NCBI GenBank assembly: GCA_964384035.1
Contig: CAYLIB010000006.1
Span: forward strand, 13,336 to 77,335
DNA from: an uncultured Candidatus Saccharibacteria bacterium
GTDB lineage: Bacteria > Patescibacteriota > Doudnabacteria > UBA920
Direction of reading: 5' to 3'
DNA: 64,000 nucleotides
Shown: in pieces, positions 1-64,000 of the stretch
Layout of the letters: each line of letters begins with the position of its first letter
Numbering within the stretch: position 1 is the stretch's first letter
The notes under the pieces: generated by a model
Told to the model about the DNA's origin: nothing
Seen by the model: only the letters and a program-made list of their open reading frames with translations
Databases searched by the model: none
Translations under genes and position numbers: made by a program

Positions 1-1767
1 GAAGATGCGGACTTCGAGAAACATTTTGGTGTCTCTCCAACTCGAATCATCGCCGCGTTGTTAAGAAATGCTGGCGGTGGAAAACAGTCCGGTGCCAGCA
101 CGCTTACTCAACAACTCGTGACCGTGCTTAAAGTCGGAGGACTAAGCAAGGACGATAAAACTTACGGTCGTAAAATAACCGAAGCAGAAATCGCCCTAGC
201 TTGGGAAGGATACTACTCAAAGCAACAAATCTTCGAAGCTTATGGGAATAACATCTACATGGGCAACTGGGGAGGCCAGTGCATTGAAGGTTTGCGCCAA
301 GCTGCGTTCGTTTACTTCCGCAAAGACCTTAAGCAATTAAGCTGGGCGGAAGCTGCGCACTTGGCAGGAGCGATTAGTAGTCCCGGCAGGTTCTCTCCTC
401 GCGCTGTCAAAAGTGCAGAAGCAACCGAAGGCACCAAGCGTCGTAATTGGGTATTAGGAAGGCTTAAAGAACTCGGTTGGATTAGCGAAGGCGAGTATGT
501 GAAGGCGATGGGCGAAAAAACTGACAGAGAAACCTCTGGAAGTTTCGACGCCGACGCTGCTCCATACGTAGCTGGAGCAGTCGCGGCCAGGGCTAAAGAA
601 GAAAAACTCGACGCTCGGGAATTCCGTTTCGAAACCACTATCGACCCTGATATTCAGCGGTTGGTTGTGCAGGAAATTAAGAATCGCCCAGCGGGAACAG
701 ATGTTGCGGTTGTTGTTATGAGACCGCAAACCGGTGAAGTTCTGGCAGCAGCAGGTACGGGCTTTCAAAAAGTTCCCTACAACCTGCCCTTCACTATGCA
801 GCGTCAGCTGGGCTCGGCTTTCAAGCCGTTCGTCTACTCCGCTGCACTTCGCGAAGACAACAACGGTGACGGGATTCCGGACTGGACACCAGCCAGCCGG
901 TTTATGGACGAACCAAAAACCTTCGACCTAGGAAATGGGCAAACATACAGCCCGGGAAACTACGGTGACACTTACTCTGGTCAGCTTGTCTCGCTCCAAA
1001 CCGCGCTATCGAAGAGTAAAAACCCAGTAACGGTAGAGCTCTTCAATCAGCCGGGGGTCGCGAAAGGTACTTACAACATCACCAAAGATGTTTTTAAGTG
1101 GCCATCGCAAAACGGCAAGCCGACAATTGTTCTAAGTAACGCACTCGGAACAAACTTGTTTAGTGTCATTCAAGTAGCCAGGGGCTACTCTATGTTCCCA
1201 GCCGGTGGAAAGCTCCCCAACGCACAGCTAATTCGTGCGGCGGTGCATCTTACCAACGGCGAAAGGAAAGAGTTTCCCTACGCTGGGGTTCAAACCATCA
1301 ACCAAGATGAAGCTGAGCTTATGTGTCATCTCCTAGAAGGGCCACTCAAGCCCGGAGGAACTGGTGCAGTCTCAGCAGGTTTGTACGCTGGTTTGAAAGC
1401 TGGAAAGTCTGGCACCACGCAAGACAACAAGGATGCGTGGTTCATCGTTTTCTCTCCAAACCTTGTAGTTGTAGTTTGGCTCGGTAAGACAGATAACTCA
1501 CCAATGCCAAAACAAATTACAGGTGGTGGAGCAGCTTCTCCCATTGCGGTACGGATCCTCGCCGGAAGCGTAAAGCTCCGCACTCACCTAGGTGGTAATT
1601 CCTGGGGGAGTGGTAGAGGCCTCGTGGAGAGAAGCGCTTGCGGGGAAGATTTGTTTTTCCTCGAAGGAACAGAAAGCAAGGCGGGAGACTGTGAATCGCC
1701 GACAAATCCAGTAGAGGTCAAACTTCAAGAAGAAGAAAATAAGGTGCCCCTAAGGCCCCGCGAGTAG
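1..1767 (+). CDS. class A penicillin-binding protein (GT51 glycosyltransferase + transpeptidase), 5'-truncated at window edge
   Basis: Reading frame is open from nt 1 (ORF track start at 58 is a TTG). GT51-like N-part, then transpeptidase motifs SAFKP (SxxK), SKN (SxN), KSGT (KTG). Gly/Ser-rich C-tail. Confidence 0.88.
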   Translation, partial: EDADFEKHFGVSPTRIIAALLRNAGGGKQSGASTLTQQLVTVLKVGGLSKDDKTYGRKITEAEIALAWEGYYSKQQIFEAYGNNIYMGNWGGQCIEGLRQAAFVYFRKDLKQLSWAEAAHLAGAISSPGRFSPRAVKSAEATEGTKRRNWVLGRLKELGWISEGEYVKAMGEKTDRETSGSFDADAAPYVAGAVAARAKEEKLDAREFRFETTIDPDIQRLVVQEIKNRPAGTDVAVVVMRPQTGEVLAAAGTGFQKVPYNLPFTMQRQLGSAFKPFVYSAALREDNNGDGIPDWTPASRFMDEPKTFDLGNGQTYSPGNYGDTYSGQLVSLQTALSKSKNPVTVELFNQPGVAKGTYNITKDVFKWPSQNGKPTIVLSNALGTNLFSVIQVARGYSMFPAGGKLPNAQLIRAAVHLTNGERKEFPYAGVQTINQDEAELMCHLLEGPLKPGGTGAVSAGLYAGLKAGKSGTTQDNKDAWFIVFSPNLVVVVWLGKTDNSPMPKQITGGGAASPIAVRILAGSVKLRTHLGGNSWGSGRGLVERSACGEDLFFLEGTESKAGDCESPTNPVEVKLQEEENKVPLRPRE

Positions 1768-1790
1768 GTTTAAAACCTACTCTTTTTATT
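1764..1790 (+). terminator. intrinsic terminator after PBP gene
   Basis: Hairpin gtaggtt-taaa-aacctac followed by tctttttatt. Confidence 0.6.
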
Positions 1791-1862
1791 TCCCTTGTTT
1801 TTATATGGGTTTTATGGTACTATGTTACCTTATCGATTTATACAACAATTTCGGAGGTCTAC

Positions 1863-2519
1863 ATGTCAAGAAGTAAAACTGCCAAGGAGTTAACAGAACA
1901 AGCGCGATTACACCAAAAGTTGGGAGAGTATCTTGCCACGAAAGCCCTAGAAAGGGGTGAAGAGGAAAAAGACGAAGCCTACAGGAAAGGAAGAAATAGA
2001 ACAATTCTCCTTTTTGTCTGTGTGATGTTGTTTGGTGGGTTTATAGTTCGTGGTATGAGCGACTCACCAGCAGTCCCCGAAAGTAAGCAAACCCTATCGG
2101 ACGAAGTCGCCTTTACAAGTAACCAAGGTTCAAACAATATAAAAGCTAGTTTTCAAGGGGTAGAGAAGCTACCCGAAAATAAGCAGACAAATCCCTTTCA
2201 GAAGAGTTTCAAGTACAATGTTCGCCTAGACGAAGCGAATAAATTCTTTTCCATCACAATAACAAGCACTTGGCCAGAAACCGTTCAGCAGGTTCAGTTT
2301 TGGGTTTACCAAAAAAAACCTGTAGTAATTGAGATGCCTTTAAGAGTAAAAGAGTATGGTAATGAATTCGATTACGAGTTCAGATCAAGAGACATTAACT
2401 ATACCGTTGGAGGTAAGATTCTGCTTGGTCTGAAACACCTTTCAGGAGAGATTGAGTACATAGAGTTACCCACCTCAGTCTCGAGTAACGGGGAGCTTAA
2501 AGCTCATCTCCTAAGGTGA
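1863..2519 (+). CDS. hypothetical membrane-anchored protein
   Basis: GGAGG RBS 7 nt upstream of ATG. One N-proximal hydrophobic helix (ILLFVCVMLFGGFIV). No recognisable motifs. Confidence 0.6.
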   Translation: MSRSKTAKELTEQARLHQKLGEYLATKALERGEEEKDEAYRKGRNRTILLFVCVMLFGGFIVRGMSDSPAVPESKQTLSDEVAFTSNQGSNNIKASFQGVEKLPENKQTNPFQKSFKYNVRLDEANKFFSITITSTWPETVQQVQFWVYQKKPVVIEMPLRVKEYGNEFDYEFRSRDINYTVGGKILLGLKHLSGEIEYIELPTSVSSNGELKAHLLR

Positions 2520-2524
2520 ATAAT

Positions 2525-2556
2525 AGCGCAATTAAACTGCGCTTTTTTATTTTTGA
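2525..2556 (+). terminator. intrinsic terminator
   Basis: agcgca-attaaac-tgcgct hairpin then ttttttattttt. Confidence 0.6.
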
Positions 2557-2621
2557 CATCACCCAGACTTCTATATACAATTGCCTATTAATTCAAACAG
2601 GACATATATGTGGAGGGAAGT

Positions 2622-3539
2622 ATGAACTTTATTTTCAAGGGCTTGGCATTCATAGTTATTGCTCTCGGGGCATTCTGGTGTATAGGACACCAAAAAGAAA
2701 TTCTTTCTTATGTTGAGAAAGCGAGTGCGGGTGTAACAAAGCCCAACCTCGAACAGGTTGTCGAAATACGCAAGGAAGAAAAATACGAAATCGTTTTAGC
2801 AGCCGATACGATTCCAATTACTACAGTCCTTAAAGAGTTCTTCAAACGGAATATTGAAGATGTAAAAGAAGGTGTGAGTAAAACCATAAACCCTATTCGC
2901 ATCATCAAAGAAAAAATGGGAATCGAGCAGGAGAAGCAAATTTATACCGCTCCAGAAATTGGAAAGTTTCGAGTCACAAAGCAGCAGTATACTTCGCTTT
3001 CCGAGGAAGACTCAGTTGACTGGGGTCTAACCACGCAGTCGACATCTAGCTTTCCTTACTACAAACCAGCTTGGTGCGGGATCTGGGTAAAAGAAAAATT
3101 AAAACCCGAAATTATTTACTCCTGGATAAATAAAGAGGGGAAAGCTACCGAGATAGATAAATCGGTTTATGAACTTCTGGAGGAAGATGTAAATAAGACC
3201 CTTTCTCCTGGTGAGCCCTCTCTTGTTAGAAACTTCAAGACAGAACCCATAGAAAAACCCGAACCAGTAAACAAACTGGAACCACTCTATATTCAGGTTT
3301 ACTTCTATGACCCGTCAGAGCTTACCGGTTATTCTTTTCTGGGTTACAGTATTGAAAGTGCAGAAAGTCAGAAAGACAGAAAAGCCTACAAGCTTAGGCT
3401 TAACTCGGTGTTCACAGACAATACTGTATCAATAGGAAAAGGAAAGTCAGGCAAGCGTTTCGAAAAGGGTGATCTCCTTTTCGCTGGGGAAGAAGGTTTC
3501 TGGGCAAGGCTTGCAAGTGATACATCTGTAGTCAAATAA
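2622..3539 (+). CDS. hypothetical protein with N-terminal TM anchor
   Basis: GGAGGG RBS precedes the internal ATG at 2622 (ORF track start 2610). N-terminal hydrophobic segment FIFKGLAFIVIALGAFWCIG. Confidence 0.6.
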   Translation: MNFIFKGLAFIVIALGAFWCIGHQKEILSYVEKASAGVTKPNLEQVVEIRKEEKYEIVLAADTIPITTVLKEFFKRNIEDVKEGVSKTINPIRIIKEKMGIEQEKQIYTAPEIGKFRVTKQQYTSLSEEDSVDWGLTTQSTSSFPYYKPAWCGIWVKEKLKPEIIYSWINKEGKATEIDKSVYELLEEDVNKTLSPGEPSLVRNFKTEPIEKPEPVNKLEPLYIQVYFYDPSELTGYSFLGYSIESAESQKDRKAYKLRLNSVFTDNTVSIGKGKSGKRFEKGDLLFAGEEGFWARLASDTSVVK

Positions 3540-3544
3540 GTTAC

Positions 3545-3570
3545 ATCACCAACTGGTGATTTTTTTATTT
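3545..3570 (+). terminator. intrinsic terminator
   Basis: atcacc-aact-ggtgat hairpin followed by ttttttattt. Confidence 0.6.
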
Positions 3571-3598
3571 AAAAACCTCTCGTAAAGAGAGGTTTTTA
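3571..3598. terminator. bidirectional terminator hairpin (serves rpsT on minus strand)
   Basis: aaaaacctctc-gtaa-gagaggttttt. Perfect stem flanked by A5/T5. Confidence 0.6.
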
Positions 3599-3600
3599 AA

Positions 3601-3864
3601 TTATTTCATTCTGGCGATAGCTTTTGCTAGTCTGCTTTTTTTGCGATCAGCGGTATTCTTATGAATAACACCTTTCTTAGCTGCCTTGTCTAGAGCAGAG
3701 AAAGCCTTTTTAAGATCTTCTGTTATAGTGGCAGGATTCTTGGCATCAATATTTTTGCGTACTGTCTTAACCGCGACCTTTAGTTTATTTTTGGTCTTAA
3801 GGTTAGTGACTCTGCGTCTCTCAGACTGGCGCATAGCCTTCTTGGCTGTTTTAGTATTTGGCAT
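3601..3864 (-). CDS. rpsT: 30S ribosomal protein S20
   Basis: 87 aa, basic. N-terminus MPNTKTAKKAMRQSERRRVTNL matches the S20 consensus (ANxKSAxKRxxQSEKRRxxN). Confidence 0.9.
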   Translation of the reverse strand: MPNTKTAKKAMRQSERRRVTNLKTKNKLKVAVKTVRKNIDAKNPATITEDLKKAFSALDKAAKKGVIHKNTADRKKSRLAKAIARMK

Positions 3865-3955
3865 TTATGTGCTTAAACTTATAAAATTTAGTAATAAAGA
3901 ACTTTTGACTGCGACGGATAAACTATAAATTAAAACCTAAAAAATATCAAGAGTC

Positions 3956-5440
3956 ATGAAATATAAAAAAGTTGTTCTGGTTATATTAGACGGTTTCGGA
4001 TATAGCGAAGAAATTCAAGGCAATGCTATCGCCCAAGCAAAAACCCCATTTTTAGATTACTTAAAAAAGAATTATTCTTGGGGTCTCTTAGGGGCAAGTG
4101 GGGAAGCGGTAGGTCTTCCGGAGGGGCAAATTGGGTCTAGTGAGGTCGGGCACATGACTATTGGTGCAGGTAAGGTTTTGTATCAAGATCTAGTCAGAAT
4201 AACTAAAGCAATAGAAAATAATGAACTCGAAGAAAATGAGGCGGTAAAGAAAATAGCGAAACATGTTTTAAAAAATAACTCCATTTTGCATCTTGCGGGT
4301 ATGGTTAGTCCTGGGGGAGTGCATTCCCATCAGGAACACCTACACGCTTTAGTTACCGCATTTAAGAAAATAGGTGTTACTAAAATTGCTATTCACGCCT
4401 TCACCGATGGACGAGACTTGCCTCCTCAAAGTGGACACGAGTATTTAGAAGAGTTAGAAAACTTTTTAGAAAAAGAAGGCGTAGGGGCAATAGCTAGTGT
4501 ACAAGGCCGATATTATGCCATGGATCGCGATAACAACTGGGAACGAATACAAAAAGTCGAGGACGCAATTTTCCACTGTAAAGGCAACGTCTGCGAATTT
4601 AAGAAACCCTCTCAGTTATCAAGGGAACTTTACGCACAGGGACTCAGCGACGAGCACTTTGAACCACATATTATTAAAGATGCAGAAGGAAAGACAATCG
4701 GTATAGAACAAAACGATGCTATATTCTTTTTTAATTTCCGACCCGATAGAATGAGGCAAATTGTCAGTCGCGTTCTAAATCGAAAACAGGAATACAACTT
4801 AGAAATTGCAAATCTTACAGAATACGATGAAAAGTTTAAAGAGGTTCTAATTGCATTTCCTCCAGAAAAATTAAATGATACACTTTCTACAAAAATTTCT
4901 CATGCAGGCCTAACCCAAGTTCACATCGCCGAAACCGAAAAATACGCCCACGCCACATATTTTTTAAATGGAGGCAACGAAACCAAATCACCCGGCGAAG
5001 AATGGGTTTTAGTAGAAAGCAGAAAAGATATTGCCACTCACGACCAAGCTCCAGAAATGAAAGCTAAAGAAATTACAGATAAGGCAATTGAATACATAAA
5101 AAAAGGTACTAACTTTTTATTTATTAACTACGCCAATGCAGACATGGTTGGTCACACAGGAAATTTCGAAGCAACAGTTAAAGCCATCGAGGTTCTAGAC
5201 AAAGAACTCAAAAGGCTCTATGACGTTGTGGGGGAGAGTGGGGGAGTATTGGTAATAACAGCCGATCACGGCAACGCAGAAAAAGTAATCCACGAAGGCG
5301 GGAAACACACCGCTCACACAAGTAACCCAGTTCCTATTTTCATAACTTTAAAAAATTATCCAATAAAAAAAGGCGGACTTTCAAATGTCGCACCAATGGT
5401 TTACGAACTGCTCGGTATGCCTGAAACTATTCAGTCGTGA
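3956..5440 (+). CDS. gpmI: 2,3-bisphosphoglycerate-independent phosphoglycerate mutase
   Basis: 494 aa. iPGM metalloenzyme motifs (VVLVILDGFG, SEVGHMTIGAG, DGRD, ADHGNAE). Confidence 0.93.
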   Translation: MKYKKVVLVILDGFGYSEEIQGNAIAQAKTPFLDYLKKNYSWGLLGASGEAVGLPEGQIGSSEVGHMTIGAGKVLYQDLVRITKAIENNELEENEAVKKIAKHVLKNNSILHLAGMVSPGGVHSHQEHLHALVTAFKKIGVTKIAIHAFTDGRDLPPQSGHEYLEELENFLEKEGVGAIASVQGRYYAMDRDNNWERIQKVEDAIFHCKGNVCEFKKPSQLSRELYAQGLSDEHFEPHIIKDAEGKTIGIEQNDAIFFFNFRPDRMRQIVSRVLNRKQEYNLEIANLTEYDEKFKEVLIAFPPEKLNDTLSTKISHAGLTQVHIAETEKYAHATYFLNGGNETKSPGEEWVLVESRKDIATHDQAPEMKAKEITDKAIEYIKKGTNFLFINYANADMVGHTGNFEATVKAIEVLDKELKRLYDVVGESGGVLVITADHGNAEKVIHEGGKHTAHTSNPVPIFITLKNYPIKKGGLSNVAPMVYELLGMPETIQS

Positions 5441-5780
5441 TCCTTGTAAATTTCAAGTTCGACCCAACCGCATAACTACTAGAGTCATAACCGTAGTAGT
5501 AATCCAGCCTCACTTTTACGGGTTTTTGTTGGGAGATATCTTTTTCTATTTCCTTAAACATTTCAGCTTGCGGATGCTGTGGAGAGAAAAATATTGCTTT
5601 CTGCGCATCTCCAACTATTACTTTTATAATGCCCTTTGAACTTTGAACATCGCTTACCACTACTTCGGTACGGTCAAATTTTTTGGACATATTTACAAGC
5701 ATCTCAGCGCTTTGGCTATTGGCATATGAACCCAATAAACACCAAACCGCCAAAAGAATTATGCAGATATTTTCCTTCAT
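5427..5780 (-). CDS. hypothetical secreted protein
   Basis: N-terminal signal peptide (MKENICIILLAVWCLLGSYANS). Overlaps the next gene by 4 nt. Confidence 0.55.
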   Translation of the reverse strand: MKENICIILLAVWCLLGSYANSQSAEMLVNMSKKFDRTEVVVSDVQSSKGIIKVIVGDAQKAIFFSPQHPQAEMFKEIEKDISQQKPVKVRLDYYYGYDSSSYAVGSNLKFTRITTE

Positions 5781-6196
5781 ATCAAATCCCTTACTAGGTT
5801 ATTTCCTTTAAAGAGTCTTATCCTGTTAACAGGTTTAACTCTTTTGCTCATTTTCGTTCCTGGGAACCAGTTTAATCTACTCTCCTGAATCACCCCCAGA
5901 GAAGCATCAGTCAAAGAAAGAGGTTTCGGTAAGTTTATAACCGCTTCCTGTAACTCAACTCCCCACACTTCGAAATCATTAGCTGAGGTTCTGGGTATTA
6001 CTAACTCAGCATATTTCACAGCCTCTTCAACGGTATCAAAGTAAGTAATTCCGTAACCATACCGTTCTAGGAAAGGAGCCCCACTCGACCACTCTCCGGA
6101 AACAAATGTCACGGAAGCATCACCATAAGCAACGGGTGATGTTAAAAAAGTCTTGTCATCGTAATCGACAAGCTTCATGAACAATTTAAATCCCAT
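5777..6196 (-). CDS. hypothetical protein
   Basis: 139-aa ORF translationally coupled (ATGA) to the downstream gene. No motifs recognised. Confidence 0.5.
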   Translation of the reverse strand: MGFKLFMKLVDYDDKTFLTSPVAYGDASVTFVSGEWSSGAPFLERYGYGITYFDTVEEAVKYAELVIPRTSANDFEVWGVELQEAVINLPKPLSLTDASLGVIQESRLNWFPGTKMSKRVKPVNRIRLFKGNNLVRDLI

Positions 6197-6293
6197 ATTC
6201 CTCCTTGCATTCTTGAAAAAACAAAACCAGCCATATCCTACACCATTTCCAATAAAAAAAACAGAGCCTTAAAAAAATAAAAAAAGAGCAAAC

Positions 6294-6794
6294 TCAACGT
6301 TTGCTCATCACCTGAGCAGGCTTACCAAATTTTTCCAAGAAGTCTTCAGCAACTTTTTCAGCCAGAATTTTGAATCTTGCCTCACCAAATTCATACTCGC
6401 TTTTGTATTGCCGCGAGAACTCCTGGCGTGGTTTTTGTAGACCGCAGTATGTTTTAATTTTCAAATACCCAAAGTATCTCCACCCTTTTGGGTATGTTTT
6501 GCAGTCAGAGTTTTCACAGCGCTTCTCATAAAAAATTTCGACTTCATCAATTTTAGGGATGGTTTTGTTTTCACTGCTCCACCCGCTTTGATGAATTTTA
6601 TTAAGGAAAGCTTCCTTTACCGCTACTTGGTGTTTCTTTCCACCGGAATTTCCGGTAACTTCAGCCGCCCAAGTGTAAGTGTAATCTATAGCGTTCGCTT
6701 CCGGGAGGAAGCGGACGGAACAGAAAAGCGCAAACACTACCGCAGTGCAAAATATTCTTCGCATATCTTCTCGTCCTCCTAATATGTTAGCCAA
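6294..6794 (-). CDS. hypothetical secreted Cys-containing protein
   Basis: Signal-peptide-like N-terminus (RRIFCTAVVFALFCSVRFLPEANA). Confidence 0.5.
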   Translation of the reverse strand: MANILGGREDMRRIFCTAVVFALFCSVRFLPEANAIDYTYTWAAEVTGNSGGKKHQVAVKEAFLNKIHQSGWSSENKTIPKIDEVEIFYEKRCENSDCKTYPKGWRYFGYLKIKTYCGLQKPRQEFSRQYKSEYEFGEARFKILAEKVAEDFLEKFGKPAQVMSKR

Positions 6795-6930
6795 ATGGCA
6801 GAAAAATCAGATTAAAACTAGTCATTATACTTATTTTTAGTACGCTAGTCAATAACAATAAATATTCATTTTAGTAGATTTATTCCTATTTAAAAAAATC
6901 CCCAAATAAAATTTGGGTTAAAAGAGTGGG

Positions 6931-7608
6931 CTATGGTCTCCACCAGCCATCGAGGATCATTCCACACACCTGCAAGAAAGAAGCGTCCTCAGCGCGGATA
7001 AATCCGTCTTGAATTTTCACTTCCTTGCGATGGAGGAACGAACTTACTCGCTGAGCGATTTCACCAGGTGATAGTTTACTTCCTTCGTCATCTCTCGGCA
7101 TGAATACCGGTAAACTTCGAATGGCGAAGTTATTCAATCCTACCACCTTACGATGAATCACAAACGGCTCAATCCGATGCTCAGCCAGCTCATTTTCATC
7201 GTTCAGCGCTGCCCATACCTGACGTGCCGGGTAACGCATTCCAACCCTTACGACAAGTGTTCCTTTGTCGCTCCTATAGAAACAGAGCACGGCATGCTCT
7301 CCCTCATAAGGCATGGACTGGATAATGAAAGACACTTCGTACATCCGAGAATGGTTCAGGTACTTATCAATATCTCCGTCGAGTCCATAAACTTTGGGGT
7401 CAGCGGAAAAACCAGCCCCGCGGAGTGTATCAGACACTCTGCCCTCATCTAGTAGTTCGGCAAAGGCCAAAACCCTTTCGAGTCTACGTATCCAATTCTC
7501 AAGGTTTTCCCGGTCGGCTTTGGTCGCTTCGTTAAAAGGGAGAGCTGCTAGCTTTCTGCTGGCCTCTTCCAAATCAGCCAAGATATCTGCCTTCAAAAAC
7601 AAACTCAT
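6931..7608 (-). CDS. hypothetical protein
   Basis: 225-aa ORF with normal codon usage. No motifs recognised. Confidence 0.5.
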   Translation of the reverse strand: MSLFLKADILADLEEASRKLAALPFNEATKADRENLENWIRRLERVLAFAELLDEGRVSDTLRGAGFSADPKVYGLDGDIDKYLNHSRMYEVSFIIQSMPYEGEHAVLCFYRSDKGTLVVRVGMRYPARQVWAALNDENELAEHRIEPFVIHRKVVGLNNFAIRSLPVFMPRDDEGSKLSPGEIAQRVSSFLHRKEVKIQDGFIRAEDASFLQVCGMILDGWWRP

Positions 7609-7711
7609 AATCTACCTCCGTAAATTCAAAATGGATTATTAGCGTAAGTATATATTTAAGCATAAATTATTTATTCTGTCAATATTAAAAATATTTATAC
7701 TCGTTGCTATA

Positions 7712-7740
7712 TTGACTAAAAGTAAAAAATATTGTATTAT
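7712..7740 (+). promoter_or_regulatory. sigma70-like promoter (TTGACT-17-TATTAT)
   Basis: TTGACT at 7712-7717, 17-nt spacer, TATTAT at 7735-7740, about 40 nt upstream of ORF 7782. Confidence 0.4.
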
Positions 7741-7781
7741 TAAATTTACTTTTTTCAAAAAAATCGAAAAAGGAGAATTTA

Positions 7782-8180
7782 ATGCAACTCATTTCAAACA
7801 TCCACAAGGTTTTCTTACTTCACAATGGTAAGAAAGTTTCATTGAACTGCAAGAATCTGGTCGTAGATGTAGATAGAGGACTAAATTGTGAGGGAAAAAA
7901 AATCTGCCTCCGCGGCTTTGGTGAAGACTCCGCCTGGGACATTTTTTTTCTTGGACTTGAGACCGAGGACGCAACATTCGAGATAACAGAGGGGTTCCCA
8001 TACTGTCATCTGAATTTGGCGGACGGAACAGTCATTGAGTTCACCCGGTCAAATAGTAATTTACCCGTAGACGTTACAACTCACAAGGACTACGACTCTT
8101 TATGGGCAACACTACTCAGTAATTCTATGAAGTATTCGTTGTCCCCGGCGATACTTGTCGCCGTCCCAAGAGTTATTTAG
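7782..8180 (+). CDS. hypothetical protein
   Basis: 132 aa. RBS AAGGAG upstream. Followed by a bidirectional terminator. Confidence 0.5.
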   Translation: MQLISNIHKVFLLHNGKKVSLNCKNLVVDVDRGLNCEGKKICLRGFGEDSAWDIFFLGLETEDATFEITEGFPYCHLNLADGTVIEFTRSNSNLPVDVTTHKDYDSLWATLLSNSMKYSLSPAILVAVPRVI

Positions 8181-8187
8181 CAACATA

Positions 8188-8220
8188 TAAAAAAGCAGAG
8201 TCAGGCTCTGCTATTTTTTA
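8188..8220. terminator. bidirectional terminator shared by ORF 7782 and uvrB
   Basis: aaaaagcagag-tcagg-ctctgctatttttt. Confidence 0.65.
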
Positions 8221-8245
8221 TCCCTCACTAAATACAGTGTGAGAT

Positions 8246-10321
8246 CTACTTCCCCATCTTTCTCAGTTTTTTTATTTCACCCAGTTTATCTCTTAGCTTT
8301 GCCGCAAGTTCAAATTCCAAATTCTTCGCCGCCATTTCCATTTGGTCCTTAAGTTCTTCTGTATAAAATTTAAACTCTTTCTCATCCATCCTAGAAACGT
8401 CTATCGGCTTATCTGGGTCTACTGATTTGTCGTATTCCACCTTAGACCCAGCGAGTCTGTTTTCTTGAATTTTCTTTATGATAGTCTTCGGAGTAATTCC
8501 ATGCTTCTTGTTGTATGCTATCTGAATATTCCTTCTCCTTTCGGTCTCCTTGATGGCCGCGTCCATGCTACGTGTCATTCTATCTGCGTACATTATTACG
8601 TGGCCGTTTATATGCCTAGCAGCCCTTCCTATAATTTGCATAAATGCTGTTTCACTTCTAAGAAAACCTTCTTTGTCCGCATCCAGAATTGCCACTAAAG
8701 AAACTTCTGGTAAGTCCAACCCTTCTCTAAGCAAGTTAATTCCCACAACTACATCAAACACTCCAAGTCTTAAATCTCTTAGTATCTCCAGTCTATCGAA
8801 GGTTTCAACTTCCGAGTGTAAATACTGAACTTTTATGTTGGACTCCTTCAGATACTCAGTTAGTTCCTCAGACATTTTCTTAGTCAGGGTCGTAACTAAA
8901 ACCCTTTCATTCTTAGAGACCCGCTCTTTAATCTGTTCAAGAAGATCGTCAACCTGATGCTCGATGGGCTTTATCTCAATTGTTGGGTCCACTAACCCAG
9001 TCGGTCTTATAATTTGTTCCACAACAGTAGAGGTAGGTACTGTTTTCTGTTTTTTTTCTTTATGCTTTATTCTAAATTCTCTATTCTTCACAACCTCATT
9101 CTCTTCAATTGATTTTCTAATCTCATAAGCTGCTGGTGTAGCCGATACATACACCACTTGAGTTACCTTATTTTCAAACTCAGCAAAAGTTAGTGGTCTA
9201 TTATCTAATGCCGAAGGGAGTCTAAAACCATAATCTACCAGTGTAGTTTTCCTCGCACGATCACCATTGTACATGCCGTTTATTTGTGGGATTGTTTGGT
9301 GGGATTCATCCACAAACAAAATAAAATCATCCGGGAAATAATCAATAAGGGTCGATGGGGGATCACCTGCATTTCTGCCATCAATATGTCTAGAGTAGTT
9401 TTCTATACCCGCGACAAAACCAGTGTTAGATAGCATTTCTATATCGAAATTTGTTCTTTGTTCCAACCTAGCAGCTTCTAAAACTTTTCCCTGCTTTTTT
9501 AGCTCTTTAAGCCTGTCTCTTAATTCTGCTCTTATTTTTTCAATCGCTTCATGTACTTTCTCTTCCGAAGCCACAAAATGCTTGGCAGGGAAAACAGTTA
9601 TTTTATTCATCTCATCCAATATATCTCCCGTGAGCATGTCTCGTCTTTCAATTTTCTCTATTTCATCTCCAAAAAAACTCACTCTTACAACCGTATCTTC
9701 AGAAGACAAGTTAATTTCTAAGGTATCTCCTTGAATTCTGAATGTACCGCGCTTTAATTCATAGTCATTTCTACCAAACTGTAAGTCAGTCAATCTTCTA
9801 AGGAGTTTATCTCTCTTAAAACTCTTCCCAACTTCTAAATCAAAAGAAAGATTTTCGTAATCGCCCGGGTTACCCAAACCATAAATACACGATACAGACG
9901 CGACTATTAGGACATCTCGTCTTGAAAGTAAGCTCTGCGTTGCAGCATTTCTAAGTCGGTCTATCTCTTCGTTAATTTGAGTTTCCTTTTCTATAAAGGT
10001 ATCTGAACGGGGGATATAGGCTTCAGGTTGATAGTAGTCGTAATAAGAAACAAAATAATGAACAGCATTATCAGGAAAAAATTCTTGAAACTCACTCGCA
10101 AGTTGCGCCGCTAAAGTTTTGTTATGACAAATAACCAAAGTTGGTCTTTGTATCTCGTTGACTACTGCAGACATTGTGAAAGTCTTTCCACTCCCAGTAA
10201 CACCAAGAAGAGTCTGGTGTTTATTGCCAGACTCAATAGACTTCGCTAGTCCTTCTATCGCCTTAGGTTGGTCACCGGCAGGTGGCCATGGGTTTTTAAG
10301 TACAAACTTAGATTCCTTCAT
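8246..10321 (-). CDS. uvrB: excinuclease ABC subunit B
   Basis: 691 aa. Walker [11 protein letters not shown], helicase motifs, C-terminal UVR domain ([18 protein letters not shown]). Confidence 0.97.
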
Positions 10322-10422
10322 ATATCTACCATTATAGACGAAATAGTTACGGAGTAGTAGACAATATGGATATATTTCTTTAATATGTTCTTTTGAAAAA
10401 ACAATGAATTACGGAGGAAAAA

Positions 10423-11667
10423 ATGCTAAAGAATTTAGTGTTCGCGCTTATCATGCAGCTTGAGAGAGTAAAGAAGTTTACCCCTTCTCTTTCTGACTTT
10501 GAGTTAATGGAAGTATCTTTTGGTAATTTAAAAGACGCTATCGTCTGTTCGCTAAAAAAACTAGGGAAAGTTGAGTATTATCTAGTTTTCAAGCAGACAG
10601 GTAGTGGAGTCGCTCTAATATTACTTTCTAAAGACTTTAAAGCTATTGCCGGGAGTAGTTCACATACCTCCCCAAAGTTTATAGCCGAAGTAATAAGCTG
10701 TTGGTTAAGAGGGGACCGGTGCGCGGAGTCAGTGTATTCAGAAGCCGAAAGAGATTTCCTTTCTGCCTGTGAATTAATTCAAGGGGCCCTTAATGCTTCT
10801 TCTTATAACTGCAGATCTGATGTTTTAGTTGCTAATAAGGATGAGTCTTCGGTCAGTTGCGTTATGGGAGTTGGTAAGAGTATCCTCGTCTCAGGGTTTA
10901 ACTTTATACATAACAACTTTTTCTTTTCCAAAGGTAGAGAAGGCACAAAGAGCTTTGAATCTTTTTCTGGTTTGGTTGGTGCTATCTCGGAAGAGGCAGA
11001 GAATCAAGTCAGTATTCCGTTGTCTACGCAACTTACGCCAATGGCGCCTTTCTACCTGCAAGCCCTTCACGCGGTTTGTGGTAACAAAAGTATTTTTCCT
11101 GACATGGAAATTAACTGCACCGTAAGAAGTGAGACAGGGCTTTGGGTTGCAAGACTTCAAAAGGTTTCTGGAGGGGTAGATTCTAGGGTTATTCTACGTA
11201 TACCTCAAAATTCAAGTCACACCCTCGAATTTCTGACGAAAATAGGCAAAGAGGATCATTATGGACCGGTAAGAAAATCTGCATTTCAGAACTCAGCTCA
11301 ATTTTTTGCAGAGTTTACTGAACTACTTATTAATCCCGGTTGCTTCCCCTCAAGAGCAGATCTTCCGGAGGAAATAATCGCAAAGATGTTAGGCGAGAGT
11401 CTGAATGCAATACTCGGATACTCTTATGGCAATCTTCCACTGCAGAATTCCGAGGGTCGCTTTGTGGAAACTAAGTACTTTCCAAGGATAGACCTAGGTA
11501 GTTCTCAGGTATTCCAGGAACAAGATAATGAGCATCACCTCACCTATGCAACAACCGAATCCCGCTGGAAGGTTATGAGTGTAAATGCACGGGACGCAAG
11601 TGTTCCTAAAATACACCCTGACCTGTTTTCTGCCCATATCGACTGGTTAAGCAGGGTTCTAGGTTAG
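10423..11667 (+). CDS. hypothetical protein
   Basis: 414 aa. GGAGG RBS. No recognisable domain. Confidence 0.55.
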   Translation: MLKNLVFALIMQLERVKKFTPSLSDFELMEVSFGNLKDAIVCSLKKLGKVEYYLVFKQTGSGVALILLSKDFKAIAGSSSHTSPKFIAEVISCWLRGDRCAESVYSEAERDFLSACELIQGALNASSYNCRSDVLVANKDESSVSCVMGVGKSILVSGFNFIHNNFFFSKGREGTKSFESFSGLVGAISEEAENQVSIPLSTQLTPMAPFYLQALHAVCGNKSIFPDMEINCTVRSETGLWVARLQKVSGGVDSRVILRIPQNSSHTLEFLTKIGKEDHYGPVRKSAFQNSAQFFAEFTELLINPGCFPSRADLPEEIIAKMLGESLNAILGYSYGNLPLQNSEGRFVETKYFPRIDLGSSQVFQEQDNEHHLTYATTESRWKVMSVNARDASVPKIHPDLFSAHIDWLSRVLG

Positions 11668-11670
11668 TAA

Positions 11671-11699
11671 AGTAGCAATAATGCTACTTTTTTTATTTT
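11671..11699 (+). terminator. intrinsic terminator
   Basis: agtagca-ataa-tgctact followed by ttttttatttt. Confidence 0.65.
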
Positions 11700-11726
11700 G
11701 CGTATCTTCTTGATAATATAAATTAT

Positions 11727-13181
11727 ATGAAACCTTACGAATATGAACCTTCTGTTTCCAATGAGCCTCAGCAAGCACACTTAGGTTTCAGGGAACAGAA
11801 GTTGCTGGCCGCCCTACGAAATAATGACCCTAGCTTTTTAGCTATCTCTCAAAAAGAACACCCAAACTGGACGCTAGATACAGAAAATATAGAATACGTA
11901 TTGGATTTAATTCAAACAGGGCGTATCACTGAAGAGCATATTATGGAATTAGTGAGTAACATAAAAGTCAGCGAAGAGCTAGATAAGGCCCAAGAAAGTG
12001 ATCACTTTATAGATTTATGGAAAAATCTTGAGTCCAAAGCCGAAAATTTAAGAAAACAATACAGAACTTTTCTCACCTTTGGTGCTTATAAAAACCATTA
12101 CGACAAAAAATTCAGTAAAGAGGAAGAAGGTCAGGTAAAGTTAATAAAAGAACTTTTGGAAGACAGGGATAAAATAGAGCATGAAGCCTGTAAAGAGTTT
12201 TTCAATAAATACCCCACTGCGTATCAAGCTAGGGAACTGGCAGATGCATTTTTAGAGAAACTCAATGGAAGGATTAGCGAGGTAAAATTTAAACTGTACG
12301 AAACAAGTCTGGAAGAATTTCTAAATGACATATATGGTTCGCAGTACACATATACAAAAATAGCCAAACAAATTTTAAAATCCTATGGTCCCAAAGAAGG
12401 GGAGATGTCAAATGCTGTTGAAAGACAGGAGTTGCCAAAAGGGGTATTTGTTAAAAATACGGTAGAGTCTCCATACAAAGCCACAGGGTTAAACGGCCCA
12501 ATAGCAGCCTGCTCAGATATAGGCGGTAGGAGTAAATATAAAGAGAACCAGGACCGTACAGTCTTAAACATACGAGGTAACGGCTTTGGTGTAATAGATG
12601 GGGTTGGTGGTAGAGAAGAAGGTGAAAAAATGGCGGAGATAGCCGGAAGGGGAATTAATGAGTGGCTAGAAGGGAACAAGGATTCAGTGACCGCTCTTAC
12701 CGATGCGGCGTTCAGTATGAAAAATTATGGATCCGAACCCCCTGCAGCCTGCATGATAGGTGTAAAAATTGAAGAAGGAACACTAAATTACATTCAAGCT
12801 GGAGACGTAAAGCTGGTGGTTTATAACAAAGAAGGCGGTGTTGTATATGAAAGTATCGATGAGGTAGATAGTAGAGGAGTAGTTACAAATGCAATAATTG
12901 CAGGTGAAAAAGCGGAGCTAACCCAAAAAAGCATACGTTTAAATATAGGGGACACCATTGTAGTAGCTTCAGATGGGTTGTATAAGTTTCTAGAGAAAGC
13001 GCATCCAGGTAATTCACTTAAGGTAATAGGGGATAAAGTAAGTGCTTTAAAAGATCCATCCGAAATTCTTACACATATCGGTACACAAGCAAAAGATGAA
13101 ATGGAGACCTACTCTCAGCAAAGAGGACGCGATCTAGGAGATAATATTTCTATAGTTGTTTACAGAATTGAGCAAATCTAA
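11727..13181 (+). CDS. protein with C-terminal PP2C-type Ser/Thr phosphatase domain and unknown N-terminal domain
   Basis: C-terminal half carries PPM motifs: NQDRT, VIDGVGG (cf. DGHGG), ACMIGV, VVASDGLYKF (cf. ASDGLWD). Confidence 0.65.
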   Translation: MKPYEYEPSVSNEPQQAHLGFREQKLLAALRNNDPSFLAISQKEHPNWTLDTENIEYVLDLIQTGRITEEHIMELVSNIKVSEELDKAQESDHFIDLWKNLESKAENLRKQYRTFLTFGAYKNHYDKKFSKEEEGQVKLIKELLEDRDKIEHEACKEFFNKYPTAYQARELADAFLEKLNGRISEVKFKLYETSLEEFLNDIYGSQYTYTKIAKQILKSYGPKEGEMSNAVERQELPKGVFVKNTVESPYKATGLNGPIAACSDIGGRSKYKENQDRTVLNIRGNGFGVIDGVGGREEGEKMAEIAGRGINEWLEGNKDSVTALTDAAFSMKNYGSEPPAACMIGVKIEEGTLNYIQAGDVKLVVYNKEGGVVYESIDEVDSRGVVTNAIIAGEKAELTQKSIRLNIGDTIVVASDGLYKFLEKAHPGNSLKVIGDKVSALKDPSEILTHIGTQAKDEMETYSQQRGRDLGDNISIVVYRIEQI

Positions 13182-13197
13182 AAATACCAATAAATCA

Positions 13198-13232
13198 AAA
13201 GAGCATTCTAGAATTTAGAATGCTCTTTTGAT
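13198..13232 (+). terminator. intrinsic terminator (weak U-tract)
   Basis: agagcattct-agaattt-agaatgctct then tttgattctt. Confidence 0.45.
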
Positions 13233-13323
13233 TCTTGAGATTTTTAGCTCCAGTATTTTCTGAATTTGCAAAGTTAGAGACCGTAAAGTAATCTTATCTT
13301 CCAAACACCAAAGGAGGTTGGTT

Positions 13324-13890
13324 ATGTTAGATCCATATGAACTCGAAACATATCATCATTTAAATTTTGAAACAGATACTGCCAATGCCACTTACATGCC
13401 TGTCATCGTCCTCACTGGAGTGGTTATGATGGGGCTCGTAATTCTAGGAGAGATTGTATGGCAAGTGGCTTGCTTAGTCTCTGCATCAGGAGGAGTATTA
13501 AGTCCTTATTCAGCAGAACTGGTGCATTTCACCCAAATGCTTTCGCTAGTCGCAATTTTAACCTTCTTCTCTGGCGTCGGATTCTGGGCGCATCTCGAAA
13601 CCACGGTACATAAGAACGCTGCAGAGATCAGAAGTATAGAAAAGCGAGCAAAGTTAGTAGATACATATGAGCAGAGAAAATTTACTAATCCTTTAAGAAA
13701 ACTTTCTACACCACTAACGAATAGCTTAATGGCTCTATGTTATCTGTTTACTCTTGGGTTTCTTATGTACAGAGTGAATACATACTGGCAGAATGCCTGG
13801 ATACCCTGGACCACTCTTGTTGCCCTAACCGGATACACGGTTTTCGTTTTATTCAAAGTTCGTCAGTATGTAGAGAGCTTTCAAAAATAA
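13324..13890 (+). CDS. hypothetical integral membrane protein
   Basis: AGGAGG RBS 6 nt before ATG 13324. Four or more hydrophobic helices. Confidence 0.6.
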   Translation: MLDPYELETYHHLNFETDTANATYMPVIVLTGVVMMGLVILGEIVWQVACLVSASGGVLSPYSAELVHFTQMLSLVAILTFFSGVGFWAHLETTVHKNAAEIRSIEKRAKLVDTYEQRKFTNPLRKLSTPLTNSLMALCYLFTLGFLMYRVNTYWQNAWIPWTTLVALTGYTVFVLFKVRQYVESFQK

Positions 13891-13906
13891 GCTTCGCAAA
13901 TTCCTT

Positions 13907-15187
13907 TTAAGGGATTTTTTTTATTATTTCCTTATACTTTTGCGCGCTTGGTCTAACGGTTCTATGCATATTAATTCTGTCCACCTCAACTAGTCCAAAC
14001 TTTGGCCAGAATCCTTTATCCCATTCGAGGTTATCAAGTAAGGACCAATAAAAATATCCCCTTACATCTATCCCTTCTTCTCTAGCCTTCATAATCTGAC
14101 TAATATGATCCTCGATTGCTTTGGCTCTTATTCTATCCCTACTGTCAGTCACTCCATTCTCGGTTACTATCATTGGTATATGGTATCTTCTCCATGCTAT
14201 CTCCATAAATTTTCTAAGGCCTATTGGATAGACTTCCCAACCCATATCTGTTTTTTCGCCTGGACCAGGTACTTGTTTGAACCAATCTACTATCCCTCGA
14301 GTATAATACTGTACTCCTATGAAATCTAAATTACCCACGAGCTTGTCTAGAAACAACCAATTAGCTAAATAGTGACCCAGCTTTACCGTAAGCCTGTTGA
14401 CTAGTTTATTTTCGAAAGCTTCCAAATAAAAACCAGCGTGCGGTATGCCCACAAAGGCGTCTTCCTGATAAGTATGTATAAGTTTGTACGCTTTATTATG
14501 CGCTATCGCAAAATTTTTCAGTACCTTATACGCAGCAATAGGGTTCTTTTTATTTGGGGGGTATTCACCTGTAAGGTAACCCCCGCCAAGGCTCATAATC
14601 GGTTCATTTAGAGTCATCCAGTGCTTAACTCTCCCCCGGTAAGTCTGTACCATCCTCTCTACAAATCTTAAGTAATAATCTACTGTTTTACTATTTGACC
14701 AGTCACCTATATCTCTAATCCATAAAGGGTTCGTTCTATGCCATAGAGTTACCCAGGGGGTTATTCCCACTTCTTTCAGCTTGTCTAGTACTTCAAAGTA
14801 ATGCTGTATTTCTCTTTCGTCCCATTTACCTTCTGTGGGTTCTATGCGGGACCATTCAATAGAGAAACGGTAAGCATCAACACCAAGAGATTTCATAATC
14901 TCAATGTCTTCTATAAATTTATTGTAATGATCAGCCGCATTTCCAGAAATATAGTTTTTAGGATCTGTTGCTTCAGGTTCTATCGCTTCCCAATCTGGTA
15001 CCACTTTTTCAAACTTATGAGCAGACTCTTTAGCTAACCTATTAGCGTTCTTCAGTTCCCACGCACTCCAGTCATTAGTATTCCCGCCTTCCACTTGATG
15101 GGCAGCGGTAGATACTCCAAAAATAAACTTCTCTTTTTGTCTATTTATTTGGTTCTCACTTTGTTGTTGAATAACTTCTTCATTCAT
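13907..15187 (-). CDS. GH1 family beta-glucosidase
   Basis: FIFGVSTAAHQVEGG N-motif. Catalytic acid/base TLNEP and nucleophile ITENG. Confidence 0.9.
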   Translation of the reverse strand: MNEEVIQQQSENQINRQKEKFIFGVSTAAHQVEGGNTNDWSAWELKNANRLAKESAHKFEKVVPDWEAIEPEATDPKNYISGNAADHYNKFIEDIEIMKSLGVDAYRFSIEWSRIEPTEGKWDEREIQHYFEVLDKLKEVGITPWVTLWHRTNPLWIRDIGDWSNSKTVDYYLRFVERMVQTYRGRVKHWMTLNEPIMSLGGGYLTGEYPPNKKNPIAAYKVLKNFAIAHNKAYKLIHTYQEDAFVGIPHAGFYLEAFENKLVNRLTVKLGHYLANWLFLDKLVGNLDFIGVQYYTRGIVDWFKQVPGPGEKTDMGWEVYPIGLRKFMEIAWRRYHIPMIVTENGVTDSRDRIRAKAIEDHISQIMKAREEGIDVRGYFYWSLLDNLEWDKGFWPKFGLVEVDRINMHRTVRPSAQKYKEIIKKIP

Positions 15188-15238
15188 AACTAGAGTATAA
15201 GGCTATTCTGGAAATTAAGAAATAAAAAAGCTCCATTT

Positions 15239-15634
15239 TCATGGAGTAATTTTACTAAACAATCTTGTCGTTGCCTGTATCAGAGTAGGACTTAGGTTAT
15301 GTATTGAATACTGAAAGATCTCATAACCCACGCCTAGCAGTACAGGTAAAACGAATGCGATAAAGAAAATAAAAAGGGCAAATCTTTTTGTAGAAGTATG
15401 GTCTAATTTTTCAAAAAGTTGAGCTTTTAAAGAAGCATTCTCTTCTCGCAATTTTTCAAAACCCTCGAGTTTGTTATGTAGCTCAGCATTCTCTTCGAGG
15501 GTTTTTATGGTAAAAATGAATGTTTGCAAAAGCAAAAAAGATTGTGGTAGGTTCGGGGTTTGCGGAATCGTATCCTCGCCCCAAGTCGTACTAGTTTTTC
15601 GACGTCCTTTGGTATCTGTCCGTCGCTGGCTCAT
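15239..15634 (-). CDS. hypothetical coiled-coil / C-terminal TM protein (doubtful)
   Basis: 131-aa ORF. Overlaps a spurious 5' extension of the ABC gene ORF. Weak support. Confidence 0.3.
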   Translation of the reverse strand: MSQRRTDTKGRRKTSTTWGEDTIPQTPNLPQSFLLLQTFIFTIKTLEENAELHNKLEGFEKLREENASLKAQLFEKLDHTSTKRFALFIFFIAFVLPVLLGVGYEIFQYSIHNLSPTLIQATTRLFSKITP

Positions 15635-15745
15635 ATGTATTCCTTCCTTAGAAATTTTTTGCCAATTTCAGGGCATTCAATTGACCATGCATACTATCCA
15701 ATGTCTATTTGCTTGTCAATAATATTTTCGGGTTATAATAACCCT

Positions 15746-16690
15746 ATGGAAAAAGTTATCGAAGTTTTAGACCTAGAAAAAGAGTACATCCAAAAAAACA
15801 GTATTTTTGGTGTCAAAAAAGTCTTTAAAGCATTAAATAAAATCACCTTCTCTGTTATGAAAGGGGAAGTATTTGGTATTCTTGGTCCTAATGGGGCAGG
15901 AAAGACCACCACTTTAGAAATACTGGAAACCCTTAGGGAAGCAAGCGCGGGAGGTGTAAGTTTATTAGGTTTAGATATTAATAAATCTGCAGGTGAAATC
16001 AAAAAGCGTATAGGTGTACAACTTCAGGAAAGCGGTTATTTACACAGCATTACACTTAGTGAGCTCTTGGTCTTATTTGCTTCAATTTACAATAAAAAAA
16101 TTGACCCAATGCAGATGCTTCATTTTGTCGGGCTTGAAGACAAAGCAGACGAAGTGGTAAAAAACCTTTCCGGTGGACAGAAGCAGAGATTTACAATTGC
16201 CAGTTCATTAGTAAACGACCCAGAAATATTATTTTTAGACGAACCCACCACCGGTCTCGATCCAAGAGCGAGAAGAGATCTTTGGGAGCTTATAAAAGGT
16301 ATCCAGAAAAGGGGAGTAACTATAATCCTAACTACACATTATATGGAAGAAGCAGAATTTCTTTGCGATCGTGTAGCTATTATGGACAAAGGAAAATTAG
16401 TTACAGTAAGTGAACCAAAGAATCTTATAAACAATCTTGCTAGTACGACCCAGGTATCGTTCCTAACTCAAAGTATCTTAAATGATGATTTTTGGAAATC
16501 TATTCCACAGGTGTTAAAAGTTCACACAAACAGTCCAAAAATTATTTTAGAAATAAGCAGCTTAGACTGCTTAGGTTCTATAGTCGATCTGCTCAAAAGA
16601 GGAAACGTTCCTTTTAGCTCGTTTACAGTAAAAACAGCTACTCTTGAAGACGTTTATCTACATTTAACCGGTAAAGAATTCGAAATCTAA
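15746..16690 (+). CDS. ABC transporter ATP-binding protein (ABC-2 exporter type)
   Basis: Walker A GPNGAGKTT, signature LSGGQKQR, Walker B ILFLDEPT. True start is the internal ATG 15746 (MEKVIEVLDL), not 15560. Confidence 0.9.
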   Translation: MEKVIEVLDLEKEYIQKNSIFGVKKVFKALNKITFSVMKGEVFGILGPNGAGKTTTLEILETLREASAGGVSLLGLDINKSAGEIKKRIGVQLQESGYLHSITLSELLVLFASIYNKKIDPMQMLHFVGLEDKADEVVKNLSGGQKQRFTIASSLVNDPEILFLDEPTTGLDPRARRDLWELIKGIQKRGVTIILTTHYMEEAEFLCDRVAIMDKGKLVTVSEPKNLINNLASTTQVSFLTQSILNDDFWKSIPQVLKVHTNSPKIILEISSLDCLGSIVDLLKRGNVPFSSFTVKTATLEDVYLHLTGKEFEI

Positions 16691-16691
16691 A

Positions 16692-17435
16692 ATGTCATTT
16701 ATCCAACTTTTCAAAACTAATTTAAGAATGATCTATAGGTATCCTCAAGCACTCTTCTGGATACTTATTATGCCCTTAGGTTTCTACATAATTCTATCTC
16801 TATTCAAAATAGAAAAGTTTATTTCGCTTCCGACCACATACTCAGAGTTTCTACTCCCGGGTTTAATAGCTCTTACTATAATGCAAAATGGTATATATGG
16901 GTTAGCATATTGGTTGGTAGATTTAAGAGCACAAGGAGTAGTTAAAAGGTTTTTAGTAACTCCTATTAATCCGATTACTCTAGTCCTAAGTGTTGTAACT
17001 GCTCGTACAATAATCGCCTTTGCTCAGGTTTTGTTGCTTACCCTAGCAGGAGTATTATTCTTCGATGTGCACGTTAATCTTAACATTATTCCAATTCTAT
17101 TTTTTGTAATTTTAGGCAGCCTTGTCTTTTTACTAGTTGGTCTATTTATTTCTACACTAGCAAAAAGTTACGATGTGGCCGCTCCAATAACTGCTCTCTT
17201 CGGGTTACCCATGACTTTTCTGGGAGGTGCTTTCTATCCAGTGGAATCGATGCCGAGAGCGCTAAATATAGTCGCTCATATCTTACCGATAACATATTTT
17301 TCTCATTCACTAAGAACCCTCTTCCTCAATCCTTTTTCATTAAACGACATATGGAAAGATTTCATAGTACTCTCTGCTTGGCTTATATTCCTGCTGGTTT
17401 TGGTTTCGTGGCGATTCAAATCTGAAGCAAAATAA
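16692..17435 (+). CDS. ABC-2 type transporter permease
   Basis: 247 aa, six hydrophobic helices. Starts 1 nt after the ATPase stop. Confidence 0.75.
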   Translation: MSFIQLFKTNLRMIYRYPQALFWILIMPLGFYIILSLFKIEKFISLPTTYSEFLLPGLIALTIMQNGIYGLAYWLVDLRAQGVVKRFLVTPINPITLVLSVVTARTIIAFAQVLLLTLAGVLFFDVHVNLNIIPILFFVILGSLVFLLVGLFISTLAKSYDVAAPITALFGLPMTFLGGAFYPVESMPRALNIVAHILPITYFSHSLRTLFLNPFSLNDIWKDFIVLSAWLIFLLVLVSWRFKSEAK

Positions 17436-17439
17436 AAAT

Positions 17440-17486
17440 AGACGTACTCACATTTCCAAAAAATAAATGAGTACGTCTTTTCCTTT
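17440..17486. terminator. bidirectional terminator
   Basis: agacgtactca-(17 nt)-tgagtacgtct followed by tttcctttat. Confidence 0.5.
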
Positions 17487-17840
17487 ATGGGGACTCTTAC
17501 TTAGATGTTCTGTTAACCTGCTTCTACTTTTATCAGCAGCAATTACTTCTTCATCGGCAATCGCAAGCCACGTATTCCCGTAAGTATGGTGAAGCATGGT
17601 AATATTTGCGTCTAGCCATTGTCGGTTAGATAATTTCACTTTTGCCCTTCTTGACGAAGGAAAGCTTTTGTATAAACCGATAATTACAATCGATAGTAAA
17701 GCTATTAATATCAATAAACTGTTCACCAAAAATACTATTTTACCTAGTACGGCAAGAAAAGTTAGGTTCACAAGCAGCGCTATTAATAGCATATATCCTG
17801 CCACGCGGATCTTGTATTTCATAATTACCTCCAAGTTCAT
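17448..17840 (-). CDS. hypothetical membrane protein
   Basis: Two N-terminal TM helices. Last gene of the mur-tsaB minus-strand operon. Confidence 0.5.
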   Translation of the reverse strand: MNLEVIMKYKIRVAGYMLLIALLVNLTFLAVLGKIVFLVNSLLILIALLSIVIIGLYKSFPSSRRAKVKLSNRQWLDANITMLHHTYGNTWLAIADEEVIAADKSRSRLTEHLSKSPHKGKDVLIYFLEM

Positions 17841-17846
17841 CGAATG

Positions 17847-18212
17847 TTACAAAGCTGGTTTGTTATATTTTACGTTTATTTTCCCTGTCGTTCTAACTCT
17901 AATTAATTCACCCCGATTATTTGGTATTTTATTAGAATCAATAAAGACAAAAGGTATATTGAGACCCTTAGAAATCCCTAGAATTATACTCGCCCCTACT
18001 CGAGTGCCCGTAAAAGAACCTGGTCCCGAAGCACAAACTACTTTTGTGAGTTTATTTTTATCTGCGCCCAAAAAGTCCGATAAAAACTTAAGTATCGTGT
18101 TGCTTTCAGAGTGGGGGAGCGAGATATTTTGTTCTCTAATAATTTTCCCTTCAACAGAAATTAAAGAAAATTCCACCTTCCCCCAAACAGTTGTATCTAA
18201 AAATAAAATCAT
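17847..18212 (-). CDS. tsaB: TsaB-like (short form) t6A-biosynthesis partner protein
   Basis: N-terminal ASKHA fold with the diagnostic ASGPGSFTGTRVG (GPGSFTGLRIG) motif. Only 121 aa. Start overlaps the Mur ligase stop (ATGA). Confidence 0.6.
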   Translation of the reverse strand: MILFLDTTVWGKVEFSLISVEGKIIREQNISLPHSESNTILKFLSDFLGADKNKLTKVVCASGPGSFTGTRVGASIILGISKGLNIPFVFIDSNKIPNNRGELIRVRTTGKINVKYNKPAL

Positions 18213-19540
18213 AAACTTTTTACTTGTAACTCATGTCTTACTACTTCTCTCTCATCCCACGCAATTCGTTTATCTCCCGGTAATACTAAAAACTGCTCGC
18301 TACCCTTACCAGTAAATAAAATCGTATCGTCTGTTTCTGCTATTTCTAAAGCGTGTTTAATCGCCTCCCTACGGTCCAAAACTATCTTAATACTTGTTAC
18401 CTTTAACTCTTTACTTGCCACTTGAGAAATTCCTGCTCTTATATTATTAGCGATTTCGAGTGGGTCGCTATTATATACATCATCATTAGTAATAATAATT
18501 GTATCGGAGTATTTTGCCGACAGCTCGCCAAATTTAAACCTTTTTGAGATATCCCTGTGGCCACCTGTAGAACCAAAAACATGAATTAGTCTACCTTTTG
18601 TGCTTTTTCTTACACTTGGCAAAACCTCTTCGAAATGTTTAGGTTCACATGCATAGTCAACAATAATTCTTATATCGCGATCATTGAGGATTTCCTCCAT
18701 CCTACCCGGAACACCCCTAAAATCTTCCATTGCCTTTGCTGCTCCTCCCAAATCAACTCCCAGCATATTTGCAGTTGCAATCGCTAGTATTGCGTTATAT
18801 ACGCTAAACTCTCCCTGTGTAGATAGTGGAAAATAGGTATCTTGCATCTTAAATCTCTTTTCAATATCACTCGAAACTTCTGCTACTGTAAATATATTCA
18901 CCTTACCCAAATATTTACTTGCTTCCTTAATACTCACCCCAAAATATTTATCGGTTTTAAAACCCAAAAAATAGTCAGCATAGGAGTCATCTAAATTCAC
19001 CCCGATCATTTTTTCTTTCATGAATTCCTTATGTGGGTGTTTAGAGAGTGAAGCAAAAAGTCTTCCCTTCGCTTTTTTATAATTTTCGAACCCACCATGG
19101 GCTTCTAAATGTGCAGGTGACAAATTAGTAAGTAGGGCAACATCAAAATTTATTCCCAGATGTCTATTCTGAGCAAGACCTTCAGAAGTTGCCTCTATAA
19201 TTGCATACTTACACCCTGCCTCAACCATCAAAGAGAGTTGCTTCTGAAGAAGTCGCTCATTAGGCATGGAAAGACCGTGCTTATTTAGCTGCGGTATTTC
19301 CCCATAAGAATAGTTGGTTGTGGTAATAAAGCCAGTCTTGTTGCCGGTAGCATTTAAGATATGGGCTAGTATATTTACAGTGCTAGATTTTCCTGCTGTC
19401 CCCGTAACGCCTATTACTATAAGCTTGCTGCTAGGGAATCCATATTTTCTACTTGCTATTAAAGATTGGGTTGCATGATAAAAAGGCCTCATTTTTTTAA
19501 TTAAGCCCTCAGGGAGTACTTTTTTAAGAAGTTTTTTCAT
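18209..19540 (-). CDS. Mur ligase family protein (MurE-like UDP-MurNAc-tripeptide synthetase, N-terminally short)
   Basis: P-loop IGVTGTAGKSST. DYACEP resembles MurE DYAHTP. Only about 45 aa precede the P-loop. Confidence 0.72.
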   Translation of the reverse strand: MKKLLKKVLPEGLIKKMRPFYHATQSLIASRKYGFPSSKLIVIGVTGTAGKSSTVNILAHILNATGNKTGFITTTNYSYGEIPQLNKHGLSMPNERLLQKQLSLMVEAGCKYAIIEATSEGLAQNRHLGINFDVALLTNLSPAHLEAHGGFENYKKAKGRLFASLSKHPHKEFMKEKMIGVNLDDSYADYFLGFKTDKYFGVSIKEASKYLGKVNIFTVAEVSSDIEKRFKMQDTYFPLSTQGEFSVYNAILAIATANMLGVDLGGAAKAMEDFRGVPGRMEEILNDRDIRIIVDYACEPKHFEEVLPSVRKSTKGRLIHVFGSTGGHRDISKRFKFGELSAKYSDTIIITNDDVYNSDPLEIANNIRAGISQVASKELKVTSIKIVLDRREAIKHALEIAETDDTILFTGKGSEQFLVLPGDKRIAWDEREVVRHELQVKSL

Positions 19541-19603
19541 ACCTATAGTTTATATGAATTTCTGGAGACTTGCATAATATTTATATAAGACTATAATAAG
19601 TTT

Positions 19604-19718
19604 CTCTCAGGAAGTCCTGAGAGAGAAGGGGATTATAAACCCACCGGTATCCATAGTGGTTCAGATTGTGAATCCTAGTGGGTGACCTAAATTCGGCGGA
19701 TACCGGTGGTCTTTTTTT
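19604..19718 (+). ncRNA. candidate small RNA, antisense to flanking minus-strand genes
   Basis: Putative promoter TTGCAT-16-TATAAT (19570-19597). 5' hairpin tctctcagg-aagt-cctgagaga. 12-bp perfect stem ccaccggtatcc/ggataccggtgg (19641-19652 / 19698-19709) followed by tcttttttt. Confidence 0.3.
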
Positions 19719-19756
19719 CTCTTCCCAAGAACGCAAAGTTCTTGGTTTCTCTTACT

Positions 19757-19786
19757 AAAAAGCTCTTCTGAATGGAAGAGCTTTTT
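19757..19786. terminator. bidirectional terminator
   Basis: aaaaagctcttc-tgaatg-gaagagcttttt. Confidence 0.6.
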
Positions 19787-19789
19787 CAA

Positions 19790-20380
19790 TTATTCAAGAG
19801 ATATTTTAAGTTCAGGTTTTGTGTGTCTATTTATTTCTCTATCTCTTTCTCTTAGTACCTTTAGTAGCTTGGCTACTAATTTTTTAGGGTCAGTATCAAA
19901 AAATACATCCTTTTGACCTCTTTTGCTTACCGCAAGGATATGTCTTATCTCGCTAGAGGTTCCACCAGTATCCTCAAGTACTCCTATAGGTTTTTTATCT
20001 TCAAAGGCGATAGTAAATTCATTCAACGTTCCAACCCTGCCACAAATTTCTATCACAGCATCCGCACTTCTGGTAAGAAGTAAGTTTCTACCTGAGTAAT
20101 CAAATCCTGTGTAAATAATTAAATCCATATTTGTAGTAGGTAGGCGGTATGTGTTTACATGTTCACGCTTGGTAGAAGCGGGGGAGAGTCCAATGCTCAT
20201 TCCCTTGCCTTTCTTCGCACCCCTAGTAGCCCACTCTGGGATCCCAATAGTCGCTCCAGTTAATAGGATTGCTCCCTGCTTAGCAATCTCATAGCCAACT
20301 TCATAAGCTTTCTTAAAAGCCCCCGTTGGGCAATTGTCTACAGCCGAACCAGATACGCAAATTTTAAACTTTTCTTTCAT
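19790..20380 (-). CDS. LOG-family / TIGR00725-like Rossmann-fold protein
   Basis: KICVSGSA ... AILLTGATIGIPEWATRGAKKGKGMSIGL pattern typical of the LOG/YgdH (lysine-decarboxylase-like) family. Confidence 0.55.
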   Translation of the reverse strand: MKEKFKICVSGSAVDNCPTGAFKKAYEVGYEIAKQGAILLTGATIGIPEWATRGAKKGKGMSIGLSPASTKREHVNTYRLPTTNMDLIIYTGFDYSGRNLLLTRSADAVIEICGRVGTLNEFTIAFEDKKPIGVLEDTGGTSSEIRHILAVSKRGQKDVFFDTDPKKLVAKLLKVLRERDREINRHTKPELKISLE

Positions 20381-20383
20381 ATT

Positions 20384-21298
20384 TTAGTTCAACAATTTAT
20401 TAATTTTCCGCAAAATCTTATATACATTATACCAAACTGGTCTCAGGACTATATCGTATGCTCCCGGGTATTCAATTTGTCTACCCCCGAAACCCAACTT
20501 AAATCTCACAAAACCCGGTGTCTCGCCACTCGCTGTCTCTATTCCCCAAAAGTCATATTCTCCTGCACCCTCATTTTTAGCTTCCTGTATTGCTGTCCAG
20601 TGCATTAAGTACGGCGCCATTATATTTTTATGCAATTCGCTTGAGCCGCCAAAAAGATATGTTCTCGTACCCTCGTAATCTATAAATAAACCGCAAGAAA
20701 TAAGTCGGTCTTCATAATATGCACCCAGTAAAGAAGCCTTCAGTGCACTATCTGGAAGAGTAGAAAAAAAAATAATTAATTTTTTGTAATAATCCTCACC
20801 GTAATCTTTGTAACCTTGCCGTCCGGCTGTTGCAGCAATAAGCTCACATCCGGCGTTTATGTCTTTCATGCTCTCCACTCTCACACCATGCTTCTGCGCA
20901 ACTCGAATGTTGTACCTAGTTTTATTATGCATCTCAACTAGGAGCTGCGTTTCGCTTTTCCCTAAATCTAAAACGAGCGTCTTCCCTGGTTGCACGTTTC
21001 GTACCTTCCTCGCTCCCTGAGGTATTCCTTTTACATCCATCGGCTCAATTCTAAGAAAAACACATTTCCCCATGTCCTTACTTGGAACTTGTAACTTGCT
21101 AATTTCAACTAGCGCGTTCACGCGCGGTACATACCAGTAATAAAAATCTCTTTTAAGTGAATGTTTTATTGCGACAAAAGGTTCGAAAATTACTTCTCTA
21201 CCTAAACTCTTTTGGAACTCCCCCCACTCCTTAGATTGTAAAAAGCTTTTAAACATACAAGTAGAATAACCTAAATTAAAAAACAAACCTACTATCAT
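20384..21298 (-). CDS. FemAB-family peptidoglycan interpeptide-bridge aminoacyltransferase
   Basis: FLQSKEWGEF, KTRYNIRVAQKHGV, YLFGGSS...MAPYLMHW...YDFWGI match FemABX conserved blocks. Confidence 0.7.
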   Translation of the reverse strand: MIVGLFFNLGYSTCMFKSFLQSKEWGEFQKSLGREVIFEPFVAIKHSLKRDFYYWYVPRVNALVEISKLQVPSKDMGKCVFLRIEPMDVKGIPQGARKVRNVQPGKTLVLDLGKSETQLLVEMHNKTRYNIRVAQKHGVRVESMKDINAGCELIAATAGRQGYKDYGEDYYKKLIIFFSTLPDSALKASLLGAYYEDRLISCGLFIDYEGTRTYLFGGSSELHKNIMAPYLMHWTAIQEAKNEGAGEYDFWGIETASGETPGFVRFKLGFGGRQIEYPGAYDIVLRPVWYNVYKILRKINKLLN

Positions 21299-21355
21299 TA
21301 ATCGCGGCCGCGAGGGAGACTAGTAGGTAATAAAAAACCCCAAGCTAAACTTGGG

Positions 21356-22117
21356 TTAAAAAAGTGCTTGGGATAGAGACAGAATGTCTATTTTCGAAAG
21401 TTTGGGAAATTCTTCAAATAATCTACTCTCCACAAGAGTGTGTAATTCATTCACAAAATTCCTCTCTTTAAGTTTTTCAAAAGCCTCGTCGTCTATACCT
21501 GGATCCTTACTCCTGCTGAGTTTGTAATCATCGCTAAGTTTCAAACCTTCAGGAGTGCTGAATACCTGCAGAGAAAGACTCGCGGCTTCTTTTGTAATAG
21601 CAACACGTTTGTCATTACCCTGCCCTACAAACCTATCAACGGCAATTCCCATGGTTAGCTTGAGTTTCTTGCTTGTCGAGAAGCCGGTGATCTCTCCAAT
21701 TTTGCCCTTTTTAATCCAAGCCCCAAGTCTGTTAGCTGTAAGCACGGTGTCGTCTCTAAGACCAATCCAAAGTTGGGAAAACCTGGATTCTGGAATGAGT
21801 CTTGAATCCTTAAAGCCCCCTGACTCTATAAGCTCACCATATATTGGGCTGTTCTTATAAGTCTCGTAACCTGAGGGGGTTATTCTAGCCGAGCGGTTAT
21901 GTAAGTGCTGGTGGGTCGCTTGTATACTCCATTTTCTTTCTTGGTTTTGTGTTAGAACAGATCTTTCAAACACCAACCAGTCATTATAGTCACTGTCTAA
22001 CAGGCATCTAAAAGTAAAAAGTGGTCCGACATGATTATTCTGGGGAAAGTAATTCACGCCCCGAGTCATAGCCGAGAACCATTCGTCCTTCGCGTATTCA
22101 ATTCTAATAGGCTTCAT
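21356..22117 (-). CDS. hypothetical protein
   Basis: 253-aa ORF. No recognised motifs. Confidence 0.5.
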   Translation of the reverse strand: MKPIRIEYAKDEWFSAMTRGVNYFPQNNHVGPLFTFRCLLDSDYNDWLVFERSVLTQNQERKWSIQATHQHLHNRSARITPSGYETYKNSPIYGELIESGGFKDSRLIPESRFSQLWIGLRDDTVLTANRLGAWIKKGKIGEITGFSTSKKLKLTMGIAVDRFVGQGNDKRVAITKEAASLSLQVFSTPEGLKLSDDYKLSRSKDPGIDDEAFEKLKERNFVNELHTLVESRLFEEFPKLSKIDILSLSQALF

Positions 22118-22175
22118 CTCCCCTCCGAATATTTACAAAAAAGTGAAATAACTACGCATTGCAGATCTTGTTTCA

Positions 22176-22294
22176 GTTTGTGCGATTTTTTATATTTTTT
22201 CTGGAGGATCTCTTGAAGGAATCAGGCTTTGCCTGTTCCTGCTCAAGGCGTCCGTGACGGGACGATGTAAGAAAAAAATATAAAAAATCGTGCA
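22176..22294. repeat. inverted-repeat element (about 22-bp AT-rich arms, GC-rich 75-bp centre)
   Basis: Arm tgcgattttttatattttttc (22181-22201) versus reverse complement at 22269-22294. Centre contains hairpin cgtcc-gtgac-gggacg. Confidence 0.6.
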
Positions 22295-22342
22295 AAATGG
22301 AGCAAAATATGCGATGCCATTCATCATTGTGAACGAAGAGTA

Positions 22343-22900
22343 CTACTTTTTCCTCAGGTATTGAAGAGCATGTTTTATCTGCTCCTTGGTTGAGAGTCCA
22401 GGTGGAATATCTGATGATGCTTGAGTAGCTTCCCTGGTGTTATACCCGAGTGCAATAAGAGCATCGAAAACCTCGCTGGTTGAGCGAGTAGAATTTGCGT
22501 TTAATATTCCTACTTTATTTTTTAGTTCTAAGATTATTCTTTCAGCCGTCTTTTTGCCTACACCGGACATACGAGTAAACATCGCACTATCCTGACCGGC
22601 GATTGCGGATTCAAGTGTTGGTACAGTAGCTGCGCTCATTATCGCCAATGCAGACTTTGGTCCGACTCCGCTTACAGTAAGTAAGAGTTCGAAAAACTGC
22701 AAACTCGCAAAAGAGGGGAGTCCGTATAGGCTTTGGCCGTCATCGCTAACTTTCATATAAGTATAAAATTCAATCTCATCACCAATCCTTTTTTCCATCA
22801 TCTCTGGTGTTGTAAAAACTTTATAACCAATACCAAAATTTTCTACTATCAAGTACCCTAGAGTTTTTTCAAGCACTCTACCTTTTAAATAGCTAATCAT
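22343..22900 (-). CDS. ruvA: Holliday junction DNA helicase RuvA
   Basis: MISYLKGRVLEK...GYLIVEN.GIGYKVF start. HhH motifs (LLTVSGVGPKSALAI, MSGVGKKTAERI). Start chosen at the internal Met. Confidence 0.88.
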   Translation of the reverse strand: MISYLKGRVLEKTLGYLIVENFGIGYKVFTTPEMMEKRIGDEIEFYTYMKVSDDGQSLYGLPSFASLQFFELLLTVSGVGPKSALAIMSAATVPTLESAIAGQDSAMFTRMSGVGKKTAERIILELKNKVGILNANSTRSTSEVFDALIALGYNTREATQASSDIPPGLSTKEQIKHALQYLRKK

Positions 22901-22944
22901 AAAATTAGTATACGAGTAACGCGAAAAATAAAAAACCCTCACAG

Positions 22945-23445
22945 TTAGTTAGATCTGTGGGGTTTAATGATCGTCATTCTAAAGCCAAATTTCACACCTT
23001 CTTCTCTTCGGAATGGGGTATTTGATCTTTCTCTAAGTCTGAACGTAGGACTGAGGTACATGTTAAAGCCTCTCATCCAATCAGGATGGCCGAGTAGGTT
23101 TTTCATGTTGAAATTTAGTTTTGTCTTGGGCCGGTCATAAGCATGAACCAATTCCGAAGGGTCGTTCGTTATAACATACGGATGAGCAACCGATACCGAG
23201 AAGAACCGGCCAAAATCATGATGCTCTTCCGGGTAGTAATTAAACGGCAAAATTTTCTGCTGAAACAGGTTTATTTGGAAAAACGGGTTCCCAGAGGTTT
23301 TGGGCAAGGTGAATGTCTTCAAGCCATATTTTTCGGCAAGATTAATATTCTCCTGCGGCGTTTTGGTGGGTGTCGTTGCTTCAGTCTGCGCTAGGGTAGG
23401 AAAGCCAAACAACAGCATCCCCAACGTAAAAATTAGTTTTTTCAT
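22945..23445 (-). CDS. hypothetical secreted protein
   Basis: AGGAGG RBS before MKKLIFTLGMLLFGFPTLAQT signal peptide (start 23445). Confidence 0.55.
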   Translation of the reverse strand: MKKLIFTLGMLLFGFPTLAQTEATTPTKTPQENINLAEKYGLKTFTLPKTSGNPFFQINLFQQKILPFNYYPEEHHDFGRFFSVSVAHPYVITNDPSELVHAYDRPKTKLNFNMKNLLGHPDWMRGFNMYLSPTFRLRERSNTPFRREEGVKFGFRMTIIKPHRSN

Positions 23446-23529
23446 CCGCAATCCTCCTATTTTGTATTCGGGCACTTGAGTCCTTTATATCTTATACCTA
23501 AAAAATAAGCAAAATCTAGTCAAAAATAC

Positions 23530-23558
23530 TTGACAAACAGGACTTGACAGGATATACT
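23530..23558 (+). promoter_or_regulatory. sigma70-like promoter for rpoB (TTGACA-17-TATACT) with about 235-nt leader
   Basis: Consensus -35 TTGACA 23530-23535 and -10 TATACT 23553-23558. A second TTGACA lies inside the spacer. Confidence 0.45.
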
Positions 23559-23794
23559 CTCAATTAGCAAAATAAATAGTTTCTCCGAATAGATTTTATT
23601 GGCCTTTTTCTTTTGTGCAAAACTCAAGGAAAAGGCCCATTTCCGTCTATAGAAGCCCTATTTATCAACTACTAGCTACCCGACGCGCACGACTTTTGTC
23701 CCCCCATCCCACAATGCTAGGTTTAAATCAAGTTAAACCAACCATTAATTTAGTCCTCTAAAGCTAAATGCTGTAAAGGACAGGGAAAAGGCAA

Positions 23795-26700
23795 ATGTCT
23801 AAGGCTATCAAGGGTCTCGAGCTGGTCCAAGGGTCTTCGCGTAATCCACGCAAGTTCTACACCAGACTCCATGAAGTGGCAGAAATGCCCAACCTTATAG
23901 AAGTTCAACTCAACTCCTATAAGTGGTTTTTCGAAAAAGGTCTAAAAGAGTTACTAGAAGAAATAAACCCAATCAAGGACTTCACTGGAAAAAGTCTTGA
24001 GCTTTTTTTTGGTGATTATTTCTTCGATAAACCAAAGTACGATGAGGTTACGGCGAGAGATCGTAATACAACTTACGAAGCTCCTCTATATGTATCAGCG
24101 AAATTAGTTAACAAGGTAACTGGTAAAACCAAAACCCAAGACGTATATTTCGGTGATTTCCCTCTCATGACTCCAAGAGGTACTTTTGTAATCAATGGAG
24201 TAGAACGTGTTGTTGTTAATCAACTCATTAAGTCACCAGGTGTATTTTTCTCCTCAGAGCCAGCGAGGGGTAAAAACTGGTATGGTGCAAAAATTATTCC
24301 AAACCGCGGAGCTTGGTTAGAAATAGACACCGACAACGCCGGAGTAATTGGAGTAAAGATTGACCGCAAACGACGTATCCCAGTAACAGCGCTCTTACGT
24401 GTTTTTGGTTTATCAGAAAATGCCGAAATAATTGAGGCATTCAAAGATGTCGACACAGACCCCGACACAAAATATATCTTAGCTACATTAGACAAAGACG
24501 CTTCTCATAACGCCGACGAAGGTTTCAAAGAAGTTTACAAAAGAATTCGTCCTGGTGACCTTGCGACAGTAGATAACGCTCGCTCACTTATCACAGCGAT
24601 GTTCTTTAATTTCGAGAGATATGACCTTAGCGAAGTGGGTCGTTATAAATTCAACCAGCGCTTAGATATAGACCAAGAAAATGAGTCCCGCCTTCTTTCC
24701 AAAGAGGATTTAGTAGCGGTTATTAAAGAAGTTATTCGTTTAAATAATACCCAGTCCGGAGCAGATGATATTGACCACTTAGCAAACCGACGCGTGCGCG
24801 CAGTAGGGGAGCTTATTCAATCTCGTTACCGTGTTGGACTTGCTCGTATGGTTCGTATTGCAAAAGACCGTATGTCTCTTGCCGATCTCGAAACCGTAAC
24901 ACCTGCTCAACTTATTCACGTTCGACCTATAGTAGCTGCTATGCAAGAATTTTTCTCTTCTTCACAGCTTTCACAGTTCATGGACCAAACCAATCCTTTA
25001 GCTGAGCTTGAGCACAAGAGAAGATTATCTGCTATGGGTCCTGGTGGTCTTTCCCGTGAACGTGCAGGTTTTGAAGTACGTGACGTACACCGATCTCACT
25101 ACGGTCGTCTTTGTCCTATTACTACGCCTGAAGGTCCAAACATCGGTCTTGTTGCTCACTTGGCAACTTATGCTCGTGTAAACGATTACGGTTTTATCGA
25201 AACTCCATACAGGCTTACTAAAAAATTCGTTAAAAATGACGGAAAAGCCGCTATCGGTGAAGTTTCAGTCTTTACCCTAAAAGACAACAATGACGAAGTT
25301 ATTGTAGAAGCAGGTGACGAAATCTCTGAAGGTGCAGCAAAACGTCTTGCCAGCGTGGAAGGTATTTCCCAAATTAGAATTCGACCGGAAGTTATGGATA
25401 AAGTCGAATACCTCGATGCATTCGAAGAAGAAAGACTAACCATCGCTCAAGCAAATATAGAAATAGACGATAACGGGCACTTTATAGAGAAACGCGCGAG
25501 CGTCCGTGTCCATGGGACTCCTACTCTTGCTGATACAGATGAAATCGATGCTGTCGATGTATCTCCAAAGCAAATTATTTCTGTAACTACATCTTTAATT
25601 CCTTTCCTAGAACATGACGATGCGAACCGTGCTCTCATGGGTTCTAACATGCAACGTCAGGCTGTTTCTTGTATCAAGCCTGAAGCTCCTATTGTAGGAA
25701 CAGGTATGGAAGCTAAGGCAGCTCGCGATTCTGGTCAAATGATAATCTCAGTTGAAGACGGAGAAGTTTCCGCTGTCTCCGGTGATCTCATTGTAGTTAC
25801 CAACGATGCAGGTAAAAAGAGAGAGTATAAACTCAACAAGTTTATTCGTACCAACAGTGGTACCTGTATAAACCAAATTGTTCGCGTAACCAAAGGTCAG
25901 AAGGTTAGAGCCGGAGATATGCTTGCCGATGGCGCTAGTATGGAACAAGGCGAACTAGCTCTCGGACAAAATGTGCTTGTGGCTTTCATGTCATGGGAAG
26001 GTGGTAACTACGAAGATGCTATCCTTATTTCAAAACGACTTATTGAAGACGATCGTTATTCCTCTATTCATATTGAAGACTTTAAAATAGATGTCCGTGA
26101 TACCAAATTGGGTCCTGAAGTTGTAACAAGAGACATACCAAACGTAGGTGAAGAAAAACTTAAAGACTTAGACGAATCCGGTGTTATTAGAATCGGGGCA
26201 TCTGTAAAAGCAGGGGATATACTTGTTGGTAAAATTACTCCAAAAGGAGAAACCGACTTAACTCCGGAAGAAAAACTTCTTCGTGTAATCTTCGGTGAAA
26301 AATCCCGCGACGTTAAAGACACCTCACTTACTCTTCCACATGGTGAATACGGTAAGGTTGTAAACATTCGTGAGTTCAGAAGAGAAGCAGGCGACAAACT
26401 CCCAAGTGGCGTTATTCGCTCTATACAAGTCTCAGTAGCAGTTCTAAGAAAAGTCCAAGTTGGTGACAAAATGGCAGGAAGACACGGAAACAAGGGTGTT
26501 ATTTCCAGAATCGTTGCTGTAGAAGATATGCCTTTCCTGGCCGACGGTACTCCAGTTGATATTATTTTGAACCCTCTCGGTGTTGTGAGTCGTATGAACC
26601 TCGGTCAAATCTTGGAAACCCACATTGGTATGGCAGCAAGAAAACTTGGTATCAAAGTCGCTACTCCAGTTCTAGATGGTATCCCAGAATCTAAAATTAA

Positions 26701-27271
26701 AGAGTTATTAGGTGACGCCGAGATTCATTCATCTGGTAAATCTAGACTCTACGACGGTAAAACAGGTGAAATGTTCGACGAACCTGTAACAGTTGGTGTT
26801 GCCTATATTATGAAACTTCACCACTTAGTAGACGACAAGATGCACGCACGTTCTACCGGACCATACTCGCTTATTACTCAGCAGCCTCTCGGTGGTAAAG
26901 CTCAATTCGGTGGTCAAAGATTTGGAGAAATGGAAGTTTGGGCACTTGAAGGTTATGGTGCAGCGCACACACTACAAGAAATGCTCACCATAAAGTCCGA
27001 CGACGTTATAGGTAGAAGCAAGACTTACGAAGCTATCGTTAAAGGTGAAACTATAATGAAGCCGAATATTCCAGAATCCTTCCGCGTGCTCATTAAAGAA
27101 CTTCAGAGTCTTATGCTCGATGTAGAACTCATCGGTGAAGACGGTAAGATCATCGCAATGACCGAAGAAGAAGCGGCGGCTCAGACTCCAGTCCCACCAC
27201 CCCCAGTACTCTTTGAGGACGAACCAACCCCTGCGGATAAAAAACGCAAAAAAGATAAGAAGTCTAAATAA
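23795..27271 (+). CDS. rpoB: DNA-directed RNA polymerase subunit beta
   Basis: 1158 aa. Canonical beta blocks ([38 protein letters not shown]). Confidence 0.99.
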
Positions 27272-27491
27272 CTAATAAAGGTCGAGAAAACTAGTAATAC
27301 TTAATTCAAAAGGAGAGGATTTCAGATTTGTCCGAGTTCTAGGAGCAGTCGAGTACTGAGCGCAAGCGTAGTCAATCTACGGTTGAGCGAAGCACGGAGA
27401 CTGCGACAACGAAGTCGGACAAAAGCCTCCCTGGAAGTTCGAGCTTCGCTTGAGCTGCCAGGGAGGCGGTCTGGAATCCGTAACGTAATTT

Positions 27492-30400
27492 ATGTTAACT
27501 CAAACTGAAGAATTCAAAGGTGTAAAAATAAAACTCGCTGGACCAAGCCAAGTGCTTGCTTGGTCTCACGGAGAAGTCACCAAGCCGGAAACAATTAACT
27601 ACCGTACCCAACGTCCAGAAAAAGATGGTCTGTTCGACGAAAAAATATTCGGTCCTATAAAAGATTGGGAATGTTATTGTGGTAAATACAAGCGTATTCG
27701 CTACAAGGGTGTTGTCTGCGATAAGTGTGGTGTAGAAGTAACCAAGTCTTCTGTCCGTCGAGAGCGTATGGGTCACATTAAGCTTGCTGTGCCAGTCGCC
27801 CATATCTGGTTTCTTCGCGGTGTTCCTTCAAGACTTGGTCTAATCTTAGATCTTGGCGTGCAAGAGCTAGAGAAGGTAGTCTACTTCGCTTCCTATATTA
27901 TTACTGCTGTAAATGAAGAATCTAGAATAGCTACTCTTGATCAAATAGAACAAGAATTTAAGTCAAAGAAAAAAGAAATCGAAGTTCGTTATGAGTCCCT
28001 TATCGGCAAAACCAGAAGTTCCATGCAGGATCCTACTGGTAAAAAAGATAAGGATCTAGTCGCAGCAGAAATCGACACCGAAATAACCAGACTCAAAGAT
28101 CTCTGGCAGAAGGAAGTCGACGCGTTAGAAAGTATTCGCGATCAAGCAAGAAGCGAACTTAAATCTATCAAGAAATATCAAGTTATCTCTGAGCTTTCCT
28201 ATAGAGATTTATCTCTTAAGTATGGTCCTGTGTTTAAAGCAGGTATCGGTGCAGAAGCTCTAAAAGGTTTATTGGAAGAAATTAATCTTGAAGAACTCGC
28301 AGTAGAGCTCGAAGCTCAATTTAAAAACCTCGAAGGTCAAGCAGCTAAAAAGGCCCTACGTCGCCTTAAGCTCGTAAAGTCTTTTATTCACTCAGGTATC
28401 AGACCAGAGTGGATGCTTATGTATAATCTTCCAGTTATCCCACCAGACCTCAGGCCAATGGTTCAGTTGGACGGTGGACGTTTCGCAGCTTCCGACCTTA
28501 ACGATTTGTACCGAAGAGTAATAAATAGAAACAATCGTTTAAAGAAGCTTCTCGAGATCAACTCTCCTGAGGTTATTACCAGAAACGAGAAGCGTATGCT
28601 TCAAGAAGCTGTCGATGCACTTATCGATAACTCTATCCGTCATGGAAAAGAAGTTACGGCTTCTACTGGTCAGAAGAGAAAACTTAGATCTTTGGCAGAT
28701 ATGCTTAAGGGTAAGCAGGGTCGTTTCCGTCAGAACTTACTTGGTAAGCGTGTCGACTACTCAGGTCGTTCGGTTATTGTGGTGGGTCCTGAACTCAAAC
28801 TTCACCAGTGTGGTCTTCCAAAGAAAATGGCTCTCGAACTCTTTAAGCCATTCGTAATTTCCAAACTTATTGCCCGTGAGTACGCTCACAATGTTCGTAG
28901 TGCTAATCGTCTTATAGAGCAGGGGAGAAATGAAGTTTACGATATTCTAGAAGAGGTAACGAAAGATCACTATGTATTACTTAACCGTGCTCCTACCCTT
29001 CACAGACTTGGTTTCCAGGCATTCCAACCAGTTCTCATAGAAGGTAAAGCTATTCAGCTTCATCCAATGGTTTGTGCGGCTTTCAATGCTGACTTCGACG
29101 GTGACCAAATGGCTGTGCACGTTCCACTTACCGACCTTGCACAAAAGGAAGCAAAAGAAATTATGGTTTCCGCTCATAACTTGCTAAAACCAGCATCTGG
29201 GGACCCAGTTATGACACCAGATAAAGACGTGGTCGTGGGCTGTAACTATATTACGACCATGCGAGAAGGTCTTAAGGGTGAAGGAAAAGTATTCTCAGAC
29301 ACACAGGAGGCAGTTCTTGCATACAATAATGGATTTATCAATATACAAGCTCGCATTAAAGTAAGAAACGAAGCTGGTGAGATTATAGAAACCTGTGTTG
29401 GTCGTCTTATTTTCAACAAGATCATTCCATCCGAAATGGGTTTCAGAAATGAGAGATTCGATAAGAAGAAGCTTCAAGCTTTAGTTCGCGAAGCATATCG
29501 TCTCTATGGTTCTACTGTTACCGCTAATCTCATCGACGAGATAAAGCGAACAGGTTTTACCTACATAAAGAAATCCGGTATCTCATGGGGTATGGACGAC
29601 CTTCGTGTGCCTGATGCTAAATATGATTTACTTGAGAAAGCAGATGTAGAAGTAGAGCAAACCTACGATCAATTCAGAGAAGGTCTTCTCACGGAGGAAG
29701 AACGCGTAGGAAGAATTATCAAAATCTGGGCAAATACCAGTGAAAAAATCGCGAAAGACGTTGAAGGTACTGTAGAAGAACACTCTTCTGTGAATTATAT
29801 CTTCATGTCTGGTGCCCGTGGCTCACTTTCTCAAATAACACAGATGTCTGGTATGAAAGGTTTGGTTGTTAACCCATCGGGTGCTGTTATTGAGCTTCCT
29901 TGTCGTGGCTCCTTTAAAGAAGGACTTGGTATTCTTGAATACTTCATCTCTACTCACGGTTCACGTAAAGGTATGTCTGACACCGCTCTTAAGACAGCTG
30001 ACGCGGGTTACCTCACAAGGCGTTTAGTAGACGTTGCACAAGATATAGTTATAAACGCAGAAGATTGTGGAACCGACGATTACGATGTAGTGACGTTGGC
30101 AGATTCAGAAAAAATGAACAAAGCATTCGACAGACGTTTGTTCGGTCGTGTTGCCGCTGAAACAGTCAAAGACAAAGATGGTAATGTAATAGTAGAACGA
30201 AATCAAGGTATAGATGACGAGCAAGCAAAGATGATTGCCGATAGTGGTATAGAGGCTATGAAGTGCCGAAGCGTTCTAAAGTGTCGCCTTACCCGTGGTA
30301 TTTGTATGCTCTGTTATGGTTACGACCTTGGTTTCAATAAAATGGTAGAACTTGGTTCCGCTGTCGGTATCGTAGCTGCACAGGCTATCGGTGAACCTGG

Positions 30401-31448
30401 TACTCAGCTTACAATGCGTACCTTCCACACTGGTGGATCCGCTTCTGTAAAAGATATTACCCAAGGTCTTCCTCGTGTCGAAGAGCTCTTCGAAGTTAGA
30501 GAACCAAAGGGTCAAGCTACTTTAGCAGAAATAGACGGTGTAGCCTACATTACCAAGCCAAACAACAAGGAATATATCATCCGCATCGAAGGTGCTACCG
30601 CCGAAAAAGATGTTTATCATATTACTGGTGGGGTACACTCCGCCATTAAAGACGGTGAGCACATTGCTGTTGGTGAAACTCTCTTCATTAGCGGTGAAGG
30701 TAAGCAGGTTAAAGCAGAAAACGCAGGTATAGCTAAGGTAGAGAAAGACAAAATCTCTGTTATCCACGAAGGTGACTCTGTCTGTGAATATGTAGTCCCA
30801 GCAGCCTTTACTCTTCAAGTAAAAGAAGGCGACCTCGTTACCAAAGGTCAAAGACTCACCGAAGGTAACTTGAACCCAGTTCAAATTATGGCTCTTCAAG
30901 GAACTGAAGCTGGTCAAAAGTATATCGTTGAAGAAGTACAAGATATCTACGCTTCCCAAGGTCAAAACATCCACGATAAACACATAGAGGTTATCGTAAG
31001 ACAAATGTTTAGCAAGATGCGTGTTACAGAGTCCGGAGACAGCAACTTGATTGTCGGAGATATGGTAGACAAATCTCGCTTAAGAGACGTGAACGACAAG
31101 CTTGTAGCTAAGGGTCTAAGACCAGCAGATGCTGAACAGCTCCTCATGGGTATTACTAAGATCTCCCTCAATACTGACTCCTTCCTAGCCGCTGCTTCCT
31201 TCCAAGAAACCACCCGTGTTCTTATCGAAGCCGCAGTCACAGGAAAGACTGACTTCTTAAAGGGTCTTAAGGAAAACGTTATCATTGGTAAACTTATCCC
31301 AGCCGGTACCGGTTTCAAGCACCGCCAAATTTATTCCATTAACGAAGACTTAGAGAACATTGTAAGTATCGTTGGTGAAGAAGGTGGTGACCCAGTCCCA
31401 GTCTCCGCTCCAGTTTCCGACTCCGAAGAATCCTCCGAGAACGAATAG
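27492..31448 (+). CDS. rpoC: DNA-directed RNA polymerase subunit beta'
   Basis: 1318 aa. Zn-finger [20 protein letters not shown]. Catalytic [12 protein letters not shown]. Confidence 0.99.
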   Translation: [1318 protein letters not shown]

Positions 31449-31458
31449 TAGTGTCAAT

Positions 31459-31487
31459 AAAAAACTCCCCATATTGGGGAGTTTTTT
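31459..31487. terminator. terminator 1 after rpoC
   Basis: aaaaaactcccc-atatt-ggggagtttttt. Confidence 0.7.
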
Positions 31488-31491
31488 GATT

Positions 31492-31530
31492 AAAAAATCC
31501 CCGAAAGAATGAATCTTTCGGGTTTTTATT
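31492..31530. terminator. terminator 2 (tandem, bidirectional)
   Basis: aaaaaatcccgaaaga-atgaa-tctttcgggttttt. Confidence 0.65.
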
Positions 31531-32278
31531 TTGCACTTTTCAATTCAAGCACGGGGTGTATTTCCCAGAGGCCCTGGACCGGACTGTCTTGAAGACTTTG
31601 TCCATTTTCTTTTCCCTTCACACCTCGGCCACCGTCAGACTTGCATAGATCTGCTGAATCTTTGCGTCTATGGTGCGCATCCAAGAAAAGGTAGCCACTA
31701 ATTTCAGCCAGTGGGGGATTCTTAAAAAAGTAACGCTTTGAGACTTGAGTTCTTCTGTCTCCTGTCTCCTTGTTACTAACCCTTCCTCCATCAGCAAGGA
31801 GTAATGCTTCAAAGTTTTGGCGAGCTAAGCAGTAACTTGCTCCGGGTGGAATCTCCACGATAATCTGAGGATTGCTAGTTGACCACTCAGGTCGCTCCGC
31901 GACCTGGATATGGTAATCGTTATCTTCCTCAGATTTAACAAGGAGTATGTGCGCTTTTATTTTCACGAAAAGGTGTTCAGACTCGTGCGCCGCATCTTGG
32001 GGAAATTTATCACGCAGTAAGGATTCATATCTCCTTCCGCATAACATACTAAACCAGTCTGAAACGGTTAGCACATTTCCACCATTAGCTTTTTCATAAG
32101 AAAGCCCAGGAGGACGAAGTTTCACTTCCTCACGGTCCGAACCGTCGTATTTCAGCTCGCAACTTTTGTCGCTAAAGTTGTCTTGGGATTGTGATTGAGT
32201 AGTATTTTGTGTGGCACTTTTGCAAGCGGTATTCAGCAAGCACGGCAAAAGAAAAAGAATCAAGAAATATTTCTTCAT
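31526..32278 (-). CDS. hypothetical secreted protein or lipoprotein
   Basis: Signal peptide MKKYFLILFLLPCLLNTAC (lipobox-like). Rest unrecognised. Confidence 0.55.
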   Translation of the reverse strand: MKKYFLILFLLPCLLNTACKSATQNTTQSQSQDNFSDKSCELKYDGSDREEVKLRPPGLSYEKANGGNVLTVSDWFSMLCGRRYESLLRDKFPQDAAHESEHLFVKIKAHILLVKSEEDNDYHIQVAERPEWSTSNPQIIVEIPPGASYCLARQNFEALLLADGGRVSNKETGDRRTQVSKRYFFKNPPLAEISGYLFLDAHHRRKDSADLCKSDGGRGVKGKENGQSLQDSPVQGLWEIHPVLELKSAK

Positions 32279-32343
32279 GTGATCCCTCCAAAAAGTTTTA
32301 GAAATTTAGCTCACAGTATATCCCAAAAATTCCGCTTAGTCAA

Positions 32344-34980
32344 TCATCTCCGTTTGGAACTGATAGCTTTTCTAATCTCTTCAATCCAAATAATTGAAGA
32401 AGCAATTAGCAATAGAGCCACCCACTCATTAAAACTAATAGGCGTGGTTTTTAAAATTCTATTAAAGAATGGGGTATAAAGTGCTAGTACCTGAAGCCCT
32501 ATTACTATCAAAGTAGCACTAATTAACCACGGATTACTGAAAGGGTTGGCTCTAAAAATAGACGTATTTCTATCTCTGCTAGACCAAGCTCTAAACCATT
32601 GGAATACCGAAAGGAGAGTAAGGGTTATGCTATATGCATGAACCAAATCTGATTTGTAAAAATAATTGAATACTAATACAGAACCTATTGCTATTACACT
32701 CGCATGTAATGCGATTTGTTTAAATTCGCTTCTGCCTATTAATTTTTCTTTATTCCTTGGCTTGCTAAGTAAAAGATTGTCTTCTTTTTTCTCTAGTCCT
32801 AATGCGACTGTCATAAAACCATCCGTTACAAAGTTCAGCCATATTATTTGCACAGGGAGAAGGGGTAAGGGAAGACCCAGAATGAGCGTAAGTGTTATTG
32901 TCAGTGCCTCCCCAGCATTTGTAGAAAACAAATACATCAAGACTTTTTGAATAGTTTTAAATATATTCCTTCCTTCTTCTACTGCAGCGACAATAGAACT
33001 TAGTTTGTCGTCTAAGAGAATCATATCCGAAGCCTCTTTGGCCACCGAGGTGCCGGTAATACCCATTGAAACTCCAAGGTCAGCATCCACCAAAGCTGGA
33101 GCATCGTTAACCCCATCCCCGGTCATCGCGACTATGTCTCCTCTTTTTCTATATAGTTCTATTATCTTAAGTTTATGTTCGGGTGTTATTCTTGCGAAGA
33201 CTTTTATTTTAGAGAGTAAAGAGTGTATTTTACCTGTGGGCAATTCCAAAATTTCATCTCCAGTCATAACCAGATCGTTGTCCTTTAAAATACCAGCCTT
33301 CTTTCCAATGGTTTCTGCTGTTATTTTGTTGTCTCCCGTAATCATTACTACCGAGACCCCAGCTTTCTCTAGCATACTAACCATTTCCGGTACCTCGGTG
33401 TGAAGCGAGTCCGAGAGTCCGTAAACACAACAGAACTCCATTTTAGGCATTTCATTGCTCAGTTGTAACTCACTGTCAGCTTTATAAGCTCCAACAAGCA
33501 CGCGAAGGCCAAGAGTGGAGAACTCTTTTATTTTTCTCAGAATAATTTCTTTTTCCGACGCCTCCAGATCGCAAAGAGGGAGTATCGCTTCACTTGCCCC
33601 TACAGCCAAAATGGATTTACTATTCCCGAGCCTAACCACCACAGCACGAAACCTCTTTTTATAATCAAAAGGTATTTCACTAAGAATTTTGGTGTGGGGG
33701 AGTAGGGTTTGTTTGGTCAGTCCAAGTCTGTTACCAAACACAACCAGTGCTCCTTCCGTAGGGTCTCCGAGTACTTTATAACGCCTTTCTTCCTCTGAAT
33801 AAATTACCGACGCCTTGTTGCAAAGGGCTGCAATAACCGCGCTATTTTGTAGTGCAGGCTCAAAAGTATTTTTAATTTTTTCTCCATCCAGTCTAATCTC
33901 AGCTTCTGGGTTATACCCCTCACCACTCACTGTAAAAATTTTACCTCCACAGAAAATTTTTTCTACTTGAAGTTCATTTCGCGTAAGTGTTCCAGTTTTA
34001 TCACATGCAAGTATATTTGCCTCTCCCAGAGATTCAATCGCTCGAAGTTTCCTAATGAGTGCATTACGTTTGCTCATTCTATAGACTCCAGCAGCAAGTA
34101 CGAGGGTAATAGCAACCGGTAGTCCCTCAGGTATTATGGAAACCGCGAGAGAAACTACTACCTTAAACATAAGAGCAGTTTCCAAGCCCCGTATTTCTCC
34201 AATCACAAATAATAGAACAGAAAATATACCTATAATCCAGAGAAGTTTCTTAGACAAAACTTCTATTTGCTTCTGCAATGGGATCTCGGTCTGGTTTAGG
34301 GGTATAGTCTTTGTAATCTTTCCTATTTCAGTCCTAAGCCCAGTTGCTGTTACTACAGCTGTCGCATAGCCAGAGGTAATATTAGTCCCTCTGAAAACCA
34401 TATTACTTTGTCCAAAAATTGCCGTTTCATCCTTCAATGCTCGGTTATTCTTAAATACCGATATAGATTCACCGGTCAGAGCTGCTTCAGAGACTCCAGC
34501 GTTACCGTCTATTAACCTAGCGTCTGCACTCACTTTATCTCCCTCGCGAAGTATAAGAATATCTCCAGGTACTAGCTCTATATCCTGCACCAATTCTTCA
34601 ACTCCTTCGCGAATTACAGTAGCCTCAGTGGTTACTAATTTCTTTAAGGCTTTTAACGTATTTTGCGCCTTACCTTCTTGAATACTTCCAATCACAGCGT
34701 TCACTAACAAAACCGCTAAGATGGTTAAAGTATCCGTCATTTCTCCAAGAAGCCCAACTATAACACCAGCCGCTAAGAGCATATATATAAAGGGATCCTT
34801 GAACTGACGTAAAAATACAACAAACAAAGACTCATCTTTTTCCTGAGCTAGTTCGTTCAGTCCGAAATGTTTTCTTCTTTTTTCTACTTCAAATTTATCT
34901 AAACCATTTTTGTCGGTTCTCAGTATTTTTAAACTCTCTTCAGTAGATTCCAAAGCAAAATTTTGTTTCTCGTCATTCAT
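32344..34980 (-). CDS. P2-type cation-transporting P-type ATPase (Ca2+/Mg2+ class)
   Basis: PEGLP, DKTGTLT, TGDN, GDGVNDAPAL motifs. 878 aa with about 10 TM helices. Confidence 0.92.
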   Translation of the reverse strand: MNDEKQNFALESTEESLKILRTDKNGLDKFEVEKRRKHFGLNELAQEKDESLFVVFLRQFKDPFIYMLLAAGVIVGLLGEMTDTLTILAVLLVNAVIGSIQEGKAQNTLKALKKLVTTEATVIREGVEELVQDIELVPGDILILREGDKVSADARLIDGNAGVSEAALTGESISVFKNNRALKDETAIFGQSNMVFRGTNITSGYATAVVTATGLRTEIGKITKTIPLNQTEIPLQKQIEVLSKKLLWIIGIFSVLLFVIGEIRGLETALMFKVVVSLAVSIIPEGLPVAITLVLAAGVYRMSKRNALIRKLRAIESLGEANILACDKTGTLTRNELQVEKIFCGGKIFTVSGEGYNPEAEIRLDGEKIKNTFEPALQNSAVIAALCNKASVIYSEEERRYKVLGDPTEGALVVFGNRLGLTKQTLLPHTKILSEIPFDYKKRFRAVVVRLGNSKSILAVGASEAILPLCDLEASEKEIILRKIKEFSTLGLRVLVGAYKADSELQLSNEMPKMEFCCVYGLSDSLHTEVPEMVSMLEKAGVSVVMITGDNKITAETIGKKAGILKDNDLVMTGDEILELPTGKIHSLLSKIKVFARITPEHKLKIIELYRKRGDIVAMTGDGVNDAPALVDADLGVSMGITGTSVAKEASDMILLDDKLSSIVAAVEEGRNIFKTIQKVLMYLFSTNAGEALTITLTLILGLPLPLLPVQIIWLNFVTDGFMTVALGLEKKEDNLLLSKPRNKEKLIGRSEFKQIALHASVIAIGSVLVFNYFYKSDLVHAYSITLTLLSVFQWFRAWSSRDRNTSIFRANPFSNPWLISATLIVIGLQVLALYTPFFNRILKTTPISFNEWVALLLIASSIIWIEEIRKAISSKRR

Positions 34981-35091
34981 ATTAGGGTACTACCATTGTA
35001 TCAATAAAGTAATCAGCGGGGTATTGAAATATTTTGTTAAAAATGTTAATGTGCGCTTTAAATTTCTGAAAATTTTATAGAGGAGGTGTCT

Positions 35092-35346
35092 ATGAAAGAA
35101 ATAGTAATATGTTCAGCCGTAAAGTTATCAGACCAGAGAATCATTCACTGTCATAGGCATTCAGACGGAATCCTCGTTGCGAACCAAGTACATAAACAGA
35201 AAGTCATCGAACAGGGTTTTGTGACTTCTACTGGGCGCTACGTAGATCGTACTGAGGCTTTTCTCATTCAAGAATCGGCTGGTATCCCATCAAAAAGCAA
35301 AGACGGCTATCGTGGCCGTCTGCTCTTTAGCGAAGATCTCTATTAG
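35092..35346 (+). CDS. hypothetical small protein
   Basis: AGGAGG RBS. 84 aa. Followed by terminator ctccac-cta-gtggag-ttttttatt (35352-35375). Confidence 0.5.
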   Translation: MKEIVICSAVKLSDQRIIHCHRHSDGILVANQVHKQKVIEQGFVTSTGRYVDRTEAFLIQESAGIPSKSKDGYRGRLLFSEDLY

Positions 35347-35358
35347 TTATCTCTCCAC

Positions 35359-35778
35359 CTAGTGGAGTTTTTTATTATTATAAGAAAGTAGTATTTCTAA
35401 TGCTTTCCTTCCTATTCTAGGTAATGTCTCTATTTCACTAGCTTTAACAATCACCACACCCTTACCTTCATGTAATTTACCTAAATCTATTTCTAGCCCT
35501 TCATAAGAGAAAACTGAAACATCTCTCGCTATTTCACTTCTCTCATCGTTCGATACAAAACTTTCAAAATACTCTAGCTTACTTGGCTCAATTTGAGCAT
35601 CTAATTCTTCCATAAGTTCCCGAGCGATCGCCTGTTCAGCTGTTTCTCCTTCCTCAATTGTCCCGCCAAACAAAGCTATCTCATCAGGATCTATTATATC
35701 TGGTTTATCGTCCCGATCTTGTAGAATAAAATTTCCATCTATATCGGTTAGTATTGCGATTACACTTTTATTTTTCAT
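35359..35778 (-). CDS. NUDIX hydrolase
   Basis: Nudix box GGTIEEGETAEQAIARELMEEL. Confidence 0.8.
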   Translation of the reverse strand: MKNKSVIAILTDIDGNFILQDRDDKPDIIDPDEIALFGGTIEEGETAEQAIARELMEELDAQIEPSKLEYFESFVSNDERSEIARDVSVFSYEGLEIDLGKLHEGKGVVIVKASEIETLPRIGRKALEILLSYNNKKLH

Positions 35779-38515
35779 TTTGTATTGTTTTAGGCCATTC
35801 TTGTACCATTATTAATTCGCTCCTTACTAGTCCTCGCTCAAATAGTAACCCCCAAATATACTCGGTTACAAATGGCATGAAAGGGTGAAGTATTTTTAAG
35901 ATATGTATTAACACATGAAGTAAAATCCTCTTTGTATTGTTAGCTAATTCTGGATTTTGCATTTGCACTTTACTTGTCTCTATATAAATATCTGCAAATT
36001 CATGCCAGGTGAATTGGTATATTTCCTGTGCCGCTTCGTGTAGCCTAAAACCTTCTAGGTGAGAAGTAACTGCAGTAATAGTCATATCTAGTTTTCGAAG
36101 TATCTCTGTATCCGCCTCAGTTTTTACCTCCCACTTCCAATCACTCTCCTCTACATTCTGCATAATGAACCTGGAAATATTCCAAAGTTTGTTTCCAAAA
36201 TGCTTCATACCTTTTATTTTATCCTCGGCGAGAGGTATATCTGTTCCAGCAGACGTGGAAAATACTAAAGCAAAACGTAGTGCGTCAGTTCCATAGGTGT
36301 CTATAACACCAAGTGGATCAATAATGTTTCCTTTGCTCTTGCTCATTTTCTGTCTATCCTTGTCTCTTACAAGACCATGTAAATATACTGTTCGGAAAGG
36401 AACTTCACCTACGTGATAAGTCGACATAAGGATCATACGTGCAACCCAGAAGAACAGAATATCGTAACCAGTTTCCAGTACATCTGTAGGGTGAAAAGTT
36501 TCTAGATCAAAAGTTTCATTAGGCCAGCCAAGAGTTGAGAACGTCCAAAGGCCTGAACTAAACCAAGTGTCTAAAGTATCAGGATCGCGGATCAAGTTTT
36601 CACCCGTAGGCTCTTTCAGTAAAAAATAAGATACAACAGAACCATTTGGTCTAATTCCTACGCGCTCTCTTGCCGCTACAAATTCATCTTTCTTTTTACC
36701 CTCTAGAACCGCTTGTATGACTATATTTGTAATGTTGTGGCCAGCAATAAGAATAGGGCCTTCCGTCTCTTGTTTTAAGGTTTCTATAAATTTTAAAACT
36801 CTAACTTCTAAGGATTCTAATTTCTCACCAGTTCCTCTCTTTATTGCTTCAGCAAAAGGGTTGGGGCACTCCTCGAGGCTTAAATTTCCTACATCACCTT
36901 TATCAAACTCCCTCATATCATCGTTAAAGACTATATCATTTTCATTAAGTCCTATAATTTCGGCAACAATCTTAGCAGTTTGAGTAGATCGAATTAAGCT
37001 AGATGCATAAATTTTCTTAATACCTCTACCCTTTAATTTCTCTCCTAATTCTCTCGCCTGATCCTCACCCTTTTTGGTTAGGGGAGTGTCCCCGGAGGCA
37101 ATTCCAGAAGCATTGCTCTCACTCTCTCCGTGTCTAGCAAAAATAATCTCCACCTCTTTTGGTAAATGAATATTTTTTTGCTCGTCATACCAAGCAGGAA
37201 TTTGGTGTCCAAATAATATTTGTCTAGAAATACACCAATCCCTAAGGTTATCTATCCAGTGGAAATATATTTTCTTAAAGTGATCAGGAATTATTTCAAT
37301 CTGCCCACTCTCCACCACATGTCTCATGCAGTGTTTAAGGCTAACTAATTCTCCATCTTTTATTCCTGGTATCCCGTCTCCTTTAAATCGAAATGGCTTA
37401 TTCACATCTATAAACCACTGCTCACGAATTTGAGGTTCTATTATTCCACCTCCACGAGAATTAGTAGCAATTCTGTGGTTATAATTCTCGTCTATTTTTT
37501 CTACTAAACCTTTAGCTTGTAGCTTTTCTATAAGCATTGGTCTAGCTTTCTTAATGTGTTGGCCCGCAAGTTCTCCTGCTATTGGGAGTAATATACCTTT
37601 AAGATCGATAATCTGCTCTATATCCAAACCGTGTCTCTGGGCAATTTCATAGTCCACCGCGTCATGCGCTGGGGTAATGGTCATTACACCCGTACCAAAT
37701 TCAGGGTCTGCAGCTGTATCTTTAATAATCGTTGCGGTAACTTTGCCATTTATCCATTCAACTTCTATTTGTTGTCCATGTTTGTATTCAGCGTAACGAG
37801 CATCTTCAGGATGCATTACTACATACTTATCTCCAAACTTAGTTTCGGGTCTGGCTGTACCAATGGTAAATGGTCCATACTTTAAATAGTAAAAACTAGT
37901 TGTTTCTTCTTTCCATTCTATTTCATCGTCGCTCACATTTGTTTGTAGTTTCGGGTCCCAGTTTACAAGTCGGTTACCACGGTAAATAAGACCATCCTCA
38001 TACATTCTCTTAAAAGCAGTATTTACCGCTGATACTTTCTGTTCGTCAAGGGTATAAGAAAGCCTACTCCAATCTGTAGAAGCACCCATTCTTTTTATTT
38101 GTGACAAAATAGTACCCTGCGAAGATAGGGCATAGTCATTCACCAATTTCACAAACTCTTCTCTAGAAAAGTCGTGTCGTGTTTTGCCTTCTTTTTTATA
38201 CAAATCAGTTTCTACTTTTGCTTGAGTAGCTATCGCCGCTGAATCTGTGCCAGGTACCCATAAGGTCTTGTAACCTTGCATTCTCCTGAAACGGATTAGT
38301 ATATCCTGAATTGTTAAAAACAATGCATGTCCAATATGCAAAACACCAGTCACATTTGGTGGAGGCATGGTAATGGTATAAGTAGGCGCATTATCAGGCT
38401 TGCCCTCCATAGCTTCAGCGGAGGAGGGATTAAAATACCCTGAGTCTTCCCATTTTTTATAAATATCTGCCTCTGCAGAAGAGGCATCGTATGCTTTCGG
38501 TAATTCTTGGTTCAT
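35768..38515 (-). CDS. valS: valyl-tRNA synthetase carrying an inserted histidine-phosphatase (RHG) domain
   Basis: PPPNVTGVLHIGHA (HIGH), WCISRQ, KMSKSKGN. About 180 aa between IPAWY and DTLDTWFSS hold ARHGESESN...IYASSLIRS...AGHNIT (PGAM/histidine phosphatase signature). Confidence 0.88.
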   Translation of the reverse strand: MNQELPKAYDASSAEADIYKKWEDSGYFNPSSAEAMEGKPDNAPTYTITMPPPNVTGVLHIGHALFLTIQDILIRFRRMQGYKTLWVPGTDSAAIATQAKVETDLYKKEGKTRHDFSREEFVKLVNDYALSSQGTILSQIKRMGASTDWSRLSYTLDEQKVSAVNTAFKRMYEDGLIYRGNRLVNWDPKLQTNVSDDEIEWKEETTSFYYLKYGPFTIGTARPETKFGDKYVVMHPEDARYAEYKHGQQIEVEWINGKVTATIIKDTAADPEFGTGVMTITPAHDAVDYEIAQRHGLDIEQIIDLKGILLPIAGELAGQHIKKARPMLIEKLQAKGLVEKIDENYNHRIATNSRGGGIIEPQIREQWFIDVNKPFRFKGDGIPGIKDGELVSLKHCMRHVVESGQIEIIPDHFKKIYFHWIDNLRDWCISRQILFGHQIPAWYDEQKNIHLPKEVEIIFARHGESESNASGIASGDTPLTKKGEDQARELGEKLKGRGIKKIYASSLIRSTQTAKIVAEIIGLNENDIVFNDDMREFDKGDVGNLSLEECPNPFAEAIKRGTGEKLESLEVRVLKFIETLKQETEGPILIAGHNITNIVIQAVLEGKKKDEFVAARERVGIRPNGSVVSYFLLKEPTGENLIRDPDTLDTWFSSGLWTFSTLGWPNETFDLETFHPTDVLETGYDILFFWVARMILMSTYHVGEVPFRTVYLHGLVRDKDRQKMSKSKGNIIDPLGVIDTYGTDALRFALVFSTSAGTDIPLAEDKIKGMKHFGNKLWNISRFIMQNVEESDWKWEVKTEADTEILRKLDMTITAVTSHLEGFRLHEAAQEIYQFTWHEFADIYIETSKVQMQNPELANNTKRILLHVLIHILKILHPFMPFVTEYIWGLLFERGLVRSELIMVQEWPKTIQNEK

Positions 38516-38521
38516 AATTTT

Positions 38522-39031
38522 TTACTTGGAGTCTATAAAATTTAATTTATTGGAATTTTTAAAGGATATGTAAATACCCGTTATTGCAGTAAATAGACCT
38601 AACAACCAGATAATATTACTAATCTCTTTTGCATGAGATAGTTGTCCTAGCATGAACAATAAATTATTCCAGTCATGACTATCAGTGTCGCCAGTAATTA
38701 AAGGCAATTGCATTCTTAGTGCGTCTCTAGCATAAACCGAAACATTAAAAAGATTTATACTTAACCAACATAAAGTAATTCCTGCAGAAAATTTTTGTTC
38801 CTTAAACCAAAAATAAAAAACAAAAATTAGCGGTAGTAAAACTTGTAGCAAACTTCCACCGAGAATAGTTAAAAAGTTGCCAAAAGGGGAGAAGATCACA
38901 TGACCAGCCTCGTGTACTATTAAATTTACCGAATCTATAAAATGCCAATCCGCACTAGAAAATGCGTAAAAGAATATATAAAGACCCATTACCGAAGCTG
39001 TTATGTATTTAGCTAATATTTTCTTGTCCAT
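38522..39031 (-). CDS. small polytopic membrane protein with HExxH motif (putative membrane metalloprotease)
   Basis: Start at the internal Met with GGGGTG RBS. HEAGH within a TM region. Five or more hydrophobic helices. Confidence 0.5.
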   Translation of the reverse strand: MDKKILAKYITASVMGLYIFFYAFSSADWHFIDSVNLIVHEAGHVIFSPFGNFLTILGGSLLQVLLPLIFVFYFWFKEQKFSAGITLCWLSINLFNVSVYARDALRMQLPLITGDTDSHDWNNLLFMLGQLSHAKEISNIIWLLGLFTAITGIYISFKNSNKLNFIDSK

Positions 39032-39260
39032 AAAATAAAACACCCCAAATGGGTGTCTACGTGCCATCTCTGGCGGTACCAACGTAAAATTACTTAATTG
39101 TGTGTTGTTACGGACACACCGTCGGGTTCTATAGGTCTATAGACTTTCTTCCCGAAGCCTGGCTATTATATAGTCATTCGTAGTGACAGCTACGACTAGC
39201 TCTTAAGCGCATAATAGCCTATGTACTAGGCTAAAGTCAAAGTAAAAATCGGGGGTTTAT

Positions 39261-39749
39261 ATGAATAACAGTTCTTTACCATTGGATGAGTTGAAGAAGA
39301 AGGGTAGGGATATTACTTCCCTTAAGTTAAATTGTATAGTTTCTCTTTTGGGATGTATTACTTCTGTATTTGTTTTTTTAAATACTTTAATAATATTTCC
39401 TATCGGAGATTCTGGTAAGCTGGAAATTTTCCCTCTTCTGAGCCTGCTTATAGGCACTGGGGGATTCAGTATGAGTATGATCGCAAGTGTTATCTGGTAC
39501 TCAGCCTTTGTGTCGCTCATCGAGAAAAACCCTGACTGGAGGCATCTCCTCAAGTATGGCAAAAGTGATCTTGGTATCATAGGAGCAATAGGTGTAGTAG
39601 TGGTAATTTTTGGTTTGCTTATTTCTTGGTTTATACCTTCGATCGGACTCACACTATTACTTCTTAGTACTGCCTTGGTAGTCTTTTTGGTTGGTTACCT
39701 GATTTATCTGCTAAACACCGAGTTAGAACGAAGAAAAATCCATGCCTAA
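39261..39749 (+). CDS. hypothetical integral membrane protein
   Basis: Four TM helices. Terminator atgcc...ggcat-ttttttt at 39743-39770. Confidence 0.55.
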   Translation: MNNSSLPLDELKKKGRDITSLKLNCIVSLLGCITSVFVFLNTLIIFPIGDSGKLEIFPLLSLLIGTGGFSMSMIASVIWYSAFVSLIEKNPDWRHLLKYGKSDLGIIGAIGVVVVIFGLLISWFIPSIGLTLLLLSTALVVFLVGYLIYLLNTELERRKIHA

Positions 39750-39829
39750 AATATCTGGGCATTTTTTTGTAACATTTTTATCCTAATTTGCGTTATATTA
39801 TATTCAAGACTATTAAACAACGGTGCTTT

Positions 39830-40945
39830 ATGAAAAAAATTCTAGTTTATTTAGTATTTTGTGCATTTCTAATTACTAGCTTCCCTGGATTGGGCAAAGC
39901 AATCGTGATTCAGCTTCCAAAAGCAAAAATTACGGCACCTTCCACAGGGGAGGTTTGGTATACAGGGCAAGTATATAAAATAGTTTGGGATGCTGGCTCC
40001 ACTTACAATTCGACGAGCGTGAGTATATCCCTAAACAATGCTAGTTGTTTAAACTCTTACTGTATCGCCCTTGCTCCCTATCAAATTGCAACTGAAGCAA
40101 AGAATACAGGAGTCTATGAGTGGAAGATTCCTACTGATATAGGCTCATACTTCAAAGGTAAGCAGTATATTAGCGTTTCACCGAATTATTCCGAGACTAT
40201 TAATAGTGGAATATTCACAATCAGTGATTCGGATACCAAACCCCCCGTACTAGAGTTTGGGATTTCAACAAAGAGTGATTTAAAAGGTGAAGTGGGAAAA
40301 TATTTTTCTGCCTCCTTCTTAGGAAGCGGTGGGTCACTCCCATATACTTGGTCACTTTCAGGTAGTATTCCCGAAGGTTTTCAGTTAATGGTGCCCCCAG
40401 CACCCCTTTATTGTCCTTTGCCAGATTGTAAAATAAGTGACCCCGCAGATATTCTACTTGTCGGCATACCTAAAGTTGCAGGTAATTTTAAAATAAAATT
40501 AACCCTCAAAGATGCAAATGGTAGGTCTATTACCTCGGAATATAATTTGGTAGTGTCTGAGAAACAAAATGGACAAGATAATAACAGTATTGAGTCAACT
40601 ACTCGTCCCGCATTGCCAACTAGAGTAATTAAGATCGACGGAGACCCCACGGTTTATTTGGTGACCCCAAGAGGAAAGCTGGTACCACTTCCTTCGGTCG
40701 CAGCTCTTAATTCAAATGGGTTTAAATTTTCAGATATAAAAGTTATAGAATCACAGAATCTAAACCGTTCTAGTACCCTCTATATAAGACTTAACGGAAA
40801 TGGGCGTATTTACAAACTCGAAAATGGAAAACGTCGTCCAATTACTTCACCCGCATGGACCAATTTAGGAGCTCCCGCAGAAGACATTGTTGACCTAAAT
40901 ACCACAACCTTCTACTCCTTCAAGCTCGGCGCGACAATTTACTAG
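39830..40945 (+). CDS. secreted protein with putative Ig-like (He_PIG/cadherin-like) domain
   Basis: Signal peptide MKKILVYLVFCAFLITSFPGLGKA. GSGGSLPYTWSLSGSIPEGFQL motif typical of the 'putative Ig' domain. Confidence 0.55.
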   Translation: MKKILVYLVFCAFLITSFPGLGKAIVIQLPKAKITAPSTGEVWYTGQVYKIVWDAGSTYNSTSVSISLNNASCLNSYCIALAPYQIATEAKNTGVYEWKIPTDIGSYFKGKQYISVSPNYSETINSGIFTISDSDTKPPVLEFGISTKSDLKGEVGKYFSASFLGSGGSLPYTWSLSGSIPEGFQLMVPPAPLYCPLPDCKISDPADILLVGIPKVAGNFKIKLTLKDANGRSITSEYNLVVSEKQNGQDNNSIESTTRPALPTRVIKIDGDPTVYLVTPRGKLVPLPSVAALNSNGFKFSDIKVIESQNLNRSSTLYIRLNGNGRIYKLENGKRRPITSPAWTNLGAPAEDIVDLNTTTFYSFKLGATIY

Positions 40946-41006
40946 TTAACATTTCATGGTAATAAACGCTATACTACAGTATGGTGTTTATTATTAATAA
41001 GAAAAT

Positions 41007-41498
41007 ATGACTTCGAAAGAATTTTTCATAAAAATGATGGAAGATGAGCTTCCTCGTTTCGAGCGTTTCGTAAATGCAGTACCTAAAGACAAAATAGACT
41101 ATGTACACCCAGATGATCCTAAAGGTAGTAGTGCCATTAAAGTATTAGCTGGAATGGGAGGGTCAGCCTCTACTTTCGCTGGATTGTTAAAGGAAGGAAC
41201 TGTGGATTTTTCGGCAGTCGACTGGGCAAAGTTCTCTAGTTTCGATTCAGCAAGAGACGCACTAGTCGGTGGATTGAGGGAATCTATAGAGGTCGCAAAA
41301 GAAATATCAGATGATGTGTGGGAATCAAAAGCACAAATGTTGATGGGGGAGAAGGTAGAGTGGGAGACAGAAAAACCAATTATGATGATGGGTCTTTTAA
41401 TGGATCTAGTGCATCACAGAGGCCAGCTCTCAACTTATATTCGACCGATGGGTGGTCAAGTCCCATCAATATACGGACCTAGCGGAGACACTCAATAA
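41007..41498 (+). CDS. DinB/YfiT-superfamily protein
   Basis: C-terminal LVHHRGQLSTYIRPMGG (metal-binding His pattern of DinB_2). Confidence 0.5.
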   Translation: MTSKEFFIKMMEDELPRFERFVNAVPKDKIDYVHPDDPKGSSAIKVLAGMGGSASTFAGLLKEGTVDFSAVDWAKFSSFDSARDALVGGLRESIEVAKEISDDVWESKAQMLMGEKVEWETEKPIMMMGLLMDLVHHRGQLSTYIRPMGGQVPSIYGPSGDTQ

Positions 41499-41500
41499 TT

Positions 41501-41537
41501 AAAAGCCACTCTTATTTTAAGAGTGGCTTTTAATTTT
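41501..41537 (+). terminator. intrinsic terminator
   Basis: aaaagccactctt-atttt-aagagtggctttt. Confidence 0.65.
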
Positions 41538-41604
41538 CCCCAACCAAATTTTTAAAAAATGTATTAATATTTTAATACAGTAGCTTTAGATAGGAGGAAA
41601 TAAA

Positions 41605-41940
41605 ATGCTGCAACCCCGTTTGCCTAAATACATGGAAAGAATGAAGGTGGTAACAGACCCTAAGAATGGTAGGGTTTCGCTCCGCTCATTAGATGACAAG
41701 GAGCGTTTCATCCTTCCACCCATGGCAATGCTTAAAGTAAGGATTTGCGGACAGTCTAATGAGGGTTATCCGTTCACCAACCCGACTTTAGCTATTTACG
41801 ATACGCAAATACCCGAGAAAACAATTCTTGAGGATCATATGGAAAAAAGAATAATTTTTATAGACTCTCAAGAAGAAATAAAATTTGAATTCCTACCTCC
41901 AGGAACCCAGTTGGTATTAATGCCTAAAAATTGGCTTTAG
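41605..41940 (+). CDS. hypothetical protein
   Basis: AGGAGG RBS. 111 aa. Confidence 0.5.
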   Translation: MLQPRLPKYMERMKVVTDPKNGRVSLRSLDDKERFILPPMAMLKVRICGQSNEGYPFTNPTLAIYDTQIPEKTILEDHMEKRIIFIDSQEEIKFEFLPPGTQLVLMPKNWL

Positions 41941-41957
41941 TCTAACTGGTTTTTTAT

Positions 41958-43028
41958 TTAGTATATTTCCCAACCACTGTCAGCGCGTACTTCCTCAGGT
42001 TTAATGGTTTTAACCCCTTTTCTCAAATTCATATAGGCAGCGATCCCAATCATGGCCGCGTTGTCAGTACATAGCTCCATCGGTGGAACAAGAAATTCTA
42101 AATTATTTTTCTCGCATGAGCTACGTAATGAGTCGCGAAGTCGTTTGTTAGCAGATACACCACCAGTGAGTGTGATAGTTTTAGCGCCAAATTTTTTAGC
42201 AGCTTTTAAGGTTTTTTGGGTTAGTACATCAGAGACGGCCTCCTCGAAAGCTAAAGCAATCTCGGCTTTTTTAAATTTCTTATTATCCTTTAGAAAATAC
42301 AAAACAGAAGTCTTTAGTCCAGAAAAAGAAAAATCAAAGTTATCTTTATTGAGAAGGGGTCTAGGGAAAGTTATTTTGGTTGGGGCGGATTTGGTGGCTA
42401 ATTTAGAAATCTCTGGTCCCCCCGGGTAGGGGAGTTTAAGCATTCTAGCAACTTTATCAAACGCTTCCCCGGCAGCATCATCTATGGTGTTTCCTATAAC
42501 TTTGTATTTCTTTTCAGATTCAATATTCACCAGCATTGTATGTCCACCGCTAACTACAAGCGCCATGATGGGGTATTTTATTTCATCCACATTAACCAAT
42601 TTATCTCCAATTTTTCTACCTAAAGCGGAATACATGTGCCCTTCCATGTGGTTTGTAGGAACCATAGAGATGCCAGTAGATACAGCTAAACCCTTCGCGA
42701 ATTCAGTACCCACCAGAAGACTCGCTATTAATCCAGGACCAGTAGTTGGGGCAATGTAGTTAATATCTTTGAGTTGCAAGCTTGCATCAGATAATGCTTT
42801 ATCTACTACGCTAGTAATATTTTCTAAGTGCGCGCGAGCAGCAATTTCAGGGACTACACCACCAAACTTAGAATGTTGTTGAATTTGTGAATTTACTACA
42901 CTGGATACGACACTGAAATTTGGGTTCTTAGATTTTAGGTCGCAATTAAGGACAGCTGCCGCAGTTTCATCGCAGCTGGTTTCTATAGAAAGAATATTTA
43001 CAAATTTATTAAGCATTTTTGGCTTCAC
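41958..43028 (-). CDS. tsaD: tRNA N6-adenosine threonylcarbamoyltransferase TsaD
   Basis: HMEGHMYSA and VSGGHT metal-binding motifs, SGGVSAN. Kae1/TsaD family. Confidence 0.9.
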   Translation of the reverse strand: MKPKMLNKFVNILSIETSCDETAAAVLNCDLKSKNPNFSVVSSVVNSQIQQHSKFGGVVPEIAARAHLENITSVVDKALSDASLQLKDINYIAPTTGPGLIASLLVGTEFAKGLAVSTGISMVPTNHMEGHMYSALGRKIGDKLVNVDEIKYPIMALVVSGGHTMLVNIESEKKYKVIGNTIDDAAGEAFDKVARMLKLPYPGGPEISKLATKSAPTKITFPRPLLNKDNFDFSFSGLKTSVLYFLKDNKKFKKAEIALAFEEAVSDVLTQKTLKAAKKFGAKTITLTGGVSANKRLRDSLRSSCEKNNLEFLVPPMELCTDNAAMIGIAAYMNLRKGVKTIKPEEVRADSGWEIY

Positions 43029-43632
43029 GTTTACTTCCTTTCAATATAAATCCCCATATAACACTACTAAATAGAGTTCCAAGAACAATTATATAAATGA
43101 TATTTCCAGTTAAGGAGTGAATATACTCCCAATTACTTCCAAAAATATAACCGATTAAACAATTCATGCCAACCTCTGCCACCTCGCCAAAAAATTCAAA
43201 AAATAAATATTTATAATACGGATATTTCCCTAGTCCTGTAAGAATGTTTACCGTTGGAGCAACTGCTGTAAGAAACCTGCTCATGAAAATTGTTATAAAA
43301 GGGTGCTTTTCAAAGTTTTTTTCAATTGCGGTAAATTTGGGAGAATAAAGCATTCTTTTAAAACCAATTTTTTCTAAAACCGGCCTACCAAATTTATTAG
43401 CAATAAAGTAACCGCTGTTGTCGCCCGCTACGTTCCCGGCTACTCCCACTATAAATACCAACCAAGGTTCCATGTATCCCTGGACCGCAAATGCTGTAGC
43501 AGCCATGAGCATTGTCCCTGAAGGTAGGGGGAGAAGTAGTGCCCCGGCATAGGTAATTAAAAAAATAGCTAAGTACTTATATGTAAGGACATAAGCTAAT
43601 AGATTATCTAAGGATAAGATTGAGAGATCCAT
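43009..43632 (-). CDS. DedA / VTT-domain membrane protein
   Basis: FMSRFLTAVAPTVNILTGLGK resembles the DedA signature. Five TM helices. Confidence 0.6.
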   Translation of the reverse strand: MDLSILSLDNLLAYVLTYKYLAIFLITYAGALLLPLPSGTMLMAATAFAVQGYMEPWLVFIVGVAGNVAGDNSGYFIANKFGRPVLEKIGFKRMLYSPKFTAIEKNFEKHPFITIFMSRFLTAVAPTVNILTGLGKYPYYKYLFFEFFGEVAEVGMNCLIGYIFGSNWEYIHSLTGNIIYIIVLGTLFSSVIWGFILKGSKREAKNA

Positions 43633-43634
43633 AT

Positions 43635-44000
43635 TTATTTCCCCGATCTTTTATATTCTCTCACCGCATTTCTAATCTGAGAGATCACTTCTTTCTCGGA
43701 AACTTTTCTATCTTTTGCAAAATTAGAGATAACTAATTTTGGGTATCTTGTATCATCGATAGCGAGACTCTTTTCAAGGAAAGAGGAGGGGATATTAAAT
43801 ACAGTATTTACATACTCAAAAGTCATCCAGGGTCTAATATCGCTCGAGTGACTCTTTGTCATCTTTCTGATAGATAACCCTTCTTTATGTAAACCTCTGT
43901 ATTCATGTATCGTTTTTGCACAAAAAATTACAATTACCGCAAAAAGTCCAAGTATTACCACGACTTGCCATTTTTTAAGTTTTTTAAACCAATTTCGCAT
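43635..44000 (-). CDS. hypothetical single-pass membrane protein
   Basis: N-terminal TM helix (VVVILGLFAVIVIFCA). Confidence 0.5.
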   Translation of the reverse strand: MRNWFKKLKKWQVVVILGLFAVIVIFCAKTIHEYRGLHKEGLSIRKMTKSHSSDIRPWMTFEYVNTVFNIPSSFLEKSLAIDDTRYPKLVISNFAKDRKVSEKEVISQIRNAVREYKRSGK

Positions 44001-44052
44001 AATTGTTTTTTAAAGTTTTACCACCAGACTTTACTAAGATAACTTTTAATTC

Positions 44053-44082
44053 AAAAAAAAACCAGTGTATCTCTACACTTGG
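44053..44082 (-). terminator. intrinsic terminator for the 44073 gene
   Basis: On the minus strand: ccaagtgta-gaga-tacactgg followed by TTTTTTTT. Confidence 0.55.
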
Positions 44083-44777
44083 TCGCACCAAAGTTCATAT
44101 GCGTGTCTATAAGTTTGGTCAGTATAATTTCCTAAAAAGGTTCTACGTTCAGGTTTATATAACCAAACCGACTCTCTTTTAGGTTTTCTTACCCACGCAA
44201 ATGGTGGTCTTTCATACCAAACAAAAACCTCCATCGTTGGTATGTTATCCGGGTTATCATAAATATCGATTCCCTCAATAAAATATTGACCGTGTTCCAG
44301 GAATTCCGCATTCGCAGCTTTCTTAATAAGTCCACCTATGCGGTTCCTGGCACTCACCTTTACCTTTGGGTATTCTCCACCTTTTGTCTGAATGATGTTC
44401 CTGCCGAATGACCTTCTGCCTACAATCAGGATTACTTCTCCAGATCTTTCAGCAAAGTCTCGACCTTTTCCGTATATCAGTTCAGAGAGAATTGGATTTA
44501 AATACAGAAGGTTGCTCAAATCATTACTCTCTTCTGTATCTATATACCAACCAACTCCTAATTCTATTTCCTCCTCTTCATTTTGGTAAGTGTTTCTCTG
44601 CTCTCCGTAATAGCTTCGCACCAATCCTGGTGACGGGGGTCTATGCATGAATCGCTTACCTCCAACTGTTTTATGTGTTGCCCCACGCAACACAAGCGAT
44701 TCTAATTCATTTTTTAATAATTGTCTATCTCCTTGACATTGAGTGATAATTAAGTTAAATTCCTTTTTCTCATACAT
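44073..44777 (-). CDS. hypothetical protein
   Basis: 234-aa ORF. No motif confidently recognised. Confidence 0.5.
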   Translation of the reverse strand: MYEKKEFNLIITQCQGDRQLLKNELESLVLRGATHKTVGGKRFMHRPPSPGLVRSYYGEQRNTYQNEEEEIELGVGWYIDTEESNDLSNLLYLNPILSELIYGKGRDFAERSGEVILIVGRRSFGRNIIQTKGGEYPKVKVSARNRIGGLIKKAANAEFLEHGQYFIEGIDIYDNPDNIPTMEVFVWYERPPFAWVRKPKRESVWLYKPERRTFLGNYTDQTYRHAYELWCDQV

Positions 44778-44800
44778 AGTAATAAATCGAGGAGGTACAT

Positions 44801-45067
44801 ATGGGAGAGCGCTTACGTAAGCTCAGTGAAGCTGAGGCCATAAAATTTATTATGGACAATACAGGATACAAAACCTGTCAACATATCGAGGGTTTGGGGT
44901 TACTAAAACAACCCGACGGTGCGATCTATTTTCTTGAGAGCGAAACCTGGGAAGGCGAAGTTCTAAGTGATAAACTTCTATGTGCACCATGCGGGCATGC
45001 AATAGAAGATCAATATGAACCAATTAGGCTCTTTAGTCTTTCAAAAATAATGAGAGAAGGATATTAA
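44801..45067 (+). CDS. hypothetical small protein
   Basis: GAGGAGG RBS. 88 aa. CxxC-like CAPCGH. Confidence 0.5.
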   Translation: MGERLRKLSEAEAIKFIMDNTGYKTCQHIEGLGLLKQPDGAIYFLESETWEGEVLSDKLLCAPCGHAIEDQYEPIRLFSLSKIMREGY

Positions 45068-45097
45068 AAACCGATACAACTGTATCGGCTTTTTTAT
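45067..45097. terminator. bidirectional terminator
   Basis: aaaaaccgataca-ac-tgtatcggctttttt. Confidence 0.65.
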
Positions 45098-45105
45098 TTC
45101 GGAAG

Positions 45106-46278
45106 TTATAATATCCTATATCTATGCATTTTATAAATTACAAGTATAGAAAGTAGTCCAAAGAAAGATCCAGCAACCACAAAAGCATAACTAAAAGAGA
45201 AGTGGTCATTCAGATAACCTATTAAAGGGCCAACTACAGCGAAGACTAAGCGCATTATTAGCCCAGACAAAGAGAGTATTGTTGCTCGAATATCTTCCGG
45301 TGTTTTTTTATTTATATAGTCTCTTAGAACTGGCATGTTAAGCCCTCTAACAAAGTAGGGTATAAACATTATTCCTATTCCAGCTAAACCCGGAGTATAT
45401 GCCAACCCAAAAAAACTAATAGCTAGAAGTGGCATTAATAGAATCAAAGTTTGTTTCCTGCCAAGTTTTCTTTCAATTTTCTCCGCGCTAGCAGAAGTAA
45501 TAGCCGACGCAAACTGTAAAGTCGCCCAAATAATTCCAAACCAAGCAATTGCTATTCCCGCAGCCTCAAACCTAGGTTGAATGAACCAAATAAAAGTAAT
45601 ACCAGCAGATGAAACCACGGCTGAGTAAATGGTTAACCATTTAATTTCAGTATGGTCTACAAGTCCAAACTTAATGGTTTTAATGAGTGTTTTGAATTTA
45701 CCCGCAGTTGTTTCCATTTTCTTCCTAGTCGGTTCTACAAGAGTAAGTGCTACAGGTACAGCGCAAAGTGCTGCCAATGCCTGAATGTAAAGAGGGAAGC
45801 GAAGGCTAACAAGAGCCAAAAATCCACCAAGCACGCTCGCAGTTCCCTCACTCAAATTCCAAGTAGTGTTCATCCTACCTTCTCGTTTAGTGTAGGTTCC
45901 AGTTTCCCCAATTTGAGCTAGCGTGTCGTAAAGCATTGCCGAGTCCGCACCAGACATAAGTGCTGTACCCAGAGCTAATAGTATTTCCGCTAAAAGGAAG
46001 CTTCCAAAGTTATAAGATACGGAATAAAAACCCCACGCAGAAGCCCAAACCAGCATTCCTAAGACGATAGCAAGTTTTCTGCCATAAGTGTCTGCAATCA
46101 ATCCCGTAGGGATCTCTAGGATAGCAAGTGCAATCCCAAAACAAGCCTGAAGCACTAGCACTTTCCCCACACTGAGACCGTTACTCTGGTAAAAAGGCAC
46201 TAAAATAGGCACCGAAAGTAAAAACCACCTAAGCGCCTGAATCACATACAGCTTCCAAATATTATTTTTGATATTCAT
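45106..46278 (-). CDS. MFS transporter
   Basis: 390 aa, 12 predicted TM helices. MFS-like loop motif GLIADTYGRK. Confidence 0.75.
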   Translation of the reverse strand: MNIKNNIWKLYVIQALRWFLLSVPILVPFYQSNGLSVGKVLVLQACFGIALAILEIPTGLIADTYGRKLAIVLGMLVWASAWGFYSVSYNFGSFLLAEILLALGTALMSGADSAMLYDTLAQIGETGTYTKREGRMNTTWNLSEGTASVLGGFLALVSLRFPLYIQALAALCAVPVALTLVEPTRKKMETTAGKFKTLIKTIKFGLVDHTEIKWLTIYSAVVSSAGITFIWFIQPRFEAAGIAIAWFGIIWATLQFASAITSASAEKIERKLGRKQTLILLMPLLAISFFGLAYTPGLAGIGIMFIPYFVRGLNMPVLRDYINKKTPEDIRATILSLSGLIMRLVFAVVGPLIGYLNDHFSFSYAFVVAGSFFGLLSILVIYKMHRYRIL

Positions 46279-46347
46279 ATACTATATAGTAACAAATACA
46301 GAAACGAAGGGGTGGTGCTGTATGTCTAAAAGCATAGAACCTCAAAG

Positions 46348-46376
46348 TTTACCTACTCCACATATACTGCTAATAT
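46348..46376 (+). promoter_or_regulatory. candidate promoter (TTTACC-17-TAATAT) driving the riboswitch-like leader
   Basis: -35-like 46348-46353, 17-nt spacer, -10 TAATAT 46371-46376. Confidence 0.3.
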
Positions 46377-46384
46377 AAATTACT

Positions 46385-46551
46385 TACAAAAATCAAAAAC
46401 TTCCCCCAGGGAATTCCGGTAAGATCCCGGAGCTGTGCCGCAACCGTAATGTCCGCCTTAGGCGGAACAAGTCGGGTCGCTGAGAGAAGTTAAACAGTTT
46501 CCCGAGCAGGACAAATTTAAAAAAACTTCTCGGGAAAGGGGAGTTTTTTTA
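46385..46551 (+). promoter_or_regulatory. cobalamin-riboswitch-like leader with terminator/antiterminator expression platform
   Basis: cAGGGAAuuCCGGUAAGAUCCCGGAGCUGuGCCGCAACCGUAA matches the Cbl core (GGGAA...GGUGnAAnUCC...GCnG.CCCGCnACUGUAA). P6-like hairpin UCCGCC-UUAG-GGCGGA. Degenerate B12-box-like AAGUCGGG. Mutually exclusive pairings gagaagtt/aacttctc versus tttcccgag/ctcgggaaa. GGGGAG RBS then T7 then ATG. Confidence 0.5.
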
Positions 46552-46552
46552 A

Positions 46553-48697
46553 ATGCAAACCACTGAAACACAATCTACTCAAGCAGAATACCTAGACCCT
46601 GAAAACCCCGAAGGTGTTGTATTTAATCCTGACGATTTTCACAAGCCAGAAGCTATAAGTCCAGAAAAAACCAGCCAGCAGGAAACTCCCGATCAGATAG
46701 TAAACCTGGCTGGTAATTCTCTTGGTCAGGAGTACTCTATATTACACCTTCCTGATTCTAATTTCAGCGGAAGGTACGACGAAGAAACAGACGACATTCA
46801 CTATGAACACAACAACACTACTCTGAAGACTTTTAATATTGGAGGTAAAGAAGACTATAATACGCTCATTCGAGAACTAATTACAGAAGGAGTTGTTTTT
46901 AGAAAATCTGAAGACGAGAAATACGCAACGGCGTGGGTATACGATTTTAATTCAAAAGAGGTGAGGAGTTATGTGCTCAAAGCAGCGCCAAAACCAAAAT
47001 TTGAATATAGTTTTGGTAACGAGGATGACTACACAGCAAACTCAGAAACGGGCGAAGAGCAAATTACAATAAACCTGACTGAACTATTTAAAACAGAGGA
47101 TTCAAATGCTTTGCAAACAGAACAAAAAGCAGAGAGTTTTTTTTCGGTTGCAAGTCTAGCATCTATATTTACCAATAAAGAAAATGAAACCGCTTCTCCA
47201 CAAGAAACAAGTACAGTAGATACTGTTAAGAATATTTTTATTAATACATCAAGGGTAGAAGCTGAGAAGGAGCCAGAAAAAAATTGGCAAAAACTAATCC
47301 AGATAATTTACGAAGAACCAAAATCCATGGAGGCTACTTCTGCCAGAATAGAAGGACTTGAAGAAGATAAGGCAGTGGTTAAGCAAGAGGTAAGGAAAAC
47401 GATTCTTACGCAGTCTGTTGAACCAAAAGAAGTTGTATTAAGAAGTCCTCGTACTGATTCGTCAGAGAAAGATGTTCCCGTTGAGATAAATCATGTGTAT
47501 CCAGAAATAGTAGAATTTGTACATTCCCAAAAAGTGGAATCTGTACAACCACAAACCCCAGAGTCTTTTGAAACTGTCATAGGAGAAGAGGCAGATGGTA
47601 TAGAGGAAGTAGAAAGCATGGTAAACAAAGAGGAAAGTCATCTTAAAAATGAGGTTATTCAGCAAAGGGCAGATATCCAAACACCAGAAACTTTTGTGGG
47701 TACAATATCAGAACCAGTAATCGAGATAGCTTCAGAAGTACAAGACCCCGTCAATTCCACGAAAGTCTCTCTCAAGGAGGGCCCCTCTATTAATCGGACA
47801 CCGGAACTCAAGGAAGATTTTACAGTGGATATTGTGCACAATTTAAAACAAGAAGTTGTGGAATCCGTCAGAAGAATAGAAAGTACCCAAAGCCAATTAG
47901 TTATTCGTCCCGAGGTGCTTACAGAAGAGATTTCGCAGGGAGATAAATTAGAAGAGTCGGTCAAATTGCCAGATCCAAGAAAAATAGAAGATGTTGTGCT
48001 CAAAAAGGAAGTCCTTAATGCTGTTGTAGTAGACGAAATAGTAGAGCTTAAAACATCAGAGCCGACAGAATTACAAAAAACAGAATTTGAACAACCAACT
48101 GAAACCATCGTACAGCAAGCCTTAGAGCAATCCTTTGAAGAAATGACTATCGCAGAACAAAAGCTTACTGAAAAAGATGAAAAATATACGGTTCTGGAAG
48201 TTCTAGAACAAGAAGTAAAACCCCCAATCGAAGCTTTATCCAAAGATTTAAGTCTTAAAGGTGTTACTAAGGTAATCATTCCGGAAGCCAGTACAACCCT
48301 AAATCAAATAAAGCCAAATCAAATAAAAATAGAGGAGGGCTTAGAAAAGCGAACTGAATCATTACACCCTCTTCAAGTCCACAAAGAAGAAGTTATTGTT
48401 AAGCAAGAAGATCTGTTAAGTAAAAGCAATCAAGATATTAAATCTCCTAAGTCAGAAGGAATTACTCAAGAGATATTTATAGGCAGTACGGTTTCGCTCC
48501 AGGTCGAAGACAAGCCCAAAAAAATACCAGAAGTTAATTTAGCAAAAGAAAAAAAACCCGATGTTTCGAGGACTGTCTATATACAAGAAAATTTCCGAAG
48601 AAGATTTTCAGGGGTGGGGGATGTCCAGCAAGAGTCATTTACCACAGTAAATTCTCCGGTGCTAGACTCAAATCTAGTAGCAGAAGTAAGTTCCTAA
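46553..48697 (+). CDS. hyper-acidic low-complexity (E/V/Q/T-rich) protein, predicted intrinsically disordered
   Basis: 714 aa. No TM helix or signal peptide. Long E/K/V/Q-rich degenerate repeats. First gene after the riboswitch-like leader. Confidence 0.6.
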   Translation: MQTTETQSTQAEYLDPENPEGVVFNPDDFHKPEAISPEKTSQQETPDQIVNLAGNSLGQEYSILHLPDSNFSGRYDEETDDIHYEHNNTTLKTFNIGGKEDYNTLIRELITEGVVFRKSEDEKYATAWVYDFNSKEVRSYVLKAAPKPKFEYSFGNEDDYTANSETGEEQITINLTELFKTEDSNALQTEQKAESFFSVASLASIFTNKENETASPQETSTVDTVKNIFINTSRVEAEKEPEKNWQKLIQIIYEEPKSMEATSARIEGLEEDKAVVKQEVRKTILTQSVEPKEVVLRSPRTDSSEKDVPVEINHVYPEIVEFVHSQKVESVQPQTPESFETVIGEEADGIEEVESMVNKEESHLKNEVIQQRADIQTPETFVGTISEPVIEIASEVQDPVNSTKVSLKEGPSINRTPELKEDFTVDIVHNLKQEVVESVRRIESTQSQLVIRPEVLTEEISQGDKLEESVKLPDPRKIEDVVLKKEVLNAVVVDEIVELKTSEPTELQKTEFEQPTETIVQQALEQSFEEMTIAEQKLTEKDEKYTVLEVLEQEVKPPIEALSKDLSLKGVTKVIIPEASTTLNQIKPNQIKIEEGLEKRTESLHPLQVHKEEVIVKQEDLLSKSNQDIKSPKSEGITQEIFIGSTVSLQVEDKPKKIPEVNLAKEKKPDVSRTVYIQENFRRRFSGVGDVQQESFTTVNSPVLDSNLVAEVSS

Positions 48698-48700
48698 AAA

Positions 48701-50368
48701 ATGATCACAGAGTTCGAAAAATTTACATATTATGACCTAAGGTTAGAAGCCGAAAGTGGACGACTTCCTAAAATTACTGGAAGAGAAGACGAGGTCTCGC
48801 GTTTGCTCAGAATAATTTCCAGTACCCTGGGTAGGCACAGTATTCTTGTTGCCGAAAGTGGGGTAGGGAAGAGTTCTATTATTTTCGGTTTAGCCGAACG
48901 TATTGCTCGTACTGGTTGGAGAAAAGGTTTGCCTGTGGCTATGCTTGAACCAAACTCCGCATCTCGTATTGGTCTGCTGAGAGAGGCAGGTTTAGGTCCG
49001 TATTTAAGAGCATTTGAATCGCTGACGAGGGGGGTAATTGTCCTCGATGGTTTTGGCGAATGGGTTTATGAGCAACCCAACTCTCTTTCAAATTGGAACA
49101 GTCTCATAAAACCCCTTCTAAATCTAGATGAAGTTTCTCTCATACTCGCTATGCAACCCAAAGAGTTAGAGTGGCTCAAGGTTCATAAAAGTCATTTTGT
49201 CGCACGGTTTCAAATTGTGAACATCGATCCTCTCCCTATGAAAGATTCACGAACAGTATTAATAAATACTGCTAAGAGGCTAGAGAATGAAACCCTAAAA
49301 ATAGAGGCAAGCGCTATTGAAGCAGCTTTAAATTTACCCGAAAGATTTAAAAGGTTGGGTCCATTACCTAAGTCAGGTATGGCTCTTTTGGACGAAGCGG
49401 TTACAGAGTTAAGGATTAATCCGCTATCTTTTAAATTTAATAAGGTGAATCATGAAATCATAGAAAGAGTAACAGCAAGTAAACTTCATTTACCCTTAGC
49501 AAAAGTAGCAGCAGAGGATATTGCGCGTATAAAAAGTTTGCCCGAGGTTTTAAAGAAGAGTGTTCTTGGTCAAGATAAGGCTATTTCAGAAATAGCTGGG
49601 TTCATTCAGAGATCCAAGTTAGGTTTAAGAAACCCAGATAGACCCCTGGCATCATTCTTGTTACTAGGACCCTCTGGTGTAGGTAAGACCGAAACAGCTA
49701 AGACTCTATCTGACATAGTTTTCGGTGGTACGGGTTTTCTAAGACTCGATATGTCAGAGTTCGCGGCAGAACATAGTGTAGCGAGGTTAATTGGTTCACC
49801 TCCTGGTTATGTAGGGTATGATGTTGGGGGTCAGTTAACAACTCATCTTGAATCACACCCGCATTCCTTAATACTTTTAGATGAAATAGAGAAAGCTCAT
49901 CCAAAAATTTTCGACATATTCCTTCAGGTTCTAGATGATGGACGCCTAACATCAAGTCAGGGAGTCGTAATAGACGCAACCCAATGTATATTTATAGCCA
50001 CCTCTAACCTAGCAGTGGATGAAATCCTAAAAGTAGAGAATTCGGATACAGCTGAATACTTAAGTACTAATATTATTCCTGAGCTTCAAAAGTTCCTTAG
50101 GACGGAATTCTTGAATCGTTTCGATTCTTTAGTTGTTTTTAAGAAACTAAGCGAAGAATCACTAGTTCAGATTGCCTTAAAGGAAATTACTAAAATGGAA
50201 GATCGGTTTAAGAATAAGGGTATAAAATTTAAAGTCGATCCTGTTGTCTTAAAGTCAGTAGTTGCCTCGCAGTCAGACCCACGTTTTGGGGCTCGTCCAA
50301 TAAAACGTCTAGTAGAGAAAATTTGCGAAACAGCAGTAGTAGATAGTTTATTAAATTCAAATCAATGA
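48701..50368 (+). CDS. Clp/Hsp100-family double-AAA+ protein lacking N- and M-domains, with degenerate D1
   Basis: D1: GESGVGKSS Walker A, but Walker B is VIVLDGFGEW (Glu to Gly). D2 intact: GPSGVGKTE, LILLDEIEKAH, sensor ATSN, GARPIKR. Strong similarity to ClpA/ClpB D2 (SVARLIGSPPGYVGY, QVLDDGRLT). Confidence 0.85.
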   Translation: MITEFEKFTYYDLRLEAESGRLPKITGREDEVSRLLRIISSTLGRHSILVAESGVGKSSIIFGLAERIARTGWRKGLPVAMLEPNSASRIGLLREAGLGPYLRAFESLTRGVIVLDGFGEWVYEQPNSLSNWNSLIKPLLNLDEVSLILAMQPKELEWLKVHKSHFVARFQIVNIDPLPMKDSRTVLINTAKRLENETLKIEASAIEAALNLPERFKRLGPLPKSGMALLDEAVTELRINPLSFKFNKVNHEIIERVTASKLHLPLAKVAAEDIARIKSLPEVLKKSVLGQDKAISEIAGFIQRSKLGLRNPDRPLASFLLLGPSGVGKTETAKTLSDIVFGGTGFLRLDMSEFAAEHSVARLIGSPPGYVGYDVGGQLTTHLESHPHSLILLDEIEKAHPKIFDIFLQVLDDGRLTSSQGVVIDATQCIFIATSNLAVDEILKVENSDTAEYLSTNIIPELQKFLRTEFLNRFDSLVVFKKLSEESLVQIALKEITKMEDRFKNKGIKFKVDPVVLKSVVASQSDPRFGARPIKRLVEKICETAVVDSLLNSNQ

Positions 50369-50595
50369 AGATTCAAGAGCAAATAGAGAAAGAGTTCAAA
50401 GAAGCTCTGTTAAACATAAAACCGTATGTAAGTTTAAAGTGGTTACAAAAGGTAGAAGCAAGATTTAAATCTCATAAAGAAGAGCTGGATTTAATAGAAG
50501 CAGGTGAAGAAATACGTAGACATAAGAAATCACAATTCTCAGAGATTCTACCCCCTCAGTATTTTGAGCAAATATTTATGAAAAAAAATGATTGA
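50365..50595 (+). CDS. hypothetical small helical protein
   Basis: 76 aa. Start overlaps the upstream stop (ATGA). Stop overlaps the next gene's start. Confidence 0.5.
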   Translation: MKIQEQIEKEFKEALLNIKPYVSLKWLQKVEARFKSHKEELDLIEAGEEIRRHKKSQFSEILPPQYFEQIFMKKND

Positions 50596-51904
50596 AAAAT
50601 CTGTACTCATCGGAGAAAACGTTTTTAGAAATAATACCACCCCTATTCGCTATAAAGACGCAGACAGGCTTAGGCATATGTATATGGTAGGCAAAACAGG
50701 GTCCGGGAAATCCAGTCTCTTTTTGCAAATGTGCTTACAAGACATATTAGCTTTCAAAGGGGTCTGCTTCATAGACCCCCACGGCGATGCGATTAACTGG
50801 CTTCTTTCAAGAATTCCAAAAGGAAGACTGGAAGACGTTGTGGTTATTAAACCTGGAGATGTAAATTTCCCAGTAGGGCTAAATTTACTAGAAGTCTCCG
50901 CAGGAGAAAATAGTAGTTTTTTGGTGAGTGAACTCATCAATATTTTTTATCGTCTGTTCGACCCAGAAAAAACCGGTATCATAGGTCCCCAATTCGAACA
51001 CTGGCTCAGAAACGGAGCGCTTACAGTAATGGCAGACCCAAACGGAGGGACGCTTTTAGAAATTCCCAAACTCTTTTCCGACAAGAAGTTTGAAAGCTAC
51101 AAAAGACAGTTCATAAAAGATCCGCTCGTTATGGAATTTTGGCAATCCCAGATGTCTAAGACGTCAGATTTTCACCGAAGCGAAATGTTAAATTACTTTA
51201 CTTCAAAGTTTGGCCAGTTTATGGGAGTGGAAACCTGCAGGAACATAGTTGGTCAAACCAACAGCACTATAAATTTTCAGGAAATTATAAATAAAGAAAA
51301 AATATTACTAGTTGACCTAAGCAAAGGCTCACTTGGTGAGCTCACGAGTAAATTTTTAGGCTTAGTACTTCTTGCAAAGCTCCAGTCCGCCGTGCTAAGT
51401 AGAGCACAGATAGGGGAGGGTGAAAGAATTCCCTTTTATTTATACGTAGACGAATTCCAAAATTTTACCACCGACACATTTCTTTCCATGCTGGCCGAGT
51501 CTAGAAAATATGGCCTAGCTGTTCATGTTACCAATCAGTATATTACCCAGTTACCCGAAGCTGTCCGCAAGGCAGTTCTAGCTAGCGTGGGTACGACTCT
51601 CTCTTTCCAAGTCGGTGCCGAGGATGCGGAGATTCTTTTACCGGAATTTTCACCTTTCTCGCTAGAAGACCTAACCAACTTACCAGCAAGAAATTTTCTA
51701 CTAAGACTAATGGTGGACGGTAGGACCACAGAAGCTTTCTCCGGCCAGACCATTAGCCACGACACCCTGCTTTCAAAGCATCTTGCTTTCAGTGAAGAAG
51801 AAACCGTCCCACAAGAACTAGTTCTAGAAGCATCAAGATTAATGCACTCCACTCCTGTAGCCTTGGTGCAAAAACAAATCCTCTCCCGTCTAGGTATAAA
51901 TTAG
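50588..51904 (+). CDS. AAA_10/DUF87-type P-loop ATPase (TraG/VirD4/HerA-FtsK superfamily)
   Basis: Walker A MVGKTGSGKSS followed by FIDPHGD. Walker B-like FYLYVDEFQNF with RKYGLAVHVTNQYITQL (TraG-D_C-like block). No TM segment. Confidence 0.75.
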   Translation: MIEKSVLIGENVFRNNTTPIRYKDADRLRHMYMVGKTGSGKSSLFLQMCLQDILAFKGVCFIDPHGDAINWLLSRIPKGRLEDVVVIKPGDVNFPVGLNLLEVSAGENSSFLVSELINIFYRLFDPEKTGIIGPQFEHWLRNGALTVMADPNGGTLLEIPKLFSDKKFESYKRQFIKDPLVMEFWQSQMSKTSDFHRSEMLNYFTSKFGQFMGVETCRNIVGQTNSTINFQEIINKEKILLVDLSKGSLGELTSKFLGLVLLAKLQSAVLSRAQIGEGERIPFYLYVDEFQNFTTDTFLSMLAESRKYGLAVHVTNQYITQLPEAVRKAVLASVGTTLSFQVGAEDAEILLPEFSPFSLEDLTNLPARNFLLRLMVDGRTTEAFSGQTISHDTLLSKHLAFSEEETVPQELVLEASRLMHSTPVALVQKQILSRLGIN

Positions 51905-51957
51905 TCTTGTAAAATTATGAGGAAATACATACATTTAGTACTAGTAAAGGAGGACTT

Positions 51958-52128
51958 ATGGGTTTCGATCTATCATGGACTCATGTGGAAAATCAACTTC
52001 TGCGTGAGTTGGTCAAACAATACTTGGGCTATCTATTGCTCGGACTCGTAGGAGTTGTTGTGGGGTTATTACTAGTAACCCTAGTAAAGCTCTGTTTATG
52101 GCTTTATGCTTTCAACTTAATGTGCTAA
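51958..52128 (+). CDS. 56-aa hydrophobic peptide (candidate modified-peptide precursor or small membrane protein), not in ORF track
   Basis: AAGGAGG RBS 6 nt upstream. MGFDLSWTHVENQLLRELVKQYLG followed by Leu/Val/Gly-rich core ending LMC. Own terminator immediately downstream. Confidence 0.5.
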   Translation: MGFDLSWTHVENQLLRELVKQYLGYLLLGLVGVVVGLLLVTLVKLCLWLYAFNLMC

Positions 52129-52147
52129 ACAAAGCACTTTTTTATTT
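52122..52147 (+). terminator. attenuator-like terminator directly after the small peptide gene
   Basis: gtgct-aaacaa-agcac followed by ttttttattt. Overlaps the stop codon. Confidence 0.5.
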
Positions 52148-52215
52148 GCCCAGTTATACTTATAATCCATAGGTTAGGGAACCACAGTACTTTTCAAAAT
52201 TCAAGGAGAAAAACA

Positions 52216-53586
52216 ATGAAGATAGCGCTCATTATGTCGCACGGGAAAGTCCATGGTAAAAACGGAATTTTCCAAAAAGCTCTGCGTTACGCTCCGCTCA
52301 CTCTACCTACACTGGCAGCTCTCGTACCTGAAGAGCTTAAAGCGGAAATAACCATCTATGACGAAGGCGTCGAAGATGTAAGCATAGACAAAATTGATGC
52401 AGACATTGTCGGGCTCTCATGTATAACGGGGATAGCTTACCATGTCTACGAAACCTCTGCTCGGCTAAGACAGCGAGGAATTAAAACCGTAATTGGTGGA
52501 TTGCACGCAACACTCTGTCCGACAGAAGCAATGAATTACGCAGACTGTGTTATAACCGGTTTTGCAGAACGAACGTGGCCACAAGCTTTAAGAGATTTTA
52601 GTAATGGTCAGCTTAAAAGTCGTTACGACCAAGAGCAGCCATTCAAATTCGAAGGTATACCAATACCAAGGCGTGATCTCTTAAAGAAAAACGCCTACAT
52701 CACTATGAATACAATTCAGGCAACCAGAGGGTGCTACCAAAAATGCGACTTCTGTGTGGTGCCCAATGCATGGGGGAGTTTCTGGTCCAGACCCGTTCGC
52801 GAAGTCATCGAAGAAATCGAAAAGTTAGACAAAGGTCCATTTCTGTTTCTCGATCTTTCACCAAACGAAGATCCCGAGTACCTAAAGAAGCTCTACAAAG
52901 AACTCATCCCTTTGAAACGCATTTGGGGTGGTCTTGCGACCATCGAAATCTCACGAGATAAAGAACTTCTGAATCTCGCGAATAAAAGTGGTTGTCGCGG
53001 TCTGCTCATTGGTTTCGAATCAGTAAACCAAGAGACTCTTCGTTTGATGGGTAAAGGCAAGCTTAATGTAGCCGACCAGTACTATGAAGACGTAAAGCGT
53101 CTACACGGCGCAGGTATCGGAATTAATGGTTGTTTTGTTTCGGGGCATGACGGAGATGACGAAAGTTGTTTTGAAAGAACGTTAGAATTCGTGGATCGTG
53201 CAAAAATCGACCTACCTCGATTTTCAATCGTAACGCCTTTTCCAGGGACGGCACTTTATAACAAACTCAAGAGTCAAAATCGTTTGCTAATGGATGGTGT
53301 TTCTGGGTGGCAACATTACAACTCGCAAGAAGTAGTCTTTAAGCCCATTGCCATGACACCCGACCAACTACTCGCAGGTCACCAGTGGCTCTGGCGGGAG
53401 GCATATCGTCTTCCTGTTATAGCCCGTAGGTTCTTAGGTTCACCGGCGCTTCACACCGTAATGGCTTTAAAGCACGTTCTGCCAGCCAATATGGCGTACA
53501 GGTTCTTTGCTGACAAATTACCAGAACTAATGATGACCACCTGCGAAACCCCCTCCACCTCCCTCCCCCTGCTCCTGTCCCAGTAG
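52216..53586 (+). CDS. class B (N-terminal B12-binding domain) radical SAM enzyme, paralog 1
   Basis: B12-binding-like N-domain. CYQKCDFC (Cx3Cx2C). Shared blocks LIGFESVN and TPFPGT with the other two paralogs. Confidence 0.85.
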   Translation: MKIALIMSHGKVHGKNGIFQKALRYAPLTLPTLAALVPEELKAEITIYDEGVEDVSIDKIDADIVGLSCITGIAYHVYETSARLRQRGIKTVIGGLHATLCPTEAMNYADCVITGFAERTWPQALRDFSNGQLKSRYDQEQPFKFEGIPIPRRDLLKKNAYITMNTIQATRGCYQKCDFCVVPNAWGSFWSRPVREVIEEIEKLDKGPFLFLDLSPNEDPEYLKKLYKELIPLKRIWGGLATIEISRDKELLNLANKSGCRGLLIGFESVNQETLRLMGKGKLNVADQYYEDVKRLHGAGIGINGCFVSGHDGDDESCFERTLEFVDRAKIDLPRFSIVTPFPGTALYNKLKSQNRLLMDGVSGWQHYNSQEVVFKPIAMTPDQLLAGHQWLWREAYRLPVIARRFLGSPALHTVMALKHVLPANMAYRFFADKLPELMMTTCETPSTSLPLLLSQ

Positions 53587-53721
53587 TATTGAAATTAAGC
53601 ATAGTGAGGGGTGGCGCGGAGGCGGATCCCTTAAGTAGCGCGCAGTGCATCCGAGCACTACTTAAGGTGCCGCAGTGACAGGACCCCGGTGTATTAGAAA
53701 TGGATGTGAAATGGAGATTAG

Positions 53722-55107
53722 ATGAGAGATTCATTTAAAATAACGCTTATCGTTCCGCACGTTGGTCGTAAAGACCCAACCAACTTAAAAGAGTATGTAA
53801 GAACTTGGCAAATGCCGAGTCTCACTATGCCCATCCTCGCGGGTCTCACCCCAAAAGACGTCGAGATTAAATTCTTCGACGAACGCGTCGAGTTCATAGA
53901 CTTCGAAGACAAGACTGATCTCGTAGCCATCACTGTCGAAACATTCACTGCCAAGCGCGCCTACGAAATTTCTGCAATCTACAAAGCACGCGGCACACCT
54001 GTCGTTATGGGTGGCTACCACGCTATGCTAAAACCCGCCGAAGTTTCGCACTTCACAGACGCGTGCATTATAGGTTTTGCAGAAAGTATCTGGCCACAGG
54101 TAGTTAAAGATGCACGCAGTGGAAAGCTACAATCCGTCTACGAGAGAAGCTCTTCAAGCCCCGTAACTTTCGGTATGCCGGACCGCAGAATTTTAGGTAA
54201 GAAAAATTATTTACCTTTGGTGCTCTCAGAAACCGGCCGCGGTTGTCCGCACTCCTGCGGTTTTTGCAGTATTACCTCTGCAACTAAAGCAACCTACTGG
54301 CCTCGGCCCGTAGACGAAGTAGTAAAAGATTTGGCGGAAGCGAAATCTATCGGCATTGGAAGTGACGTCTTCCTCATAGACGACAACATCGTCGGTAATC
54401 CCCGTTACGCTAAGGAACTTTTTACCGCGTTAAAAGATTTGCGTATCCGCTGGTTCAGTCAGGGTACGCTAACTATGGCGCGCGACAAAGAACTTCTAAA
54501 GCTAATGGCCGAAAGTGGATGTATGGGAGTACTAATTGGCTTCGAGTCTGTAAACGAAAAAACTCTTAAGAGCTTCGGAAAAGATTTTAATATTCCGCTC
54601 TTAAGAGATATGAAAGAATCCGTAAAAAGAATCCACGACTTTGGAATCTGCATTTACGGCACTTACATTTTCGGTTACGACGAAAGCCTGGAAGACATTC
54701 TCGCGACCGCACATTCGGCCGAAGACCTAGAGCTTTTTATGGTCGCCTTCAACCATATGATTCCTTTCCCAGGGACTAGGTTGTTTAAGGAACTAGAGGA
54801 TTCTGGGCAACTTACCGACACCGAGTGGTACCTCGATCCCAGTTATCGTTTTGGCCAAACACCCTTTACACCAAAACTCCTCTCACCTAGAGAACTTCAC
54901 GACGCCTGTATTCAAGCAAGGAAGCATTTCTACCGCTATACAAGTATTCTGAAGCGCAGTAGTAACTGGAAGGGGAACCTAACCACTCCCAGCAAAGCTC
55001 TTCGCTATTTCATAATCAACTACCTCCTTCACCGCGAGGTAGGGGAGAAAGATGGCCTACCCTTAGGTAATCTGCCAGCAAGACCGCAATTACTGGCTCC
55101 CGCGTAG
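53722..55107 (+). CDS. class B radical SAM enzyme, paralog 2
   Basis: GRGCPHSCGFCSI (Cx3Cx2C). N-terminal B12-binding-like domain. LIGFESVNEKTL, IPFPGTRLF. Confidence 0.85.
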   Translation: MRDSFKITLIVPHVGRKDPTNLKEYVRTWQMPSLTMPILAGLTPKDVEIKFFDERVEFIDFEDKTDLVAITVETFTAKRAYEISAIYKARGTPVVMGGYHAMLKPAEVSHFTDACIIGFAESIWPQVVKDARSGKLQSVYERSSSSPVTFGMPDRRILGKKNYLPLVLSETGRGCPHSCGFCSITSATKATYWPRPVDEVVKDLAEAKSIGIGSDVFLIDDNIVGNPRYAKELFTALKDLRIRWFSQGTLTMARDKELLKLMAESGCMGVLIGFESVNEKTLKSFGKDFNIPLLRDMKESVKRIHDFGICIYGTYIFGYDESLEDILATAHSAEDLELFMVAFNHMIPFPGTRLFKELEDSGQLTDTEWYLDPSYRFGQTPFTPKLLSPRELHDACIQARKHFYRYTSILKRSSNWKGNLTTPSKALRYFIINYLLHREVGEKDGLPLGNLPARPQLLAPA

Positions 55108-55131
55108 CCAAAACTACGCGGTTTTTATTTT
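55100..55131 (+). terminator. intrinsic terminator after rSAM paralog 2
   Basis: ccgcgtag-ccaaaa-ctacgcgg followed by tttttatttt. Confidence 0.55.
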
Positions 55132-55180
55132 CCCAAATAATCTATATAATATGTGTCATCGAAATAAGGAGGAAATATTT

Positions 55181-56296
55181 ATGTCCAAATATGCTTTTGA
55201 AATTGCGGATGAATCTCACGAAAGTGGGTTAAGAGAAATTTTGAGACAAACAGAAATGCCTGGTAATATCTCACTCTCATTTAGGAGAGAGCCAAATTTT
55301 TTCATTGCTGAAAAAACCGGCAACATCTCAAGTGATGTAGTGGCTGTTAGGGATCTCGATAAAAATAAGCTGGTAGGAGTAGGTGCAAGATCAATACGAA
55401 AAAACTATATAAGAGGTAAAGCAAGTAACATCGGGTACCTAAGTGCTTTAAGAGGGTTACCTGAAATCTTAGGCGGAACGCTTTTGGTCAGAGGTTTTCG
55501 TTACCTAAAAAATCTTCATAAAAAGGGAGAAGTTCCTTTCTACTACACGACCATTTTAGATGAAAATTCCTGGGCAAAGGAAATGCTCACTAGTAAGCGT
55601 TGCGGACTCCCAGTGTACGAAGATCAGGGTATATTAGTAACGCATATGCTACCTCTATATAAGAGACGTTGGAAGCAAAATAATACTCCAGGATTAAATA
55701 TAGTAAGAGTCGGTAGAGTGCCTTACCTCATTCGGCAGGTGTACGAAGTAGTTAACGAATTCAATCGTTACTATGATTACTCGGCTGTAGTGAGTTTTGA
55801 TTCTCTTAGGTCACCTGAACAGTTTTATCCAGGGTTCTCTACAGAAAATCTATTCGCAGTATTCAGGGACGGTCTCATTACTGCTACGCTCGGAGTGTGG
55901 GATCAATCCAATTTCAAGCAAACCGTAGTAACTGACTACAAGGGGTTCTTGAGTTATTTAGCCCCTTTGTCTAGTTTAGGCTCAAAACTCGGTCTAATGC
56001 CGGAATTGCCGAAGATCGGCGGGTCATTTCCTATTCTCTACGCCTGCTTTGTTACTTTAAAACAGGGATATGAGGCGGATATGGCAGTTTTACTGTCCGA
56101 GGTATTGCGACTATATTCAAATCAAGGTTATTATTATTTGCTTGCTGGGAGTCCAAAAGGCAGTCCTGTTGAAAAAATATTCGAATCACAAGAATCCTTT
56201 AGGATCACCAGTACGCTTTACAGGGTTTACTGGGAAGAAGACGCTATCTTTCTTCCAAAAACTCTGGTTCCATATCCGGAAATTGCAACGCTTTAA
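55181..56296 (+). CDS. hypothetical protein (possible GNAT-like fold, weak)
   Basis: AAGGAGG RBS before ATG 55181 (ORF track 55151). 371 aa, no confident motif. Confidence 0.55.
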   Translation: MSKYAFEIADESHESGLREILRQTEMPGNISLSFRREPNFFIAEKTGNISSDVVAVRDLDKNKLVGVGARSIRKNYIRGKASNIGYLSALRGLPEILGGTLLVRGFRYLKNLHKKGEVPFYYTTILDENSWAKEMLTSKRCGLPVYEDQGILVTHMLPLYKRRWKQNNTPGLNIVRVGRVPYLIRQVYEVVNEFNRYYDYSAVVSFDSLRSPEQFYPGFSTENLFAVFRDGLITATLGVWDQSNFKQTVVTDYKGFLSYLAPLSSLGSKLGLMPELPKIGGSFPILYACFVTLKQGYEADMAVLLSEVLRLYSNQGYYYLLAGSPKGSPVEKIFESQESFRITSTLYRVYWEEDAIFLPKTLVPYPEIATL

Positions 56297-56318
56297 ACTT
56301 AATAGGAGGCTACTGAAA

Positions 56319-57035
56319 ATGGCAATAGAGCATGCACGAGTTCTTACTTCGTCACTCTTGAGGTGCGATAGAAGAAAAATGTTCAGTCTCATGGAAGAGT
56401 GCTATTTGGGTATGAGCTGGGTTGAATTCAATCGGGACCTCGCCGAAAAAGACGAAGTAATGATACTCAGCGAAGAAGGGGAGATAGTTGGATTCTCTAC
56501 ATTGGTCACTTTTGACTTTTTAGTCGGTGAACAAATTTGTACAGCCCTTTTTTCTGGTGATACCGTCGTTAGTAAAGATAAGCGAGTCAATATTGGTTTT
56601 GCAAAGGAAATTGTTTCCTACTTCTATCAGAACATAGACTTGGGAAAAAATACTCCTGTCTATTGGACTCTCATAAGCAAAGGATGGAGAACTTTCAGAA
56701 TTCTGCCTTTTCTCTTCAGAGAGTTCTATCCAAACCCCTTTGCGAAAATTGAGAATTCGAGGCTAAAAGAAGTCAGGGATGCATTCGGAAAACACAAATA
56801 CCCGAAGTACTATAAGGAGAGAACCGGTTTAATCCAGTTTCCTACACCAGTTCAAAGACTTAAACCGCGGTCAGATGAAGCAGAATGCAATAGGGATGAT
56901 CCGTATGCAAAGTTCTTCTTCGAAAAAAACCCTGGATACTTAAACGGAGATGAATTAGTTTGTGTAGCAGAAATAAGTATCGAAAACTTCACCCGCTCCA
57001 CCATTAAACTCTTAGGCGATAAATTGCATAAGTAG
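56319..57035 (+). CDS. hypothetical protein (possible GNAT-like acyltransferase, weak)
   Basis: AGGAGG RBS before ATG 56319. ORF track 56070 is a spurious upstream extension overlapping the previous gene. VMILSEEGEIVGFSTL...VNIGFAKEI pattern is GNAT-like. Confidence 0.5.
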   Translation: MAIEHARVLTSSLLRCDRRKMFSLMEECYLGMSWVEFNRDLAEKDEVMILSEEGEIVGFSTLVTFDFLVGEQICTALFSGDTVVSKDKRVNIGFAKEIVSYFYQNIDLGKNTPVYWTLISKGWRTFRILPFLFREFYPNPFAKIENSRLKEVRDAFGKHKYPKYYKERTGLIQFPTPVQRLKPRSDEAECNRDDPYAKFFFEKNPGYLNGDELVCVAEISIENFTRSTIKLLGDKLHK

Positions 57036-57039
57036 AGAT

Positions 57040-58668
57040 ATGAGAAAAATAACGCACTCCGCTATCTTTGTAAGCTGTTATTCAGCGTACAAATCCTGGG
57101 TAGCTAAAACCGCCTCTGTTGAAAATTCCCAGCAGAGGCTTTTATTTTCTATCCTAAATAAAAACAGAAATACCGTTTTTGGAAAAAAGTTTGGTTTTGA
57201 AAAAATACAGAGCATTAAACACTTCCAAGATCAAGTATTCCCACAAGTTTATGAAGACCTTGAGAGTTATATCAAGCGCATGCTTTCAGGAGAAATAGAA
57301 GTGCTTACCGGCGAGAGGGTGCTTCTCTTTGAGCCCACAAGTGGATCAGTATCTGCCTGCAAATACATACCTTATACAAAAGGTTTGCGACAAGAATTTC
57401 AAGCTGGTATAAAGCCCTGGTTATATCTTCTTTATCGTGACTACCCGTCTATCCGCAGTGGCGTACATTACTGGTCTATAAGTCCAAGAGTAACTAGAGG
57501 GCTCACCCAAGGAGGTATTCCCATTGGCTTCGAGAAAGATACCGAATATTTAGGATTACTCTCGCGTGTATTTCTAGATAGAGTTATGGCTTTACCAGGT
57601 GAGGTCACGCATGTTCCTCACATCGAGAACTTTCGCTACCTAACATTGTTATTCCTGCTATCGCATAAGGATCTGACTTTTATATCCCTATGGAATCCCA
57701 CCTTCTTAAAAATTCTTCTCGAAGCCCTCGTTGACTTTAGAGAAAGTTTCATAGAAGACATAAAGTCAGGTTCGTTAAACCCACCTGTAAAGTTATCAAA
57801 AACTCTTAAGGATTATTTTCTTTGGAAATTAAACTTTTGTCGTAGAAGGTCTGTCGAAGTAGTATCTCTGCTTCGTGAGAATCAAGATCCTTATTCCTTA
57901 GCAGGCGCACTCTGGCCTAAGCTATCCCTGATTAGCTGCTGGTCAGACGCAAATGCAAAGGATCAAGCAATAAAGCTTCAAAGAAAATTTCCTTACACAC
58001 CTTTTCAACCAAAGGGTTTAATTTCTACCGAAAGTTTCGCAACATTCCCATATCCTGGTTTAGAAGGAGGAGTGCTTTCTCTAGGTTCCCATTTTTTCGA
58101 ATTTGAGAAGAATGGAAAATACTTCTTGGCCCATGAGATCAGTCTAGGTGAGACTTACTCGTTAGTTGTTACTACAAGCGGGGGACTATATCGTTACCAA
58201 ACAAAAGACCAAGTTAAAATTACGGGGTTTCATAATCAGTGCCCCTCTATGGTTTTTGTTGGTAAAGAAGATTCCATAGTAGATCTAGTTGGTGAAAAAC
58301 TTTCTGAGGGCTTCCTGGTAAAAGTTATGGATGAATTTTTAAATAAATATTCCATAGAACCAGAATTTTGGATGGTCTCGCCGAACCCCATTGGTAACGG
58401 GTATTGTTTGTTTATCAAATCCACTGAAATTCTTCCCGTGAACCTCGCTCTAGAGATAGACATTAAGCTTCGTGGAAGTTTTCACTATTCTTATGCAAGA
58501 ACTTTGGGACAGCTTGAAGAGTTCAAGGTGGTAGCATTGGATAACAATATCAATCCTTCGAAACTCTATCTTGAAACCTGTACGAAACTAGGACAAAAAT
58601 TAGGAGATATCAAACCCAGAAGGCTTCATCAAAGTAATGTATGGTATAAAGTATTTAGTGCAACCTAA
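57040..58668 (+). CDS. GH3-family (acyl-acid amido synthetase-like) adenylating enzyme
   Basis: N-terminal pattern FGKKFGFEKIQSIKHFQDQVFPQVYEDLESYIKRMLSGEIEVLTGERVLLFEPTSGSVSACKYIPYT matches the bacterial GH3 (PF03321) N-region (FGKKY..I.T...FQ..VP...YED..PYI.R...GE...L......F..SSGTT...K.IP). Confidence 0.6.
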   Translation: MRKITHSAIFVSCYSAYKSWVAKTASVENSQQRLLFSILNKNRNTVFGKKFGFEKIQSIKHFQDQVFPQVYEDLESYIKRMLSGEIEVLTGERVLLFEPTSGSVSACKYIPYTKGLRQEFQAGIKPWLYLLYRDYPSIRSGVHYWSISPRVTRGLTQGGIPIGFEKDTEYLGLLSRVFLDRVMALPGEVTHVPHIENFRYLTLLFLLSHKDLTFISLWNPTFLKILLEALVDFRESFIEDIKSGSLNPPVKLSKTLKDYFLWKLNFCRRRSVEVVSLLRENQDPYSLAGALWPKLSLISCWSDANAKDQAIKLQRKFPYTPFQPKGLISTESFATFPYPGLEGGVLSLGSHFFEFEKNGKYFLAHEISLGETYSLVVTTSGGLYRYQTKDQVKITGFHNQCPSMVFVGKEDSIVDLVGEKLSEGFLVKVMDEFLNKYSIEPEFWMVSPNPIGNGYCLFIKSTEILPVNLALEIDIKLRGSFHYSYARTLGQLEEFKVVALDNNINPSKLYLETCTKLGQKLGDIKPRRLHQSNVWYKVFSAT

Positions 58669-58698
58669 ACTGCAACCAGATTGCAGTTTTTTTTATTT
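58667..58698 (+). terminator. intrinsic terminator after GH3 gene
   Basis: aaactgcaa-ccagat-ttgcagttttttttt. Confidence 0.65.
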
Positions 58699-58745
58699 CT
58701 GGGATAATTAAACCGCTGTCCATAAAAAATCAAATAGGAGGAAAT

Positions 58746-60095
58746 ATGCACGTAACTTTTATCGTTCCGCAAATCGGAATGCCCACTAACAAGAAGTATC
58801 TCAAGTCATGGCAAATGGAACCACTGGCTATAGCTATCCTTGCTGGGCTTACCCCCAAGGACATTCAGGTGTCATTCTTCGACGAACGAATAGAGCCAAT
58901 AGAGTTAAATAACAAAACTGATCTAGTCGCAATAACTTGCGAAACCTACAACGCCAAACGCGCATACGAGATATCTCGCATGTATCACACTAGAGGTATT
59001 CCCGTTGTTTTGGGTGGTTATCACCCAACTCTACTTCCCGAAGAAGCAATGCAGTACGCAAGTACAATTGTTGTGGGTCCTGCCGAAGACTGTTGGGAAA
59101 AAGTTTTAGAAGATGCCCGCAAAGGAGAGCTTAAAAGAGTTTACGCAAGAGATAAGTCTCTTCCGATGCGATTTGGTATCCCAGATAGAAGTATCTTCAA
59201 AAAAAAGTCCTATTTCGGAATTCACTGTGTAGAAACGAGTAGGGGATGCCCTCTCTCTTGCGACTATTGTTCCATTACCGCAGTCAACGGCGGAAATTTC
59301 TGGCGGAAACCCGTAGATCAACTAATCGAAGAAATAAAAAACCTTCGTACAAAAAATGTCTTCTTCATAGACGATAACTTTATCGGGAATATACGTACTG
59401 CTAAAGAAGTTCTAAAAGCGCTTATTCCTCTAAATATTCGCTGGTTCTCTCAGGCTACTATAAACGTAGTCAGAGATAAAGAAATTCTGAGACTTCTCGA
59501 GAAAAGTGGATGTGTGGGTTTATTAATTGGTTTTGAATCTACCAATCCTAATACTCTCATGGGAATGGATAAGCCAGTAAATATTAAAGCAGGAAGTTAT
59601 GGTGATGTTATAGAAAGACTTCATAGAAAAGGTATAAGTATCTATGGGGCATTTATTGTCGGTTACGATAATGACCAAGAAGGAGACTTCGATTCCGCAG
59701 TGGATCTTGCCATAAAAAATAGACTTTTTATGTCGGCCTTCAACCATCTCGTACCCTTTCCCGGCACAAAGCTATACAACAAGCTCGAAAAAGAGGGCAG
59801 GCTTTACTATCCAAAGTGGTGGTTAGATCCAGCATTTCGTTTCGGCGACGCTCCCTTCGAACCCCAAAACTTCACCCCAGCGCAATTAAAAGAAATTAGT
59901 CTGGAAGCTAGGCAGCGTTTCTATGAAATTGGTTCAATCTGGAGGAGGCTTTATAACTGGAGGGTTTACAGAAAGCGTCCCAAGATGCTCTATCCTTATT
60001 TGCTTATGAATTTTTTACTCAAAAACGAAGTTACTAAACGCCAAGGCTTCCCCTTGGGTAAGCACAATACCTACCCCCAACCTCTTTTTAAATAA
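58746..60095 (+). CDS. class B radical SAM enzyme, paralog 3
   Basis: SRGCPLSCDYCSI (Cx3Cx2C). B12-binding-like N-domain. LIGFESTNPNTL, VPFPGTKLY. Confidence 0.85.
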   Translation: MHVTFIVPQIGMPTNKKYLKSWQMEPLAIAILAGLTPKDIQVSFFDERIEPIELNNKTDLVAITCETYNAKRAYEISRMYHTRGIPVVLGGYHPTLLPEEAMQYASTIVVGPAEDCWEKVLEDARKGELKRVYARDKSLPMRFGIPDRSIFKKKSYFGIHCVETSRGCPLSCDYCSITAVNGGNFWRKPVDQLIEEIKNLRTKNVFFIDDNFIGNIRTAKEVLKALIPLNIRWFSQATINVVRDKEILRLLEKSGCVGLLIGFESTNPNTLMGMDKPVNIKAGSYGDVIERLHRKGISIYGAFIVGYDNDQEGDFDSAVDLAIKNRLFMSAFNHLVPFPGTKLYNKLEKEGRLYYPKWWLDPAFRFGDAPFEPQNFTPAQLKEISLEARQRFYEIGSIWRRLYNWRVYRKRPKMLYPYLLMNFLLKNEVTKRQGFPLGKHNTYPQPLFK

Positions 60096-60176
60096 AGGAG
60101 GTTATTTTATTGACTTAATTTATATAGAGTGGTATCTTGTCGTATCCACGACGCTACAATTTTTGGAGGATTAAAT

Positions 60177-60929
60177 ATGTCAGATAAACACGCCGATTTA
60201 CTTGATTTTCTAGCGGAAATCAAGGACGATCCTGAAATGAAAGCACATTTAGCCAACAGAAAACCGACGATAATCTTGGTTGGTCTTTCTGGGAAATCCT
60301 GCCTCGAAGTAATTCAAGCAAACAAGGAAGCAGGCATTCACTCTACCGTTGTTGTTTATAATGACTCTTTGCGTGAAGACTTGGCAAACTCGTTAGGATT
60401 GAAGTCGTTGACTTCGGGGCGAGACAGGGTTAGTGGGGGAGAATTGGTTAAAATCAAGACTTTCCCCGTTACAGAAACTCCTAATTATCAGTGGACGTCC
60501 GAATTAGTAGACCCCGGTGAATTCAGAGTCGCTGGAATTGTATTTGCAATTGCCAAGTATGATCCCGCGAGCCGCTGGGATGATGCAGGCTATTATCTGA
60601 ATCGGGACAAGCCTCAGTTCGAAAGAATACCTGCCTGGTACATCCATCAGGTTTTAGCGGATTCTTTGGGTCTAGCAATAACACTCGTAAACGCCTATTA
60701 CGATGAACTCACAGAAAGTGATAGTTTCATATTAGTAGGCCAAGATAGCAAAGACGAAACAACCCAAATACAATTCGTCACTGATTTCCTAGGTACTGTA
60801 GTTGCCGGCTACTTTGGTGGTCTATTTATGTATTACGGGGCTGATAAAGTTGATGTGCAGAACAACGAAACGGAAGCCCTGCAGTCAATAGAGCACCTAA
60901 GGAAGGCTGTTATTGAATCGAAAAAATAA
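60177..60929 (+). CDS. hypothetical protein with Nif11-like N-terminal segment
   Basis: GGAGG RBS before ATG 60177. ADLLDFLAEIKDDPEMKAHLANRK...EVIQANKEAGIH resembles the Nif11 leader-type domain (LKAFLEKVKxDxxLQEKLKAA...VVAIAKEAGF). Confidence 0.5.
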   Translation: MSDKHADLLDFLAEIKDDPEMKAHLANRKPTIILVGLSGKSCLEVIQANKEAGIHSTVVVYNDSLREDLANSLGLKSLTSGRDRVSGGELVKIKTFPVTETPNYQWTSELVDPGEFRVAGIVFAIAKYDPASRWDDAGYYLNRDKPQFERIPAWYIHQVLADSLGLAITLVNAYYDELTESDSFILVGQDSKDETTQIQFVTDFLGTVVAGYFGGLFMYYGADKVDVQNNETEALQSIEHLRKAVIESKK

Positions 60930-60958
60930 AAGACACAACTATGTGTCTCTTTTTATTT
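60927..60958. terminator. bidirectional terminator (convergent genes)
   Basis: aaaaaataaaagacaca-actat-gtgtctctttttattt. Confidence 0.65.
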
Positions 60959-62126
60959 GCCCGTCATATCTAATACCCACACTTGTCATTTCCTTACGAG
61001 AGACCCCAAATTTTATCGACTTTATAAATAAGTATAAAAAAATATACGGAAGCATAATGGCTGGTAAGGGGTCATTGATTTTAAAGATAACATCCTTACC
61101 GTTTATGAAATCATTTAGCCATAGCTTTAAACCATTAATATTCCTTACTTTTCCGAACAAATAAAAGATCATCATTAACTTTATCTGTGGAAACTTGCTT
61201 GTTTTTTCTATTATTAATCCTTTCTTTCCGGTATAAATAGAGTTAGCAAAAATTTTAGGTTTTTCGAAAAATAAATTAATACCACTTGTAGGTCTTGGAT
61301 TGCATTCAATCGGGTATAATTTACCCATCTCATTTTCTATGAAATCAAAGCCAAAATTCCCGGTTAAATTAAGTTTCTTGCCAATAAGTTCTATAGTACG
61401 AAGTACGTTTTTATTTTCAACGGCACGGTAAAGAAAATGAGCCCCAAATTTTAGATGGTAAGGTGAACTATAAGTTACATGATTTAACATTTCACCATTT
61501 TGAAAACAACTATAAGAACAGAATTCCTTCCCCGCTATAAACTCCTGAACCACCCAGGGATTGTCTGGGCCTATATTCAGACCGGAAACATTGCTTATGG
61601 AATCCACCTTTCTTACATAAGCACCAAATCTAGAATAAACAGGTTTAATAAACAACTCATGAGTAGTACTGCTTAAAACATCTCTCATCTGCCCCACACT
61701 TTCTACAAGAATTGTTTTCGGAGTATTTACACCCAATGATCTCGCATACTCTATAAAAGTAAATTTATTATGTAATAAATTCAAAGTCTCTATTGTAGAA
61801 CAAAATAGCTCGCACCCCAAAGGCAGTCTGTCCTTGAAACTAGCCAAGTAAAAAATCTCTTCACACACAGGCACTATTAGATCAATGTTTTTTTCCTTAA
61901 CTAAGTTGCATATAAACTTTTCATAACCAACTAAATCCGTTGAGGGTGGGGGAGTAGTTATATACTCATAAATATTATTTGAAAAACTAACAAGTGTATT
62001 TTTAATACAGTCAGCACCAAAAACCACATAACCCGCTTCCCTAAAAAGCCTCGTCACCCCCAAAGCCACCGGCGACCTCCCTCCAGTAATCAAAACCCTT
62101 CCCCGTTGCCCAACCCCGAAACTCAT
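60939..62126 (-). CDS. ATP-grasp family ligase
   Basis: N-terminal RVLITGGRSPVALGVTRLFREAGYVV (pre-ATP-grasp Rossmann). Central ATP-grasp-like region (VVQEFIAGKEF, ECNPR). Confidence 0.6.
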   Translation of the reverse strand: MSFGVGQRGRVLITGGRSPVALGVTRLFREAGYVVFGADCIKNTLVSFSNNIYEYITTPPPSTDLVGYEKFICNLVKEKNIDLIVPVCEEIFYLASFKDRLPLGCELFCSTIETLNLLHNKFTFIEYARSLGVNTPKTILVESVGQMRDVLSSTTHELFIKPVYSRFGAYVRKVDSISNVSGLNIGPDNPWVVQEFIAGKEFCSYSCFQNGEMLNHVTYSSPYHLKFGAHFLYRAVENKNVLRTIELIGKKLNLTGNFGFDFIENEMGKLYPIECNPRPTSGINLFFEKPKIFANSIYTGKKGLIIEKTSKFPQIKLMMIFYLFGKVRNINGLKLWLNDFINGKDVIFKINDPLPAIMLPYIFLYLFIKSIKFGVSRKEMTSVGIRYDGQIKRDT

Positions 62127-62160
62127 GATTTTGTCTTTTAATTAGAATTAATAGTAGCAG

Positions 62161-62247
62161 GTTATCGGGAAGAATATTTTCTCCAGATGCGACTTGAGGG
62201 GAAGGGCCCCCTCCGGAGCAGATGGAGAAAATATTCTTCCCAATAAC
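62161..62247. repeat. large imperfect palindrome (24-bp arms, one mismatch) with GC-rich core in a divergent intergenic region
   Basis: gttatcgggaagaatattttctcc (62161-62184) versus ggagaaaatattcttcccaataac (62224-62247). Centre has gagggg-aagggcc-ccctc. Confidence 0.65.
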
Positions 62248-62312
62248 CGACATTAGAGTAGTTGCATCAAAGTAAGTCAAAATCTATACTACTACCAAAG
62301 TAAATTATACAT

Positions 62313-62828
62313 ATGAACGAACCAAAAAAACTATATAGAGTAAAAGAAGGTCAAACAATCGCCGGTGTAGCAACTGGCCTAGCAAGGTATTTTAACGTAG
62401 ATACCGTTTTAGTGAGAGTGGTATTTATCGCTTTAGTCTTCGCTGGTGGTAGCGGAGTATTGTTATATATCATTTTAGCAATAATCATTCCAGAAGAGCC
62501 TAAATCTACCACCTCGCATACAAGTAGTACTAACCATGAAGTAAACTCTGATACCGTAAAAGAGTTCGTAAATTCCGTAGGGGATAACGCCCAAAAAATT
62601 GCAGAAGATATAAAAGAGAGAATCAATCAAAATACATCGACAAATTCCCAAGGGGAAACCGAAAAACAAAATACCACAAGAAATATAGTAGCTATGGTTA
62701 TTATTGCAGTTGGTGTTCTTGCGCTATTCAATTCTATAACCGGATTTCATTTGTTCCGCTGGGAACTTTTTTGGCCTATAGTATTAATTTTTATTGGTGG
62801 AATAATTCTCTTCAAGAAAGGACATTAG
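62313..62828 (+). CDS. PspC-domain membrane protein
   Basis: LYRVKEGQTIAGVATGLARYFNVDTVLVRVVFIALV is the PspC domain. Two TM helices. Confidence 0.75.
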   Translation: MNEPKKLYRVKEGQTIAGVATGLARYFNVDTVLVRVVFIALVFAGGSGVLLYIILAIIIPEEPKSTTSHTSSTNHEVNSDTVKEFVNSVGDNAQKIAEDIKERINQNTSTNSQGETEKQNTTRNIVAMVIIAVGVLALFNSITGFHLFRWELFWPIVLIFIGGIILFKKGH

Positions 62829-62829
62829 T

Positions 62830-63117
62830 ATGTCAGGGTTCCCAGTAAAAAAATACCATTCAGCAGGTCGTTATTTCCTAGGACTTATAATAATTTTTTT
62901 TGGACTGGCTAGCTTGCTTGAGAAGTTAGGGTATATAAATTTAGCACTCTGGAAGAAAGAGTATTTTTTACCCATTTTAACCATCTATATTGGGCTGAGT
63001 ATGCTAGGCAAGGGTAAAAAGTTTTCTGACCCCTTAGGCATTATTCTTGGCCTCGGTGTTATTGCCATTCTCTTGCATGTTTTAACAGGTGGAAGTTTCT
63101 GGTCTAAATTTTACTAG
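62830..63117 (+). CDS. hypothetical small membrane protein (PspC-associated)
   Basis: 95 aa, three hydrophobic helices. Starts 2 nt after the PspC stop. Confidence 0.5.
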   Translation: MSGFPVKKYHSAGRYFLGLIIIFFGLASLLEKLGYINLALWKKEYFLPILTIYIGLSMLGKGKKFSDPLGIILGLGVIAILLHVLTGGSFWSKFY

Positions 63118-63179
63118 ACAGAATTCGCTAGGGGTATTATCTTAAATCTCCAAACAGATTCTAAAACCAATGGAGGCAT

Positions 63180-63656
63180 ATGCAAGAATTACCTTTAGAT
63201 CCTGCAAACGCAGGTCCGTTCACTCAACCTTTCCTTACACTTACTTTTGTGGATGGAACTCGTTGGCATATAGACGTAGGTGGGAATTTAGACCCATACA
63301 TTGTTGGATACTCTCGAATTCTTAAAATTTACGAGAGCCTCACGGAAGATGAAAAAAGCCAAAAAGGAGTAGATTCACTTTTCAGCGAGGGGGTAAATTG
63401 GCTAAGCCGAGCAACACCGCTACTCCTCAAAATGATAGATGATTTAGCACGTATTAACCCCTGTTACACTGTCTCGTCAGTCTACTCTTATACAGGTACA
63501 GCTGGTCCCGGTTTTATTTTGAGACAGGGTGCATTCTTCAAGAGATTCGATCTCAGCCCAAAAGTACCTCATCCTATCCCTATACGTATTGGAGATAGGG
63601 ACGTTAATGAATACCTGCTGAGACTCGGATTTCTATCATTCCAAGACAAACAATAA
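63180..63656 (+). CDS. hypothetical protein
   Basis: GGAGG RBS. 158 aa. Terminator agacac-tacc-gtgtctgttttttt at 63654-63681. Confidence 0.5.
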   Translation: MQELPLDPANAGPFTQPFLTLTFVDGTRWHIDVGGNLDPYIVGYSRILKIYESLTEDEKSQKGVDSLFSEGVNWLSRATPLLLKMIDDLARINPCYTVSSVYSYTGTAGPGFILRQGAFFKRFDLSPKVPHPIPIRIGDRDVNEYLLRLGFLSFQDKQ

Positions 63657-63809
63657 AGACACTACCGTGTCTGTTTTTTTATGCATCCTTAAATTTCAGG
63701 TACAAGCTATTAATAGAAGATTCGCCCATACTTAGAAAAGCATCAGACAAAAAGAATTACATCTTCTCCTCATAAAAATTATCCAAAATAAAAAAGACCC
63801 TATCAGAGT

Positions 63810-64000
63810 CTAGAAAATAATTAAGATATTGGCATGAATTCCAAAATCTTCGTAAAGTCTAGCACCGCTGGGTTCTCTCAGGCCACCATCGCTATGTAAT
63901 TCATACTGCTCAGAAGATATTCGTAGTTTACCTTCGATATCAGTCACGCCACCAACCACTCTACAAGATGTCATCCCGCATTCTCTTATAATTTTACTTA
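63810..64000 (-). CDS. possible 3' end of a minus-strand gene running off the window (unknown)
   Basis: Open frame on the minus strand from the window edge to TAG at 63810-63812 (...VVGGVTDIEGKLRISSEQYELHSDGGLREPSGARLYEDFGIHANILIIF). Confidence 0.25.
   Translation of the reverse strand, partial: SKIIRECGMTSCRVVGGVTDIEGKLRISSEQYELHSDGGLREPSGARLYEDFGIHANILIIF

Follow-up and report, generated by a model that had tools for sequence, protein, structure and literature searches.

A recurrent gene set joins a GH3 amide ligase with GNAT-fold acyltransferases and radical SAM enzymes and most likely serves an uncharacterised small-molecule pathway

The sole characterised bacterial GH3 enzyme, OlsH of Singulisphaera acidiphila, uses ATP to join a free fatty acid to ornithine, which gives N-acyl-ornithine and makes the first amide bond of an ornithine lipid (PMC12493201). 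GNAT-fold or B12-type radical SAM (rSAM) partners of GH3 are mentioned neither in that paper (PMC12493201) nor in a 2026 review of lipid-modifying rSAMs, and the review ties no enzyme to GH3 or GNAT. Known class B rSAMs include enzymes that tailor lipids (HpnP/HpnR/HpnJ, GrsA/B, Gmm, TIGR04072) and methylases (QCMT, CysS, TokK). Elp3, which acts on tRNA, has a radical SAM plus GNAT/KAT domain architecture with a single GNAT.

The window, that is, the whole stretch of 64,000 nucleotides analysed here, comes from an uncultured Candidatus Saccharibacteria bacterium placed in Doudnabacteria by GTDB. It holds a genuine five-enzyme set: two cobalamin-type rSAMs, two acyltransferases (one double, one single), and an amide ligase that depends on ATP (Table 1). 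An earlier note on this DNA had described co-directional ORFs and internal terminators; the ORFs are present where it placed them, and terminator-like hairpins stronger than the one that follows the 56-aa ORF are found at 55100-55121, 58667-58689, 60079-60103, and 60928-60951. The gaps among the tandem GNAT, GNAT, and GH3 genes are 22 nt and 4 nt.

Table 1 Features of the locus, with positions numbered from the start of the window.
Feature	Position	Strand	Status
Spacer with ribosome-binding site, 5' of the 56-aa ORF	51905..51957	+	
56-aa hydrophobic ORF, one predicted membrane helix	51958..52128	+	lineage-specific
rSAM-A	52216..53586	+	core, B12-binding-domain radical SAM enzyme
rSAM-B	53722..55107	+	core, second radical SAM enzyme, directly upstream of tandem GNAT
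Tandem (double) GNAT-fold acyltransferase	55181..56296	+	core
Single GNAT-fold acyltransferase, 238 aa, conserved C-terminal extension, tight partner of GH3	56319..57035	+	core
GH3-family ATP-dependent acyl-acid amido synthetase (amide ligase)	57040..58668	+	core
rSAM-B'	58746..60095	+	extra subfamily-B paralog 3' of GH3, accessory tailoring copy
250-aa gene ('Nif11-like' of the earlier note)	60177..60929	+	outside module
ATP-grasp ligase, PRK06849 type, convergent	60939..62126	-	neighbour, outside module

A scan of species-representative genomes identified 590 GH3 relatives, and the best 80 loci were analysed for synteny. These 80 loci span more than 15 phyla, including Chloroflexota, Planctomycetota, Acidobacteriota, Clostridia, Desulfobacterota, Omnitrophota, Nitrospirota, Bacteroidota, CPR, and others. 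GH3, GNAT, tandem GNAT, and rSAM occur together in 60 of them, and in 39 of the 47 that reach at least 15 kb; the four families are still adjacent at an identity of merely 25-55% across the phyla. Judged by these sequence relatives, the five-enzyme set recurs in hundreds of species and many phyla. Uncultured lineages with small genomes (CPR-labelled Kaiserbacteria, Nealsonbacteria, and Moranbacteria, and Nanoarchaeota) seem to be among the carriers, and a complete version lies on a Citrobacter IncF plasmid (NZ_CP134684.1, 52126-60075), which makes the cluster testable. The enzyme cluster had been thought undescribed and its family combination unusual, and this view holds: NCBIfam puts no component in a characterised family, and a literature search found no description of the cluster. 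The product is undescribed, and the region most likely encodes one version of a small-molecule pathway that is both widespread and uncharacterised.

Nine genes had been proposed to form one cluster, but the 56-aa ORF, the 250-aa gene, and the ATP-grasp gene have no counterpart in the best 80 of 590 loci, and we judge these three, by sequence comparison, to be lineage-specific neighbours. The 56-aa ORF does possess the proposed ribosome-binding site (AAAGGAGG) and attenuator, the latter a weak 5-bp hairpin with a T-run at 52122-52137. It is 93.6% identical in nucleotides to its copy in a sister MAG (L083), with 5 conservative amino-acid and 4 synonymous changes. The spacer upstream is 100% identical between the two, compared with 72-88% for the flanking genes, and may contain a lineage-specific promoter or leader of the operon. 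The ORF has no Pfam family, and no conserved small-ORF family was found in or beside the best 80 loci; lineage-specific and absent from these loci, it was rejected as a precursor peptide or part of the conserved module. The 250-aa protein had been called Nif11-like, but neither Nif11 nor another significant Pfam match appears even at E<=10, nor a significant NCBIfam or PADLOC match. Its gene sits in a clean 840-bp indel (60112-60950) that is missing in the sister MAG, the nearest relative. The convergent ATP-grasp ligase is present as described and matches ATP-grasp_3, with 342 bits against PRK06849, under the cutoff of 406; its identity to the sister MAG is 97.3% and that of the downstream PspC/LiaF block 97-98%, against 72-88% for the cluster.

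The three rSAMs are paralogs, as the earlier note had recognised, with Cx3Cx2C motifs (CYQKCDFC, CPHSCGFC, and CPLSCDYC) and a Radical_SAM match that exceeds the Pfam cutoff in each. The N-terminal B12-binding domain ascribed to each is confirmed above the Pfam cutoff for rSAM-A (rSAM1) and rSAM-B' (rSAM3) and falls short in rSAM-B (rSAM2; 20.2 against 32.1 bits). PF02310 and PF04055 are found in rSAM-A, together with a weak DUF4070 match, and in rSAM-B'; PF04055 is the domain above cutoff in rSAM-B. rSAM-B' groups with rSAM-B in clustering and shares 47% identity with it and 36% with rSAM-A. Subfamily A comprises 51 proteins from 50 loci, with one copy per locus elsewhere, and subfamily B 86 proteins from 53 loci, 43 of them directly upstream of a tandem GNAT; copies of rSAM-B 3' of GH3 also occur in L004, L020, L021, L028, L033, L039, and L071. 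A locus has between 0 and 5 rSAMs, and the several paralogs per cluster suggest successive tailoring steps. The scores against curated NCBIfam rSAM models are all far below cutoff for the three enzymes: 80-88 bits for HpnJ (cutoff 578), 49-80 for the ladderane-cluster model TIGR04072 (360), 20-23 for the RiPP C-methyltransferase TIGR03975 (282), and 39-67 for the RiPP rSAM model ApyD (750), with PhpK-type enzymes among the weak matches. The top PDB match of rSAM-A, QCMT (9ccb), reaches merely E 3e-12 and spans the generic rSAM core. AprD4, which is not known to use cobalamin, is among the nearest solved structures; this and the B12-binding score of rSAM-B below cutoff mean that methylation is not assured.

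Both proteins previously described as GNAT-like were assigned the GNAT fold, and no Pfam or NCBIfam model covering either was found. The fold matches are generic, with protein N-terminal acetyltransferases scoring equal to lipid-related ones; enzymes that transfer acyl or acetyl groups to protein N-termini are among the fold neighbours. The tandem GNAT, listed as an ORF of 381 aa, most likely begins at 55181 because its homologs have 366-371 aa, and the ORF of 321 aa from 56070 is in fact a gene of 238 aa with its start at 56319. The GH3 assignment stands (PF03321, 2e-43; GH3_M PF23571, 6e-17), and in a profile comparison the protein matches plant GH3 structures, JAR1 among them, at E 3e-42. 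The residues of the first nucleotide-binding motif (S101, G102, K108, P111, and Y112) and of the second (K325, G326, T330, and E331) and third (Y384, R385, Y386, and D390) are invariant in 20 homologs, and the catalytic motifs of GH3 and the three rSAMs are intact. An identification of this GH3 as OlsH was rejected, since the OlsH equivalog model, whose cutoff is 620 bits, gives 38 bits and covers the N-terminus only.

The core consists of two sub-modules, a dyad of the 238-aa GNAT and GH3 and a triad of rSAM-A, rSAM-B, and the tandem GNAT. The two are transcribed divergently in L016, L053, L061, and L090, and L091 has the triad without the dyad. L078, L079, Kingella, and Burkholderia have the dyad but no rSAMs, and Acinetobacter, where rSAMs are also absent, keeps the tandem GNAT alongside the dyad. 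A natural rSAM-B::tandem-GNAT fusion (P0352), present in two independent assemblies, is 44% identical to rSAM-B of the window.

Accessory genes are carried by 17 of the best 80 of 590 loci, a minority, and this window has none. A Pfam scan of operon-linked genes gave 7 FA_desaturase, 6 Rieske, 5 PAP2_3, and 4 AurF genes and 8 extra rSAMs, with PAP2-desaturase fusions in 3 loci and Tes/TrsS-like rSAMs in 5. Membrane-anchored accessory proteins are found among the related loci, Kingella potus carries a FabA/ApeI-like protein and a ketosynthase, and the Citrobacter plasmid a PAP2 and a fatty acid desaturase. MFS transporters are found in L088, L090, and L091, and genes of an HlyD-MFS-OEP efflux pump are interleaved with the cluster genes in A. 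baumannii. Collectively, the desaturases, PAP2_3, Rieske/AurF oxygenases, Tes-like rSAMs, MFS/efflux genes, and FabA with ketosynthase indicate a lipid-like amide. FA_desaturase-fold and Rieske enzymes also take non-lipid substrates, and GntB, which hydroxylates arginine, is among the top NCBIfam neighbours of the desaturase.

We therefore favour, with about even confidence, a cluster whose enzymes make and modify a small lipid-like molecule with an amide linkage, the dyad forming the scaffold and the triad tailoring it. The earlier note had named a tailored lipid or another small molecule as its alternative, and this fits the recurrent accessory genes. We infer the substrates, step order, rSAM chemistry, and lipid nature of the product as follows. 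GH3 would activate a carboxylic acid as its adenylate and couple it to an amine to give an amide; the acid is most likely a fatty acid or some other hydrophobic acyl acid. The 238-aa GNAT would add or prepare a second acyl or amine partner. rSAM-A, rSAM-B, and the tandem GNAT may act on the dyad's molecule as an oxygen-independent tailoring unit that combines CoA-dependent acyl transfer with C-H functionalisation (methylation or C-C bond formation) by a radical mechanism, probably with the help of cobalamin; rSAM-B' might contribute one further step. The product would be an amide-linked lipid-like amphiphile, membrane-retained or exported. CPR and Nanoarchaeota-type lineages are largely without fatty acid synthesis, so that a lipid product would need scavenged acyl substrates in such carriers.

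A soluble, exported non-lipid metabolite, such as an antimetabolite derived from an amino acid, a signal, a siderophore-like compound, or an osmolyte, is possible though rather unlikely. GH3 would here couple an amino acid or amine with a small organic acid, and tailoring of the conjugate would fall to the rSAMs and GNATs. Plant GH3s conjugate small acids (jasmonate, IAA, and benzoates), B12-rSAMs often tailor small antibiotics (CysS, TokK, and the PhpK-type enzymes found among the weak matches), amines or amino acids are the substrates of AurF-type N-oxygenases and of the GntB-like relative of the desaturase, and the tripartite pump of A. baumannii and the MFS transporters fit export. However, PAP2_3, the PAP2-desaturase fusions, the membrane-anchored accessories, the Tes-like rSAM, and FabA with ketosynthase argue for a long-chain hydrophobic substrate, and OlsH takes fatty acids. 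The earlier note had preferred a proteusin-like RiPP. In such a RiPP or protein-modification pathway, a ribosomal peptide (the 56-aa ORF or a precursor from another locus) would be C-methylated by the B12-rSAMs and decorated with amide or acyl groups by GH3 and the GNATs. The nearest solved rSAM, QCMT, is a protein glutamine C-methyltransferase, the RiPP models give weak partial matches, some GNAT fold neighbours act on protein N-termini, the sister genome keeps the ORF, and M28 peptidases occur in 2 loci. This reading is nevertheless improbable: no homolog of the peptide is found in the best 80 of 590 loci, the supposed ATP-grasp and 250-aa partners are not conserved there, the RiPP model scores and the QCMT match are as low or generic as given above, no Nif11/NHLP domain was found, and the operon-linked genes of related loci show no recurrent peptidase or ABC exporter in the Pfam scan, the recurrent partners being lipid-type enzymes.

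Slightly less probable still is the modification of a non-peptide macromolecule, either a cell-envelope polymer or, in the manner of Elp3 (rSAM plus GNAT, acyl-CoA, C-C bond), tRNA/rRNA. In its favour are the adjacency of rSAM-B to the tandem GNAT in 43 loci, their fusion in P0352, and the PBP and PspC/LiaF envelope genes in the window. Against it, the Pfam scan of operon-linked genes found no recurrent RNA-binding or glycosyltransferase partners, the envelope genes are not conserved neighbours in the best 80 of 590 loci, and none of the cluster's proteins matches an Elp3 model in Pfam or NCBIfam. That the genes are merely adjacent, with no shared function, can almost be dismissed: the hairpins between some genes and the mosaic nucleotide identity to the sister MAG would agree with it, but the synteny across phyla, the gene fusion, and the short gaps among the three central genes contradict it.

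Proteusin/polytheonamide clusters (PoyB/PoyC, with an NHLP/Nif11-type precursor) likewise carry multiple B12-rSAM paralogs, but the cluster studied here has no conserved precursor, Nif11/NHLP domain, RiPP C-methyltransferase match, protease, or exporter. An N-terminal B12-binding domain and a CxxxCxxC radical SAM core are shared with class B rSAMs, although the rSAMs of this cluster miss every curated model by a wide margin. The coupling of an rSAM to a GNAT-fold module, fused in P0352, resembles Elp3 and is a lead; Elp3 differs in its absent B12 domain, its one GNAT, and its tRNA substrate. The window's GNATs have no sequence-level membership among long-chain N-acyltransferases of this fold (FeeM/OlsB-type N-acyl amino acid synthases, LasI, and N-myristoyltransferase), and the 238-aa GNAT has its own C-terminal extension with N204, G210, E212, L213, and C215 invariant. 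Homology to plant GH3s (JAR1 and GH3.5/3.6/3.12) is full-length, and the same adenylate-then-amidate chemistry is expected, but the window's GH3 is bacterial and operon-embedded. Compared with OlsH/OlsI, the alpha/beta-hydrolase OlsI is lacking and the partners are two GNAT-fold proteins and at least two B12-type rSAMs; as in that system, a bacterial GH3 with conserved nucleotide-binding motifs shares its operon with a second acyl-transfer enzyme.

The radical SAM (rSAM), GNAT-fold and GH3 genes of the window constitute a real, very widespread and uncharacterised module. A scan of one genome per species returned 590 GH3 relatives, and the best 80 of these 590 loci were examined by tblastn and ORF clustering. 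The 238-aa GNAT protein is encoded in 73-75 of the 80 loci, nearly always directly upstream of the GH3 gene, while the 371-aa tandem GNAT is found in 66-69 and the rSAMs in 64-65. All four families occur together in 60 of the 80 loci; of the 47 loci that span 15 kb or more, 39 have the full set. The module splits into two sub-modules, a GNAT-GH3 dyad and a triad formed by two rSAM types (rSAM-A and rSAM-B) and the tandem GNAT. Dyad and triad run in divergent directions in several loci, the triad stands without the dyad in one locus (L091), and several genomes carry the dyad without rSAMs.

At the gene level, the description in the earlier note was largely right, and its run of plus-strand genes was confirmed by ORF listing and HMM scans. 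The three central genes, for the tandem GNAT, the GNAT and the GH3 protein, are separated by spacers of 22 nt and 4 nt. rSAM2, GH3, rSAM3 and the 250-aa gene are each followed by a terminator-like hairpin, and the 56-aa ORF by a weak one. The window comes from a metagenomic contig that is also recorded in JGI 3300005002 and in a Logan assembly. No rRNA or other Rfam match was found in the window. PADLOC returned no match for the rSAMs, the GNATs, GH3, the 250-aa protein or the ATP-grasp protein, and a defence-system reading of the core proteins was dropped on this negative result.

Coordinates of the genes in and around the GH3-GNAT-rSAM module of the window
Feature	Position	Strand	Basis or remark
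56-aa hydrophobic ORF	51958-52128	+	ORF listing, HMM scans
rSAM1	52216-53586	+	ORF listing, HMM scans
rSAM2	53722-55107	+	ORF listing, HMM scans
371-aa protein (tandem GNAT)	55181 (best start) to 56296	+	ORF listing, HMM scans
238-aa protein (GNAT)	56319-57035	+	321-aa ORF from 56070 is an over-extension
GH3 protein	57040-58668	+	ORF listing, HMM scans
rSAM3	58746-60095	+	ORF listing, HMM scans
250-aa protein	60177-60929	+	ORF listing, HMM scans
ATP-grasp protein, convergent	60939-62126	-	ORF listing, HMM scans

The boundaries proposed for the cluster, with the 56-aa ORF at one end and the ATP-grasp gene closing the other, proved wrong. The 56-aa ORF, the 250-aa gene, the ATP-grasp gene, the PspC/LiaF pair downstream and the upstream genes all lack a counterpart in the 80 related loci. 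The closest relative, a sister MAG (L083, around 87-89% protein identity), retains the 56-aa ORF and the ATP-grasp gene and lacks the 250-aa gene, which sits in a clean 840-bp indel (60112-60950) missing from that MAG. Hairpins at 60079-60103 and 60928-60951 border this indel. Nucleotide identity to L083 amounts to 72.6% in GH3, 75.5% in rSAM2 and 87.5% in rSAM1, against 97-98% in the ATP-grasp, PspC and LiaF genes; the ATP-grasp gene thus behaves like the downstream block and unlike the cluster. Both the ATP-grasp gene, for its absence from all 80 loci and its grouping with the PspC/LiaF block, and the 250-aa gene, for the same absence and the indel, were rejected as cluster members. Judged by a full-length match of 342.3 bits (cutoff 406), the ATP-grasp protein is a close relative of the PRK06849 family, though below its cutoff.

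The stretch 46424-63862 is strongly mosaic in its nucleotide identity to L083, down to 68% in a 158-aa ORF at 63180-63656, and this pattern suggests recombination between related populations. The 56-aa ORF is 93.6% identical and the 53 nt before it (from 51905) are 100% identical, while the spacer after it reaches only 72% and its neighbours 72-88%. Region 51905-52128 may represent a real lineage-specific small membrane protein or a regulatory leader; the 56-aa ORF is no general feature of the system. The genes for a PspC-domain protein and a LiaF-TM protein (62313-63117, plus strand), directly downstream, resemble an envelope-stress module with no relation to the cluster. Upstream, 46553-51904 (plus strand) encodes a 714-aa protein, a 555-aa ClpB-like AAA+ protein, a 76-aa ORF and a 438-aa HerA/TraD-like ATPase, a block kept in L083 and not in the other loci. 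The AAA+ protein matched the PADLOC candidate defence models PDC-M37B (1e-40) and DolB (1e-29), and the ATPase gave mad8 (6e-13), so that these four genes may form a defence system. Elsewhere in the window, 35768-38515 (minus strand) encodes a 915-aa class I aminoacyl-tRNA synthetase of the Leu/Ile/Val type with an unusual architecture, in which a histidine-phosphatase domain (His_Phos_1, E 7e-26) is inserted at residues 457-612. Positions 1-2000, covering a gene for a class A penicillin-binding protein with transglycosylase and transpeptidase domains, have a GC content of 0.50, most of the window being at about 0.39-0.40.

The GH3 assignment of the earlier note was borne out. The N-terminal domain (PF03321) scores 149 bits and the middle domain 62 bits against Pfam cutoffs of 23.6 each, and the nucleotide-binding (adenylation) motif residues are intact and invariant across 20 homologs. 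Homology to the plant acyl-acid amido synthetases extends over the full length (JAR1 profile, E 3e-42). More than 1,600 homologs were scored, with around 40% identity in the best 120 listed; the named GH3 homologs among the matches listed are spread over many phyla, and their annotation goes no further than GH3 family or hypothetical.

Pfam and NCBIfam gave no significant match for either the 371-aa or the 238-aa protein, and sequence-profile searches of the PDB yielded only marginal GNAT matches for both (E 0.016-0.55), for which reason a fold search was needed. AlphaFold models built on homolog alignments are confident (pLDDT 88.5 and 94.1), and the predicted structures place both proteins in the GNAT superfamily at the level of the alpha/beta fold. 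Searched against 1.84 billion 50%-identity clusters, the tandem-GNAT profile retrieved 3,224 representatives at E<=1e-10.

The three paralogous rSAMs described earlier are confirmed, each with a CxxxCxxC motif and a Radical_SAM domain (PF04055) above the Pfam cutoff. The B12-binding domain (PF02310) is above its cutoff of 32.1 in rSAM1 (36.1) and rSAM3 (36.6) only and below it in rSAM2 (20.2). The domain architecture is that of class B (cobalamin-dependent) enzymes, with the rSAM2 B12-binding domain below the Pfam cutoff, and cobalamin binding is predicted. rSAM2 and rSAM3 share 47% identity, and rSAM1 and rSAM3 36%. Two subfamilies were recognised among the related loci: A, the rSAM1 type, is present as a single copy per locus, and B, the rSAM2/3 type, comprises extra copies in addition to a core copy, which in 43 cases immediately precedes the tandem GNAT. 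Each of the 80 loci has between 0 and 5 rSAM copies, most often 2. The core B copy of the window is rSAM2; rSAM3, located after GH3, is an additional B paralog, and seven other loci are arranged in this way. A natural fusion of rSAM-B and tandem GNAT (P0352, 817 aa) was found in two independent assemblies (L088, 8001-10454; L089, 5053-7506), whose fusion cluster holds seven radical SAM genes in all, the fusion included.

The earlier note had regarded a placement of the rSAMs in a characterised lipid or cofactor subfamily as evidence against its own proposal, and the NCBIfam scores are far below the cutoffs of such families. The best scores are 80-88 bits for HpnJ (cutoff 578), 63-77 for BchE (481), 49-80 for TIGR04072 (360) and 25-42 for HpnR (650). 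Membership of the HpnJ, HpnR, BchE, TIGR04072, Tes and BzaD subfamilies was rejected, since none exceeds its curated cutoff, and known lipid and cofactor subfamilies were likewise rejected on the PDB sequence matches. The closest solved relatives in the PDB sequence search are QCMT, AprD4, CysS and TokK, all at weak E-values; methylation is a candidate activity of the rSAMs. AprD4 is not known to use cobalamin.

The proposal that the cluster tailors a ribosomal peptide of the proteusin/polytheonamide type fared less well, and a RiPP pathway is now very improbable. Several paralogous class B rSAMs lie next to a small hydrophobic ORF, as that proposal had pointed out. On the RiPP C-methyltransferase model TIGR03975, rSAM2 and rSAM3 reach only 19.6-23.4 bits against a cutoff of 281.85; rSAM1 gave no match to this model in the NCBIfam scan. 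The earlier note had itself named absence of the small ORF from syntenic loci as the observation that would speak against a peptide product, and this is what was found: no homolog of the 56-aa ORF among 80 syntenic loci, no recurrent small ORF upstream of the operons among related loci, and, in a set of 2,416 intergenic ORFs of 18-90 aa, no conserved family. The N-terminus of the 250-aa protein, described as Nif11-like, has no Nif11 match in a Pfam scan even at E<=10, nor has the 56-aa protein. The window holds no leader peptidase or dedicated exporter, and the 120 operon-linked accessory proteins include only 2 M28 peptidases, with neither peptidases nor ABC exporters recurring.

A non-ribosomal small-molecule pathway of some kind is quite probable, being the sum of two readings: a lipid-like amide product, which we consider evenly balanced, and a soluble specialised metabolite, which is unlikely. 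A Pfam scan of the same 120 proteins identified additional rSAMs (8), membrane fatty-acid desaturases (7), Rieske oxygenases (6), PAP2_3 phosphatases/phosphotransferases (5), AurF-type di-iron enzymes (4) and SnoaL/DUF4440 proteins (4). PAP2-desaturase fusions were found in 3 loci, and in 5 loci an rSAM matches the Tes and TrsS models at 106-145 bits, under their cutoffs of 450 and 490. In Acidobacteriota, accessory genes inserted between GNAT and GH3 produce an 11-gene operon. As for transport, an Acinetobacter baumannii locus (L092, NZ_CP064203.1 1509021-1518454) has GNAT-GH3 and the tandem GNAT interleaved with an HlyD-MFS-OEP efflux pump; a SurE-like gene follows, there is no rSAM, and the records are labelled plasmids but chromosome-sized. 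MFS transporters flank three further loci.

Variants of the module occur in other cultured species too. In Kingella potus, GH3, Rieske, an unknown gene, GNAT, a FabA/ApeI-like protein, a ketosynthase and SnoaL are arranged in an rSAM-free locus. Burkholderia arboris, also rSAM-free, has GNAT, desaturase, GH3 and Rieske genes, a locus classified by tblastn only as the high GC made ORF calling too noisy. The complete module is carried by a cultured isolate on a mobilizable IncFIB/IncFII plasmid of Citrobacter portucalensis (L093, NZ_CP134684.1 51417-63512), as GNAT, GH3, rSAM-A, rSAM-B, tandem GNAT, two further rSAM-B and PAP2, with a further rSAM and a fatty acid desaturase on the opposite strand and five rSAM genes in total. 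This is the only plasmid with such a module in PLSDB, and no copy of the Citrobacter version was found among 5,426 E. coli genomes. The Citrobacter plasmid and the three rSAM-free species offer tractable hosts, making direct genetics and lipidomics possible.

We rate the module as a candidate for GH3-based amide (lipid) biosynthesis with radical SAM tailoring. The GH3 protein would link a hydrophobic acid to an amine through an amide bond, and the 238-aa GNAT, tightly coupled to it, would carry out a second acyl or amine transfer. The triad would act on the same molecule as an oxygen-independent tailoring unit, and in aerobic lineages Rieske, desaturase and AurF enzymes would be added to the rSAMs or take their place. 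The product would be a lipid-like amide, either retained in the membrane or exported.

More tentatively, and with considerable doubt, the product may belong to a hitherto unrecognised class of amide-linked lipids or amphiphiles. In this reading the rSAM-A/rSAM-B pair would anaerobically alkylate or cross-link carbons of the hydrocarbon part or the head group, and the unit of rSAM-B and tandem GNAT, found fused in some genomes, may perform Elp3-like radical chemistry on an acyl-CoA. In aerobes the rSAMs would be replaced by the oxygen-dependent Rieske, desaturase and AurF enzymes. If so, the product would be made in hundreds of uncultured lineages of many phyla, including loci labelled CPR and Nanoarchaeota, which would make it a candidate source of orphan sedimentary lipid signals. 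A lipid product could also explain unassigned lipids of anoxic sediments and of small-genome uncultured bacteria. Uncharacterised systems of such breadth, with about 1,800-3,200 distinct 50%-identity representatives of the tandem GNAT and the GH3 clade in 590 species-level genomes, are uncommon.

No description of a GH3/GNAT/radical SAM cluster was found in the literature, and no enzyme among the lipid-modifying rSAMs in a 2026 review is linked to GH3 or GNAT; a lipid product would add new chemistry to the short list of such enzymes. The only characterised bacterial GH3, OlsH, joins free fatty acids to ornithine with ATP (PMC12493201). Membership of the OlsH family was rejected, as the match to the lyso-ornithine lipid synthetase model NF052613 covers only residues 23-115 and is below the equivalog cutoff (38 against 620 bits). 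An alpha/beta-hydrolase of the OlsI type was found neither in the window nor as a recurrent gene in related loci. The module thus resembles the OlsH/OlsI system in its use of a GH3 ligase and differs from it in that score and in having no OlsI partner; if its product is a lipid, it would be the second GH3-based lipid pathway after OlsH.

Follow-up and report, generated by a model that had tools for sequence, protein, structure and literature searches.

The window analysed here, a stretch of 64,000 nucleotides from an uncultured Candidatus Saccharibacteria bacterium, contains a small open reading frame (ORF) between two gene series. The upstream series is an operon common across Patescibacteria, which encodes a 714-aa acidic protein, a ClpB-like AAA+ protein, a 76-aa protein and a VirD4/TraG-like ATPase. 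The downstream series consists, in order, of two B12-binding radical-SAM genes (rSAM1 and rSAM2), X (~370 aa), Y (214 aa), a GH3 enzyme, a third radical-SAM gene (rSAM3) and a 266-aa protein, and is ended by a convergent ATP-grasp gene (PRK06849-like). The features around the small ORF are, by position:

50588-51904, + strand: gene of the VirD4/TraG-like ATPase, with which the conserved upstream operon ends
51885-51978, + strand: run of 94 nt free of substitutions between two haplotypes, reaching from the final 20 nt of the VirD4-like gene across the whole 53-nt spacer into the first 7 codons of the ORF
51907-51935, + strand: candidate promoter of the ORF's own, TTGTAA-17 nt-TACATT, which matches the consensus at 8 of 12 positions and so falls short of the scan threshold
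51947-51953, + strand: Shine-Dalgarno sequence AAGGAGG, followed by the 4-nt spacer ACTT and then the ATG
51958-52128, + strand: the ORF, 56 aa, stop codon included; the gene is on 9 public contigs and its sister allele (P0002) is intact
52030-52113, + strand: hydrophobic segment of transmembrane type (codons 25-52), with G29xxG32xxxG36 and a single Lys44
52122-52147, + strand: weak element resembling an intrinsic terminator, with a 5-bp stem GTGCT/AGCAC, a 6-nt loop and then T6ATTT
52161-52166, + strand: TATAAT box (CTTATAATC, kept in the sister contig L006), a candidate -10 element for separate transcription of the radical-SAM operon, a good -35 element being absent
52216-53586, + strand: rSAM1, the first B12-binding radical-SAM gene (Pfam B12-binding and Radical_SAM), with its own Shine-Dalgarno sequence AAGGAG at 52203-52208
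53722-55107: rSAM2, the second B12-binding radical-SAM gene

The ORF runs from ATG to TAA on the + strand and encodes the 56-residue peptide MGFDLSWTHVENQLLRELVKQYLGYLLLGLVGVVVGLLLVTLVKLCLWLYAFNLMC, which is exactly the translation given in the initial annotation of this DNA. There the gene was described as unannotated, which holds for the ORF track used at that first stage and does not hold for public records: the NCBI, JGI and Logan gene callers all include the gene, although nameless. The ribosome-binding site had been described as ideally spaced; AAGGAGG is indeed a strong Shine-Dalgarno sequence, but a 4-nt spacer is at the short end of the range rather than ideal. This 7-mer is uncommon, with 10 copies in the 64-kb window, and shows a tendency to mark starts: 4 copies lie 3-10 nt 5' of a start codon that opens an ORF of 30 aa or more, and in three of these cases the ORF has 100 aa or more. 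If the candidate promoter at 51907-51935 is used, the 5' UTR would be about 15 nt long.

The peptide is extremely hydrophobic in its C-terminal half. Residues 25-52 are almost all Leu, Val, Gly, Phe, Trp or Tyr, with a lone Lys44, and the best 19-residue window has a mean Kyte-Doolittle hydropathy of 2.76, which ranks first among the 178 ORFs of 40-80 aa in the six frames of the window; the peptide thus has a hydrophobic stretch long enough (19 residues or more) to be capable of spanning a bilayer. The same property is visible in the last 32 codons, where T is the second base in 20 but the first in only 11 and the third in only 7; this bias is specific to the reading frame and counts as an intrinsic coding signal. 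AlphaFold2, run on the single sequence, models the peptide as helical, with a continuous helix over residues 3-55 and a mean pLDDT of 91, a result to be read with the caveat that single-sequence AlphaFold2 readily gives helices for hydrophobic peptides. The helical N-terminal part that had been proposed earlier (the tryptic-friendly MGFDLSWTHVENQLLR) falls within this predicted helix, and the Leu/Val/Gly-rich C-terminal part ending in Cys is also as described: residues 25 to ~52 have that composition and the Cys codon is the last before the stop. Sub-threshold Pfam matches of the peptide are weak and are to generic transmembrane anchors (TM_PetC and TM_ErbB1).

The 3' end of the ORF lies inside a hairpin. 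The sequence GTGCT-AAACAA-AGCAC occupies 52122-52137, with TTTTTTATTT directly after it (52138-52147); the TAA stop at 52126-52128 extends across stem and loop, and the last Cys codon is also within the hairpin. With a stem of 5 bp (3 of them G-C pairs) and a folding energy of -6.1 kcal/mol (z = -1.05; 28 of 200 shuffled sequences fold equally well), the hairpin by itself is not beyond chance, and the G+C-rich stem-loop directly 5' of a U-tract that typifies a terminator is present in a weak form. Stem and T-tract are identical in L006, where the loop AAACAA has become AACTA. The hairpin, T-tract and embedded stop codon of the attenuator-like terminator that had been proposed are all present, and the sister lineage keeps them; the element has little strength, however, and a role in terminating the upstream unit would explain it no less well. 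The same layout, with the stop codon inside a hairpin, is found 3' of rSAM2 (55100-55121), GH3 (58667-58689) and rSAM3 (60079-60103), in each case with a stronger stem; its repetition points to a habit of a compact genome and not to the mark of a precursor gene. Beyond the hairpin, the spacer before rSAM1 (52129-52215) is 72% identical to L006 as a whole and is poorly conserved apart from the TATAAT box at 52161-52166, which may mark the promoter of the radical-SAM operon. An Rfam scan of 51700-52400 at E<=10, which included the cobalamin and SAM riboswitches, gave chance matches only, all far below the gathering scores.

Relatives of the peptide were sought widely. A word-indexed search of 5.8 billion clusters and a full phmmer search of 1.84 billion representatives both returned only the peptide's own 90% cluster; no family of Pfam, NCBIfam, PADLOC or PHROGs is matched; and no homologue was found in viral contigs or in collections of phage and plasmid DNA. 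The suggestion that additional precursor paralogues might be present finds no support in the window, where a relaxed tblastn search detected none. As judged from these databases, the gene appears to be an orphan, found in two closely related Saccharibacteria lineages only.

The small gene is situated at a lineage-specific junction between the Patescibacteria operon and the radical-SAM cassette. At loci of three other Patescibacteria that carry the same operon (with VirD4-like proteins 61-65% identical), the operon stops at the VirD4-like gene, a convergent gene lies 52-111 nt past it, and the radical-SAM cassette is absent. A gap of 52-111 nt leaves no room for the small ORF, which by this comparison is not a conserved member of the upstream operon. 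The G+C content of the cassette side (0.45-0.49) is somewhat higher than that of the upstream side (0.36-0.42), consistent with horizontal acquisition, and the cassette was probably gained by horizontal transfer; among direct or inverted repeats that could mark the ends of an island around the ORF, none involve the ORF itself. With more than 4100 homologues at E<=1e-30, rSAM1 belongs to a large family, but its nearest relatives beyond the two lineages are only 65% identical. The best PDB match of rSAM1 is an unnamed radical-SAM protein (9ccb). X has weak GNAT matches in 6 of 17 homologues and Y a weak Acetyltransf_9 match, and PDB sequence and profile searches with X and Y returned nothing significant. 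In the literature, we found no paper on GH3 combined with B12-binding radical-SAM clusters.

All public contigs with the gene collapse to two haplotypes, so that comparative statistics are weak throughout. The second haplotype is represented by L006, a syntenic contig of a Candidatus Saccharibacteria MAG with ~80% nucleotide identity to the window, and its allele of the ORF (P0002) is intact and differs by T8S, V10M, L18V, L28F and L49F. The 10 changes in the ORF are thus 5 replacements and 5 synonymous substitutions, and the probability of at least 5 synonymous changes among 10 under neutrality is 0.09-0.21. All 5 replacements are conservative (BLOSUM62 >= 0; p about 0.035), the GxxGxxxG face has the same three glycines in both alleles, and frame +1 is the sole one of the six frames to be open in both haplotypes. 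The initial annotation had proposed a Ka/Ks below 1 as a check; the value is indeed below 1 (dN/dS = 0.29), but with two haplotypes it is not significantly different from 1, and it is 4-6 times higher than the 0.045-0.07 of the neighbouring genes. The probability that no stop codon would arise in 10 substitutions is about 0.5. Translation signals are accompanied by an ORF that is kept, with signs of protein-level constraint, in the sister lineage, in a comparison whose power is low because it has two alleles.

Divergence between the haplotypes is distributed very unevenly around the ORF. The interval 51885-52147 is 95-100% identical, compared with 65-80% in its flanks; the 53-nt spacer 51905-51957 is 100% identical, compared with 39-79% for other spacers in the region; and the dS of the ORF is 0.14, compared with values from 0.66 to saturation for its neighbours. 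Other patches of high identity are seen at 51050-51275, 52850-53850 (dS 0.13) and 55250-55650. Given comparable patches elsewhere, short recombination tracts are a sufficient explanation for the high identity over the ORF; alternatively, and with weak support, the patch could reflect constraint at the nucleotide level rather than on the protein. The mRNA segment 51935-52150 folds better than shuffled sequences (z -2.67), and in this fold the Shine-Dalgarno sequence is able to pair with the 3' U-tract. In the two-sequence consensus fold, which has no covariation power, the pairing differs from that of the single-sequence fold and double-sided changes number zero. One apparent compensatory change in the first stem (A-U to U-G) is lost in this consensus fold, and a structured RNA is therefore not claimed.

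Taken as a whole, these observations make it likely that the small ORF codes for a real protein. Its opposite, that the ORF is non-functional (a chance or very young open frame, the DNA being kept by a recombination patch or by flanking promoter and terminator elements), is unlikely, even though it would agree with the orphan status, with the mosaic identity profile between the two lineages, with a dN/dS above that of the neighbours, and with the expectation that a frame stays intact about half the time through 10 substitutions. What it leaves to coincidence is a rare AAGGAGG that is well placed, the top hydropathy among 178 small ORFs, the bias to T at codon position 2, the sole open frame of six and five replacements that are all conservative; a combination of this kind is improbable by chance and argues against a chance ORF.

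Granted a real peptide, it could be a membrane peptide like those of type I toxins, held in check by the structure of its mRNA and/or by an antisense RNA, a reading that we think improbable. Such a toxin would account for constraint at the nucleotide level, which fits the unusually low dS of 0.14, the invariant 5' region, and the folding of the mRNA (z -2.67) with its pairing of Shine-Dalgarno sequence and 3' U-tract; the peptide also shares with Hok/Gef, Fst, TxpA and TisB its small size, single hydrophobic helix, narrow (here orphan) distribution, nucleotide conservation and structured mRNA, and the gene borders an island that was probably acquired. The antisense side of such a system, however, is not apparent: no pair of antisense promoter and terminator was found, there is no minus-strand terminator near the ORF, and the minus-strand promoter-like sites are weak and lie only within rSAM1 (52259/52260), in a consensus scan whose consensus is not established for this phylum. 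Covariation is absent, the consensus fold is unlike the single-sequence fold, and no Pfam toxin family, PADLOC or PHROG entry is matched. The transmembrane helix of the peptide is C-terminal, whereas in most Fst, TxpA or Hok-type toxins it is not. The conserved patch, finally, is equally explicable in non-functional terms, as the high-identity patches at 51050-51275 and 52850-53850 point to recombination behind the low dS.

Comparably doubtful is the reading of the ORF as a regulatory leader, in which translation up to the stop codon hides the 5' arm of the hairpin, termination tracks the spacing between ribosome and polymerase, and the peptide itself is unimportant. In pyrBI-type attenuation, termination is coupled to translation and the leader ORF runs into the terminator. 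The present ORF similarly ends inside a hairpin with a U-tract just 5' of an operon: its stop codon is within 52122-52137, where, to judge by the geometry of established ribosome footprints, a ribosome would cover the stem; stem and T-tract are conserved and the loop alone varies; and the rSAM1 start is 88 nt downstream. The layout is nevertheless generic in this genome, as stop codons lie in hairpins after rSAM2, GH3 and rSAM3 also, and it is thus no dedicated device. An ORF of 56 codons whose replacements are conservative, whose product has a coherent transmembrane helix and whose Shine-Dalgarno sequence is strong shows protein-like constraints, unlike a leader indifferent to its sequence. 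No competing antiterminator helix occurs in the MFE or consensus folds (two sequences giving no covariation power), and no codon runs are seen; homologous cassettes are without such a leader, and the TATAAT box kept 3' of the hairpin points to an independent promoter.

The main reading of the initial annotation was that the peptide is a RiPP precursor, with residues 1-24 as leader and residues 25-56 as a core modified by the B12-binding radical-SAM enzymes, for example by C-methylation as in polytheonamides, and with a leaky terminator that sets a high ratio of peptide to enzyme. This we regard as very improbable, although the arrangement is suggestive at first sight. The gene lies 88 nt upstream of three B12-binding radical-SAM genes on the same strand, a weak hairpin and T-tract stand between the ORF and the enzymes, and the peptide adjoins the cassette in both known lineages. 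The core is rich in Val and Leu, the residues methylated by PoyC-type enzymes (PMC5682303). PoyA with PoyB/C and the bottromycin-type precursors offer a parallel, having, as here, a short ORF directly 5' of B12-binding radical-SAM genes with a C-terminal part rich in Val, Leu and Gly (PMC5682303); relative to PoyA with PoyB/C, the present locus has no NHLP-type leader, has CxxxCxxC enzymes, has a cassette that is conserved without the peptide, and has no epimerase, peptidase or exporter among its proteins with Pfam matches.

The decisive comparison concerns the cassette in other organisms. An rSAM1 homologue is present in all of 84 homologous loci, most of which also have rSAM2 and, if the contig reaches that far, X and GH3, and the series rSAM-rSAM-X-Y-GH3 is kept in dozens of loci of other organisms in which the peptide is lacking. 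A phmmer search without filters, with both alleles against 8,678 small ORFs from the 84 loci, gave no match. Hydrophobic small ORFs 5' of the rSAM1 homologue are no more frequent on the coding strand than on the other: in the 69 loci whose upstream sequence is 450 nt or longer, they make up 9 of 201 small ORFs on the coding strand and 8 of 195 on the opposite strand. Five of those on the coding strand end no more than 350 nt from rSAM1, and a Shine-Dalgarno sequence precedes none of them. When 1,048 intergenic small ORFs from the cassette loci were clustered, no family was present in more than 5 loci, and the families found in a few loci look like frame artefacts at contig ends. The annotation had itself named homologous loci without an intact ORF as the finding that would overturn its precursor reading, and this is what the homologous loci are.

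The enzymes and their partners also differ from those of RiPP pathways. The radical-SAM proteins score 19-66 bits against RiPP families whose cut-offs are 282-750 (19.6-23.4 bits for TIGR03975, cut-off 281.85; 38.7-66.6 for ApyD, cut-off 750) and fall far short of the threshold in every such family, and their best scores are with the non-RiPP families HpnJ, BchE and PhpK. All three have the canonical CxxxCxxC motif (C173, C177 and C180 are invariant in A1), whereas in PoyB/C and the bottromycin methyltransferases, which C-methylate peptides, the motif is Cx7Cx2C (PMC5682303). In the peptide, no leader family or cleavage motif (NHLP, Nif11, double-Gly) is matched in Pfam or NCBIfam at E<=10, bar transmembrane and Myb fragments at chance level, and the hydrophobic segment taken as the core is like an ordinary transmembrane helix. 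The Pfam content of the cluster is limited to B12-binding/Radical_SAM, GH3, weak GNAT and ATP-grasp; a recognition element, a leader peptidase and an exporter are absent from the four cluster proteins with Pfam matches, the other three (X, Y and the 266-aa protein) being without assignment, so that a divergent recognition element could still lie among them. OlsH, the sole characterised bacterial relative of the GH3 family, makes N-acyl amino acids (PMC12493201). As conserved partners, GH3 and the weak-GNAT proteins are more in keeping with a pathway for small molecules or lipids than with one for RiPPs.

As the peptide is adjacent to the cassette in both lineages, a lineage-specific recruitment remains compatible with these results, the peptide being just no part of the ancestral cassette; that the cassette has recruited a newly arisen peptide as substrate or membrane-embedded partner in this Saccharibacteria lineage only is nonetheless the least probable of the readings considered. 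If it were true, the recruited peptide would be a C-methylated, Val/Leu/Gly-rich, membrane-spanning product, functionally polytheonamide-like, from an ultra-small episymbiont.

We therefore favour a simpler reading, offered in the initial annotation as a fallback and favoured here by the hydropathy, the predicted helix and the conservative replacements: the ORF is probably a genuine, lineage-restricted gene for a 56-residue single-pass membrane micro-protein, which would most likely serve as a small membrane accessory factor. Small single-pass accessory membrane proteins such as AcrZ, KdpF, MgtS and CydX have ~30-60 residues and are often both lineage-restricted and missed by annotation. The peptide resembles them in its size, in its one helix and in having its own ribosome-binding site, and it offers a GxxxG-type face available for helix packing; it differs from them in that it has no sequence relationship to any of them, in that its transmembrane helix is at the extreme C-terminus, and in that it is found in only two close Saccharibacteria lineages.

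For this membrane micro-protein we hypothesize the following course of events, in which insertion into the membrane, the transcript boundaries and the accessory role are what we infer; the ORF with its ribosome-binding site and hairpin, the hydrophobic helix, the intact allele in L006 and the lack of the peptide elsewhere are what the analysis shows. Transcription of the small gene would either continue from the upstream operon by read-through or begin at a weak promoter within the invariant 53-nt spacer, and the weak hairpin and T-tract at the stop codon would end this transcript, at least partly; the radical-SAM operon beyond it would have a ribosome-binding site, and probably a promoter, for itself. 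Translation would depend on the strong AAGGAGG of the small gene, and the peptide would form a polar or amphipathic helix (residues 1-24) followed by a Leu/Val/Gly-rich transmembrane helix (residues 25 to ~52) with a GxxxG-type packing face, and almost nothing would extend beyond the membrane segment. It would not be a substrate of the radical-SAM enzymes; in the membrane, it would most likely act as a small accessory or modulatory subunit.

For the precursor question, a cheap comparative test was enough to settle the matter: does the peptide travel with the cassette? The locus is unsuited to mining as a RiPP cluster, and a short ORF beside radical-SAM genes was misleading in this case. A more promising subject than the small gene is the widespread and apparently uncharacterised cassette beside it, which encodes two B12-binding radical-SAM proteins, two weak-GNAT proteins and a GH3 enzyme. 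The small gene is by kind ordinary, an unnamed addition to the small membrane proteins: it is one more orphan membrane micro-protein, in a phylum whose genomes are so tiny that each retained gene holds some interest.

The region carries a B12-binding radical-SAM (rSAM)/GH3 cassette, accompanied in this Saccharibacteria MAG by three additional genes (coordinates are window positions):

52216-58668, cassette core: two B12-binding rSAM genes, a protein of ~370 aa (X), a protein of ~214 aa (Y) and a GH3-family enzyme
58746-62126, further cassette-side genes: an extra rSAM (rSAM3), a 266-aa protein and a PRK06849-type ATP-grasp protein

The gene order of the cassette is kept in dozens of metagenome loci among the homologous loci compared (L007-L010 and L014-L093). 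No curated family matched the cassette above threshold, and literature searches turned up no paper describing such a gene set; weak GNAT matches were obtained for 6 of 17 homologues of X and for Y. G+C content is slightly higher across the cassette in the window, and on this compositional ground the cassette was likely acquired horizontally by the Saccharibacteria lineage.

The start of X is ambiguous (55151-56296). An AAGGAGG motif at 55166 with 8 nt of spacer points to 55181 as the more likely start, giving a product of 371 aa, in agreement with the JGI gene call. A 321-aa open reading frame (56070-57035) overlaps X, and gene callers prefer a 214-aa product starting at 56391.

Terminator-like sites number 19 in 12.5 kb (12.4 +/- 4.4 in shuffled sequences), and several hairpins and one inverted repeat stand out:

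55100-55121, 58667-58689, 60079-60103 and 60931-60948, strong hairpins with T-tracts that overlap the stop codon or directly follow it, at rSAM2, GH3, rSAM3 and the 266-aa/ATP-grasp pair
57112-57139, a terminator-like hairpin stronger than any other in the region: 10 bp with 6 G-C pairs, then TTTTATTTT
62160-62190 and 62218-62248, a 31-nt inverted repeat, its arms 90% complementary and 27 nt apart

The hairpin at 57112-57139 is intragenic rather than intergenic, lying within the GH3 coding sequence (start 57040) towards its 5' end, and the inverted repeat occupies the spacer from which the ATP-grasp gene and a gene for a PspC-domain-like membrane protein diverge.

Upstream of the cassette lies an operon that is conserved among Patescibacteria (found in the window and in L011-L013, contigs of other members of the group):

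46553-51904, upstream operon: a large acidic low-complexity protein, a ClpB-like AAA+ ATPase, a 75-103-aa protein and a VirD4/TraG-like ATPase

The VirD4/TraG-like ATPase (~425-438 aa) has >2200 homologues at E<=1e-20, and Pfam annotates no N-terminal membrane domain in it.

In the 56-aa peptide encoded between operon and cassette, residues 7-22 (WTHVENQLLRELVKQY; 51976-52023) matched the first helix of Myb/SANT repeats below threshold (PF13921; E 0.03; 14.9 bits, cut-off 22.9), a similarity that is probably due to chance. The 9-mer CTAGTAAAG has two copies in the conserved patch: one overlaps the Shine-Dalgarno sequence of this small gene (51941-51949), and the other lies within the gene (52081-52089), where it adjoins the near-palindrome GGGTTATTACTAGTAACCC (52063-52081).

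Compared with L006, the syntenic contig of a sister lineage, positions 46400-59450 form a mosaic of nucleotide identity between the two Saccharibacteria lineages:

51050-51275, 51885-52147, 52850-53850 and 55250-55650, patches of 92-99% identity against a background of 65-80%

Where dS was computed for gene patches (51050-51280 and 52852-53586), it is ~0.13-0.25, against 0.66 or more over entire neighbouring genes. The low dS within these patches, together with the mosaic profile, suggests that the two Saccharibacteria lineages have recombined recently.
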